NCBI RefSeq assembly: GCF_964355755.1
Contig: NC_092671.1
Location: 33,242,304 to 33,306,303, forward strand
Length of the DNA: 64,000 bases
Origin: Antedon mediterranea
Lineage: Eukaryota > Animalia > Echinodermata
Direction: 5' to 3'
Positions within the stretch are counted from its first letter, which is position 1. Every line of letters starts with the position of its first letter. Positions 1 to 64,000 of the stretch are shown piece after piece. A program made the translations under genes and the position numbers. The notes below the pieces were generated by a model. The model ran no database searches, had not been told where the DNA came from, and was given only the letters and a program-made list of their open reading frames with translations.

Positions 1-99
1 CATTAATACATAATTAATAAGAAGCAAAATAAACAATTCGTGAAATAAAAATTAATTATATAGGTAATATTTCGGTTGGAGGTAAGTCAATGTAAAGTT

Positions 100-847
100 A
101 ATGATGGCAAAGACTAGAATTACTCAGTAGCTTCGGGTGCATGTGCTTCCTTGAGGTTCGGGTAGTATTTAGCAAGATGATCCATGTCGATGAATGTGCC
201 TTTCTTTTACTTATCACTTGTAAAATCATCATTTACGTAGATGATGTTATCTTTAAATCCAGGTCTAAGTTTTGGAGCTGCCTTGAGTACTCTTTCTTTA
301 GTGGAATATCTGAGAAAGTATGCAGCAATTGGTCTCGGTTTATCTCTGGTGGTATTACGTGGTCCAACTCGATGGGCTCGTTAGATATCATCATTAGCGA
401 TTTTGATGCCGGTGGTATTGGAAATAAAAGAGGAAAGAAATTAACAGTAGGCCTACCTTTGCTATCCTCCGCTTGTTCGGGTATGCCAGTAAACCAGCGT
501 TGACGTCCTTCAAGGTTGTCGATTTTGTCGCGTATCTCATCCATGCATTCTGTAGTGGATTGTAGCGTATGCTCAGCAATATCCTTCAGCTTAACATCCA
601 CAAAATCAGAATTGTCCTGCATATCTGTGTGCAATTTCCTCAGTTCTTTTTGTACCAGTGATTTCAAGATTGAGGATGGTAATGTCTTTTTCGAAAGAGA
701 CAATCTTGGTGACTGCGTCGCATAATAACCAGCAATGGTTTTGCAGCCCATGATTGACTTGATGAGATTTGGCAGCCAGGTGTTCTGTTCAACGGTGCTA
801 ATATTTAAATTAGAAGTATTTGGCTCGTTGTTTTCCATGTTGGCCAT
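100..847 (-). pseudogene. Decayed LINE ORF1 (L1-type, Transposase_22/RRM-like RNA-binding protein)
   Basis: ORF 233..847 has a coiled-coil region then IDNLEGRQR..FTGIPE (cf. L1 ORF1 LENRSRRNNLRIxGIPE). After a frameshift another frame reads RAHRVGPRNTTRDKPRPIAAYFLRYSTKERVL...IYVNDDF, the RAHR/PRPIIV(R)F motifs of L1-type ORF1. In-frame stops present. Confidence 0.75.
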
Positions 848-1404
848 TGTAAAAATTTAGTTAGAATAAATAACGAAAGTGTACTTATAATTAATGCAAC
901 CGATACATTCACTATCCAGGTAGGTATACTGGTCGCATGCAGTTAGTAGCTTATCCGTGCAACATGCTATCACAGGTAAACGAGTACTGTATCTAAAAAC
1001 GTATACGTCTGCACTCAACTACGAACTAAGGATTTTAAAAATGTACTTATACCTATTTACACCAAATAATAAATAAATAATAAGAGATCAGACCAGTGTA
1101 TCAAATCAAACAATGGTAAATATATAAGCTAAATGTGTATAGGTACTTACATTCCGAATCATCTAGGCCAACTTAAACATGTGTGTGTTCTTTATCGCGC
1201 TGATAAACAAGTTACGATGCAGTCGCTTGGGTATTATCGATTTGAACTGAAGCGGCCAACGCCAAACAAGTCATTATAGGGATATGAATATGCATAGTTT
1301 TAACAGGGTAAATAGGGTTAACAGTGTTAACAGGGGTAACACTTTTTTAAATGGTTAAAATGGTTTTAGGAGGACGTTCTGGATTGGACGTTTTCGGTCG
1401 GTTA

Positions 1405-1596
1405 CCATTTTATTGAAATGCTTGATATTCTTAAAACTAAACCTACTCTGTTTCACAGTGTCTTAGATGATTTATAACATTTTAAAGTGTAGTGTTTATT
1501 GTTTGGTAGTGCCCTTATATGGGGATGCGGAGTTCATTTGAGGAAGGTGCTTATTATTCGAGGGATATGTTTAATTTTTTAGTTGTAATAATATGG
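1405..1596. mobile_element. pogo/Tc1-like MITE (copy 1)
   Basis: Ends CCATTTTATT...AATAATATGG flanked by TA on both sides; a related shorter copy lies at 12430-12543. Confidence 0.55.
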
Positions 1597-1760
1597 TAAC
1601 GTTTATAATCAAATAAAATCCTCTAATAGATATGAAAAGTGGTAACAAAGAATTAGAAATGGTTGGTAAATTGTAGAACAGTCCGATGAATTCTACTACT
1701 AATTGTATAATTATGCTATAATTACTTACTATACTTACTATAATATACTTACTTTAACGT

Positions 1761-3512
1761 CTACAATGTTGAGAAGGTGATTAATGGACTTTCGTCTAAT
1801 AAATCTCCAGGTCCTGATTCCGTGCATCCATACATATTGAAATCTGTTTCCGAATTTATTGCTCCACCATTATTTAATTTGTTTAACTTGTCCCTGCGTA
1901 TTATGGGGGAAATCCCCGCTAAGTGGAAAATGTCCCATATCACTCCTATATTTAAATCTGGTGATAAAAATGCAATTTGTAATTACAGACCAATATCCCT
2001 TACCCATATATGTTCGAAACTGCTTGAAAAAATACTGTTTTCAAGTATATCTGATCACGTTGCTTATAATTGTCCAATTACTGAAGTCCAGCACGGTTTT
2101 TTTCCCTCCCGTTCCTGTGTTACCCAACATACCAACCTAACTCATTCCTGGGCATCTTCGCTAGATAAAACTAAAGCCCCCAGAATTGATGTTATCTTTC
2201 TCGACTACGCCAATGCGTTTGATAAACTGCCTCACCATATTATTTTAAATAAGCTGGCTAATCACTTCAATATCAGAGGCAATGTCTGGAAATGGATCAA
2301 GTCATTTCTATTGGGACGTTCCCAAAGAGTCTTGTATCAAGGATCCATTAGCCCTTCATCCCCAGTTACCTCTGGCATACCACAGGGCAGCGTACTTGGA
2401 CCCCTTATTTTTAACTTATTTATAAATGACCTTCCCTCATCTATTATTTCTCCACGTGCATTGTTTGCCGATGACACGATAATTTATAGAAATATATTTA
2501 CTGTAGACGATGAAGTTGTTCTTGATCAGGCTTTCCTCTTGGTGTGATCTAAATGAAATGGAGCTTAACTTAAATAAAACCAAGGCTCTCCACATTACAA
2601 GATCAAGGAAAGAGTATAGACCTGTTTATCGTATAAATGACTTGCCTATTAAATCCGTATCTAGTCATTGTCATCTGGGGGTCACGATTAATAGTGAACT
2701 TACTTGGGATGACCATGTAAACTTAATTATTTCTCGTTCAAATCGAATGTTGGGTTTTATTACTAGTATTGCAGGAGGATCATCCCCTTCAGCTATTTTC
2801 TCAGTCTATAAAGCTCTCATTGTCCCCATCCTTGAATATGGTGTCCCAGCGTGGTTGCCTCGAACCAAAAAACTTACGGAACGTATCGAGGCAGTCCAGC
2901 GAAGGGCTACTAGGCTTGTCCTTAAAAAAACAAGAGGTGAAATGGAATACGAGGAACGTCTCACTAAGCTAAATTGGCCTACACTATCTAATCGAAGAAA
3001 TTATCTTCTGTTATTCTTTGTTTGTAAATCACTTATTGGAACGGTTGATTGTAGTAGTGTTCGTCAATCTATAGTTTTTAATGGCCGTCACCTTGATACA
3101 CTTAAGTTCATTCATCACTATGCTCGAACCAATTGTCTTCATCATTCCGCTATTAACGTATTCCCTAGGTTGTGGGAAGAATTACCGGAAATGATTAACA
3201 ATTCTTTAATTTTAGACAGTTTTCCAACATTTTTAAATTCACTTAAATCACATGTTTTATATTGACTTTGTTGAATCGACTATAATGTATTTTATCCGTT
3301 TATTTTATATTGACACTGTTGATTCGTCTATTTGTTATTTAAATATTTTTATATAGTTTATTTTATATCATTGTTGTTACTTTGGGAGTACGGAACCTGA
3401 ACTCTTGTTATAGTGATTAGGTTCACTTTTAGGTTCCTGCCTACTCCCTTAGTTTCTGTGTTTTTGTTTGTTTGTATCTGGTTTTTGGCAATAAATAATA
3501 ATAATAATAATA
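1761..3512 (+). mobile_element. 5'-truncated CR1-group non-LTR retrotransposon (RT + C-terminus + 3'UTR)
   Basis: ORFs 1777..2547 and 2510..3265 join through one frameshift near 2520. Motifs KSPGPD, NYRPISLT, QHGF, FLDYANAFD, GIPQGSVLGP, LFADD, HLGVTI, RPILEYG-like. 3'UTR stem (gggagtacggaacct...aggttcctgcctactccc, ~3384-3448) and (AAT)n tail at ~3490-3510. Confidence 0.93.
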
Positions 3513-3620
3513 TAAATATAATACAATATTGTGTGCGTATAAATGTGGATGGGCGGCGTTTATTAGATTATTATTGTATTGTTTGAAGGTTTGCATAGCG
3601 AAATCAAATATATACGTATA

Positions 3621-3737
3621 TTAGTTCTGAAAGGAACTGTTGAGTTTCTCGACGTTTCGATCAGTATGCTTTGATCGTTCTCAGGAGTGAGAATTCTCAC
3701 TCCTAAGGACGATCAAAGCATACGACGAGAAACTCAA
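3621..3737. ncRNA. Inverted pair of Penelope-like-element pLTR fragments with minimal hammerhead ribozyme motif
   Basis: Palindrome 3640-3737 centred on GAATTC (3691-3696). The minus arm reads CTGAGAA-c-GATCA-aagcatac-TGATC-GAAAC-GTC-gagaaactcaacagttcctttcagaac. The plus arm has CTAAGGA-c-GATCA..., so the two-arm consensus is CTGAGGA...GAAAC. Confidence 0.65.
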
Positions 3738-6700
3738 TAGATTAGGCCAATTATTAATAATAATTAATTATTATTCTAAAGTTGGCCGTTTATTCAGGTA
3801 AATACCATCCATGGTATAATTAATACATTATTTAGTTTTTAATTTAACTTCCTCGACATAGTGGGCCGTTTTGGCCTAAGAAGGAATCCGTTTTAGACGG
3901 CTTGCAACGGCAGAAGTATCTCAGGGTCCTAACGGGATACAGATAGCCTACAGTTAGTCCTGCCAGATTACTCAACAACTCGGCTATCGGAGTTCCACTC
4001 GATTTTAAACAAAAGGTCTTATCATCAGTTCTCCCGATTGAATTTTACACACTATTCCCCATAATATTCTCCGATTCTTTATGAATATATTAATTCGATG
4101 TTTATTAATTTTGCAGTATAATTTTTATTTTGGTAACTACTGTACCTTCACAAACGCGGTCCAAAAAATAAATAAATATATCGCCACCAACGGCCAATTA
4201 GTTGAAACCAAGAAGTTGCAAGTCATGAATCACCGTGAACCCGGAAATTACTACCTATCTACCGATGAAATCAGAAATTTTGCTTTAAAACCCTTTATAA
4301 TATCTCCCTAAGATAGAAATATGGAACAATATCGTAATAGTGTGAACTAATGTTATCAAATCTACGTTTCGCGGTACATCTGAGATAGATGAGGTAGAAG
4401 TATTTAAGGCTATTATTGTGCTTGCCTATCTCAGAATTAAGCATAATTTATTATAGATAAACACTAAAAAAGGCAAGGCAAGTTCCATATATTGATCATA
4501 ATTTATTCATAAAAGTAGCAAATAGTAGGTAACAAAAAGAAATTGCAAAATATCAAAACCATTAAAAAAATGTAAATAAAAAAAATGAACACACACAAAC
4601 AAAACGATTCCAAATGGTCTTTTGAACATAAAAACAACTTAACAAAAGTATTTCCGCAGTTGTTTTTCATTCGAATTATTTACACTTTTTAATTTTATTT
4701 ATATGTATCAAATAATTAATACACCACGAAAAACACCCAAATTAATATAGTTTGGCATTTTATGCTTTCCTCAGTGTTTGCGCGTATCATCTAATTCACA
4801 ATTTTGCTTTAGCGTCTTTTTTTTAAAGTCTGAACAGTCAAAAGTAAAGGTTAAAGTTCCATATCCAGTATTGCTTTCATTTTTAGCTTACATATATTTC
4901 TAAGTAAAGGGATAGTGTATAACAAGATCAATGGCCGTAAATAGTTTTGATTCTTGATACAATGTTTTATCAGAGTGCGCTTTTATTATACTTGCCCATG
5001 CAAAGTATATAACCACATTATTAAGGCAGAAAAAGACCGTGTGGTGCACGGGTTACTGCTAGTGTGTGGCTACTTTGAAATCAATCGACACTAAACGCTT
5101 ATATGGATACTATGCGGGGTAGAAGAAAATATGACACTAGAAATAATACATATAAAATGGTGTGGCTAGATCTTGCAAATACTGCTCTAAATCCTGCAGT
5201 TAGAGATGAACTAGAGAGAAACACTCTGTTGACATATAGAATAATCAGTAGTATCAAATAATGGTTGTATATTTTATTTTTGTGTGTTAAGTAGATATTT
5301 AGGCTACGTTAATTTCAATTTTAAAATGCACAAAAAGGAAAAGCAAATAAAGTTGACCCATATGTGCACAAGGTACATTTAAAATTATTTTATTTCAATG
5401 TTTAGCTAGAGATGTAAGTATGATTTGCAAAACTAGCGAGATTGCTAATAACTATTCATCCACTACATACATAATAATAATTACGATAAAAATAATGATA
5501 ATAATAGAAACAAAATATCTATTGTTTTCTTTGATGTTTTATTATTTGTTCATTTTACTATTTATATTATTTTTATGTCGTTTAGGACTTACATGGGCTA
5601 TCCTTGCATCTCATAGTCTGGTTTTTTTTCTGATTTTAATTGTATTATAGAAATTGTAGTTAAGTACAAAAAAAGAGATGTAGTCAAAAAAGAATTTTAA
5701 TAACAATGAAGGAAAATCTTAAAAACGATTGTAATAATGTATGATATATTTTTTATAGAATAACCTTTTAACGTGATTTTATGTATTCTTGTCCTTGTCA
5801 TGTTTATTGAGATGCAAATAAAACAAACCAAATCCCACACCGTTTACCACCAATCAAACAAACCTCTGTATAAAAGACTGTTTTACATAATTCAATAATA
5901 CCAGAACGACCCTCCTACTGTAAAATTCTCCTACATAAGAATACATGAGAAAAAAAATAAAGAATGATAACTTGAAAACTGTAGGCGCTATCGTGCTAAC
6001 AAACAAAAACAAAGATTACAAACAAAGTAAGTACTATACTCGGCAAAATTTTATTTTGCCAAGTAACAAACAAACACAAACATCCACAGCAAGACTTTGT
6101 ATTCTTGAAGTCAAATAAAATAGCAACTTTGAATGCAGTTGGAGATGCTGATACCAAAGAACTCAGTTAACAAATAACAATTTGTTAAGGATATTTTTCA
6201 AAACAATTATTTAAAGAAATACCGTAACTTACGTTTCATTTAAATAAATACCCTATTCGTATCAAAGATACATGTTATCTGCTACTATAGTCTTTACCAT
6301 CATAAAATGTCTGATTGGGATTTATGTCACATGCGCAGTTTAATTTCAGTAATTTATTTATTTTTTAAACATTCAATTTATAGTGTGTACAATGTATTGA
6401 AGCCATCCCACAGCTTGTTTAATGTAAATTGCAAATAGCCTTGGTATGGTTCCTGCCAAAAAAAAGTAGTTAGGAATGTAGTTGTAGGAAAAAATGTTGC
6501 CAATATGTGGTAAGTACAAGTACTGTCAACTGTCAAAATACTTAATACAAGTTGATGTATAACGTTCATAAATGTTCTATATATTTATTATTTCCATGAA
6601 ATTTTTTTTAATGAGGAAACTTAATAATCAATTTCAACAGGACAAAATATCTAAAAAGTCGTTTTTCTTCAGCTTTTACATTTTTTTAAAGATATGTTAT

Positions 6701-8686
6701 TTGAGCATTATTGTGACATCTTATGACGTCATAAGTACGTCATATGGTAATTTGAATATGGCTATGAATAAGTGGAAAGTTTAATATCACATTTATATCT
6801 ACTCGTTATCCAATTGCGTGGTTAAAAAACTAACCTTTGAGATACGGAGCTTCAAAATGGAAAATATCGGCCATTTTGAAAATATGCTAATTGACCCACC
6901 ACTTTCTGATAAATAATAGACAAAATACAAATTGTTCTAGGTGTAACCATACTTGTACTGGACTAACATGTCAATAGAGCAATCCTACTGCGCATACGGA
7001 TGGGTAAGTTACCATTTTGATATTTATTCACGAAATTATGTCTTTGAAGAAGCGAATGCTTTTATACAGCTTACATAAGGGTTTAAAGATATTGTCCCAC
7101 TGAAATTATTATTGGTTACATTTTTTTAAGTAGGCCATTTTAATTTCACATAATATTTATTCACTTTCACCAAAAATTGCATCGAAAAAATAAATTATTT
7201 ACTGGACAAAACTGTAATTGAAAGCAGAAATGATAAAAATTTGCTGCCAGTTGAATTTAATTTTGTTATTTTATAAGTGAAAAAGGATTTTTTTTTATAC
7301 GGAAGTAATTATTAATGTCTGTCTGATTTTAGTGATCTTCATTTTTCCTATTTTTGGAGGACAATATTTTTCATACATTAGTGAATTATCCATCTATGAT
7401 ATACCACTGAAGACTGGAATTAATTATTAATAATTACTTTCAATATTTCCTGGATATATAAAAGGCATTACTCTTCTGTTTATCTCGCATACAGTATGTT
7501 TGCTGAACATTTCTATGTCCAAAGATGTGCTCGCACAGTTTATTTGCAAGTAAATTCAGGAAGCCCGTTCTGCTACCGTTGTTATTATAATTCATTGAAT
7601 TGGTAAATAGGTTTACGTGACAATGAGTGTGATTTAGTAGATTCGTTTGAGAGGCAAGGCGGTTTTGAAATTTCATAATGGGTCGAGTGTGCTTCACAGG
7701 ATGGCGATTTGTGCGGAATCTTACTCGCCTCATAGGCTTGCTTGTTCTAATTCCGAATAATGGATTTACGTGGCATTTTAAATAAATAATATCAATATTT
7801 GTAGTAACTTTATTCCAAATCATTAAAAACAGATAACAACTATAAAGATACAAAATGGAAAGAAAAGAGAAACCGCATTTTATATTCCTTCCCTGGGTTT
7901 ATAGCCTCTCTACCTGAATACGAACACGAACATTATACAATAATGACAACTGTCAAAAGTACGTTTATTATTGTAATTTTGTTACCTATTTTATATATTT
8001 TAATTATTATATTTTTAATGTAAAAAAAACAAATGTAAATGTGGTTTTAAAAACTTCCAAATTAATCATTTTATATATATACAGCAACTTTTTTTTATTA
8101 CAACTACTTTTAACGTTGTAACATATAAATGTGAGGAAAATATGCTTTAAAATATGATAATAAAAGTGGGACGAACCAAAAAAAGACAACAAAAAAAGAA
8201 AAAAGGAAAGAGCAGTCGCAACCAAGTGGTATCATTTATCATACTTTTGATTTAAAAAAACTTAATGGAATGACTAGCTCAGTCAACAAAAAAAAACCCC
8301 ATCGAAAATGTTGAAACTCCGGAAAATAATGTAAAATGTCAGGGAGACATCCAAACGATCAGATGAAAACCATAGTGCTATTCTAAAGTTGCTTGAAATA
8401 AAAAGGAGGATCATCGTACAATCTTTAAAAGCCTTCTCACCATGGTGTTCACATTGTCCCTAATACAGTATACCGCTAAACGTTTGTAAACGTCTCCATG
8501 CTCTGCTCGAGCAGACAAGGATTTGGAAGATGAAAACGTAAATACGCATGCGTATAAGCTGGCGCTTTCGATTCAAGCGAACAAATTCGCCGAGTGGAAA
8601 ATCAGCTTTACTCGCAATCGCGGAGCCAAACTGTACACACCGCTCTTACTGCATGAACGCGTCAGTTCGGACCTCAGGTGGCACTC

Positions 8687-8695
8687 TATTTAAAA
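8687..8695 (+). promoter_or_regulatory. Candidate TATA box of the PAN-Link gene
   Basis: TATTTAAAA 47 nt upstream of the ATG at 8734, at the end of a CpG-richer segment (8440-8700). Confidence 0.35.
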
Positions 8696-8733
8696 TACCC
8701 AGTATAACGTTTCGCAACTGAGAACTGAGCATT

Positions 8734-8794
8734 ATGTCGATTTTCTACTTATACTGTTTTTATATATTTTGGGGATTTTTTACAAATTGTTTTG
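8734..8794 (+). CDS. PAN-Link protein exon 1 (signal peptide MSIFYLYCFYIFWGFFTNCFG)
   Basis: ATG at 8734, hydrophobic/aromatic ~20-aa peptide, strong donor G|GTGAGT at 8795; phase 1 matches exon 2. Confidence 0.75.
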
Positions 8795-9039
8795 GTGAGT
8801 AGGCCTACACTGAATTAAATATTTAACGTGAATAATTTAAAATTATTATTAAAATGCACCTATATATGATAACACGTTATAGCTTAAAAATAGACTCAAT
8901 AATAATATAGGCCTATGGGCAATAGCATTTTAGTAATAGTACACTTTTAGTTACTTTAATGAGGAAAGATGTTCATACAAGATTATTTATTAAATTATGA
9001 AAATTAAGTCCAAAATAAAAAAAAAATGATTAGATTATT

Positions 9040-9330
9040 CTGATATCAATTCTAATGTTATCTGTGGTTATTTTGAGATCATCTGAAATTATCATGTTGT
9101 TATTCCCAGATAATACTCTGAAATCATTCTTTTATTATCCTGAGCTTATTCTGAATTTTTTTCCGAAATCATTCTGAAATTTTTCTGAAAATCATATGAG
9201 CTTATTCTGATGTTTTTCTGATATCTTTCGGGTTTATTCTGAGACTATTCTAGAAAATCAAATGAGATTATACTGAAATTATTCTAACGAATCAGAGAGA
9301 TTATTATTCTGAGATAATATCGTTTTGATA
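9040..9330. repeat. Degenerate short-period repeat (ATTCTGA-containing) in intron 1
   Basis: Many recurrences of ttattctga / attctgaa / tctgag. Confidence 0.55.
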
Positions 9331-9368
9331 ATATACATTTTTATATATAATGTTTATATAATATGTAG

Positions 9369-9637
9369 GAACAACTCAATACTCATGGAGAACCAATCGA
9401 ATGGAACTTAAAAAGAAAAATTACGCTTTAGTTGGACACATGAGGTATAGATTGTACGCACCGACTATTACGCGTTGCGCACATCTGTGTTTGAGCACAA
9501 TTAAGAAAGAGGGAGTGTGCAAATCTGTCAACTACGATATTTACAACAAAACATGTGATTTGAACGATGATGTGCAATTAGGAAATGAAAATGATTTGAT
9601 AGCAACACCTTTTGTTAACTACTACGAAATAACAATC
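9369..9637 (+). CDS. PAN-Link protein exon 2 (PAN/Apple domain)
   Basis: Acceptor tgtag| at 9368; in frame with ORF 9401; YALVGH...RCAHLCL...VCKSVNY...TCDLN is the PAN four-cysteine pattern; donor C|GTAAGT at 9638, phase 0. Confidence 0.85.
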
Positions 9638-10447
9638 GTAAGTACACCAGATTTCTAACTGACTTGCAATAGGCAATTAGATATTACCTCATGACAGCTA
9701 CATAATCGGGTGTGGTAATATGTCTTTTCAATATATTTGTTTGCGCCCGAACTAACCATAAGAGGAATTTTCCGAATGTCGAGCTCTCTCGTGTTGTATT
9801 TTTAAACATTTATGCAACTACATCCAACAGCGATATCGCCAATTACAGATGCCGTATATTGAATTTTTTTTATTGATCACTTTATTTCAAAATAAATATT
9901 CCATTATTCTAAAAACAAAACAAAATACAAATCGGAAAATCACACTAAAATAGGATTTTTCCCACTTAGTGAAAAAATTTGAATATCGTAACCAGATAGG
10001 TCGTAGTACACCTAACAAGATCATTTTCAACTGTTAATCTAAAATCATAGACTTGCGTACATGCTCATAGAAAGAGGAATTGTTATTAGCACTACAGTAT
10101 ATCACAAATACATAACAAAAAGTACAAAATTAAATAATAGTACTAATATTAATATCATTATTTTCCTCCATTTAATAAAATAAAAAAAACAGCCTGAGTA
10201 GATCATTGTAAATCTATGTTTTACTATTTACTATAAAAACAAATCATATTGATTCAAATCCTTCAAACAATGACATATTTTCTTCATTGCTTTTTATGTT
10301 TTATTGCTCCATGTCATGTTCTTTGATACATTTTTGCTAGTAAGTGCGTGAATTACCCACAGGAGGATCTAAATAGTGTGAAATCATTAAGGCGTCATGG
10401 CCAATAGGACCCTGGTAAATCTTTAAATAAAATTGAAACAGCCTAAG

Positions 10448-11213
10448 AAACAAGGCCAACAGCCATTAAGTCGCGTGCTACAATGCATAGTGATACCGGA
10501 CCGACAAACAGACCGACAGACCGACAGACAGAAAGACCGACCGACCGACATAGTGAACTATACTGACCGAAATTACTGAACATGTTTAAAAATGTTGAAA
10601 TGTTTAAAAACATTTATTTTTTTAAAATTTACACGTGCGTAGCCTGTCACTTTCGACGTGCTCGTATAACGTAATTTCGAGTTGAAAAGTAAGTCAAGAA
10701 AACAGAAATCGGGCAAAAAGAGTGCGCAATAACATTTAACTCATGGCAATTTTGTAAACGCTTAAAATTGCCTGAAATGTACTCTTATTTCATCGAAAAT
10801 AAATTTTGAAAATGTTAAGCGCGCGTACGCATGCGTTACATGCGCTACGCACGTAATTGTACTGCCATATGATGATTTATGCCCTGAAATTTATGAGTAC
10901 CAAATTTTATTTAATTGTGATTCATGGTTGTGAAGATATGATTACAAACGTGATTTCGTTAAATCGTGCGTAGACCGCGTAATTTTTTATTGCGCACCGT
11001 GAAAACATAACCACATTGATTCCTGGCCATAAGGAATATACTGTGAAAAATTGACCTAGCTAGATTAAACTGATATCAAGATAAGGTCAGAAAGCGATAA
11101 AACGCATAGCGATACCGGACCGACAGACAGACAGACCGACAGACAGACGGACAGACAGACAGACCGACCGACCGACATAGTGAACTATAGAGTCGCTTCC
11201 ACGCGACTAAAAA
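10448..11213 (-). mobile_element. DINE-1/HINE-like non-autonomous Helentron element in intron 2
   Basis: On the minus strand: TTTT + subTIR TAGTCGCGTG with partial hairpin (agtcgc-ttccac-gcgact, 11191-11208), (GTCT/GTCG)n microsatellite, second subTIR CACGCGACT, short terminal hairpin, TT. The core (10707-11080) is shared with 29400-29790. Confidence 0.7.
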
Positions 11214-11356
11214 TTATAACGATTTTTGTAATCTATGTTTTTTAACTGGTTCAAGTTTTTAAAATATAAATTATATTGATTCACAACCAAACAATGAAAT
11301 GATTTTTCTTTGTCGTCTTTTTCTTTTTCATTACTCCCACTAATTATTCTTAATAG

Positions 11357-12268
11357 GTTCTTCGACATAACAAACTGTTGATTGTGAGAAAGAACGTGAA
11401 TTACTCACAAGCTCTAAAAGAGTGCGAACTCCTTGAGGCGTCACTGTCAAGTTACGAGACTTTGGCAACTGTGGCAAATGATGGTGATCTGCCTTGTGTT
11501 CCTGGTTGGCTTGCAAATGGTGAGATACTGTTCACAGACATCGATGATTCTTGTGAACTAAAACCTGTATCCAATAGGTATAATATATATCCTGAGCGAT
11601 CGTCAGTTTTTACTGCATGTTACTGTATCATAGCAGGTGTTTTAGCAAATTCCAATGTTTCTTCAATCACACTCTTGAGGTTAACTGGAGATGCATATGG
11701 GAAGCTGACATACGAAAGGGCAATATCTCGCTGTTTCGAAGAGTTCGGAGGTCATCTTTCAGGACTTTCAGAAGTAATAGAAGTTGGTCACTCTGGAGGC
11801 AATATCTGTGACTTCTACGTTGAATCATGGCTTGCTAACTGGTTAATGTGGACGCCATTGCCAGTGCCAATTGAATGTTGGTTAGAACTTGAGAAAGGGA
11901 ATAGAATCTGGATTCCTGAACACAACGGCACCACTGCCCATGCGCTGTGTACACAATCACCCGCAGGATACCAGGAACCGGATCACTGGCCTACACATCG
12001 GGTTGTCAACATTCGTGGATTAGAACTGTATTCATTGACCTTTTCTGAAGCACTCTACCGATGCAATAGCGTTGGGGGTAACCTGGCAACATACGCACAG
12101 CTTGATACCGCTAGACAAAGCGGTTATGATATGTGCCGCATAGGTTGGATAAGTGATGGCCGCAAAGTATTACCTTCTACATGGGCGCGTCCAAACTGTG
12201 GAAATATCGTTGGCATTGCAATATTTTACCATAACGGAAAACAGTCTGGTTTTTGTCACATCCCATAG
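11357..12268 (+). CDS. PAN-Link protein exon 3 (three tandem Link/Xlink modules)
   Basis: Pyrimidine tract + taatag| at 11356, phase 0, in frame with ORF 11378..12268. The third module YSLTFSEALYRCNSVGGNLATYAQLDTARQSGYDMCRIGWISDG...PSTWARPNCG...GFC matches the Link consensus. Two more diverged modules retain four Cys and GWL/SWL. Confidence 0.9.
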   Translation, partial: VLRHNKLLIVRKNVNYSQALKECELLEASLSSYETLATVANDGDLPCVPGWLANGEILFTDIDDSCELKPVSNRYNIYPERSSVFTACYCIIAGVLANSNVSSITLLRLTGDAYGKLTYERAISRCFEEFGGHLSGLSEVIEVGHSGGNICDFYVESWLANWLMWTPLPVPIECWLELEKGNRIWIPEHNGTTAHALCTQSPAGYQEPDHWPTHRVVNIRGLELYSLTFSEALYRCNSVGGNLATYAQLDTARQSGYDMCRIGWISDGRKVLPSTWARPNCGNIVGIAIFYHNGKQSGFCHIP

Positions 12269-12429
12269 TTTTACATTCATTTTTTTTTTTAAACTAGAGT
12301 ACCGTAATATTAGATATGTAATTTTATTTACTAGAGGGTGAGCTCGCTTCGCTAGTTCCCCCTCTAAGAAGTGTAGACGATGGTTTTTAGAATGATAATA
12401 ACTCGGGTAAAAATATTTTAGAAGGGTTA

Positions 12430-12543
12430 CCATTATTGAAATGCTTATCATCTTACATGATTAATAACATTTTAAAGTATAGTTCATTTGAGGGAGGCGC
12501 TTATTTGATGGATACGTTTAATTTTTTAGTTTAAATAATATGG
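12430..12543. mobile_element. pogo/Tc1-like MITE (copy 2, internally deleted relative to 1405-1596)
   Basis: ta|CCATTATT...AATAATATGG|ta, with internal blocks similar to 1405-1596. Confidence 0.55.
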
Positions 12544-13029
12544 TAACACATTGAGATAGATGAGGAAGGTATCCAAGGCGGAGATTTGTCCCAAAGTTTG
12601 TCCATTAACTCGCCTATGTCAATTTAGAATTTACCATAAATTATAGATTTAAATGTATCGACAGGTCCGGGAAATACAAGACACTCTGTCTATAAAAAAA
12701 ATTAGAAATAAACAAAATAGGGAATATAATATTTAAAATAAAAGTACAATTTTATATCCAACCGAACACATTCAATCCAATATAATTTAAGTATGTTATT
12801 TATAATAATAAAAAGTCTAACTGTATGCTGTTTTGTCCCACTATTCGTAGAATCTATGGGACTCCTAAAACAGTATTGGGATTAGTTTACGTACTTAGGC
12901 CATATTTTAACTTCGAATCTAAGAGGCGAGGCAGATATAAAACGCCAATATAGATCCCAATGTATTAGAGGTAATGTTTTATGTAGGAAATTTTCATACT
13001 GCTCTAAATCAATCAATTTTTTTTTTTTC

Positions 13030-13442
13030 AGATCATATTGTATTAACATGTACTGTTCTCCTTTATGGTCTAATCATTTTTTAAAAGATATCAACCGACT
13101 TAAAGTTTGTTATAATGATGCTTTCCGGAGGTTGTTGGGATAACCCAGATTTGTTAGTGCGAGGATTTGTTTGTGGAAAACAATATTCCATCATTTTATG
13201 AATATTTGAGGATTTCGACTTACCGATTTCTTACAAGAATAATGAAAAGCGAAAACAGAATGTTAATTTGTATATATAAATATTTGTTGATGGATTCAAA
13301 CATGTACTACAAATGGAGAGAGGCATTATATACCGATAGATAAAAGTTTTGGTCCTCTCTCCTTCATCTTTTTTTTGTAATGTATTATACCATATTATAT
13401 GGACAATAAATAAAAGTTGAATTGAATTGAAATTGAATTGAA
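13030..13442 (+). mobile_element. 3' end of a CR1/L2-group LINE
   Basis: Reads RSYCINMYCSPLWSNH...RLKVCYNDAFRRLLG*PRFVSA...NNIPSF, a typical LINE ORF2 C-terminus; ends in AATAAA + (TTGAA)n tail. Confidence 0.65.
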
Positions 13443-13884
13443 TAGCCGAATGGTTTAGCGGCAATTAAAAGGTCCTCATCTCTCAAGAGGCAGCGTTTAA
13501 TCATACGATGTAGTAGTAGTAACACATTACGGGTTAGTGCTATTATAATTATAGATTTAGTATATTTGGAATAATTTAGAATTCTCGTTCACTTTGATTA
13601 TATTACAAAACAAACATTGTGTGGTACCGTATAGTTAATTTATTTTGCTATCGAACTTGTTGTTAATGGTTTAAAATAATACATAGATTTTAATAAAACA
13701 AACATTGTATGATTTAGGATGATAAATAGGTTAATAAAACAGACTAATTGGTTCAACCATTGACTAGACCTGCAGAGCACACAACTAAAGGTTGATCAGA
13801 TTTGATTTAAATTTATTTGGAAAATCATTATAAACAAGAAATAGTTCTTGCAAAAAACGTCTCTCGACTTTTTTTTAACAGTTT

Positions 13885-16070
13885 TAATTATTATTCTTTC
13901 TTACTTAAATTATGCTTTTTTTTAATTGAAATTCTATTTAATAATTTAAGAAATAATGTTTTTTATAATTGTTTTAAACAATCAGTAGTAAACATTTTGT
14001 GTACGATAAATATAGCCTGAAATGCTCTATTTAATTTTAAAGTACGGCCTATCCGACATTAAACTATTAACATGGATTGGATTTCTGCATATGATTTAGC
14101 TATCAATAAATTAATCAGTCAATCAAATAATCGTGGCCTACTCTGTACAGAACCAAAATAATTATAAACTAAACTGTATTTTGCAGAGGATAGGGGCATT
14201 AATCCTAATGTCGTAGAGACCCCATACTCCAACATTCAAGTAAATTAAATTTCTGATTTCCCACGACGAACCTCCGCAGTACAACCGCAGACAAACGTAC
14301 TCACTAATCAAACAATATTCGTCATCAATACACACTATTTGCCAACAATATTTACCATAAAGGAATGATTGTTTTGACAATAATTAATCAATGATAAATT
14401 GCGTTGAAAAACGACAACATTGTTTATCTATCTTCTCCCAGACGTGCTTTAGGATTTGAGCATGTTCAGTTCAAGTTTCCAAATACCCATTTTTGCAGCC
14501 TTAGTAAACTAAGCTTCCGCGTGATACAGTGTTTACTAATGCTTCCGTCCTCTTGAATCTGCCTAAGGGTGCGGAGAGAAAATATACGAAGTAACTACTG
14601 ACATTACAGATAAATTACATATTTTACAGGAGATCCCAACAAGCATATTCGCTTATCCATTCTGCTATACTCACATACATAGTTTCTTCAAAATTCGTAA
14701 TTTACCTAATGAATTTAATTTACCTAACCTCTTTTATAATCTAAAATAAGGGATGGGTGGGGTTGTTGCAATTTATGTATGAGCTTTAACAAAGTAGGTG
14801 GAGCTTAGCGTGAAATTCCGTCGTCTTAACTTTTTGAGGACGATAAAGTTGCCATGTTTTTGTTTATGGAGAACGACTAAATAATAAATGCATATATATT
14901 ATATAACCTTCTTAGCGCAAGGTGCGTAACTAATAAAACGGCTATGTTGACTGTATATGATTTTAAGATGAACACAGGATATTCGTCGTCCTCGCCTAAC
15001 CGTCGTGTTTCGTAATGTCCCTATTATCCACGTGTGTGTACTGTAGAGAGAGACACACACAATGTGTTTTCTATGGAATTTCAGAATTAAAAATATCAAG
15101 ATGAAATGCGTATACTAGTTAAAATCACTACAGAATTACCAAGTAGGTTTAGCTCTTAGGGACCATAGAATGTGTTTATAATAAAACCGAATAAGACCTA
15201 TTATTTTTTAATTGTTCATTTTTTTTATCAAACTGTACATAGAGCATCACATTTTACATCCAAAAAGCGACAACATTATTAGCAGAGACGTCTAAATAAT
15301 TGTCTAGCCTACTTGCTCTAGAAATCATCTTAATTGTTTTTCGTTTAATAGTTGAATAATCAATAGGCTCTAACCGGCAATGCGCGACTTACTAATGCAC
15401 TTACCTAATTTCCCCTAATGTTTTTCTGAGTATTAGTAATGAACGCTGAATTGTTGTTATTTATTTCCGTTTTACCAAAAGAAGCCGGCGATTGAGAATT
15501 ATGGCGACAAAGCAATCGAAGAATAATGGCACACAGACAAAACAATATGAAACAAACGTACGGCAAATAAGTCGAATAATCACTACAGTCGAAGAAGGCG
15601 AGAAATATGTAGGCCTACCCGGATCCGATCAAATCAAATCACGGATCCGGTCAAATCACCTCCTGAACGGAGGTCATATGGCAAAATCATTTACTGTAAA
15701 ATTATCTAACGTAAATTGTAATTTGTGTTCTTTCTTCATTAAATGTTTTTTCTATTGATATTATATTTAATAATTTAAGAAATAATGATTTATTATTTGT
15801 TTTTTTGTTGTTCAGTGGTAAATATTTTGTGTAACGTAAATATAGTCTGGAACTTATATTTAATGTTAAAGCATAGATATTAAATACATAAATGTTTTGA
15901 GCATGTGTAATATGAGCGAATTTTGTTTTCCTGATTTAGCTAATCAATCAATTAATCAATCAATCAATTAAATAATCAATTGTATTTCAGAAAAAAGTCC
16001 GTGGCCGGCCTACTTTACAGAAATAAATATATAATCCTATAACTAAATTGTACTATGCATATTAGGGCCG
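13885..16070. repeat. Diverged direct duplication (~13885-14200 and ~15720-16070)
   Basis: Collinear shared blocks: tatttaataatttaagaaataatg, cagt(a/g)gtaaa(c/t)attttgtgta, aaatatag(c/t)ctg, gatttagcta, cgtggcc(ggcc)tact, aactaaa(c/t)tgta. Confidence 0.65.
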
Positions 16071-16259
16071 TTACTCAATGTAAATATCGTATATTGTCTA
16101 TACGAAGTGGATGCGTCATTCACAAATCATTATTAGGGACTTTTAGATGTTTACGTCGACTATGTCGACTGCTATCCTATTACGTTATGATATGTTATGA
16201 TATGCACATGCGCTAGGCGACTGGTACCGTACGTCGGCATTCTTCTTCATTACTCTATA

Positions 16260-16800
16260 GTTTTGTTTGGTTCTTTATTTCCATTCACAAAAACATACAT
16301 AAATAATCATTACAAAACAAATGAAAATGGAAAGGAAGAATCTCTGAAGCACAGCTTTTAATGCACAAGGTCATAGGCAAACAAAATGTTTAAGAATGCA
16401 AACAATCTTTTTTGTCTTTAGTTTTCTCAGAGAGTAAAATGTAATTGTCAGAAATACCTGTATTAATCCAGAGTATTGCAAAAGTAATTTATTTTTGTGT
16501 TTCATTTCAAAAGTTATAGGATTCTTATGTAACTTAAGAGTCTCGGGTATTTCACGCCAACGTGTAGCTCTTTACTTAATGATTTTTTAGTGGTTCTTTT
16601 AAATTGTGGGTAGAAATGGTGTTTTTGTCGATGGACAACTGAGCATCAAATGAATTTATTTTGAACATGAACAATCGCTGGTAGTAAATTATGAAAAGCT
16701 TTATGCATTACAGAAATTGTATATAGTTTTATTTAATTATAAACTACTACTATTCCACACTTAGCACGAATCCTTTAAGTTTAATGTTTAGTTTAGATCT
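16260..16800 (-). mobile_element. Degraded LINE 3' fragment (CR1/L2 group)
   Basis: The minus strand reads MHKAFHNLLPAIV...HHFYPQFKRTTKK...EIPETLK, resembling LINE ORF2 C-termini; heavily decayed. Confidence 0.4.
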
Positions 16801-16990
16801 TCTTTGATGTATTTTATTTCTCAGTTGATTGTAATCCAACCTTTTCAGCTCTTGCTGCTGGTTGGAATTTGATGTTTTTATACCTTAATAAATAAATAAA
16901 TAAATAAATAAATAAAAAAGATCAAGTCAGCCGTTAATCAGAAATACTATATAAGGCTGACTGGTAGTCATCAATGTACGTCGGTACTAA

Positions 16991-19166
16991 TATAACATAT
17001 AATATATACTTGATATTTTATGTTATGTTCCGGACTCCAATAATAATGAAAATACACACTTCAAATATGTATAGTGGTTTTAGATGTTTTATTCTCACTC
17101 CTTTTATATCTACACATGTGCTCCGTCCTATTTATCTTCTTTCTCTGCCGCCCTCTATCGGACGTTATGTCTTGTATATTTGGAGGGTTACATTATTCCC
17201 CCTCTCACTGAGAAGTGTCCCACTTCTTCAAATTATAGAATAATTACAGTATTATTCGGAACATTAAATTAGTATTTAGAAATCCATATTATGAATAGTT
17301 TGATATAGGTTATTGTAGCAATTGTATATTAATTAACATCAAGTGGACATCTGTGTCAAAGGATTGGTAATTGGTAAACGTGTTTGGTAGGTTTGGTGAT
17401 TGGTAACTTGCTAACTTTATTGGTAGGTGTGGTGATTGGTAAATTGGTAGGTTACTTGGTAACATCTGATTGGTCTCAATCTAAAATAAAAGTCTCTCCG
17501 CCAATTCTACATTCTCCACAAAAAAAAAAAATCTATCACTCTCTGCAACAATAAAATAAAACTCCAATCATATAATATACGAAAACCGTACATCAGCACC
17601 TCTACCTGCAACATATGAACTGCATACGAAACAAAACATTCATTCAAACTCATTCTCTGTCTAAATAACATACGAACAGCGTACCTTATAAACTGACAAT
17701 CAATAAAACATACACATACATACTGTATGAACAGCATACAGTACAGGCCATCTTCAAACATAATCAATAAAAACACAATAAACAATCTCAAAATATTCTG
17801 GAATAATCAGGCTGATGAAAACATATTTTGACTGTAAATGTAGATCGATGACTGAACAGGAACAGGAGGAGGCCCCCAACCACTAACTAAAAACCTGGAT
17901 AAAACAAATCTATTCTACTTTAACAAACACTTGTGCAAAAAAAAATTACGCGCGCGCACGGCAAAATCATACCCTCTGCGTATATCTTGTCCTTATCTGC
18001 ATCCGCGCAAAAAAATGAATAAAGAAATAAACAAATAAAACTTTAGAGTAACCGTTACTCTAAAAAACGTTTCGGTAATCTAACAACTCTACCACATCTT
18101 GTGGTTTCAGGAACAGAGCGATGCATTTGTTTGGTATCCTGTTGAATATGAGGTAAATTCTCTTCTTTTGATGTAGCCATTGCTAACAATTAAAAATGCA
18201 ACGTGTGTCCATGTACAGTATAAATGAACAGGATCTTAGACACGTGGTTATGGCTGGGCAAGTACAAACACGTCAATCGTTTTAATCTTACACAGTACTC
18301 GAATAATTAATGTCTGTATGTAACTGCAGTAACAAGATGATCGAAGTATGAATGAAATCATATACTGTACCGTTAATTGTAGACAATCGGAAATAAATAA
18401 AATGAAATTCTGACAAGCTGAGTATACTATCCGTACGGCGTATCGGAACGGCTTCACAGACAGCGAACGTACGGCGTAGTCCGTGCTGTGTTGTGTGGCG
18501 TGAATGTTTGGAGTCAGGCTACAGCGATTCGATGTAGTCTTGCCGATGTAAATTACAAGAAAACTGGTCACGACACCAATATAACATATAATATATACTT
18601 GATATTTTATGTTATGTTCCGGACTCCAATAATAATGAAAATACACACTTCAAATATGTATAGTGGTTTTAGATGTTTTATTCTCACTCCTTTTATATCT
18701 ACACATGTGCTCCGTCCGCGTGTTTTTTTTTTCCAGGACGAACGTGGGCAGAAGTCATGAATAATTCATTACCTTAATTATTTTCTATTATAAAGAATTG
18801 AAAGATAGCTGATCTGCTTCCTAAATATACTAAACCTAACCCTCTAAATAATCTCTCTCAACTATTAAAAAAAACATGTTCATGAAAGACCTCGAACCGA
18901 GGGCTTCAGCGAAATAGGTTAAAGCCTTTACCACTAGACCAAACATTTCGGTTGGCAAACGTTGTTTACACTAATTATTTAATCTCTCTGCATTCTTATA
19001 TAGCGCCCTCTATAATGTTCCCTATTATGTCATAATTAATCATGAATTATTCATGATTTCTGCCCACGTTCGTCCTGGAAAAAAAAATTACGCGCTCCGT
19101 CCTATTTATCTTCTTTCTCTGCCGCCCTCTATCGGACGTTATGTCTTGTATATTTGGAGGGTTACA
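16991..19166 (-). mobile_element. Non-autonomous LTR retrotransposon (TRIM/LARD-like), no coding capacity
   Basis: Two 202-bp LTRs (16991-17192; 18580-19166 after removing the nested MITE and one TSD copy), termini TGTAAC...GTTATA, 4-bp TSD CTAA (16987-16990, 19167-19170). PBS TGGTGTCGTGACCAG (18578-18564, tRNA-His-like) and PPT GAGAGGGGGAA (17206-17196). The LTR contains GATATAAAAG and AATAAA. Confidence 0.92.
18718..19093. mobile_element. Mutator (MULE)-type MITE nested in the 5' LTR
   Basis: ~50-bp TIRs (GCGTG-Tn-CCAGGACGAACGTGGGCAGAA..) and 9-bp TSD GCTCCGTCC (18709-18717, 19094-19102); the empty site is visible in the other LTR. Confidence 0.9.
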
Positions 19167-21299
19167 CTAATGGCACCATGGCTCTCCAGTGTAGAATGTT
19201 CTGCCACTTCTACGTAATTTGCTAAGCTTCATTCCTAGTTTTTATCACTCTGTCTTCTTCTTGCTCTCATACTCTTACTTTTCATGAGATCACACAATTG
19301 TCTTTGTTTACAGCTATTCAAATGACCCATAGAAGACTGACTGCAAGCAAGTCTGATAATCAGTTTTTATGAATCTTTTCGCTTCCTTCTTTAGGAGCAA
19401 GAACCAGTCTGGTACAATACATGACGCTTTTAGCCCATCATTCAGGTCTTAATATACAATTATGTACAATGTTTCAATCCGATTACCCAGCAGTTAGTCA
19501 GAAAGAAACTGTTTAGTTAAACAACGGACAAGCAAACAAACTTGAAAAAAACCAAAATAACTTTATTTATATGAAAGGTTTGTACCACCCGTCCTCAAAA
19601 ATAATTAATTTCCTACTACAATTTCCAAATCATAGTATATCACCATGAATTTCAGGTTTAATTTGATGCATATTATTCCAATATTGTTTTCCAGTCACAT
19701 TAATTACAACATTGATACTTTTGTGCTTAGCATTGGTTGTCGAAAGCAAGATCACTACCAGTGTCTTAATTACTTTCATGTTGCAATCTGGGATAGGGCT
19801 CGTACGATCTTCTCATCCGCAGTCGTATTGTTACTGAAGGCCTATAGATAGGCCTATATAATCAAGTTATACACAGAATAGATTCTTCTTCATAAAACGT
19901 CATGTGTGTGTATTTGAAAACTTTTGTGAAACAAAAGTCAAATTTATTTACATTTCAATGTAATGAAACGTCAAAATACTAGTGATTGCAATATCCTTTA
20001 TTGGTATAGATTTTGAACAATGATTGATTGAAAGTTAAATGTTCATCGGTTCAATGTTTGTTTTTTGACAAGTGTTCAAATTGGTAGATTCACGTCGTCC
20101 CCAATCAGTACTTGATAGAATGTTGCAAACAAGTCAATTTTTTTAGGCCCACTACATCAGGACTAGTTTCACTAGAAGTCTAAGAGTTCCGACCTAGTAT
20201 ATTACACGTCGGTGGTATGTACCACTTTAATTCAAATACATGTACACTTAAAAGTAGCATTAATCTAAATGCCAAGTTTTCTCAATTTTAAATCATTCAG
20301 TTCACATTCTACAGAGTCTTCGGCTCTGATCAAGGTCGCCATGTTAAAATAATGACCAGTGGCAAGTTGAATCCACTCGCGTACTTCTAGCGGGTACTCT
20401 GGCAAGTAAATAAAGCGAACTTTTTGTTGTATAACTATTGATTCTTGGGTGAATGCTAAGTTGGAAGAACACGCCTAAGCCACCGTACCAGTAACCACAT
20501 CGCGTATTTTATATAATAGGTGAAACAATCGTTTTTGCTGGCATGCATATAAAGTGTCCGATAACTGTCTATTTAGTAAATGAATAGAACCCGCACTGTC
20601 TTCTCAGCCGTGGTCATATAGTTACAATAAATAAGTTATAATAAATATAATTAATCAGGTTATAACAGACTAGAGTAGTACGTAAGGCCAGCAAGACTCA
20701 TTGTATAATTTCATAATTAAATTAATTGTTTTAGTTACCTGTTGTGTTTGTAATTAATATATTCATATTCTTTAAAGGTGTTTTTTTATTAATTTAATTA
20801 TTAATTTTTGGCGGAAGTTTTCTTGATCGACCTATAGTATGTTTTTGCAGTGGTCAGTTTAGGGCTTAAGTAATATGTCCTTATTTCCGACAGTTTTTGA
20901 TTGACCACGGAGAATCCATGGTTTTTACTTATAGCGTGGTCTAACAAGGAGTTTTTCTTTTTGTTTGTTAATTATTCTGTTCTTTTTCCTACGTGACTGT
21001 TCCGGTGTTTGTAGTTGTCAAATTTGTTTACCACCGTTTGTGTGAAGGATAAATAGGTGCGGTCGCAGGACTATTTTAAGGGAGTTGCCCAAAAGTCAGG
21101 TAGACACCGAGTATTTTGCGTCACATGTCATCCACTATAAACTGTACAATACTCCAGAAAAGAAAATATGATCGAAATTTGCAGAAAGAAGCAATTAAAC
21201 ACCGTTATTTCAAAGTTTGGAACGTCCGTAATTACTATGGAAATTAGGCCAATATTATGGACGTAATAATTGATATTAATTATTATAAAAACAACAATT

Positions 21300-23945
21300 T
21301 ATAATTCAGTTATATGCGATTACAAATAATAACATTTTCACATAAACATCTATTTACATCGTTCCTGTATTCAATAATATATAAAATGTTAATTTTCCTT
21401 TTGAAATTATACAAGTTATTACTCATTCTAATTTCGTTACTAATATTGTTCCATATTCTTGGCTCTTCATAAGATATTCCCCTTTGTCCCATGTTTGTGT
21501 TCTTTTTTGGTGATTTACAAATTATTTTTGTTTCTCAATACATTTTTTATATAGGTCATAAACGGTAAGGGAGGTAGTTTTAATAAATAGTTGTAGAAAT
21601 GGATGGTAGTAGTTTGTTCAATATAATTCTTAAAGTCTTTTTTTTAAGTACATGGATACGTTTCATGTTTTTGGCATCAAACTATTATACAATATGATAT
21701 ATTTGGTAAGATCAGTGAGTTGTATATACAGTAGTTAATAAGACTTGATAGGGAAGGATTTTTAGTTTATTTAGGGAACCAATCAGAATAGAAATTTTGG
21801 TGGCTATGTCATTTACATGATACGAGAACGTCAGGAACTGGTCCAGTTCGATACCATGAAATCGTATGCTTTCTACAGGTTCTAGTACATCATCGTTTAT
21901 TTTGAGATTGTCTGATCGTATACTACCCTCTCATAGATCTTAGATAGACATGGTAAGATAGATATCGGTTTGTAATGTTAACCCCATCTTTATTAACCTT
22001 TTTATACACAGGCACAGTTTTTGCTATTTTTAATTGATCTGGAAATATACCACTCTCAAGTGATTTGTTAACAATATGAGCAATTGGTTTTGAAAGTAAG
22101 TCATAATTACTTACAATATAATTATTTTATCATTATATAATCATGACCACATGACTTATTCTTATCTAATTTACTTATATATTTCATAATAATCGTGTTT
22201 AGTGACAGCCGTGAAGAACATCGAGCTTAACGTATTTGTTTTCATGTACATTCTGTGGCTGTTCTGACTACTTCCAATATTTCTTGCCATTTCATAACCA
22301 TATTAACAAAGTATGTATTGAAAGCATTTGCTATGTCAGTAGACGTGCTATATGTTTGAGTGTACATCTTAATATGATTTGGAATATTAATTTTTCTCTT
22401 TCTACATAATATTTTATTTATTACTTTCCAAATATTTTTTACATTATTACCGTTTCTTTTAATTTCATTGTCATAATATTCTATTTTCCTATTTCTAATA
22501 TTTGTTGTTAGACAGTTTTGAAATCGGTTGTATTTTAATTTATTATTGTTTGTTGGCTTCGTTTTGTATCTTTTATACAATTTTTGTTTTGTTATTATAG
22601 ATTTTTGTATACCATTAGTCATCCACGGTGATCTTAACTTATCTGTTTTTATTCTAACTTGTTTATGTGGGAAACGCCTGTCTATTGTAGCAGTTAATTT
22701 ATTTGCAAATGAATGGTATGCCTCATTAGCATTTGAATAGGTCAGGGTATCTTCCCATTGCTCATTCGGGAGTTCTGTTCTAAAAGGTTGTGAACACTAT
22801 ATTGTCTTTTGTCGTTTAAAAATATATTTTTGTTTTTCTGTTTTTTTAAATATTTCTGTCTTGTTTATACAAAATACTGGAAAGTGATCTGATAAGTCTG
22901 ATATTAAAATGCTGGATTTTATTGATTGGGTGGATATAGAGTTAGTAAACATGTTGTCTAGTATTGTAGCTGATTGGTTAGTGATACTTGTTGGTTTGTT
23001 TATGTGCGGAATGAATGAGTTGGATAGTAGGCTGTCAACATGTATTCTGACATTGATGTTTGTTTCATATGAGTTTAGATCCCCCATTAGGTAAGTTTCT
23101 TTCCCTTCATTTGTAAGTTTATGTTAGATTTCATAGATTTGTGTGTTACACAGTTTTAAAGTAGTTTCTACATTGTTTTATCTATAAATGACCCCACATA
23201 TAATAGACATGGTGACTGTGTAGACTTCGACAAAGACACATTCAGCACCAGTAAGTAATTGATTTTTCAGATAGCCAGGTTTCAGTCAATCCTATTATTG
23301 TATTATTGTATTCAGAGTTAATATATAATTGGTAATGTGATCAAATTTATTTACCAAACTACGGCAATTCAGTGAAAACAATGATAGGTTTACATGGCTT
23401 GGGTTTGTGTTTTTATTTGCTGTTCTGAATTGTTTAATGTCGTAGTACTTATTATCTAGAGTAATAATACAATCTTGCAGTTCATCTTCTTTATCAAAAG
23501 TTCAAAATATAAATTAATAATTGAATAGATAAATTATTTAATGTTGGTAATGATAATAAACTAAAAGAGTGAAGCACGTACAATTGTACGATATGTAATA
23601 ATAGTAATAAATAATAATAGTTTCTGCTTATAAAATACATCTATAAATGTGCAGTATACAATTAATTGTGTCTGATATTTTTTTTCAGCTCGTCAGCTAG
23701 TGATGTGTCTGGTGTGTCCGTTTGAGTTTCCCGCTGGCCTAAGTTTCCAGGGGTAACGGCTTCACTTAACTGGACGATTTTTTGTTCCTTTTTTTTAGAC
23801 ATCATTTAAAGTTTCAAGGTAAGTTGCTTTTCTTATATTAACTTCAAACTGTACAAGATTACTTAGTTTGAAAGCAAAAATACTGACTTTTTAGGTGAGT
23901 TCTATAAGAGCGAAATCAGGATTGTCTACTGTTGTTCGCGCATGC
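21300..23945 (-). mobile_element. Old CR1/L2-group LINE: APE endonuclease + partial RT, internally deleted
   Basis: ORF 22797..23087 MGDLN...FIPHINKPT.IT..SATILDNMFTN...ISDLSDHFPVF (APE endonuclease); 22242..22622 (PW)MTNGIQKSI...WKVINKIL...IANAFNTYF; C-terminal YNSLILPNISYC and RIWNNIS (21310..21492). Many stops and frameshifts; possible 5'UTR/ORF1 remnant at 23680-23945. Confidence 0.85.
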
Positions 23946-24995
23946 TCACATCACGTAAAGGAAATGAAGATAAATAGGGTACTATGGAAATACTTAAAAA
24001 ATATGCAATAATTATGGACAGATCAACGACCCATATGACGGGGTGTTCCACGAAGAGTGTGTGATGGCCTTTCGTACCTTCTCATGAGGCACACAAGTAA
24101 TCCAAACAGAAATTCATTCAGAAACATAATAAATATAAACAAAAATGTGCACGGTATTGTTGACTGCTGGTTAATTTTACGCTGCATTCTGTCAATTTAC
24201 ATATAGGCCTATTTCTTCAAACCCCGGACTTATAACGTTATTATACGATGACATGCGATCTACATTTTAATTTAGTGGCAGAAAAAACATTTAGTATGAA
24301 GATAAGAGTGTTACCCGAAAAACACCCTGATAAATGTATTCAATCTATTGGGGTGTTAGTCTCTGGGTATTGAGTTTGGGAGGCCATTATTCATTTGTAA
24401 GAACCAACCTGCTTCTTTTTAAAGTGGGGGTATTGACTATTTCTTATCCGGTCTTTTGTAAGTTTTGTCTTTGAAATTCAAACTGCCAAGAATATTATTC
24501 ATTATAACAATATTACTGTTTGTCGTTGGACTATAATTCACCTCTACACTCTCTCTAATTTTGATTATTTAAGTATGTTTGCCGTACATCGTAGATTTTC
24601 CCGTTCTTGTTCGAAGTTTTCTGCTATGTAAGTACTGTTGGTCTCGATAACGTCTTAAAGTACTTTTTAAGGTCAATTCTAGTCAAGTGATAGGGTTTTT
24701 GTACAATTAAGTTCAGGGGGGTTTTGTATTTATTATTTATTTTATCTATAGGATTGTGTGTGTTTGGTTTTTGCAGGTTTTTTGACAAGTTTACTTTTCT
24801 CTCCCTAGCTCCGTTACCAAGTGTATAATAGAGATCGTCTGTATCAAGACATTTTTGGGCCAGTGGTTTTTGTTTAATGCCATATTTTCTTCTTAATGTA
24901 AGTTTTTCTTTTCTTATTTTTTAGTATTTGTATTTTTAGTAGTTTCTCGTTGTAGTAGTAGCTTCTAACTTTTCCGTTCAATTTTTTCCGTACAG

Positions 24996-26830
24996 ATGGA
25001 TTGTTCTCGTATGCCCATAAGAATTCTGGACGTTGTGGTAGATGAGTTTATCAATTACGAAGTCTGTACACAATTTCTGAAAGAGGGAGTGCCAGATTCA
25101 ACCTTCTGGTACTTACTTACAAAAACAGTTGAACATCAGAGGATGATAATTGAAAGTTTACCCAACTCCTCTTCCCAGTCGACCGGCCTTAGAGCAAGTG
25201 CGATTCAAGCCATTCTGAATCAGAATCGTTCCTTCATTGCTAAATATTTGGGGAGAGAAGATACTGAATTACCCCATGTTAATGTTTTGGACTCTTCAGT
25301 GAATCCTGGATGATCACGACAATCTTAGTAGTAGAGTATCCTTTTGATTCCGATGAATGATTCATAAATTAAGGAAGCGATTCAGGCCATCCTGAATCTG
25401 AATCCTAAAGTTGTTGCTGTCGAAGAGGAAGAATATTCTGATTTACCCGATGTTGATGTTTTTGGAACATCTTTTGAACTCTTCAATTAACCTGGATGAT
25501 CACGAAAATTACGATGCTTCCATTGATACTGACAAAGTCATCATTGAACCCTTGGAGACAGCATTTGCAGATGTATGGAAGCTGTTGATGATTTGGATAA
25601 CATTCTTCAAGTTGGTGGAAACAACAAGAAAATAAAACGAATGAATGATGAAGAATAAGTTGAAGTTCTTTCTTTCTCTAATGATGAGCAAGAAGAAGAA
25701 GAAGCAGAATAGGTACCTATTAACGGGTTGTGTAATATTGTCCGATTGATCGATCGCTTATAATCACCGGTTTAATGCTGTTATAAACGATTACAGTATT
25801 AGTTTTCGAAATTTGAATAACGTTCGTATTATAGAAATTCTTCCTACATTTTATCGAATTTTTGATCATATTATCTAATTTTTGTGAAGATGTAGGCGAT
25901 AATGATTATTTAAGAATAGTTATCCAAGCCGAAGGTTTAGACTTACCAATATCAATTCCGTTTAGTCGTAGGGAACATCTTACAGCCGATGTAATTTTCA
26001 ATGCAATTTTAAAAGTTTTGCAATCCAAATCAGATGGTTTTGTAAATGGAAAGTTAAAATTCAATGTAATACGTATGAGGATGTCCATAGGAGGTACCTT
26101 TGTTTGAAAGGGTATCGATAAAGAATTTAATAAGTCACGTTGCATAATTAGAATTATTAGTAATAATGACGATGAGAACATGTGCTGTTCTAAGGCTATT
26201 GTTACAGGTATTTCCTCTATCGAAGACCATGTCAATAATAAGTCCTGATGGGATAACATTAGACGCGGTCGTGACCAACAGCTTAGTTTAGTTTGTTTGT
26301 TAACAAAAGCCGGTGTTAATGCGGGTATTTGTGGTATCGAGGAATTGAAAAAAATTCAAGCTGTTCTACCAAACTATCAAATTTAATAGTAATCTCAAAG
26401 GATATAACGTAAACAAAGCTCATACTTGTAAATATACGTGTAAACTCTGTAAATTTAATGAATGCTTAGGCCTACCGGCAAAGGAAACGGAGGTTTCTGT
26501 TGATTGCAGTGATTGCAATAGAACTTTAAAAACGCGAGTTGTTTTGATTACCATATTAAAGGCGAAACATCAACTTGTAAGAAAATTAAAACTTGTAAGA
26601 CCTGTAATCGGGTGATAAGAAAAAATCACAAATGCGAACAATATTTTTGCCGAGTTTGCAATGTGTTTGCATCTTACGATCGTAAATGTTGCATGCAAAA
26701 AATCGTTGAAAAAAAAAACTAACGATAAAAAATTAAAAAACGAAATCAAATGAAAAATTCAGTAGCCAAGTATTTCTTTTTTGACTTTGAATGCACACCG
26801 GAAACTGGTGAACACAAGCCTTATCTCCCC
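24996..26830 (+). pseudogene. Decayed Polinton/Maverick (adintovirus-like) protein-primed DNA polymerase B, N-terminal part
   Basis: Frameshifted blocks: LRIVIQAEGLDLPISIPF...AILKVLQS, CIIRIISNNDDENMCCSKAIVTG, WDNIRRGR, CGIEELKKIQAVLPNYQI, Cys-rich CKLC/CSDCNR/CKTC/HKCEQYFCRVC, then KYFFFDFECTPETGEHKP (ExoI motif, 26768-26821). Truncated after this point. Confidence 0.8.
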
Positions 26831-27530
26831 TATAAATTAGCTCTTTTATGACTTTTTATTTCACTACATTTTCAAATTTGCACTGTACATACCTTTGACA
26901 ATTCAAGTGTTGTTTATTTATATATGTTTTGCTTTTCTGGGCTCCTGTTTTCTTCTATGTGAGTGCTATTGTTGTTGTCTTGGTATAGTTTTTAATTTTA
27001 TTTAGTAATTTCTTCAAATTGAGTAGTACTGTCATGTAAAAGGTTTTAATAGTTTTATTTTTCTCCTTTTCTCTCTTATATATTTTTGTAAATTACTAGT
27101 TATTTTCTTTATAGTAATTTTCTTTTATGCGAAATTAAAAATAAATTTAAACACTATAGGCCTACTTGTTTATAATATATATACTATATACTTGTCTTAC
27201 TTAATGTTAACAGAGACGATGACGAAGACAACAACAACAAAAGACATGCGTAGTGGTGTCAGACTTGTTATTAAATCGCATCCAATATAAATATTGTTTT
27301 ATTTATCCGATGTCACCAAACAATTCCTTCCAGCAAGGCTACAAAAACGTCTACTAGACGGTCGATCAATTATCATGTTTTCTAATTCTAAATCCGTATC
27401 ACACTGCATCGCAACACTTTACTTGCGCACACTGAAATTCCTGTCACGTGTATGTTTTGATCTATCATAATTTGTTTCAACGCACTATCCAACGTCTCCG
27501 AAGTAATATCTTTACACAAGGCAATCAAAT

Positions 27531-28009
27531 CATATATATATATATATATATAAACACAACAGGCAAAGAACATTAATTCTAAACCGCCGGTGATATACTG
27601 AAATTTAATTAATTAATTGAAACGATAAAGATGAGGAAATCTGTGAGAATGAGAAAAAGTCGCCCCAACCGAGACTCGAACTCGGACCGTCTGCTTAGAC
27701 CACTGGGGCTTTCATGGTACAGGTATTGTTCAAACTCGATTGGATAGCGACTCTTTAACATTCTCGGCGTGGTACGGCGGAACAGCACTATTCCTCAGTT
27801 GTACCATGGAGGTATACCTCCATGGTTGTACACACGTGCAACAGAGATCAAATTGATACGCCCTCATCTTACAGTATTTTTATTCACGAGGCGGGATCTC
27901 CGAAGAGATACTTATATATATATATAAACACAGTAGGCAAAGAACATTAATTCTAAACCGCCAGGTGATATACTGAAATTTAATTAATTAATGTTCTTTG
28001 CCTACTGTG
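27531..28009 (-). mobile_element. tRNA-containing non-autonomous element with partial tandem direct repeats and an inverted tail
   Basis: ~85-bp direct repeats (27531-27618, 27912-27992) beginning in (TA)n. The minus strand carries A-box/B-box-like gccccagtggtctaag...gagttcgagtctc followed by TTTTT. 27988-28009 is the reverse complement of 27929-27950. Confidence 0.6.
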
Positions 28010-28719
28010 CTGCCTACAGGGCGAGTATCATACCACTAGACAACAGAGCCATATATGATATTACCACAGATTTTCACCCACCATACATTCTCTCATACAA
28101 CAAACGCCCTCACAATCAGTGGAGGCTTAACAAGTCAGAATAAATTCCAACTTTAATTCGCAACAGTTTTTAAAATAAAATTGTGTTGCGTAGCACTGTG
28201 TAAATTATTTTAAAATAAAGTTCTAGAGTTCGGCTTTTAAATGTCTTATTGTGAGGAGATCGTGTATCATTTTCTAATCTAGTAGGCCGCTCATTGCTTG
28301 TAAGTTGTTATTATTACATTATATTACAATAATTAGAATTATGTGAACCACAGTAGTGGCCAAGATTATTAATGCTACTGTAAACTACACTGTGGTTGTA
28401 GGCCTGTGTGTCTGCGTAGGAGATAATGTTACATCATCGATTGAAGAGGGCGCTGTTGATTATTTGATATTTTATTTACTGTGTCCTTTAGGCATGTACA
28501 CCTCCGTAAGAGGGCGCTACGTTTGATCTGTTTTGCAGATAGTTTTCTTGTCCGTTCCTTAATTTAGTTGAGAATGCCTTTTCTATTTTTAGTATTTGAA
28601 GCTGGATTTACCTATGCTTAATTTCAGTTCACCCTGTTCTTAGCTGAATCTGTATTAAAAGAGTCCGTCAACAAGTGATAGTGTTGCAGTATTTTGTTTT
28701 TGTGGATTGCGTTTATGTA

Positions 28720-30110
28720 CTGCGCATATAGGCCTATGGCAATATTATCGCATAATTATTGAATTTTAATAGATATTTTGGGCCATTTTTTCGAGAAAAA
28801 AATCCCTGTACTATTATAGTACAGGGAATTTTTTAAAGAAATGGCTGCATTTCGACACTTTTATTTTTTGCCATAACTAGTTACTATGGCTCTATAATAT
28901 GTTTATAACACAATGTATGCGCATATATGGCAATATTATCCCATAATTATTGAATTTTAAAAAGTAAATATTTTGGCAATTTTAGGGGAAAATACCAGTA
29001 CTATAGTATAGGGAAATTTTCTAAAAATGGTCAAATTCGACTCTTTCATTTTTTGCCATAACTAGTTACCGTACTATGGCTCAATAATATGTTTATAACA
29101 CAATATATGCGCATATATGGCAATATTGTCGCATAATTATTGAATTTTAACAAGGCCATATACATGGCTACAGTCGCGTGCTCAAATTTGAGTTAGTGTT
29201 TACCGACCGACCAACCATCTGACCAACCGACCGACATAGTGAGGTGTAGAGTAGAGTAAAAATACTACAGTGGATGCTGCAATTTGCTTTAAAGGAGAAG
29301 GTGTTAGATGAAAAAGGAAGAGGTGGAAACAAGGGCTGGAAAGAGAAAACCCTACATGGAGATTCTTGATGATATTATTAAAGAAAGGTTGTAAAACAAA
29401 AATCGGGCAAAAAGAGTGCACATTAAGGTTTAAGCGCGTGCACAAATCTGTGACTCATGGCAATTTTTTAAACGCTTAAAATTGCCTGAAACGTATTCTA
29501 ATTAATTCATCGAAAATAAAATTTGACAATTTTAATCGCGCGTACGCATGCGTTATATGCGCTACGCACGTAATTGTATTACCATATGATGAATTATGAC
29601 TTGAAAATTTACCAAATTTTATTTAATTGTGATTCATGCTTGTGAAGATATGATTACAAACGTGATTTCGTAAAATCGTGCGTAGACCGCGTAATTTTTG
29701 ATTGCGCACCATGATAACATAACCACATCGATTCCTGACAATAAGGAATATACTCTGACAAATTGACTTAGCTAGATGAAACTGATATCAAGACAAGGCC
29801 ATATACACGTTAGTGTTTACCTACCGACCGACCAACCCACCCACATAGTGAGCTGTTGAGTAAGGAATGATATTTTGACCATTTTTCGAAAAATGTCGAC
29901 CCTTTTATTTTTTTACATAACTAGTTACTAAGGGTATATAAGATGATGTTAACACAATGTGCATATTTAGCAATATTATTGCATAATTATTGAATTTTAA
30001 AACATGGAAATTTTTGCCATTTTTCCAGAAAAAAAATCCTTGTAGGCCCCAAATTTTCCAAAAATTGACAAATTGTGACATTTTTATTTTTGGACATACC
30101 TAGTTACTAT
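28720..30110. repeat. ~190-bp tandem repeat array interrupted by a HINE-like insertion
   Basis: Recurrent gcgcatatatggcaatattat(c/t)gcataattattgaattttaa and ttttgccataactagttact; internal hairpin ccctgtactattatagtacaggg. Confidence 0.75.
29148..29860 (-). mobile_element. DINE-1/HINE-like element, second copy
   Basis: aacaaggccatatacatggctacagtcgcgtg end, (CCGA)n microsatellite, core 29400-29790 homologous to 10707-11080. Confidence 0.7.
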
Positions 30111-30129
30111 CAATTGCTATTGCTAAGTT

Positions 30130-31580
30130 ATTAGAAAGTTCGACAGGTGTAATAAGTGCGACAGCAATTTTTTTTAAATGCGACAAGCTATCACGAAGTG
30201 CGACAAGCTATTACAAAGTGCGACAGGTTATTACAAAGTGCGACAGGTTATTAAAAAGTGCGACAAGCTATTGCAAAGTGCGACAGGTTATTACAAAGTG
30301 CGACAAGCTATTACAAAATGCAACAGGTTATTACAAAGTGCGACAAGCTATTAAAAAAGTGCGACAGGTTATTACAAAGTGCGACAAGCTATTACAAAGT
30401 GCGACAGGTTATTACAAAGTGCGACAAGCCATTACAAAGTGCGACAAGCTATTACAAAGTGCGACAAGTTATTACTAAGTGCGACAAGCTATTAAAAAGT
30501 GCGACAGGTTATTACAAAGTGCGACAAGCTATTACAAAGTGCGACAAGCTATTACAAAGTGCGAAAGGTTATTACAAAGTGCGACAGGGTATTACAAAGT
30601 GCGACAGGGTATTACAAAGTGCGACAGGTTATTACAAAGTGCGACAAGCTATTACAAAGTGCGAAAGGTTATTACAAAGTGCGACAGGTTATTACAAAGT
30701 GCGACAAGCTATTACAAAGTGCGACAAGCTATTACAAAGTGCGACAGGTTATTACAAAGTGCGACAAGCTATTAAAAAGTGCGACAAGCTATTACAAAGT
30801 GCGACAGGTTATTACAAAGTGCGACAAGCTATTACAAAGTGCGACAGGTTATTAAAAAGTGCGACAAGCTATTACAAAGTGCGACAAGCTATTACAAAGT
30901 GCGACAGGTTATTACAAAGTGCGACAAGCTATTACAAAGTGCGACAGGTTATTACAAAGTGCGACAAGCTATTACAAAGTGCGACAGGTTATTACAAAGT
31001 GCGACAAGCTATTACAAAGTGCGACAGGTTATTACAAACTGCGACAGGTTTTTACACAAAGTGCGACAGGTTAGTACAAAGTGCGACAGGTTATTACAAA
31101 GTGCGACAAGCTATTACAAAGTGCGACAGGTTATTACAAACTGCGACAGGTTTTTACACAAAGTGCGACAGGTTAGTACAAAGTGCGACAGGTTATTACA
31201 AAGTGCGACAAGCTATTACAAAGTGCGACAGGTTATTACAAAGTGTGACAAGCTATTACAAAGTGCGACAAGCTATTAAAAAGTGCGACAGGCTATTACA
31301 AAGTGCAAAAAGCTATTACAAAGTGCGACAGGCTATTACAAAATGCGACAAGCTATTACAAAGTGCGACATTTGTGTTACGAAGTTCGACAGGTGTTAGA
31401 AAGTGCGACACCAATTTAAAAAAAATTCCACAAGTTATTACAAAATCCGATACACTTCTGTTACGATGTTCGATAGCTGGTGTTACAAAGTGCTACAGCA
31501 ATTACTCCAAAGTTATAAGGAAGTGTTATAAAGTGCGACAATAATTACGATAAAGTAAGTTATTACAAAGTGCGACACTT
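30130..31580. repeat. 20-bp minisatellite AAGTGCGACA(AGC/GGT)TATTACA, roughly 60 well-conserved copies with degenerate edges
   Basis: Direct inspection; it generates the spurious three-frame ORFs at 30218-31544. Confidence 0.97.
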
Positions 31581-34500
31581 TTGATACGAATTTGATACTC
31601 AATACATTGAAGCATCCCTTTATATACAAGCAGTTTATTTGAGAGTGTTATAAAGCAAAATAAACAGACTATAAGAATAAAACGGTGAACGACCAAGTGA
31701 CTTCAAAATAGATTTATTAAACAAGTTTTACGTATGGTAAACTTGACCTCACAATTTGTAGCCAAGGAGTCCGGTGGACAATACAGCGATGGAAAGTAGT
31801 TAAAGAGGTTAACAGAGCAGTAAACAACACTATACAACAGCAGACGCACCTTGGCCACACGCTAAAACATTTACACATTTAAAGATGCGTAATATATGTC
31901 AACTATTCATAGGGATTACACTTCAGCTGGCAGAGGAGACATTCCAGCTAAGTTTTTTTCCAGTATTACAACATCAATAGGCAAGGCTCACAATGCAATA
32001 AAATCATCAACCATGTTACTTAATAACATACATGGCCAATCTCTTATTTTCTAAACTGTACAACTGTATATTTTATCCCGTATCATATTAGAATTCGAAA
32101 TACTGAATAAATATTTCAGAATGAATACCATGAAACATTAATACACACTATAGCGCCCCCATTTGGTGATAACATGAACACACATTATATCTCCCCCTCC
32201 CCCCGCCCCCTTCCCCCTTTCGATGATAACATTCAGACACATTATAGCGCCCCCTTTTGGTGATAACATTCATACACATTATAGCGCCCCCCCTTTTTAG
32301 TATTCATTATATACATGGTCAATACTTATACTGTACAGTAGTCGCTGCAGAAATGTTCACCTTTTTGCAGTATGCAGTTATTTTAAGTACAATTGTCTTA
32401 TTTTATGGAAATTTTTTAACAATTGCATCATTTTATAATTTAACAAACTTTAAGCTACTTTCTATCTGTAGAAAATTAATCAAATTATTGTTGTTAATTA
32501 TATAACATTGTACGATAATGTAGCCCATGAGACATTAGGTAGGGGTGTACCAACACTTAACAAACAAAAATTGTAAAAATGGCGCCATTAAGAAAAAAAC
32601 ATCCTACATAAATGATACAAGACTAAAACAGTTTCAGTATAGAGTAGATTGAGAATTTAGAAAAAAAAAGGTGTCTATATGATAAATATGAGACTGCTGA
32701 CTGTTAAAGTTACGGTCAGATTTATAGCAGTACTTGACCAATCTCTTTTGTTTTGCATTATTGTTTGTTGGTCAAAGAAACAAATGAAAATATACATACA
32801 TTTTCCCATGAAATGAAGGGGGAAAATACGTGTTTTAACACCAAGACCTACTCCTATTTCGGACTTTCTACTGTATCTAGGCCTACATTATTTTTATGCG
32901 TGACCATGTGTCATCAACTTGTTTCTTACTGGTTACTGCCTCCTGAGGGTAAATACAATCAAGGTAAACACATTAGCTATTGATATAATATTAATAAACA
33001 TAGCAATTTGAACCAGTTTTGTTGATTTATGGTGGCGATACCCATATTTTATGATAATTAAGCTAGAATAACAGATTTTATTGAATCAAGACAACTTCTC
33101 TTAAACACACCTACTAAAAAAGGGTTATCTTGTACAGATAAATTCAATTAAAGATGTCTGAAAACATAATGCTAATACGCAATGGCTAGGATCTGTTGCT
33201 GTATCAAAGCTTCTGGCTACTAAAGGTAGGATATTTGCAAAAATCACTTTCACACTGCCTAACAGAACTGCAGAGTTTACACATCATACACAAAGTTGGT
33301 GTTGATGGCACAGTGCGACTCCGAGAGTTTTGCTAAGCTAATGTGAAAACGGTATAAGATAGTTTATCCTAAAAAACATCCCTCTAGGCAAATAGTGAGT
33401 AAAGCCGGGCTAACCATTGTCCTCAAGATGAGAGGAAGTCTAAAAAATGTCATGTCATGTAGGTCTACCATAGTTTTAACAGCCAGAAGCTTAAATGCAA
33501 TACAAAATCTATAGACACAATTAACAATTTTTTCTTTCTCCTAATTTTTACATACTCTTTGTTTGTATGCATGGACTTGCTAGACAGTAACATGTATGGT
33601 AATGGTCTATAAAATTACAACATGACAACAATTATGACAACAACTACAGTATCTGCAGTACTGTAGTACCAAACAAAATTATGGAAGAAATACAAATAAT
33701 ACGGCTACTAGCATTTTTATATTTACATGAAATCAAATTATGTTAATTTTATCAGAAAAAATTGTAGATTTAATTGAAAATCCAAAAGTATATAAATTAG
33801 TAAAAAGCCCATAATTAGTTGGTTTTTATCACTACAACAGCATATTATTTTCTAACAAATAATAAAATATAAATATACATATTTTAAGTAGATTTAATTG
33901 TTGAATTAAATTTATTTAAAATAATTATGTATTACACAATTTGAAGCACAGCCGAAAAAATAACTTCAAATAAAGATATATTTAAACTAAAAAGGAATAA
34001 ATGGAAGCTACAGTATAGTAAAACTTACTGAACGATTAAAAAAATTGTTATATTAAAGTAAATATAATAAAATATGATTCTTGGCACGAATATATTGTTT
34101 GCAAGGCTTTTATCAATATAGATGAGAGATAAATACATTCCAAGTCAACTCGCAACGCCGGTTTGCACTTTAGGGAAGAAACCCTTGCTTTTCCATCTGA
34201 ATGAAAGCATTTTACCATCCAGCTGCTTTTTAACTGGTCTGATTAGGCAAGGAAAGCACCTTAGCCCATCAACCACTATTCCCTCATAGACTTCTTTAGG
34301 TAGAAAATTGATGCTATTGTCTTAAAACAATAACATATAATAAAAACAAACAAATAAATGCATTACATATTTCAGCATAAAATTACACAGTATTAATAAT
34401 TGTTATTTCAGTTCAACATTGAATAAAGTTATTGAGAAATGACGAAGAATTTACAGATATATTTACAGTTTGCTACAATATATTTAAGTCCCCTAAGTAA

Positions 34501-35485
34501 CAGGTTACCAAAGATACTTTAAACACAAGATAGTACAACCCTTTGACAACGTTTCCAAAAAAATGAATATGACTTGTTTATCAACTAAATGTATAAAAAA
34601 AATGAATGTTTATGCATTGAATAGGGAGTATGCTTTCAAGATTGACTGTTCTATTGAACAAGGTAGAGTTGAGTCATTAGGAGACAGTTAGGCTGTCAAC
34701 AAATGAAAATATTCTCCCATTTAACTCATAAACATTTATTATTTGTTTTATAACACACCTACCCTTCTAGAGTAAAATTTTATTTAATTAATCTGGCGCT
34801 TCAAAAGGCCAGATGGCAGACTAGCCATTAAAAAACTCAGCACTAATTGTTGTGGTACGATAGGTGTATCTTGGTTATAGATATAGTATAGCAACTATCT
34901 GAAAATCGAAAGGATACCCTTATTAGGTGTGGTTTAAAAAAACAGGATATATACCGTGCTCGTAACTTTTCAACAGTGCTGAAGATTAACAACTTTTATT
35001 TTAAATAGTAACGCCATCATTGCACGTAGGCAACAACAGTAAGACTTAAAATGGAGCTGCTTACAATATAATTTCTTCCTATCAAGAAGGGTTTCTTGTG
35101 TTTATGTTATCTTTGGTTTAGTATAAGGAATCCTGCCAAACTACAGTACAATTTTCATAACTTTGTCCTAAGTATTAAGATTTTATCTACTTAGTACTGA
35201 CCCGTTACTACTTCAATAACATCCCTACCAAATATATCATACATATTTTACATATTTCCTCCTTTTATTATAACAAGCATGCGTTTCTACCGATTCCAGA
35301 TGTACTATCATATGTCAATGAGACAATTCATACTGTGAATTAATAAAAATATGTTTTACAGCCTTCTATTTTTTTTTTTAAACATAAACTTTTTTTATAG
35401 AAATTTTTAAACTAGTTTGCTTAAATTCATCATAAACAGGTAAGTATATTTAGTTTTCAGAGATAAAATCAATTAAAACATTTTT

Positions 35486-36546
35486 CAGGGCCGTAGCCAG
35501 GATCTGTCAAGGGGGGGTTCGGACACTAAATATTTGGGTCAAACCCCCCCCCCCCCCCTGGGGTGGGGCCTGATGCGAAGCGAATTTTGTTAAATGACAC
35601 CCCTAGATGGCCGGAAAAGACACTCTCGTGCAGCATGCTACCAATGAGCAAAAAGATCGTACTTTTTTCCTCCTTCTCAAACACGTTGATAATTTAAAGG
35701 ACGATAACTATTTTTTGCAGTATGTTAGATGCGCGTACTCTGTGCGGAACCGCCGATTGTTTGATCATTTACTCCGTATTTTGTTTTGCGTTCAAGTTCA
35801 ATGCGAACGTACATCTAGGAGCAGCCCCGAAAAAAGCACACTGGTTGACGGCAAATGCTATTTGCTAGCTCTATCTATAATATTTATTTACAGCAATTTG
35901 TTGAGGAATATAAATATTTAAATAGGTGATAGATATTGATACATTTTAGTACGTATCGGCTGGTGGTCTAGAAAAAAATAATCGGATGCCATAATGTGAA
36001 CTACAGTACTTGATACCATAGATATTATAGTGTAAAATATTAATATTCACTATAATCCTCTATGATACATTATACTTCATAGTCACACATAAATACTGAT
36101 GTACGTCGGAAGGCTATATACTTTATGCATGCTGCCTGACTGCCAGTGATCTAAACAATTATAGGTACGCAGTTGTCTGGCGGTGTCCTTTGTACGAATC
36201 GTTCGTGCCCCAGTTCGCTATGAGACGCGTCAATATCATGTTACATGCAGGGACCAAACATTTATTTTTCAGGTTAAAATCGGCAATTCATTTGCAGCTT
36301 TTAGAAATTTACAGACACGTATCGCTAGTTGACGCTCATACAGAGAAGAAGGTTCACGAACAAGTTTACGAATTTTTCAATTTACAAACAACTTTTTGTA
36401 CTGTGGGGCACGTATTTGGAGGATTTTTGGAGATGAGGGTGAGGTATTGGGCATGTCGGGGATGGGGGTTCGCAGTCGGTTAAGGGGGGTTCGCTGTAAA
36501 GGGGGGGTTCGCCCGAACCATAAAACCCCCCCTGGCTACGGGCCTG
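35486..36546. mobile_element. Non-autonomous DNA transposon, hAT5-like (CAGGGCCGTAGCCAGG TIR)
   Basis: TIRs CAGGGCCGTAGCCAGG / CCTGGCTACGGGCCTG; TTTTT on both flanks (5-bp TSD); G/C-run subterminal motifs (gggggggttcg). Confidence 0.8.
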
Positions 36547-37208
36547 TTTTTGTTATAAAACATTTTAAAAGATTGTTAAATGAAGCATTCCACTGTAACA
36601 CATTAATTCCACCAATCAAAGTTTCGCATTTTACACATAACCAATATTAAGGCTTAAAACAGTTACAGCACCCTCTGTTGGCAGACAGTTACTAAGAGGT
36701 AATGAATGGTATACATGAGGCCTATAACATCTAAATTGTTTAATCAATTCTTATATTCGCATACATTAATTAAAACAGATTTAGCAGTCTAATTTACAAC
36801 TAGTCACTGTTTTTACACTATAGGTCATGTTACTAAGACAAGTCATTAAAAAGTATATTTCTTAACCCGGTCTTTGTATGAACTTTGGCAGGAGCCAGAT
36901 GTTCTAGAGTTTGTGAATACATGATACAAAAGACCATAAATATTTCACGGGACTGATACTGAATGTGCAATACGATAATTACGCAAGTACATTATCCTCT
37001 GTATTTTAAGCACATAATATCGTGGTGTTGTAGAAAACATCTATCATAACTGTCTTCATGTGATTTAAAATCAACCAGTCATTTCCAAGTGCAATATTTT
37101 GCACCTCAATTGAATAAATTCATTATTTTTCTTGCAAACATACCATTTTACTTGTTTATCAAACTTTTTAAATGTTCATAAGGGTTATATTTTCCTTGAA
37201 AATAATCC

Positions 37209-37498
37209 TCAATTATCATTTTTTTCTTTTTCATGATTTTTATTTTTTGGAACCTCATTCAGGTCGAATACTTCAGCGTGTAGGGGTGGAAACTGCATCT
37301 CTGGGGTTTTAACTTTGAGTTCCATTAATCGACGCGTGTGCTCTGGACCGATCTGTCGGAGCATTGGAAGAGTTGTCACCAGTTGGCCAAACATGCTCTT
37401 ATCCTCAGGATGATTAATTAGCAGTTCGTACTGGAGAGACCGTAGTAAATTTCCCTGCAGTTTCTTGATTGGTTCAATCTCTTTTAGGAACGGACGAT
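37209..37498 (-). CDS. NR1 nuclear receptor, last coding exon (LBD H9-H12)
   Basis: Acceptor ttcttcaacag| (AG = 37500-37499), phase 1: DRPFLKEIEPIKKLQGNLLRSLQYELLINHPEDKSMFGQLVTTLPMLRQIGPEHTRRL...FPPLHAEVFDL...stop. Confidence 0.93.
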
Positions 37499-39547
37499 CT
37501 GTTGAAGAGAAATAAAGATGTCAATATTAATGTGTTATGTGTGTCTGTGCAAGTAACCTACCAACATTTTTTTAATAGGCATTCAATTTTGTTATTTAAA
37601 AAAAAAATCTCCACTGAATAGCTCACACTCCCAACAAGTTTACTCATGGTCAGTTCAAAATTCAAAATATGCCCTTTTATAACAGGTTGAGACACCCATG
37701 TGTTAAGTTTGTTAACACACAGCAGTCAGGCAATAATTTATTCATTATTAGTATGCAGATGTCTGACTTGTGGCATTCAAATGCAGGTTAAAAAAAAAGA
37801 AAAGTAGGAGGAAACCTCAATTTGAAAACTTCAAAACAATGTGACCCTTGACCTGATAAACAGCACCCTATTTCATGTCAGTTTTTAGACCCTAAATGTA
37901 TTTTACAAAATATCAGTTGATTTTGATTTAGTGGTGTTTTTAAGTTTATCTGAATCAGAATATCACCAATATGGAACACTCTAAGCCAAGTTTTATGTGG
38001 AACAGCAATGTAAAATATTGCTTAATTATGCACATGCATTTCCATAGGCCCACAAAGAAAATGTAGTATTTATGTCTAAATACACTAACAATGTAGTCCC
38101 TAATAGAGGTACAAAAAATGTGCTCAGTGGCACTTACTAGAACAGATCCACCATTTATACATTCCCACTTGTAATGACAACATTAATCATATAAATATGA
38201 TCTTTAAAGGTTGGTTCCATTTCTTAGTTAAACAGGTGCTAATCTGTAGACTTAACTAAACCTTTGGTCACTATTGTTTTGGTACAGACCTCCCAAAGTC
38301 TGGCACAGATATTCTGGTATTTATAATTCATCCCGCACCTCTATTTATTTTTGTTTCTTGATTATCCATGATATGTAAAAAACATCCAGATAATGTATAA
38401 ATATATTATTTATCTACTAATAGGCTTCTAGTTCTCTTGTTTGCTTTTAATTTAATTTTGTTACTAGTTCAATATACACAAAAGAAAGTGAGAGGGAGGT
38501 AGTGCAGACATTCATTCAAATATTAAATAACAATAGTTGTAGTAGTAACACAGTTGAGACAAAAAAGCAAAAAGTTGAGTTTGATGGAAGTGATGACAAA
38601 CATGATAATCAGTGAAGCGTTTTAAAGAAAGTAAATGATTAGCTAAAGTAGAATGACGATGATGTGAATTGGCCTACCAAACGACAAAGCAATCTTCAGT
38701 TGAACTACTTATACCGACCAAGTGACCGACAAAAACCAGCCAACTACAGAAGGCAAGATTTACTAGGTCAGCATATAGTCCAAAACAAGTTTAGCAATCA
38801 ATTAAACAACTCGCACACATTATGTATACGAGGAACATGATGATATTTTCATGAGAAGGGCTGTTATCAATGCCTCTAGGGGACACTTGATTGTAGTTTT
38901 CTGATTGCTGTGTCAGAGTGCCTTTAGTAAATCTGATTTGCATCGTTTTACCACTGGAGTCAATTTGATCTTCATGTGAGATGTGATAATTGTTATAATA
39001 GGGAGTTGACAACAACAACAGCCAAAAGATGGAGAATAGGAGTCGCAAATGTAGATGAAAAGAAATTGTGTTAAGATTATTGTTAAACTATAATTATTTA
39101 AATGATGGTAATGATGATAATGATGACAATAATAATAATAAAACATTTAAATATGCATGCAAATAATGCATCCCATTAGGTCCACAAGATCTTTCATATC
39201 AAACAATAATTTACTTCAGAATCAATAAATCAAGTAGTAGTTAATTTGCCATATAATTTATATCTCTCTAAATTCCCTGCCATCAACCGCGCATCAATTA
39301 TCAATATTATAACACAACTGATTGTATCCTTTTAATTTGATTGTTCAATTATGCATCACATGTCATTTTGAATTACCTGTATCTAAGGAAAAAGTGATAT
39401 CTAATGGTGTAATAAATGCACTCTAATGCATGTTCAGTTCCCTGTAAACATTTTGATAATTTTTTAGTCTCGTTACAAAATTGTTCAACTCGTGAAATAT
39501 TCTCTCCATTCAACTCATAAACATTAATTATTTGAATACTATCTCAC

Positions 39548-40007
39548 CTGGTGACATTATGACAACGGCAGATAACAATGCGTACTCGCTATCCTCCAGT
39601 AACATCTGATTCACTCGTGCAGAGAAGTCAAACAAGAGATCAAATAAGTTTCCCAACGGCATTTCGTGCGTGTCTTTTAACGAGAACATATCACCCGTTG
39701 TCCACCAGTACACCATCCCATTACTGACGTTGGCGACGGTTGAAAACCTGATGGTTGCAACTTCAAACAAGCCAGTTTTAATCAACGTGATTTGGTCTTC
39801 TCGATTGAGGTTTTTGAAACCGGGAATTTTCTTGGCGAAGTTGACAATACGTGTGATTTGACTGGTGAATTTACTAGAAAAGAAGGTCCACATCTTCATT
39901 GTGTCCAATGGCTTGGAATAATCTAGCTCCTTCGGTGGCTTATCGGAAGTTGGAAATCCTGGCGGATGGTTGCATTTACTGCAATCATGGTTGTACCGTT
40001 CTTTAAG
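39548..40007 (-). CDS. NR1 nuclear receptor exon (LBD H3-H8)
   Basis: Acceptor tcttttag| and donor G|gtgaga. WTFFSSKFTSQITRIVNFAKKIPGFKNLNREDQITLIKTGLFEV is the LBD signature (FAKxIPGFxxLxxxDQxxL). 460 nt, phase 0 to 1. Confidence 0.95.
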
Positions 40008-43000
40008 CTAAAAGATAAGAAATATTTCATCAGTACAACAGGAGTGTATGCAAGAGTTGGACCGTGCAAAATGAGCGGTGCCTATTGCAGGTGTTGATGT
40101 AGTCTATAAAACTAATATAAAATTCCACTACAGTATTATCTAATACACCATAAACTATTAAATTATTTCTAAATATTGGTTTCTTCTTAACTTAAAAAGC
40201 CCTTTTGCTTTATTTTCATTAAGCATTATTTAATGAAGGAAGAACTTTCAATGAGTCGAGGGGCGTTTTTTGTAAGATTATTTCTTGTTTAACTTATTCA
40301 CAATATTTTCATATTTCTTTCATACGTAAAATGAAAGAAAGAAAACATACTGTGAATGAACATGTTACAAATAAAGATTTTAGTTTTATTATAATATGAG
40401 ATACCAGTTAAAGCAATTTGGTAGCTCTATCAATATGATTGTATAATCAATATTTCAATGTATTATTTTCTAACCATAAAATCAATGATTTCAGAATGAT
40501 GTTTATAAGAAGTGGCTCAAATAATTACCATGAAATAAAAATTACTAATGATATGAACAAAGGACTCGAAGGATAAAAAGTAAAGTGTGTTACCGGTACC
40601 ACTATGCCACGGTTTCTCTTTTGCAACATACAGTATAGAAATTTGTATTAATTGATAAAAATAAGAAATTTAAAAGAAGTTGTTTTTAAAACATGGTCTG
40701 GTTTGGAAAGCAATTTTTTTTAAATTAAATTGTATTCACTAAATTAAAAAAATATTTAAAAAAATAAAAATCAAACACCACAAGTTTTGGTTAGTCAGGT
40801 TCTTACATAATATTAGGGAAAAGATGAATATTTTGCACAAATGGCATTTCGTGTGTATAATGAGCTCGAAAGACAAAAATCGAAAAGCCGACTGGTGGAC
40901 TAAAATAAAAATACAACAACTACAGGCTTGGGAAAGTCTAGTTTAGGGTCTTTTATTTGGCAGTTTTAAAAAGCCAATATCAAGTTGATAAATCTATAGC
41001 TAGCTGTTATAAAAATGAGAGTGATGCATTGACGGAAGTTGACATATCTACACCAGTTGATGTTAACAAAATGGTGATGGATCTTTGACAGATTTGTTTA
41101 ATTTTGGTTGTACTTTTGTAATGATAAATTAGAGAAGAACAAAACAACAATTGTATGTATTTGGTGCAAGTATATATGATGTAAAGAGGTATAGAAAGTA
41201 TTTGTTTGTTTGCTTTATTCGGTACCAGATACCAGGTATAAGACACCAGAATAACACATATAGCTGAAACAGCTTATTTCCAATGGGGTTTTTATTAATG
41301 GTAGGATAATAATTTGCATTGGGATGAAGATTTCAGAATTTGGAAGAGATTAAGTTTCCTAAAGTAGATGTACATACTGTATAGTGTTAAATGGAACAAT
41401 TCATCACGTTTTGGTCCAGATTACCTACATTAACCAGTAAGGTTTGCGGTTCTGTGTGCTATTATTTCCTTTGGGTATTTTTATTGTTTCGGGGAAAAAT
41501 TAATTTAGTCCAGCTGGGTGGTTGATTCTCGGCTTGGTCCTGGGAACCATATTTTAGGGCACAAAATAAAAACTTTGCTGAATGCTGCAGTAGGTTGCAG
41601 TTGGTTGCAGTTCTGTGTGATATTAGTATTATTACATTCAAGTTAAGTGTAGGCGTGGTTTATTTCTTTAAATGTTTATTTTTTTCCAAAAAAAAAATAG
41701 TAGTACGCTCTCAGAGTGCAATGTTTTCATTGTGTTTACATAATGTATTCTACTAGCACATGAAAGTGCATGGTATGTACTTTGACTATCAACTGGACAT
41801 ACATAAATTGGGGTCAGCCTACTTTATGTTGTTCTTTTCTTGTCATCAATCCATACTAGGTCAACAATCTAAAGGTGACTATTTCAGTCCACCTGGGAGA
41901 TTTAGGTGTAATTAATGCTGCAGTTGTACTTTAACTGTCTGACCCCAATAGATATTATTAAACTACAGTACAATTGTGTTAACTCACTGAAGAGTTATCA
42001 GAAAAAGAGCCACTACATGTTTAAACAATATTATTAGTAATATTATTAGTAGAACCATTTTTCATTTTAATACAATACAGATTTTATAAATTAATTTCTT
42101 TTTTAAGGTAAATGTTTGAAATGTTTGCAGATGCTTATTTTAATATATTCATAGTCTGATCACTGAACTTGTGTTTAATGCAATACTTGTAATTTGTTTT
42201 TTTTATTTTTTTTATTGGGCTATTATGGAAATCTTTTATAAATGTATTTATTATTATTTATTTATTTGTATGATGATTTTCCTAATAAATTCAAATCAAA
42301 TCAAACTTCTGCTAGGCAGAAAGTGGTCACAAAAAGGTTGTTTACCTCAAGGAATTGTATCTGGCCTAGTGTTCAGATTGTGCTATTTTGGTCACTGTTT
42401 GATCAAATTAGGTCCATAGTGTGAGGCTATAGATATCATAGGCTAATATGTATAAAAGGTAGTGTGAACACATAAACATTCTGGTTCTTAACTGTATATA
42501 AATGTAATGTATGTGCTGGTTTCAGATGCAATATGTTCACATTAAACTAGATGGACAAAGTACTGAAACATGAAACTATAACAATCATAGAAGGTGTTTG
42601 ATGAGGTACTTTACTATCAGCAATTGTGATGTACCAACATGGGATTGATGAATTAAAAGTCCAGTTGCCATCAACACATAATTTTGATGGAAAAAAAAAT
42701 CTGTTTTTTCTCCTAATTTTTGTACTGATAAAAAAAATATAAAAATATCTAGTAGTAGTTTTGAAAATTATACGGTCTGAAATTGAATTTAGTCTTCTTT
42801 GTCGCAGCAAGTTAATTCAAAATTCTATTTTAATATGTTATTGTCTTGTATTGCATTTTTTGTAGAATTCCCTAATGATCAACTAAAATATTGTTGAAAT
42901 AAATAAATATGAACTATAAAATATGTAGCTATAGAAAGTACTAAGTTAGTACTTCTAATGTCAGGTCAATGTTATATTGTATATACCAAAAGTCCACTAA

Positions 43001-43271
43001 GCAATTTACAAAGTACAACACATATACTGCAATAACGTACATTATCGTAATATGATTCAATGTTTCAACATTAATTATGAAGTTACAAAGTACTTTTTTA
43101 CTTTATAAGCAATTTAAAAAAAATCTGAACTTCCACCATTAAAGTATACTAATAGGGTTACAATTTTGTTTTTTTTCTGCAGAAAATGGAATTGATTTTA
43201 TTTATTTTTCATATTTTGGAGGAAAAATCTTTAACCAAGACATAAAAATATACTAATACACAAATACTTAC

Positions 43272-44683
43272 CCTTTCTCGTAGATTTTCATCTTCACCTA
43301 GAAAAGGATAATACTTTGTCCGTAAAAACTGTATACGTCTGAATGTGTAGAAACAGCTGTCGTGATAGGCTTTGTACACCTTTTGAACAATATCTGCATA
43401 TTTCTCCTCGTTTTCGGGTAAAATCGGAGCATTTAAATCAAAATCTGGCGGTATAGTGCTTAATTCTTCACGTCGTTTTATATGCATTGACATCTCACGA
43501 CCCATCTCGACAAAGTCCATGAATCCTGACGGACATTTGGAAATGATTGTGGAAGGAGAAAAATCAAGTTTCGGACTGCCCTCTGAGCTGGAGGAGATTG
43601 ACCGCGAGTCAGATTTACCGTCGGAACCAGCAGAATCGTAGGATGGAGGACCTCTTGAGAGGTCTTGCGGTTTTATTTGATGGTTTATATTATTACTATG
43701 ATAAGGTGAGAAATAAGGTGCTTTGTTATCATCGTAAAGAGGTGAAATGTCCATAGGCTCCTGTTTCCGTGGACTCATCTTTGTATGCCCTTTTGAAATA
43801 TAATTGCTCGGAGGAACATCCGATGGGAACTGGAAAACATCATTGGATAAGCTCTTTCCCTGGGAAGGTTTTTCATGAAGACTATCACGAGATAATCGAC
43901 TTCCTTTTTCGAGCGGTGTCGGGGCCATCACTTGGTGACTGCAAGACATAGTATCTTTGTTTTCTTGCTCACAAGGACTAGGAGTATCGCACGGAATCAG
44001 GATAACTGGTTGTCCAGATTGCAATATCTTGGTAATTTTATTTACAGGAATCTCTCCTGGACTACTTCCACACGAGATGGGGGCTGGAGAATGAACCTGT
44101 TGCGACCCTCTTCCAGGGCTCATTGCATACATGTCGTCGTGAGAGGGATGCGTTTCTGATTTTCTCATTGAATTTGTACCCATATTCGGATGTTTCTCTG
44201 GCATTGGCAACATATCTGGGGACAGTTGCGACATGTGTTGTCGGTTAGGAATTGAACTGGAAACTCTACTACAGCTACTGACTGCTGTAGAAGCTAACTG
44301 ACTCAAGGAAACTAGATCAGGATCCATGTCGGTGCTTTCATTTGGGTATTGACAATCATTTGGACTCATATCAAGTTCTCGTTTTATGATCATGCCTATA
44401 TTATGGCCAAATGCCATTTTGTGTGCCATCATACTATTCATTGGCATCGATTTATACAGCGACATGTGTGAAATAGAGGGCGGTAGTAATGTGCTTCCCG
44501 GGGGTTGCATAATTCCGGCACTGCTCGGTGGCATTTGATAGCCACCTTGACTAAATAGCCGTGGCTGATTCCCGTAAAAGCCCGCCGGTTTCATTGATGT
44601 GTTATCTCCAAGGTTTCGTTGCTTAGCAATTGTCTCATGCATTTTTTCAATCATGCGTTTTGATCGTCTCCCCAGCCTTGATG
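43272..44683 (-). CDS. NR1 nuclear receptor exon (DBD C-terminal extension, long hinge, LBD H1)
   Basis: Acceptor ttattgtag|; begins (A)SRLGRRSKR (GRIP/G-box-like); Ser/Pro/Met-rich hinge; IVQKVYKAYHDSCFYT (H1); donor AGG|gtaagt, phase 0 joining exon 40007. Confidence 0.92.
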
Positions 44684-45022
44684 CTACAATAAAGCAAATG
44701 AATAAATGTTAATATTATAATTAGTAATTAATTGAACCATTTAGGGATATATAATTCAGTATATTTGTGACATGATAAACTTTATTTAAAATAAAATCAT
44801 TAAGGATCATGTCAAAATTATTCTACTGCAGTCACTGCAGCAACTACATTTCGGTTAATCTTTAACTTATTTATGTAGTTTATTTATCAGCTTTTTGGGT
44901 TAAATCATATACACCATCTATATCAGTTACCGACTCATAAATCTCTACATACTATATAAACTAAAACCATACATTATTGCAGTAAAAAAAATGTAGGTAT
45001 GCTGTACTGCAGTACCTGCAGT

Positions 45023-45144
45023 CAAGGCTGTGGCGAGAGGTTAAAAACAGATGAGGGAAAGATTGGGAATCGGGGTGGGTGGTGAAAATTTAAAATTTCA
45101 GATGAGGCAAGCTCCTCCTCTGCCTCATGCTGGCTACGGCCCTG
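45023..45144. mobile_element. Short MITE of the same TIR type (hAT5-like)
   Basis: CAAGGCTGTGGCGAG...CTGGCTACGGCCCTG, flanked by GCAGT on both sides (45018-45022, 45145-45149). Confidence 0.7.
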
Positions 45145-46089
45145 GCAGTAGACTAATGTGGACATAGTCCCTTACAGTTATTCATAATTAAAATGTAATA
45201 TTAATGATATTATAATGCCAAATAAATTTAATATTTTCAAGGCCATATAATAGGTGGTAACATTATTTATGGTTACGTAAAATTTAAAAAATGATTTAAA
45301 ATGGCAGTAGACAAAATAAAAAGTTCTACAAAAAATTGAAGGACAAATAACCCCATTATATTTCACGCAAGAATTCCTCTTAGGCAATAAAAGTACCTCC
45401 TAAATAATCTCCAAATAGTAATCATCGTTATGACTGTCTGTTGCTTCGTAGTTTCAAATATAATTGTTCAGAGACTACCGCGTGTGTTGTGAAACCCGGG
45501 AAGATGCAATATCATTACAATGTTTGGGATAACATAACATAACAAAACTGCAATAAAACATGTCGTCGTCCTTGGTCATTAGAACCGCAACAGCTGGGGA
45601 CATATTACGAACAAACATTATTTTGCGTTTTTCCCCCAGTGACTTGATATATCAAACTCCACCTGTATTTGTTTTAAAAAATCTGAATAATTATTGTCCT
45701 GAAATTTCAAGGACATTTTGCTCGTCAAGTTTTTCTATATATTTTGTGGTAGGTACTATTATAAAAAAATGTATTATTGAAATCCATCATAGATTTTAAT
45801 TTGTATTTCAAAAAAAGAAATAAATGTGAATATATACTAACTGGCAAATTGATGGTATAAATTTTGCGCTTTTTCAAATATTAAGTCGATTTTTATAATA
45901 AAAATAAATACTGTAATTTTACAGGTATAGTTAAAATTAATTACATTTATAAAGTATTTGGTGTATGTCTTCAACAAAAGGATTGTTAATGTTAAACCAA
46001 TATGTTTTTCATGTACGCCTTTATTCTTCTTCAGTACGTATCATTTTCAGACAATATCTCTTCGGCCGTGTTTATACAGGCTTGCTATT

Positions 46090-46262
46090 AATTGAATGAA
46101 TATAATTTGGAGAGAGAGAGGGAATAGGTGAGAAGGAAAAGGAGGGAAGAGGAGAGAGGGAAGGGGAAAGGATGAATGAAAGACGGGAGAGGTGGAGGGA
46201 AGGAGACAGGAGTAGGAGGAAAAGAAAGGTAGGAGGGAAGAGGAGGAGGAGAGGATTGAGGA
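46090..46262. repeat. Polypurine (GA-rich) low-complexity tract
   Basis: ~170 nt that are almost entirely G/A on the + strand. Confidence 0.85.
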
Positions 46263-49009
46263 ATGTGCCATTATGATGCTCATGTTAAAGGTAGTCTTAA
46301 AATGACCGTAAACTGTTAGAAAATGGATATAAACTAAATACAAATCAATCTATTTAGGGTGCATTCCCAAAACTACCTAAAGGCATTTACTATCCTTACA
46401 ATAGTATATTTAAGCTTAAAACAAATAATAATACTTCATTTATTGCAATTTGTCATTTTAACTTAAAATATGTACAATCAACAATAAAACATGGAATAAC
46501 TGTCAGAACAGAATACCCCAGTCGGCTCTTAAATCACATCAAAACAGTTGTTAGTGCTGAAGTAGTAATGTTCTAACTCATATTACTATCTGATACATCA
46601 TAACAGTTTATAGCCAGGCAGTTCAAAGTTTTACTACCTTTCTTGAAATCCTAGGCAATGCATTTTTTTAAACCATTGATCAATAAAGATAAAAAATATG
46701 TAATAATAATAATAATATTTGAAACACAATGTTGTATTAATCTTTTTAAACCGATTACAAAAGTCTTAAAGTGATGGTTGACATAATTGAGTAACACTTA
46801 AAAGTAATAACTTGTTGAAAATAGAGATTAAAATTTGCAGGGGAAAATAAGCAACATGCTGCTACCTTTGCCCTTTTCACCATGTGAATTGCTCATGATT
46901 GTTGCGCTTTGCAAGGGATTTCGCATAATTTAGGCCCCAATTTTGGATAAATTCATTTCTGTATGTCTGTATTTGGGCCAAATTTCCGTAGAATTACGGA
47001 TGTTTCTATGTTACTTGAGAACTCTGAATTGGACCAGGTAGTTATTTTCTGCAGGCTATTTTTCATGAATACCGCTCTCTATTTTTCAATATTCCGATAT
47101 TTTCAAAGAATTTTTTTATGAATATTCATTGCAAATATTGTGTCCTACAATGACCTACAGTTAACTTCCTGAGATAGGAAGTAGAGGTCAGATTTGTCTG
47201 ACCTTACCTACAATGCATTGGTATGATTGACAGTTCATTTGATATGATTTTTTTGTGGTAACACCTTGTGAATGTTAAATACATTAGTAGTATAGCTTAA
47301 CGCAAGGTTAAATACTACAGGGCGTCTGTACTACGGAAATTTGGTCCACGGAAATAGATATAAATTCTAGGAAATACTTAGGCAAAATTATGATTTCATT
47401 TGAAAGCTCTGGTAAAAAACACAAAAATGTGGACAAATGGATCCACAGCATCACCAAAAGGCCCTCTCCATTTTTACCACGAGTGTAAAAACACAGCATG
47501 ATAGCCTTTCGTTTTCATGACGCGATAAGCAGGCATCTACACAACTCAAGTAAAAAAAACTAAGTGTGCATGCGAAGAATAATGTTTATCGTTGGTATAA
47601 CTAATTTCAGTAGTTTTTATAAAAATATTCATAAATTGTTTAACAACTATGAGAATCCTTATAAAGCAAATAATAGACCCAAAAACTACCAATAAACTGG
47701 TCTTCAATGAATTGATGGAAATTTACAGAAGCGAGGTGGGAGATAACATCATACTAAAATTGATAAATTTTCTTTGTCTTATGTGGGTTTGTCCCACTTT
47801 TATTATACTCCGTTATAAATATTTATATATGTGTACATTTATATTTTTTAAGCATATATTTTCCTCTCATTTATGTCTTACAATGTTAAAAATAGTTGCA
47901 ATAAATACTATTTGCTTATACTGTATATACATAAAATGATTGACTTATTATATTATACAATATACTGTATATATCATGAGTCTTCATTAAAGTTCAATGA
48001 CCTTAGAATGAGAGACATTGTGCCAGTTGTGTTTTTATTTTTTATAAACCCAAAGAACTTCCCTTACAATCACAATAGCGTCCCTCAGGGGAAAACTGCA
48101 TTGGCCAGCTGATTATTACATGATTATTATAGAAACATCAACAGCTTTATGCAATAAAACATGGATTAGTTGAAAAACATTGAGTTAAAAATTATGAACC
48201 AACTGAAGGGACATTATGAATTGGTTTGAGATATGTTATGAAGTTGTTATAGCTTTAATATAATTAAAAATGTAATATAACTATAAATAATCCAGTTAAT
48301 TAACGTATACTCAAGTATAATCTCTCCTCCTAATTAAGGGATATGAGTATAAGATTGAGAATAATCCTAGGCATGGGTTCCTAACCTTAATTTAGGCTAA
48401 ATTATGAACATATGACTTCGGTCAATTTTAATGTTAAAGGAAATCTGAGCAGCCTCCAGTCACTAATATCCGCCAAATATTCGTACCCAGACAGGTAGTT
48501 GGAATCGATACTCAGTCACTTTGTACTCAGTCCCCCTCGGACAATACTGTTTATTTTCGTACACAAACTCGAGTCACAAACAGTATTAACAGTAAATAAA
48601 TAAAATCACCAAATGATAGATATTCTAAAAATTATTTTTTTTACACTATTAATTTATAAACCAAACCTTTGTACCAAAATTAGCCTTTTATAAAAGGGTC
48701 ATTAGCTCTGACAATTTGCTTGATGTCCTTGCTAAAATTTAAAATGTGGAATTAGAATTGTGACAAGATTTGTTTGAAGTGGATTTTACATCGCATTAAA
48801 AGGATCATTTTAAATTGTTGAAATGGGCAGGAATACAATGGAATACCTCATGCCATTACAAGTATTAAAGTGCAAGTACTATGTACTATGCATTATGAAT
48901 CGAAATAAACACATGTCAGGGAACGTCATTCTGTTGAGACAAAGTATTCTGATCTTATTTGATGACGATGATGATGATGATCATCATCATCATAATCACC
49001 ATGATGATC

Positions 49010-50420
49010 ATGATGCAGTGAGTCTATTGTATTCCAAATAAACTATATTTACACGTACAGTGGAGCCTTTGTTTGGGATATCCCTATTTTGATGATGATG
49101 CTGCAGTGAGTCTATTACATTCACAGTGAACTCCATTAACAAGTATAGTGGAGCCTCTGTTTTGGGATATCCCTATGTTGATGCTGCAGTGAGTCTATTG
49201 CATTCACAGTGAACTCCATTAACAAGTATAGTGGAGCCTCTGTTTTGGGATATCCCTATGTTGATGCTGCAGTGAGTCTATTGCATTCACAGTGAACTCC
49301 ATTAACAAGTATAGTGGAGCCTCTGTTTTGGGATATCCCTATGTTGATGATTATGCTGATATGATTGTGACTTCCATCCACCCACATTTAATAATGTTAT
49401 GTAAATGTAAATGATATATATATATATATATAAGTGAGTGGAAAAAATAAATAAACGAAAAAATGCTGCAGTGAGTCTATTGCATTCACAGTGAACTCCA
49501 TTAACAAGTATAGTGGAGCCTCTGTTTTGGGATATCCCTATGTTGATGATTATGCTGATATGATTGTGACTTCCATCCACCCACATTTAATAATGTTATG
49601 TAAATGTAAATGATATATATATATATATATAAGTGAGTGGAAAAAATAAATAAACGAAAAAATGCTGCAGTGAGTCTATTGCATTCACAGTGAACTCCAT
49701 TAACAAGTATAGTGGAGCCTCTGTTTTGGGATATCCCTATGTTGATGATTATGCTGATATGATTGTGACTTCCATCCACCCACATTTAATAATGTTATGT
49801 AAATGTAAATGATATATATATATATATATAAGTGAGTGGAAAAAATAAATAAACGAAAAAATGCTGCAGTGAGTCTATTGCATTCACAGTGAACTCCATT
49901 AACAAGTATAGTGGAGCCTCTGTTTTGGGATATCCCTATGTTGATGATTATGCTGATATGATTGTGACTTCCATCCACCCACATTTAATAATGTTATGTA
50001 AATGTAAATGATATATATATATATATATAAGTGAGTGGAAAAAATAAATAAACGAAAAAATGCTGCAGTGAGTCTATTGCATTCACAGTGAACTCCATTA
50101 ACAAGTATAGTGGAGCCTCTGTTTTGGGATATCCCTATGTTGATGCTGCAGTGAGTCTATTGCATTCACAGTGAACTCCATTAACAAGTATAGTGGAGCC
50201 TCTGTTTTGGGATATCCCTATGTTGATGCTGCAGTGAGTCTATTGCATTCACAGTGAACTCCATTAACAAGTATAGTGGAGCCTCTGTTTTGGGATATCC
50301 CTATGTTGATGATTATGCTGCAGTGAGTCTATTACATTCACAGTGAACTCCATTAACAAGTATAGTGGAGCCTCTGTTTTGGGATATCCCTATGTTGATG
50401 CTGCAGTGAGTCTATTGTAT
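49010..50420. repeat. Compound tandem array: 83-bp units and four 199-bp units (83 + 116 bp)
   Basis: Units start at 49099, 49182, 49265, 49464, 49663, 49862, 50061, 50144, 50227, 50316; the three identical ORFs 199 bp apart confirm the period. Confidence 0.95.
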
Positions 50421-53400
50421 CCCCAATTCTCTATTAGTAGGCCTACGGTACAGCCTCCTATCCATATTAAGGAATACTTTTCAATCAAACAAACGAGAAA
50501 TATATTTTTTAACACTTTGTTTAGTCACAAAATTATTCCTTTAAATGCGATTCTAGTATACTCTAAAATGTACAGTAATGCCACTGCTTTCACTCGACTC
50601 AACCTCATCTTCGAAGAAAAACTATTTTTTACACTTGAATAAGATTTTCCATCACCGTAAGCCTTCTCCTTTTTATCTCCTGTCTCATATCTTATCGAAA
50701 GTTTTGAAAACTGTTTTTGCCCGAAGTAAATACATTTTAATAGCATGTTGAAGTTTGTTAATTTGGTTGGTGATGATTGCGGTAACCTACGGCAAACACA
50801 ATGAGAATGTTGTAGATGATAAAGAAATGTCAAGAGGCCAGATTTTTGATTAATCACAACATGTTGAAAAGAGCTGAATAAAACAGTAGGAGCCTTGAAC
50901 TTGATAATAAATCTGTGTATTAAATGTATTAAGGACTGGGGGAAAATAATACCCAACGCTCACGTTTAAAAGCTTTTCAACTCAACATAGAGCAGCGGAA
51001 TTAAAGCAATTGACTCGCAGTCAATGTCACTCACTACCATATGCTGCCGTTTAAGCGTAATTACTCAAAATTTATTTTTCACAAAACAAATAAATAAAAA
51101 TCAATTAGATGGGAAACATTGGTTGGTTTATTTTCATTTGTTACCATAAACTCAATGTTCGGAATTCTTAAGTTTATATTATGATGCTAAATTGTTAACA
51201 AAAAGCATGAACTTCATGAAGTGAAATACATTATTTTATCGAGAGTTTCTTCATTTCTTAATGTAGTTTTTGTATCAATAAACTATTGAATCGAGGGATG
51301 CCACAAATATTCGGGTAGCTTGGGGGCTTTGTTTAATCTAGCAGGATGGTGGTGTTTATTTAGGGACAGTTCTGCTGCCTAATGGCCAGTAAAACTATTA
51401 ATTTTGTAAAAGGAAATGTCATTTGTGTTAAAATTATGGAGAAAACCCCACTTCACTAGGGACAACCCCATGAACAATTTGGGTTTGAAATGTTGTGGTT
51501 CCTTTGCATAATTTATCCTGTAGTTCATGTTTTACAGTTTAGGCATCCAACAATGTGTGTCCCTTTAATAGGGGTTCACCATAGTGTTAAGAAATATTTC
51601 CCATTGTTTGGTTAACATGAGTAGGTGTCCTAAAGGAGGGGCTCAATTATACCATCATCCTATTACTAGTACAAAATCTTCACATAGCCTACTAATAAAT
51701 ACGTAAAGTAAATATTCCATCCATAATACATACATACATGTACAATTACTTCACCAATTATTTAAATCAATGACAGGAAGGAATATTGCCATTGTTAGGT
51801 TATTTTGCCTTTGGGATGGTAGTTACATCATATCATATCAAGCCTTGAACTCACCAGGAACTTGAACCCACACAACCAGGGAATTTAATGTATTTTATCT
51901 TGTACCATAGTCAAATTATTCTAATAGTACATTAAACCCTAAAACTACATGCACTCTCTCCTGAACTACCAGAGAAACAAATGTTGTTAAACAGCATGCC
52001 TCTGGTTTGCTAGAGAATTAAAAATAATAATTATTTTTCCCTGTATTGCATATATCCCATCTATATTTAAAAAAGAAACCATTTACATCAAGTTTGTTGC
52101 AATTTTATACTCTTTAAAAAAAACTTCAGGGCTATGGGCCCTCTATAGTTCTTTATCACATTTTTGTTTGTCCAAATGTCACAAAAATATCTTGTATCAA
52201 TTTCTTTTAGAAACCGTAGCAAATGTGAAATTCAAAATGGCAGTTAATTACGCAGATTACCAAATCACCTCCAAATTTTTTCAACTTCTCAGGGGCAGGA
52301 TTTTCTAATAAAGAGTGCTAAAAATAGGTAATAGTTTGTCAAAAAAAATTAGTTCACAATTTCATTTCAGCTTTTAAGAGTGAGGAGGAAGGGGGAATTG
52401 GTGGCAAACACCAACATCCTCCTCTGCCTCTTCTCTGCCCAAAAACAAATAAACTTTGTTGGTATTTGTTTAACAATTCCTCCTAAGTTCCTTTAAAATA
52501 TCTTACACACATATAAGTAAGATGAATTAATACCATACTGAAATAGTTAATATCATTATATAATAATGGATAGTTTTTAATAAAATGTAGGTTTTAATTA
52601 ACATTACTAAGCCTTGTTTAGTAAACTGTACACAAACAATATTAAATTTATTTTTTTGGCATATTCTACAATTCTCTACTATTACTGCTGTAAATATATT
52701 AAGTCTGTAATTGTTTTTTTTCATTTTATATTGTCTTTTCTTCTGTTTTCATGCTGCTGCTCTAGCCCGCTACGTCCCATTAGGACTACTCAATCAGAAG
52801 CTAAAGCAAGCAGCAGTTATAGTTCTAAGGATGACAGTTTTGCGAAAATGGAAACTCCACTATAATTTATTGATTCCAGCTGCTACAGTAGACCCAAAAA
52901 ACGGCTGGGAAAAGAGTCTATTAGGACATGTCATGCTAAAATTACAAATCCCAATGCATTTCTGGTATATTCACTGTCAGATATTCATTGAATTATTATT
53001 GAAACAGTCCATTAAAGTTTGTGTTTGTAATAGGATACTTCACACTTGGAATATCTAGGTAGGGTGATGAAGTGACCCCCAGACTTGACCTTAGCAATAA
53101 AAAAAAAGTGACAGAAATTGAGTATTCACTTCTGTAACAAAAAAATAATATTTATTGACATATAAAAAGAGAAAAGAAACCCAAAAACCATTGTCTGACA
53201 CAGACAATTTAAGTATTTGTTGCTTTAAATTACATTTTTTTCAGGTAAAATAACTATTACTGTATGTGACAATAAGATGATGCAATCAAAAACTTTTGAA
53301 ATAAAAAATATTTTTCAATAAGCGAGCAGCGTTTTTTGTAAGAAATATTTCTTGTTTAAATTGTTGATAGAGCTATGGCCAAACACAAAAATTTGAATTA

Positions 53401-54789
53401 TTGAAAATTCATGCTTAATCAATAAATAATATAGAAATATATAATATGCAAAAAAATCAATACATACAGTAGTTTATTATTATAATGTAAAATTAATTAA
53501 TTTACAATGTTATTGTGGTCTATTGTATTCTGGTAGTAATGTAATAAATAGGTTTGCGAAAATACAAAATGCTCTTCATATAATTCCCCCAATGCAAAAC
53601 TCCTTGAATATGCCACAAACTGTTTCTAAGCCACTGGATAATTTGGATTTGTGTGCGGAAGTGTTTTGCATACAATTCTTATAACAATTTTCGGTTATAT
53701 CTGAAGGCACTACGCAATGTGTTCTGGTGTCTACCCTCCAAATTTTCCAGATCACTTCCTAACTCCCAAGGCTCACTAAATTCCAGCATACAACCATTAA
53801 AATCTGAAACTTTAAGTTAATAGATTTCACATTTTTTCCTCATAAAATTGCATTTGACAAATACAGGTTTGTGAATATATTATTATTGTTCTATGTATTG
53901 GTGAGTGGGTTTTTGCCAAATTGATTTAGAAGATCAACTGAGGGATATGGACTGCGAAAGAAACACTAATGTACCGCAGTACCACTTGTCACACTACACT
54001 CCCAACCACTCTCTAGAGGGTGCTGTTTACCTAAAAAAAACCACCACCTCTTATGTTTTAACTTCAGATGTTGGCTTGTATGTCATACAATTAAAAAGAC
54101 CTATTAACTACAGCAGTTGTTCTACAATATAGAAATAAGTATAGTTCAGGTATATTACAGTGAACCATGAAGCTTATTATAACAAGGTTAATTCTTGCTA
54201 GTTATGAGACCATGGCCAAATGGTTGTTGTTGATTGAAGTAAAACATTATATAAAATGTTGACACTGTGTACAGAATGGATTTATCATGTGATTAAAAAA
54301 AAATTCACAATTCTATAAATTTATTTTAAAAACAACCATTTTTTAAAAACCATTCATGAAACATTCTTATTAATATTTCTGAAAAGAGAGTCATAATTTA
54401 AAACATTTATTAATTTAAAACTTGAAATACTGACAAATAAAATTGTCCAGTCTGACCTAACAATGTTAATTTACAATATTAGGAGTTAGGTAGGAATTTC
54501 CATAGGCCTACATATTTTAGGATATAAAAAAAGTTGTTTTATAGACAGAAATCAAAGTGTGCAAATATGTCAAGTGCATAGTACTTTAGAGGCAGTGCCA
54601 TACGTGATGTTATTTCAAGTTTTATGTACAGTAGTTGGATTAGGCAAGATTATGAACAGTTCTATCATGTTATATCCTACAATATAGTGTCCACTTAATA
54701 TGGATATTGTCACCTGAAAAGGGGAATCCCAAAAGAGCGGTGTCCCAAAAGAGGGGTTTTGTTACTGAAGAAATTGCACTACCATTTTC

Positions 54790-55260
54790 AACACTACAGC
54801 AAACCTCTATTAAGGGGACATCCCTATGAAAGACTGATGATGTCTCCTTAATAGGAGTTCTACTGTGTGCTTATGATGAGTATCATTACACCAGGGCCTT
54901 TGAAAAAGTGGCAAGTTGCACTGGAGTAGAGCTACGTATCACTACAGCCAACGCTATTCAGGGGACTTCCCTATTAAGGGGAAACTTGGTTGGGACCCAC
55001 CTGAAGGTATCCAGTTAATAGGAAGTCTACTATATACTTATATAAAGGATTTGTATACCTGTGCTCAATTGACTGATGCAGGGTGAAGTATAAATAACAC
55101 TACAGCCAACCCTAATATTCAGGGGACATCTAAGAGGACATTTTGTTGGAACATGAATGTGTCCTCTGTAATACTGTATACTTATATAAAGGATATTATA
55201 CCAAGACATTTATGAAATGGTGTTCAATACAGATTGTAAAGCAGAGTATAAATAACTAGC
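54790..55260. mobile_element. Three tandem ~150-bp units, each containing a short Tc1/mariner-type MITE
   Basis: ctacagc(a/c)aacc..tattca/aaggggaca ... tgtc(t)ccttaatagga(a)gt(t)ctactgt at ~54795, ~54943 and ~55101. Confidence 0.6.
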
Positions 55261-57457
55261 ATCTTTATTTGCACAGTATATAAACAATATATTTAAAAAG
55301 ATACCTTGCAATTTATATCGAAAAACAGCATAGTTATTCTAGGAGAATTGTATGAGGATTGTGCGGATGTGCTTCAAATCAAGCAATCATAATCCGACAG
55401 AAATCTGATGGCGGTTTTATACCATAAACAATTTTCACTTTTTACAAATCTTGTCAAGAAATTGTAGCCGAAAACAGATGGGGTTCCTAATTGGTTTCAC
55501 CATGATATTATCACAAATCTAACTGACATCACAATTCCCATGGCAACGCAATGCATTCCCTAAATATGATATTGATCTCCGTAATGCATATATCGGAAAG
55601 ACTATGACTATCATTTCGCCACCTCTTATCTCTCAAAAGCAATTTAGAAAACAAAACAATGGACGTCAATTTCTACTAATCTACTATTATCTAATCTGTT
55701 TTTCTCATTATTTTATTGATTTATATAAAATAGATAGTGTATAATGCATATTCAAAAAGCAATTTATATAACATGTTATGCTATGTTATTTTTACCAATG
55801 TTTGATCACTACTCATCTTTCATCAATAGATTTTAAAAAAGTGTTCAAACATTCAATTGTGTAGCCTAGTGGTAAAATCGCTGCCAAAAATTCTTCGTTC
55901 ATCAAAAAAATATTAATGTTATCATTAAAATAAAGACCATTGATGAAATAAATGTTGTTTAATGAATGAATGAGCTATATTTATAGTCACAGATCCAGGA
56001 TTTTAAAATAGAGAAAATATTATTTTTGGGCCTAAAAAGTGTAAAAAATGTGCTAAACCTAACCAAATTCCTATCTTTTGCATTATAAGTTTCCAATTTT
56101 GGTCGGTTGCATCTATTCACCCCCTACTCACCTTTGCGGATCTGCTTATGCTATATAGGAAACTAGATGAAATTGTTTATTCTCTTGACAGTATACTACA
56201 ATGTGAACATTTATTTATAAAATATTTGTATAATTTTCTATGTTAGCTAGCTCTTTTTTTAAAGTGACGACTTTTGTTTTGTACTGTTCTATGAAAGTTT
56301 GAAAGTTAATTTACTAGATGGGAGACAAAGTTGCAGAAAACCAAGAAATGTTCCCACTTCTGTGTTGGGCCTATAGTTTCCTCTTGGGCTATTTGCCAAA
56401 TGTTTAATAAATAAATAACATGTTTCTATTATAATATTTCTCCATGGGCTGACTCAAACCAATCGGATAAGCCAGTTGTATGCGCTGCGACTCCTCCTTC
56501 CCAACTCCATCCCTTAGGTATACAGGCATCCAAATAGGAGTATAAATGACGGGTATATAAAGATGATATTAATGATGATGTTCATCTGGTGACTTCTATG
56601 TTCATCTTTAAATACAAACTCTAAAATGATATTAAGGTTGCTATTTTTTGTAAATAATTATTACATTAATATGAATGATGAATCTATATAATAATAATTA
56701 GTTTATTAAAATTTACTTTTTCAATAAAAATCATTCAATGCTAATAAATTAATAATACTACATTTATATAATATAAAATGTTTCAATTAAAAACAATGCT
56801 TTTCAAAAATTAAATAATTTTAAATTGCTCTGCACGATCAAGCCGCTATGAAAAGTACTAAATTCGATTAATAAAGTTAAAATATTCAGAAATTATACGA
56901 CCCTTAAAATAATGTGGTTGATTGAAATTGACATTATAATTTTAGAAGGTTTTCATTTAAAACTGAGGCTACTTAAACAAAGGAAATCACATGTTTAGCT
57001 AAAGATCGTTTCGAACATCAGTTTGATAAGATTTTTTAGCTAAAGTTAGGTAGAGAATTTTAAAATGCGCTTCTGGCATATCCTTAGAGAGTGTTTTCCA
57101 TTGTCATGTTGCGGGAATTAACTCCTCTGACATTTTGCTATCGCTGTCTATCAATTCATATTCTAAAATAATTATTTAAATCAAGAATTTTATTTTGAAA
57201 AAGCAACTTTGACGTTACTGTAGTAGTTAGAGGTATATGCTGACCTTGCCGCATTCATGCAGCCAATAAAGGGATTGTGTCACAAATGATGTTACTGCAG
57301 TTAGTCCAGTACATACTACATTTTATTCGATTCAATAACATTATTATATCAGTGAAGCTGCCTTATAAACTTCTACATTAAAACAAACTAAAATCTAGTA
57401 TTTTTAACAAAACAAGATTGCCAAAAAAATACACAAAAGATTTAAAATAGTAAAGAT

Positions 57458-57760
57458 GAGGAAGTGTGGTGCAGTATGTCCAACTGATCGGGAGATCATG
57501 GGTTTGAATCAAAAAACATGCATCTCATGCTTGTAGGCAGAACACAACATACATTTGGCCTCTCTCTACCCAGGTGAACAAATGAGTACCTCGTATAGGT
57601 CAAACACAAATGCGCTGGATACTAGTGCCATTACGGATGTGTTTCCAGACGTGTTTGAGCCAAAACATTACCAGGGCAATAATGTGATTGTGAACCACTT
57701 AGAGGTTTGGTGCATTAAACACTATATAAGATTGATGTATTAATAATATCATTATTATCT
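57458..57760 (+). mobile_element. tRNA-derived SINE with CORE-like centre and L2-type tail
   Basis: gtgtggtgcagt...gggtttgaatc head, ctctctacccaggtgaacaaatgagtacc core, gtgaaccacttagag...cactatataag..tattaataat tail. Confidence 0.65.
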
Positions 57761-58784
57761 ACACTAGAACTGCGGTAGAATAATTTTGAAATGGTTCTAC
57801 AAACTATAGTAAACCCACTGTTATTTACGGACTTGGAACAAATTTGATAATATTTGAGTTTATTATAGTATATTAACATGACCTTGTGTTTGAGGTGTTT
57901 CATTTTTAATCAGGGTAAACATTTGTTCAGATCATCTGGAAAAGCCATTATTCCATGATTTTCTATTTTACAATTTTTATAGCCTTGTTTTAAAAATTAA
58001 GAGTTTTGTTCCACTGCTAATATGAATATGTACTAGCTTATTTCATCATCAATCAGAATTCTATATAAAACTTAAAAGCATTTAGTTTTATAGACTTAAG
58101 AAATGTCTTCCAATAGCATACAATGATTTACATTCATAAAGTAATAAGCTTTTTTCAACCATTTTATGTATTTTCAGTTTAAATTTGTTTCAATTGAAAG
58201 TTCAGAGAGCTTTTACGTCCAACTTTATCGGCATGTACAACCGCTAATTTAAAGTTAAAAACGATTTTATGAATGGTTTTATTGGATCAACAGCCTTTCA
58301 ATGAAATTGTATAAATGTTGCCGAACTGGTTTACGGTCCTTTGATTCCATTTTACTCTTAAATCAACTATAGATAAATGTCTTTCAACTACTTTTTATAG
58401 TCAAGTTACTACTTTTTGACTATTTTACATGCTATATTCCTACAACATGTACGGGTATATCAATTATAAAATTACTTTGGCCATACTTCAGAAAAAACAA
58501 ATATTTTGTATTCATTGAATGGAGGAGTTTCAGTGGATGAAAAATTGCTTGTTTCATTCAATGAGGTAGAAATTAATATCTAATAAAATATATTCAACAA
58601 TTCCATTCATAAACATTCATAATTTGCATGATTGTCAACTCTGATATATTTTGAACAAAATATTACATAATCTATTTATTTATAATCAAGCTTCTGCCAC
58701 CCTACCAAGAACAGAGTGCTCACGCAAGTCTTCAGAGGTGCCAAATTTGTTTCTCTCAAATCAACAGAAAAAGCGTTATAGATG

Positions 58785-59300
58785 CATCTCTATTCAGGGG
58801 ACATCTGTGTGGGGACAATGGAATCTGTGTGGGGACAATGGAATCTGTGTGGGGACAATGGAATCTGTGTGGGGACAATGGAATCTGTGTGGGGACGATA
58901 CTTGGGCCAACTGTATAGGGACAATACTGGGGACATCTGTATGGAGACAATACTGGGGTCATCTGTATGGAGACAATACTGGGGACATCTGTATGGGACA
59001 ATGCCGGGGACATCTGTATGGGGACAATACTGGGGACATCTGTATGGGGACAATACTGGGGACATCTGTATGGGGACAATACTGGGGACATCTGTATAGG
59101 GAAAATACTGGGGACATCTGTATGGGGTCAATACTGGGGACATCTGTATGGGGTCAATCCTGGAGACATTTGTATGGGGACAATACTGGGGACATCTGTA
59201 TGGGGACAATATTGGGGACATCTATATGGGGTCAACACTAGGGTCATCTGTATGGGGACAATACTATTTAGGTGTCCCCATAACATAGATTTGTATATTG
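58785..59300. repeat. Minisatellite (20-bp then 26-bp units) inside a Tc1-type MITE
   Basis: ctctattcaggggaca start, (ggggacaatggaatctgtgt)x4, (ggggacaatactggggacatctgtat)n, end ggtgtccccataacatag. Confidence 0.85.
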
Positions 59301-60774
59301 ACAAGAAACGAAAAGAAAAAAGCTGACGAATGGCAACTGTTTAGAATCTAGGCTGCTTTATTGAGAAAAGTCCAAAACAAATATTTTATTTATAATACCA
59401 TCATATATTTCAAAATATGTATAATCATATGAACACACTCATTTTTTATTAGTCCATTCAGTAAGTTCATGTCCCAGTTTATTTTAACTTTGTTTACTTT
59501 ATTACCTGCACTCATTTCTTCATTAAAGTTAATTCATTACTTGTAATGTTATGTCTCTGGTTGCTATTCCATCACATTATGTGTACTTGTAAGTGTGTTA
59601 TGAATTGGAAAAGTTACACCCAATCCATTAGAATAAAAAATAATAATAAATAAAATTCGCATATTTTAAAGATATATTTTCTTCCTGAAAAAATAATTTT
59701 TTTTATAAAGGATTTTGTTGATTATGCTATTATGCCACATAATAGTTTTTCACTTCGACAAAAAAAATAGTTACCCGAAAAAACTTTAAAGCAAAAAGTA
59801 TTCAAATTGACTGGAAGTTGATTTTTACCATTTATTTTGTCATTTTATATGTGAAAATATTTTTTTTTCCTTTGGAGGTGATTAGCTTCATTAAAACTGC
59901 AAAATGTCTTTTTTTCATTTATTATTTTTGGGTATTTTTAATTATTTCACATTTAAAAGTTTTGTCAGGAATTCTGCTTTCTGATGACTGTTGCTATAAA
60001 CATTTTACAACCATACAACACCCTACAAAAAAGTAGTCAATTTCAGGGGAAAAGAACAGAATATAGACAAAATTATTTTATCCTAAAAACTATAAAGTTT
60101 TCTTATATAGACAGAAACTTTTAAAATATATCACATTACTGTTATTATTCATATATGAGGTAGATTATATTACATCATGGTGGATGACAATTTGTCCACA
60201 ACATGGATTGTATTTCTTTAAAATGTCTTATTTAAAAAAAAGCTCAATGATATTGTTTCCATTGGCAATAAAACTATTATTTTCAAATTATAAACAAAGT
60301 GAAGGGGATGTATGAAAACAAATAGTTTTTGCATTCAAAGAAATGTTGTATATTATTTTAATGGCAAAAACCGGTTTTTAAAAACCATTTCCCCCCTTTC
60401 TGGCATTCTTTAGATTTGCCACTTTTATACAAAACACTAAAAAAAACACCCACTTTTTCTGATTTATAAACAGGCCCTTTGTAATTTTGGTGATAGTTAC
60501 AATATTGGAATAACAATATTCACTTTGTTAGACTAAGCAATATACACAAAAGTTTGCCATACAGTTTGTCATGGTCTGACATTTCAGATGGTGATGGGTG
60601 AGTAGAAATAGGAGAATGTGAGCTGTATCTAAATATAAATGGTTCGAGTCACACAATTATACATTTTATTGCATTTAGTTAATTCAAATTAAACATTTGT
60701 TGTTGCCATATAAAAAGACACACAAATTCAATCTATTTCTGAATAAATCAAAACAAACCACAGAGGTGTTGGTA

Positions 60775-61620
60775 CCGTATATTTCGGTGAATAAGTCGCA
60801 CCTGTGTATAAGACGCACCCCCTAACTGAGAGTAAAATATCGGTATTTTTTATATCGTCGATGTATAAGACGCACCTTATATTTCATCAAAACAATTTTT
60901 TATTAAATTGTAATCAATATATTCTAATAATATATTTTGTTATATCTACAACGACGTCCTTTATTTAGGTTTTTTCTTATCTAGGCTCGGCCGCGCCCAG
61001 CCTCAACAAGTTCTTTCTAACTTGTTATTCATGAGTTTCGCACCCGCAACATCGAGTGCATGACAGTGTGTGTAAAACACGCACGTGTGTGGGCTAGCCT
61101 TGCTCGATCATTTCGAGAGGGCGTACGTTTTCATGGACAATCGTATTCGATTAATATCTATGTATCCGAGAAGTGTATACGCTAGGTCCATGCTATAATC
61201 AACTGGAGAATATCCTAGTCGAATACCGTACACCATGTGGCCGCAAAGGGCTTGCACTAGGGGTACGGCGGTCGGCGATCGTGCGTATAACTATAAATAA
61301 ATACATTCCAATCGTAAACGTTTACAAATGAAATTTTATCGGAGCGCCTAAAACAGCTCTATAATGAACAAATCTTTTCATCATATTTAATATAACATCA
61401 CGCTAAAATGCCTTGAAAACTAGGCAGAAGCAGGTTGCCGTTACGTTATTACACTGTAGCTTGCCTAGGCCTAGCCTACTCAGGCCTAGCTGCGCCAACG
61501 AGGTGACGATTATGTACAATCTGTGTGGTGAGGCATTTATGTTCGGTGTATAAGACGCACCCTTAATTTAGAGGTCAAATTTGCTTGTCAAAAGTGCGAA
61601 TTATACACCGAAATATACGG
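60775..61620. mobile_element. pogo/Tigger-like non-autonomous DNA transposon
   Basis: TIRs CCGTATATTTCGGTG(A/T)ATAA at both ends, TA TSD (60773-60774, 61621-61622), internal repeats tgtataagacgcacc. Confidence 0.88.
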
Positions 61621-62194
61621 TAGTTTCTACGAGCGAGCGGGTTACATGGGAGAACTTTGATGCAATAAGTTAAACATTCCTAGAACACCCCTGTACCATA
61701 ATGGACTTATCTATTAACCAAACCTTTGTGTGGGCATGTCCCACCATCAACATTCAGACAATAGCTTTACAAAGATATTCTAGCTGTTCATATCTAAGCA
61801 TAGACTACTGTTGCCTTATCCAGGTAAGCTAGGCATGAAATTCCTGTTTGTTAAAAAATATTAATACTCGCTACAATAGGATGAACTACCTTTTAAAAAA
61901 GATTCCTAATTACCATTGTGATTACTCTGTGTCATTATAAACAAATATGTAAACATATTCATTATAGGGAATCCAACCATCATTCATGCAGTCAACCAAC
62001 CCAACACATTTTTGTTATAATAGAACAATCCAATAGTTCCCTGTTATTTCAGCAAAATCAAAGGCAAAGCATAGAAACATAGAAATATTATGTTCGGATT
62101 GTTAATAATTTAAGAGTTGTTGATTAGATGGAAAGACCTTAAAAATCTAAACTAATATACAGTAGATGTTGATTATTCTCAAGTACTGTTCATT

Positions 62195-62432
62195 CCAAAT
62201 TAAAGACATAATGTTATGTTTGGATCAGACACATCTGGAAACATACTCCAGTAATGTTGAAGCTAGTATAATCAGTTGTGTTTTGACCTATACCAGGTAC
62301 CCATTTGTACATCTGGGTGGACAGAGGCAAACTTAAGTACAGTTTCTTGCGTAAGGACCAAAGAAATGCAACAAGCTTTGGATTAGAACCCACGATCTCA
62401 CGATCAGTAGTCCATCACACTGCACCATATGC
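62195..62432 (-). mobile_element. tRNA-derived SINE, same family as 57458-57760, opposite orientation
   Basis: The reverse complement gives atggtgcagtgtgatggactactgatcgtgagatcgtgggttctaatcc...gcctctgtccacccagatgtacaaatgggtacctgg. Confidence 0.65.
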
Positions 62433-62824
62433 TCTTAAAATATTTTATGCTATCAGTATTATATAGTATTATTAGCGAATGTGCTGTGTAAATAAATGCC
62501 CTAGACCAGGAATCTAGGGAAGAAGAACAAAGTATTATATACTTCCAAAAAGAAATTCTAAAATAAAATTAAAATTGTATTATACCCTTAAAGTGCCTTA
62601 GAATAGATATTACAATTTATTTCCAGAATATAAATCTTGGTAACTGATACCATTTCTAATATCATGTATTACAATAATTTTCTGAATGTGTCAATAAAGA
62701 ACACTATCATGGGAGCTGATATAACACATTTCTCATAGCATACAAAGTATTCTTAACACTACTCATTAAATCCAGAATAATTCATAAACACAGTGCAACC
62801 TCTTCTATTCACTGGAGACTGCAC

Positions 62825-63410
62825 AATCATGTGGCCAATTTAATTCCAGCAGCCTTTATATCCTCTAGTTGCCTATCGATGCTTCTAGCTATGACCAATT
62901 TAATTCTAGCAGACATTGAATTCTCGAAGTACCTACAGTAATCATACTCCTGCTTGTGACCAATTTGATCCCAGAAGCCCATTCATCTTGTAGGTACCTA
63001 TTTACACTCCTGAATATGACCAATTTGAATGCCCCAAGTGCCTATTAATACTCCTGAGTGTGACCAATTTAATCCTAGAGGTGTTTTCATCCTATTAGTA
63101 GGTATACCTATTTTAAAGTATTGGAAATAACTAATTTAATCCAAAAATCATTATTCCTCATACCAATTTAACCCAACAAGTACCCATTCATATTCCTAGA
63201 CATGACCATTTTAATCCCAAGAACAGTTTTATCCCCAAGTATGCTACCAATTTAATCCCAAAATCATTATTCCTATTCCTGTCCTATTCACACTACCGTA
63301 ATTTAACCCATGAACCATATTTCCTCCAAAGTACCTATACATATTCCTGGACATGACCATTTTAATCCCAAGAACCTTTTTATCCTCAAGGTACCTATTT
63401 ACATTCATCA
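62825..63410. repeat. Degenerate ~55-60-bp tandem repeat
   Basis: Recurrent (g/a)tgaccaatttaatccca...gtacctat..actcctg. Confidence 0.7.
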
Positions 63411-63612
63411 TTGATTGAGATTCTTGAAGTTTTCCTCTGGGTGGCTAATTATACTCCTGGTTGAAGGACAAGTAATGATCAGGCCTTAAGACATTTAATA
63501 AAAAGTAGAGTCTGGGACTCGGAGTCAGTCACCAAAAGAATCAATCACATTATTTAAAATAATTAATTTTATTATTAAAATTACCAAATCCAAGCGTTCA
63601 AATCACTAGTTT

Positions 63613-64000
63613 TATATCTGGATTACGCCTATGCCTATATCTGGATTACGCCTATGCCTATATCTGGATTACGCCTATGCCTATATCTGGATTACGCCTA
63701 TGCCTATATCTGGATTACGCCTATGCCTATATCTGGATTACGCCTATGCCTATATCGGGATTACGCCTATGCCTATATCTGGATTACGCCTATGCCTATA
63801 TCGGGATTACGCCTATGCCTATATCGGGATTACGCCTATGCCTATATCTGGATTACGCCTATGCCTATATCTGGATTACGCCTATGCCTATATCTGGATT
63901 ACGCCTATGCCTATATCTGGATTACGCCTATGCCTATATCGGGATTACGCCTATGCCTATATCGGGATTACGCCTATGCCTATATCTGGATTACGCCTAT
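63613..64000. repeat. 23-bp minisatellite TATATC(T/G)GGATTACGCCTATGCC, ~17 copies, running off the window end
   Basis: Direct inspection; near-perfect copies with one T/G variant site. Confidence 0.97.

What the first reader, a model, noticed from the sequence alone, without database searches (positions are those of the whole stretch)
8734..12268. Secreted protein with signal peptide + PAN/Apple + three Link (Xlink) modules in an invertebrate-looking genome
Seen: three exons with canonical GT-AG sites and matching phases (61 + 269 + 912 = 1242 nt, 413 aa), no transmembrane segment, and N-glycosylation sequons (NKT, NYS, NVS, NGT). The ORF track only shows two unlinked fragments. Established: Link modules are the hyaluronan-binding domains of chordate hyaladherins (TSG-6, CD44, HAPLN, lecticans), where they are paired with Ig, CUB, EGF or C-lectin domains; PAN domains mediate protein or glycan binding. 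Inference: I know of no described PAN-Link-Link-Link protein, so this may be an independent domain-shuffling product acting as a multivalent matrix or immune glycan-binding protein.
Basis: partly seen in the sequence, partly recalled or inferred. Interest (0 to 1): 0.85.

Follow-up and report, generated by a model that had tools for sequence, protein, structure and literature searches.

The report
Feather-star PAN plus triple-Link protein
This feather-star gene encodes a likely secreted protein that joins one PAN domain to three Link modules (the hyaluronan-binding unit of vertebrate cartilage proteins); it belongs to a fast-diverging crinoid family that we did not find described, and it likely binds some sugar chain other than hyaluronan.

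Summary
The three exons are as described: GT-AG sites, open frame, 413 aa. PAN and Link modules 1 and 3 pass Pfam's cut-offs. Module 2 misses Pfam but is a divergent Link module by profile comparison (97.7%; shuffles at most 1.3%). The host is a feather star of or near Antedon. The gene is not unique: 12 predicted RefSeq proteins of Antedon and Anneissia are collinear relatives, 8 of them full-length, 26-34% identical to this copy. They support the exon joining; spliced reads could not be tested. Link modules are not chordate-only, and a coral entry named 'Apple domain-containing protein' carries one Link match (PMC12383584, Table S1). This copy has lost most known hyaluronan contacts, while module 3 of some paralogues keeps 6 of 8. 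No hyaluronan synthase was found in echinoderms (PMC10381214). Best reading: a secreted lectin-like recognition protein for a non-hyaluronan glycan; the ligand is untested. Ten literature searches showed no description of this family. Verdict: new variant of a known kind.

The parts
8687..8695 (+). TATA-like sequence 39-47 nt before the ATG (possible core promoter)
   Evidence: seen in the sequence; motif recalled, function untested
8734..8794 (+). Exon 1, probable signal peptide (residues 1-21), phase-1 donor GTGAGT
   Evidence: nearest of 4 candidate ATG..GT phase-1 exons found in 4000-9300; 7 of 8 full-length homologues begin with a hydrophobic leader
8795..9368 (+). Intron 1, GT-AG, phase 1
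9369..9637 (+). Exon 2, PAN domain with four cysteines (C57, C61, C71, C83), net charge +3
   Evidence: Pfam PAN_1 E 7e-07; the four cysteines are invariant in 8 of 8 full-length homologues; charge
9638..11356 (+). Intron 2, GT-AG, phase 0; holds a ~400-nt interspersed repeat
11357..11632 (+). Exon 3, Link module 1 (residues 111-202), acidic, with family-specific invariant W161, L162, E166, F169, R184, N186
   Evidence: Pfam Xlink E 1.2e-07; HHalign 98.7%; invariants
11663..11959 (+). Exon 3, Link module 2 (residues 213-311), divergent, below Pfam detection in this copy
   Evidence: no Pfam hit; HHalign 97.7% against shuffles at most 1.3%; model residues 105-200 match a C-type-lectin-fold chain at Z 7.0
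11990..12268 (+). Exon 3, Link module 3 (residues 322-413), the most canonical, net charge +4, then the stop codon
   Evidence: Pfam Xlink E 9.6e-17; model matches TSG-6 Link at Z 16.6, rmsd 1.5 A over 89 residues
12707..12812 (+). Three AATAAA hexamers (12707, 12737, 12807), candidate polyadenylation signals
   Evidence: AT-rich DNA, so chance matches are likely; untested

Best explanation
An intact three-exon feather-star gene encodes a likely secreted PAN-Link-Link-Link protein of a fast-diverging crinoid family, which likely works as a lectin-like recognition protein that binds a sugar chain other than hyaluronan. Shown: exons, open frame, domains, host group, family. Predicted: three Link/C-type-lectin-fold modules in one compact unit. 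Inferred: module 3 (and perhaps the basic PAN) carries the glycan site; the acidic modules 1 and 2 act as scaffold or bind other ligands; paralogues differ in specificity; the ligands are chondroitin-, heparan- or microbial-type polysaccharides met in coelomic fluid, mucus or at the body surface.
For: Domains. Model: pLDDT 85.8, pTM 0.81; module 3 matches TSG-6 at Z 16.6 and aggrecan at Z 15.7. The family has 12 RefSeq members; the 7 Antedon ones lie on 6 different contigs. Best Anneissia-to-Antedon matches are 32-61% identical against 89% for the neighbouring nuclear receptor, a pace more typical of recognition proteins than of structural matrix proteins (inference). This copy keeps 30 of 35 positions invariant in 8 homologues, against 22% identity at variable columns. 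Against hyaluronan: module 3 keeps 3 of 8 aggrecan Link-1 contacts (Y164, C199, R217; lost R163, D200, Y211) and 1 of 6 directly aligned TSG-6 contacts (residues from PMC12155565 and PMC3937638). No hyaluronan synthase was found in echinoderms (PMC10381214, passage). Ciona Link binds other glycosaminoglycans (as stated in PMC12383584). An apple-domain protein is a skin-mucus lectin in a fish (PMC3219417, abstract).
Against: No ligand, tissue or expression data. The exact protein is absent from the protein collection (best hit among collinear relatives 38%) although the neighbouring gene matches A. mediterranea at 97-99.8%. Loss of contacts could mean no sugar binding at all. Sequence is a poor guide: aggrecan G2 keeps 15 of 18 contacts and does not bind hyaluronan (PMC12155565). 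One paper states that hyaluronic acid is present in a sea-urchin ligament (PMC4365025, passage). Only 2 of 5 models exceeded pLDDT 80, so module packing is uncertain. Fast divergence does not by itself show an immune role.
Confidence: 0.5

Rival explanations
1. A structural matrix cross-linker, working like vertebrate link protein (HAPLN): it bridges chondroitin/dermatan sulfate proteoglycans in crinoid ligament or skeleton.
For: Secreted, small, tandem Link modules behind one N-terminal domain, as in HAPLN. Echinoderms have chondroitin sulfate synthases but lack lecticans (PMC10381214, passages). Chondroitin/dermatan sulfate bridges collagen fibrils in an urchin ligament (PMC4365025, passage).
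Against: Many divergent, dispersed paralogues. The model aligns to aggrecan G1 over one module only (91 residues; rmsd 17 A over the tandem), so no aggrecan-like continuous groove is predicted. Modules 1 and 2 are acidic. No collinear relative from other echinoderm classes among the best 150 hits, of which 30 were looked up by name.
Confidence: 0.2
2. The Link modules have lost sugar binding and the protein binds other proteins, as many C-type-lectin-like and PAN domains do.
For: Modules 1 and 2 lack the Tyr211/Arg217 equivalents in all 11 family rows and module 1 has its own invariant motif; several paralogues have lost cysteines in module 3.
Against: Module 3 of P0015 and P0023 keeps 6 of 8 aggrecan Link-1 contacts, which is hard to explain without a sugar ligand; this copy keeps Y164, C199 and R217.
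Confidence: 0.17
3. This particular copy is silent or starting to decay; only its paralogues are functional.
For: Not in the protein collection although the host matches an annotated species closely; longest-diverged module 2 (end branch 1.6); lies among retroelement fragments.
Against: No stop or frameshift in 413 codons; canonical splice sites; all 16 domain cysteines present; 30 of 35 invariant sites kept, within the range of the other members (30 of 30-39).
Confidence: 0.08
4. A true hyaluronan-binding protein, recognising host or microbial hyaluronan.
For: Best structural matches are all hyaluronan binders; paralogues keep most contacts; hyaluronic acid is claimed for an urchin ligament (PMC4365025).
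Against: This copy lacks the TSG-6 basic residues K11 and K63 and Tyr59, and aggrecan R163, D200, Y211, R326; no synthase found in echinoderms (PMC10381214).
Confidence: 0.05

Closest known systems
Uncharacterized crinoid RefSeq proteins (e.g. XP_033121159.1, XP_033127072.1, XP_033121404.1 of Anneissia japonica; XP_071963937.1, XP_071953296.1, XP_071947443.1 of Antedon mediterranea)
   Same: Same order of leader, four-cysteine PAN and three Link modules, about 410 aa, collinear over up to 400 residues.
   Different: Only 26-34% identical to this copy; automatic predictions with no function, several misnamed 'aggrecan/versican core protein-like'.
Vertebrate link proteins (HAPLN1-4) and lectican G1 domains (aggrecan, PDB 9dff)
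   Same: Secreted; one N-terminal domain followed by tandem Link modules; module 3 matches aggrecan at E 4.6e-20, Z 15.7.
   Different: PAN instead of Ig; three modules instead of two; no crinoid module falls within the Ig-Link-Link clades in the quick tree; tandem geometry not matched; hyaluronan contacts mostly lost.
TSG-6 Link module (PDB 1o7b, 2pf5), CD44, LYVE-1
   Same: Link fold; rmsd 1.5 A over 89 residues to TSG-6.
   Different: No CUB domain, no transmembrane segment; 1 of 6 directly aligned TSG-6 contacts kept.
Non-vertebrate Link proteins (Ciona, amphioxus, Mytilus XLINK1/2, anthozoans; coral A0A3M6TTD9 'Apple domain-containing protein')
   Same: Secreted Link proteins in animals with little or no hyaluronan; the coral entry suggests PAN plus one Link.
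   Different: Other architectures and one Link module in the coral entry; the 2025 survey's table lists no Anneissia or Antedon entry and, for the echinoderm genera searched, only three giant proteins.
PAN + C-type-lectin proteins of molluscs and cnidarians; fish apple-domain lectin FHL
   Same: PAN joined to a C-type-lectin-fold domain (Atlas clusters scoring 0.84 and lower, leads only); apple domains can act as lectins (PMC3219417, abstract).
   Different: These carry classical C-type lectin or apple-only domains, not Link modules.

Membership tests
Link module superfamily (Pfam PF00193) | Profile match above the gathering score, modules 1 and 3 | tested here: met
   32.3 and 61.5 bits, cut-off 27
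Link module superfamily (Pfam PF00193) | Profile match above the gathering score, module 2 of this copy | tested here: not met
   No Pfam hit at E up to 10; own generic HMM only 4.2 bits. Family-level HHalign 97.7% places it as a divergent Link module
Link module superfamily (Pfam PF00193) | Four cysteines per module and the Link (short C-type-lectin) fold | tested here: met
   C133/157/176/200, C236/261/284/308, C346/370/391/410; module 3 Z 16.6 to TSG-6. Modules 1 and 2 were listed only against C-type-lectin-fold chains (Z 8.8-9.1 and 7.0) and were not folded alone
Hyaladherins (hyaluronan-binding Link proteins) | Conserved hyaluronan-contact residues | tested here: not met
   Module 3: 3 of 8 aggrecan Link-1 contacts, 3 of 8 Link-2 contacts, 1 of 6 TSG-6 contacts; modules 1 and 2 keep little beyond the cysteine
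Hyaladherins (hyaluronan-binding Link proteins) | Measured hyaluronan binding | not testable with these tools
   Needs a binding assay
HAPLN / lecticans | Ig V-set domain before two Link modules; in lecticans a long glycosaminoglycan region and EGF, C-lectin and Sushi domains | tested here: not met
   Exon 2 is PAN; the protein ends after module 3
PAN domain (PF00024) | Profile match and core cysteines | tested here: met
   29.4 bits, cut-off 21.4; 4 of 8 full-length homologues also pass, 8 of 8 keep the four cysteines
Crinoid PAN-Link3 family (defined here) | Collinear match across PAN and three modules; each module groups with its positional counterparts | tested here: met
   BLASTP residues 45-413 to P0013, E 5e-49; modules 1 and 2 in clades with SH-aLRT 98 and 99; modules 2 and 3 together 94 (quick tree)
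Secreted protein | Cleavable signal peptide | tested here: inconclusive
   Aromatic-rich hydrophobic leader, best 8-residue hydropathy 1.64; homologues have leaders; no dedicated predictor was available

The most novel reading that the evidence does not exclude
Feather stars carry an undescribed radiation of secreted PAN-Link3 lectins in which paralogues vary the Link sugar groove: some keep a nearly complete hyaluronan-type groove in an animal group with no known hyaluronan synthase, others (this copy) have rebuilt it. They would form a glycan-recognition repertoire against chondroitin-like or microbial capsule polysaccharides and a living model for what Link modules bound before vertebrate hyaluronan.
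Probability: 0.25. Interest if true: 0.72.

Novelty: new variant of a known kind. Interest (0 to 1): 0.45.

Why it matters
What Link modules bound before hyaluronan matrices is an open question, and surveys so far cover chordates, mussels and anthozoans. A small, soluble crinoid family with natural variation in the binding groove makes that question testable on glycan arrays. It also corrects automatic 'aggrecan-like' names in crinoid genomes. The interest is moderate: both domains are well known, Link modules outside chordates are reported, relatives already sit in RefSeq, and no function is shown.

Tried and rejected
Word-seeded homologue search with exon 3: 0 of 974 candidates; with the family alignment only 5 already known members. 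Single-sequence fold failed (pLDDT 30.8). No whole genome is held, so copy number in this assembly and the intron positions of paralogues were not examined. No second copy in the window. Other first exons: three candidates at 4081 and 5945 rejected as distant or not leader-like. PAN exon against PDB sequences: no match. ESM Atlas: best scores 0.88 (Link clusters) and 0.84 (PAN + C-lectin clusters), leads only. PAN was not seen in 60 non-family Link-search proteins scanned (57 of the 140 non-family hits plus 3 cluster members; for 6 only the top five families were shown). The careful tree and the one-clade test did not finish, so a single origin of the three modules, a donor, or horizontal transfer is not claimed. 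Supplements of the Anneissia genome paper gave 0 hits for Link terms in 4 files; its skeletal proteome table may not be among them. Kawashima 2009 is not held; Yoneda 2010 was not read. Earlier scan findings by sequence and by words: nothing. No complex prediction was run.

Full report
OBSERVATION. The three exons lie at the stated coordinates with GT-AG ends and give 413 residues with no internal stop and four sequons. Intron 1 is phase 1 and intron 2 phase 0; all three Link modules sit in one 912-nt exon. Exon 2 matches Pfam PAN_1 (E 7e-07) and exon 3 matches Xlink (E 8e-27). Scanned in thirds, modules 1 and 3 pass the cut-off and module 2 gives no hit. Module 2 has four cysteines in Link spacing, and the family profile of module 2 matches a generic Link profile at 97.7% (E 2e-12), against at most 1.3% for 30 column shuffles. 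The generic profile was built from 400 modules of non-family hits; one source protein later proved to be an unrelated Antedon Link protein (P0102). There is no transmembrane stretch. The leader is aromatic-rich and was judged without a dedicated predictor.

HOST. A nuclear-receptor gene (NR1D-like) at 37.2-44.7 kb on the minus strand matches Antedon mediterranea at 99.8%, 96.9% and 99.0% over three exon frames and Anneissia japonica at 83-96%. The host is a feather star of or very near Antedon.

FAMILY. A full HMMER search with exon 3 found 493 proteins at E up to 0.001 and listed 150. Ten of the 150 match as one long collinear stretch; all ten are RefSeq predictions from Anneissia (4) or Antedon (6), and their clusters add two more. 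Eight of the 12 are full length (378-445 aa): 8 of 8 keep the four PAN cysteines, 4 of 8 pass Pfam PAN_1, 7 of 8 have a hydrophobic leader. The spliced protein aligns to P0013 over residues 45-413 across the second junction (E 5e-49), and a profile of the eight homologues picks exons 2 and 3 out of 2880 window peptides. This is the main support for the joining; spliced reads were not obtained. The window copy is 26-34% identical to every member scored and is itself absent from the collection, so it appears to be an unannotated, separate subfamily. It keeps 30 of 35 sites invariant in the eight homologues, which argues for selection on the protein. The seven Antedon members lie on six contigs. 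Best Anneissia-to-Antedon matches are 32-61% identical, against 89% for the nuclear receptor. In a quick tree of 103 modules (91 columns, many forks open; 400 generic modules thinned to 71, one short family module left out), crinoid modules 1 and 2 each form a clade (98, 99), modules 2 and 3 group together (94), and none nests among the Ig-Link-Link proteins. The three-module layout is therefore older than the split of the two genera (inference). The one-clade test did not finish.

STRUCTURE. With a 16-row alignment exon 3 folded at pLDDT 85.8, pTM 0.81; the five models ranged 61-86. Module 3 matches TSG-6 (Z 16.6, rmsd 1.5 A, 89 residues), aggrecan, LYVE-1 and CD44. Modules 1 and 2 were listed against C-type-lectin-fold chains (Z up to 9.1 and 7.0) and were not folded alone. 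The match to aggrecan G1 covers one module, with rmsd 17 A over the tandem, so the model gives no aggrecan-like continuous groove. PAN was not in the model.

LIGAND. Contacts were taken from PMC12155565 (passages) and PMC3937638 (passages) and mapped by counting along the printed alignments and a profile alignment. Module 3 of this copy keeps Y164, C199 and R217 of eight aggrecan Link-1 contacts, has Phe for Y233, and has lost R163, D200 and Y211; of the TSG-6 contacts aligned directly (K11, Y12, H45, Y59, K63, F70) only Y12 is kept. Module 3 of P0015 and P0023 keeps 6 of 8. Modules 1 and 2 keep little beyond the cysteine; module 1 is net acidic in 11 of 11 rows, while PAN (+3) and module 3 (+4) of this copy are basic. 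A review found no hyaluronan synthase in echinoderms (PMC10381214, passage), but another paper states hyaluronic acid is present in an urchin ligament (PMC4365025, passage). Aggrecan G2 keeps 15 of 18 contacts and does not bind (PMC12155565), so sequence cannot settle the ligand.

MECHANISM. Most likely (0.5) a secreted lectin-like recognition protein: module 3, perhaps with PAN, binds a chondroitin-, heparan- or microbial-type polysaccharide, and paralogues differ in specificity. This rests on fold, groove variation and the pace of divergence; it is inferred, not shown. Rivals: matrix cross-linker (0.2), protein-binding scaffold (0.17), silent copy (0.08), true hyaluronan binder (0.05).

COMPARISON WITH WHAT IS KNOWN. 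It is a member of the Link superfamily and works perhaps like non-vertebrate Link proteins; it is not a HAPLN, lectican or TSG-6. PMC12383584 (abstract, parts 1-2 of 6, passages, term searches of Table S1) reports Link proteins in anthozoans, bivalves and an annelid, states that Ciona Link binds other glycosaminoglycans, and its table has no Anneissia or Antedon row and three giant echinoderm proteins among the genera searched. The same table lists a 237-aa coral 'Apple domain-containing protein' with one Xlink match, so PAN plus Link probably has a precedent; its sequence was not examined. Here Link proteins also came from a hemichordate, amphioxus and unionid mussels. PMC3219417 (abstract) describes an apple-domain skin-mucus lectin. 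PMC7351957 (passages, 4 supplement files) and PMC3002383 (passages) did not mention such proteins.

NOVELTY. Searches (and 45, 50, 69 on ligands) listed no paper on a PAN-Link protein or on crinoid Link proteins; the library lacks most subscription journals, one search showed 30 of 4,800 and 15 of 705 papers. The architecture is undescribed as far as searched but already predicted in RefSeq. New variant of a known kind; interest 0.45.

Noticed in passing
window 37212-44684 (-): NR1D/Rev-erb-like nuclear receptor exons, 97-99.8% identical to Antedon mediterranea; used to place the host. Its 5' exons were not matched in the window at the threshold used.
   Followed up: yes
P0102 (XP_071945244.1, Antedon mediterranea): A second crinoid Link family: coiled coil plus Link, twice, with a similar layout in amphioxus P0115 and P0118.
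   Followed up: partly
P0160 (XP_033120134.1, Anneissia japonica): Family member without PAN and with extra partial Link modules (five stretches): module rearrangement or a misassembly.
   Followed up: partly
P0011, P0016, P0099, P0112: Uncharacterized multi-Link proteins (up to 10 modules) in caecilian, lungfish, bichir and sturgeon; loosely nearest to crinoid module 1 in the quick tree (support 91, then 65).
   Followed up: partly
window 1744-3265 (+), 12886-13343 (+), 22242-23123 (-): LINE-type retroelement remains; the first has a Pfam RVT_1 hit (E 3e-25), the other two are judged by eye and had no meaningful hit.
   Followed up: partly
window 10699-11089 and 29393-29801: A ~400-nt interspersed repeat in intron 2 with an 85% copy at 29.4 kb; a ~90-nt GACA-rich piece occurs twice in the intron.
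   Followed up: no
window 30179-31410: 20-bp tandem array, 61 copies; it explains the 429-aa open frame and its spurious Pfam hits.
   Followed up: yes
window 49010-50417: Compound tandem array of 83-bp and 199-bp units; the 199-bp copies are 100% identical, so recent or an assembly effect.
   Followed up: no
window 24969-25313 (+): 114-aa open frame with a protein-like composition and only a weak UVSSA_N hit (E 0.2); may be an exon of an unrecognised gene.
   Followed up: no
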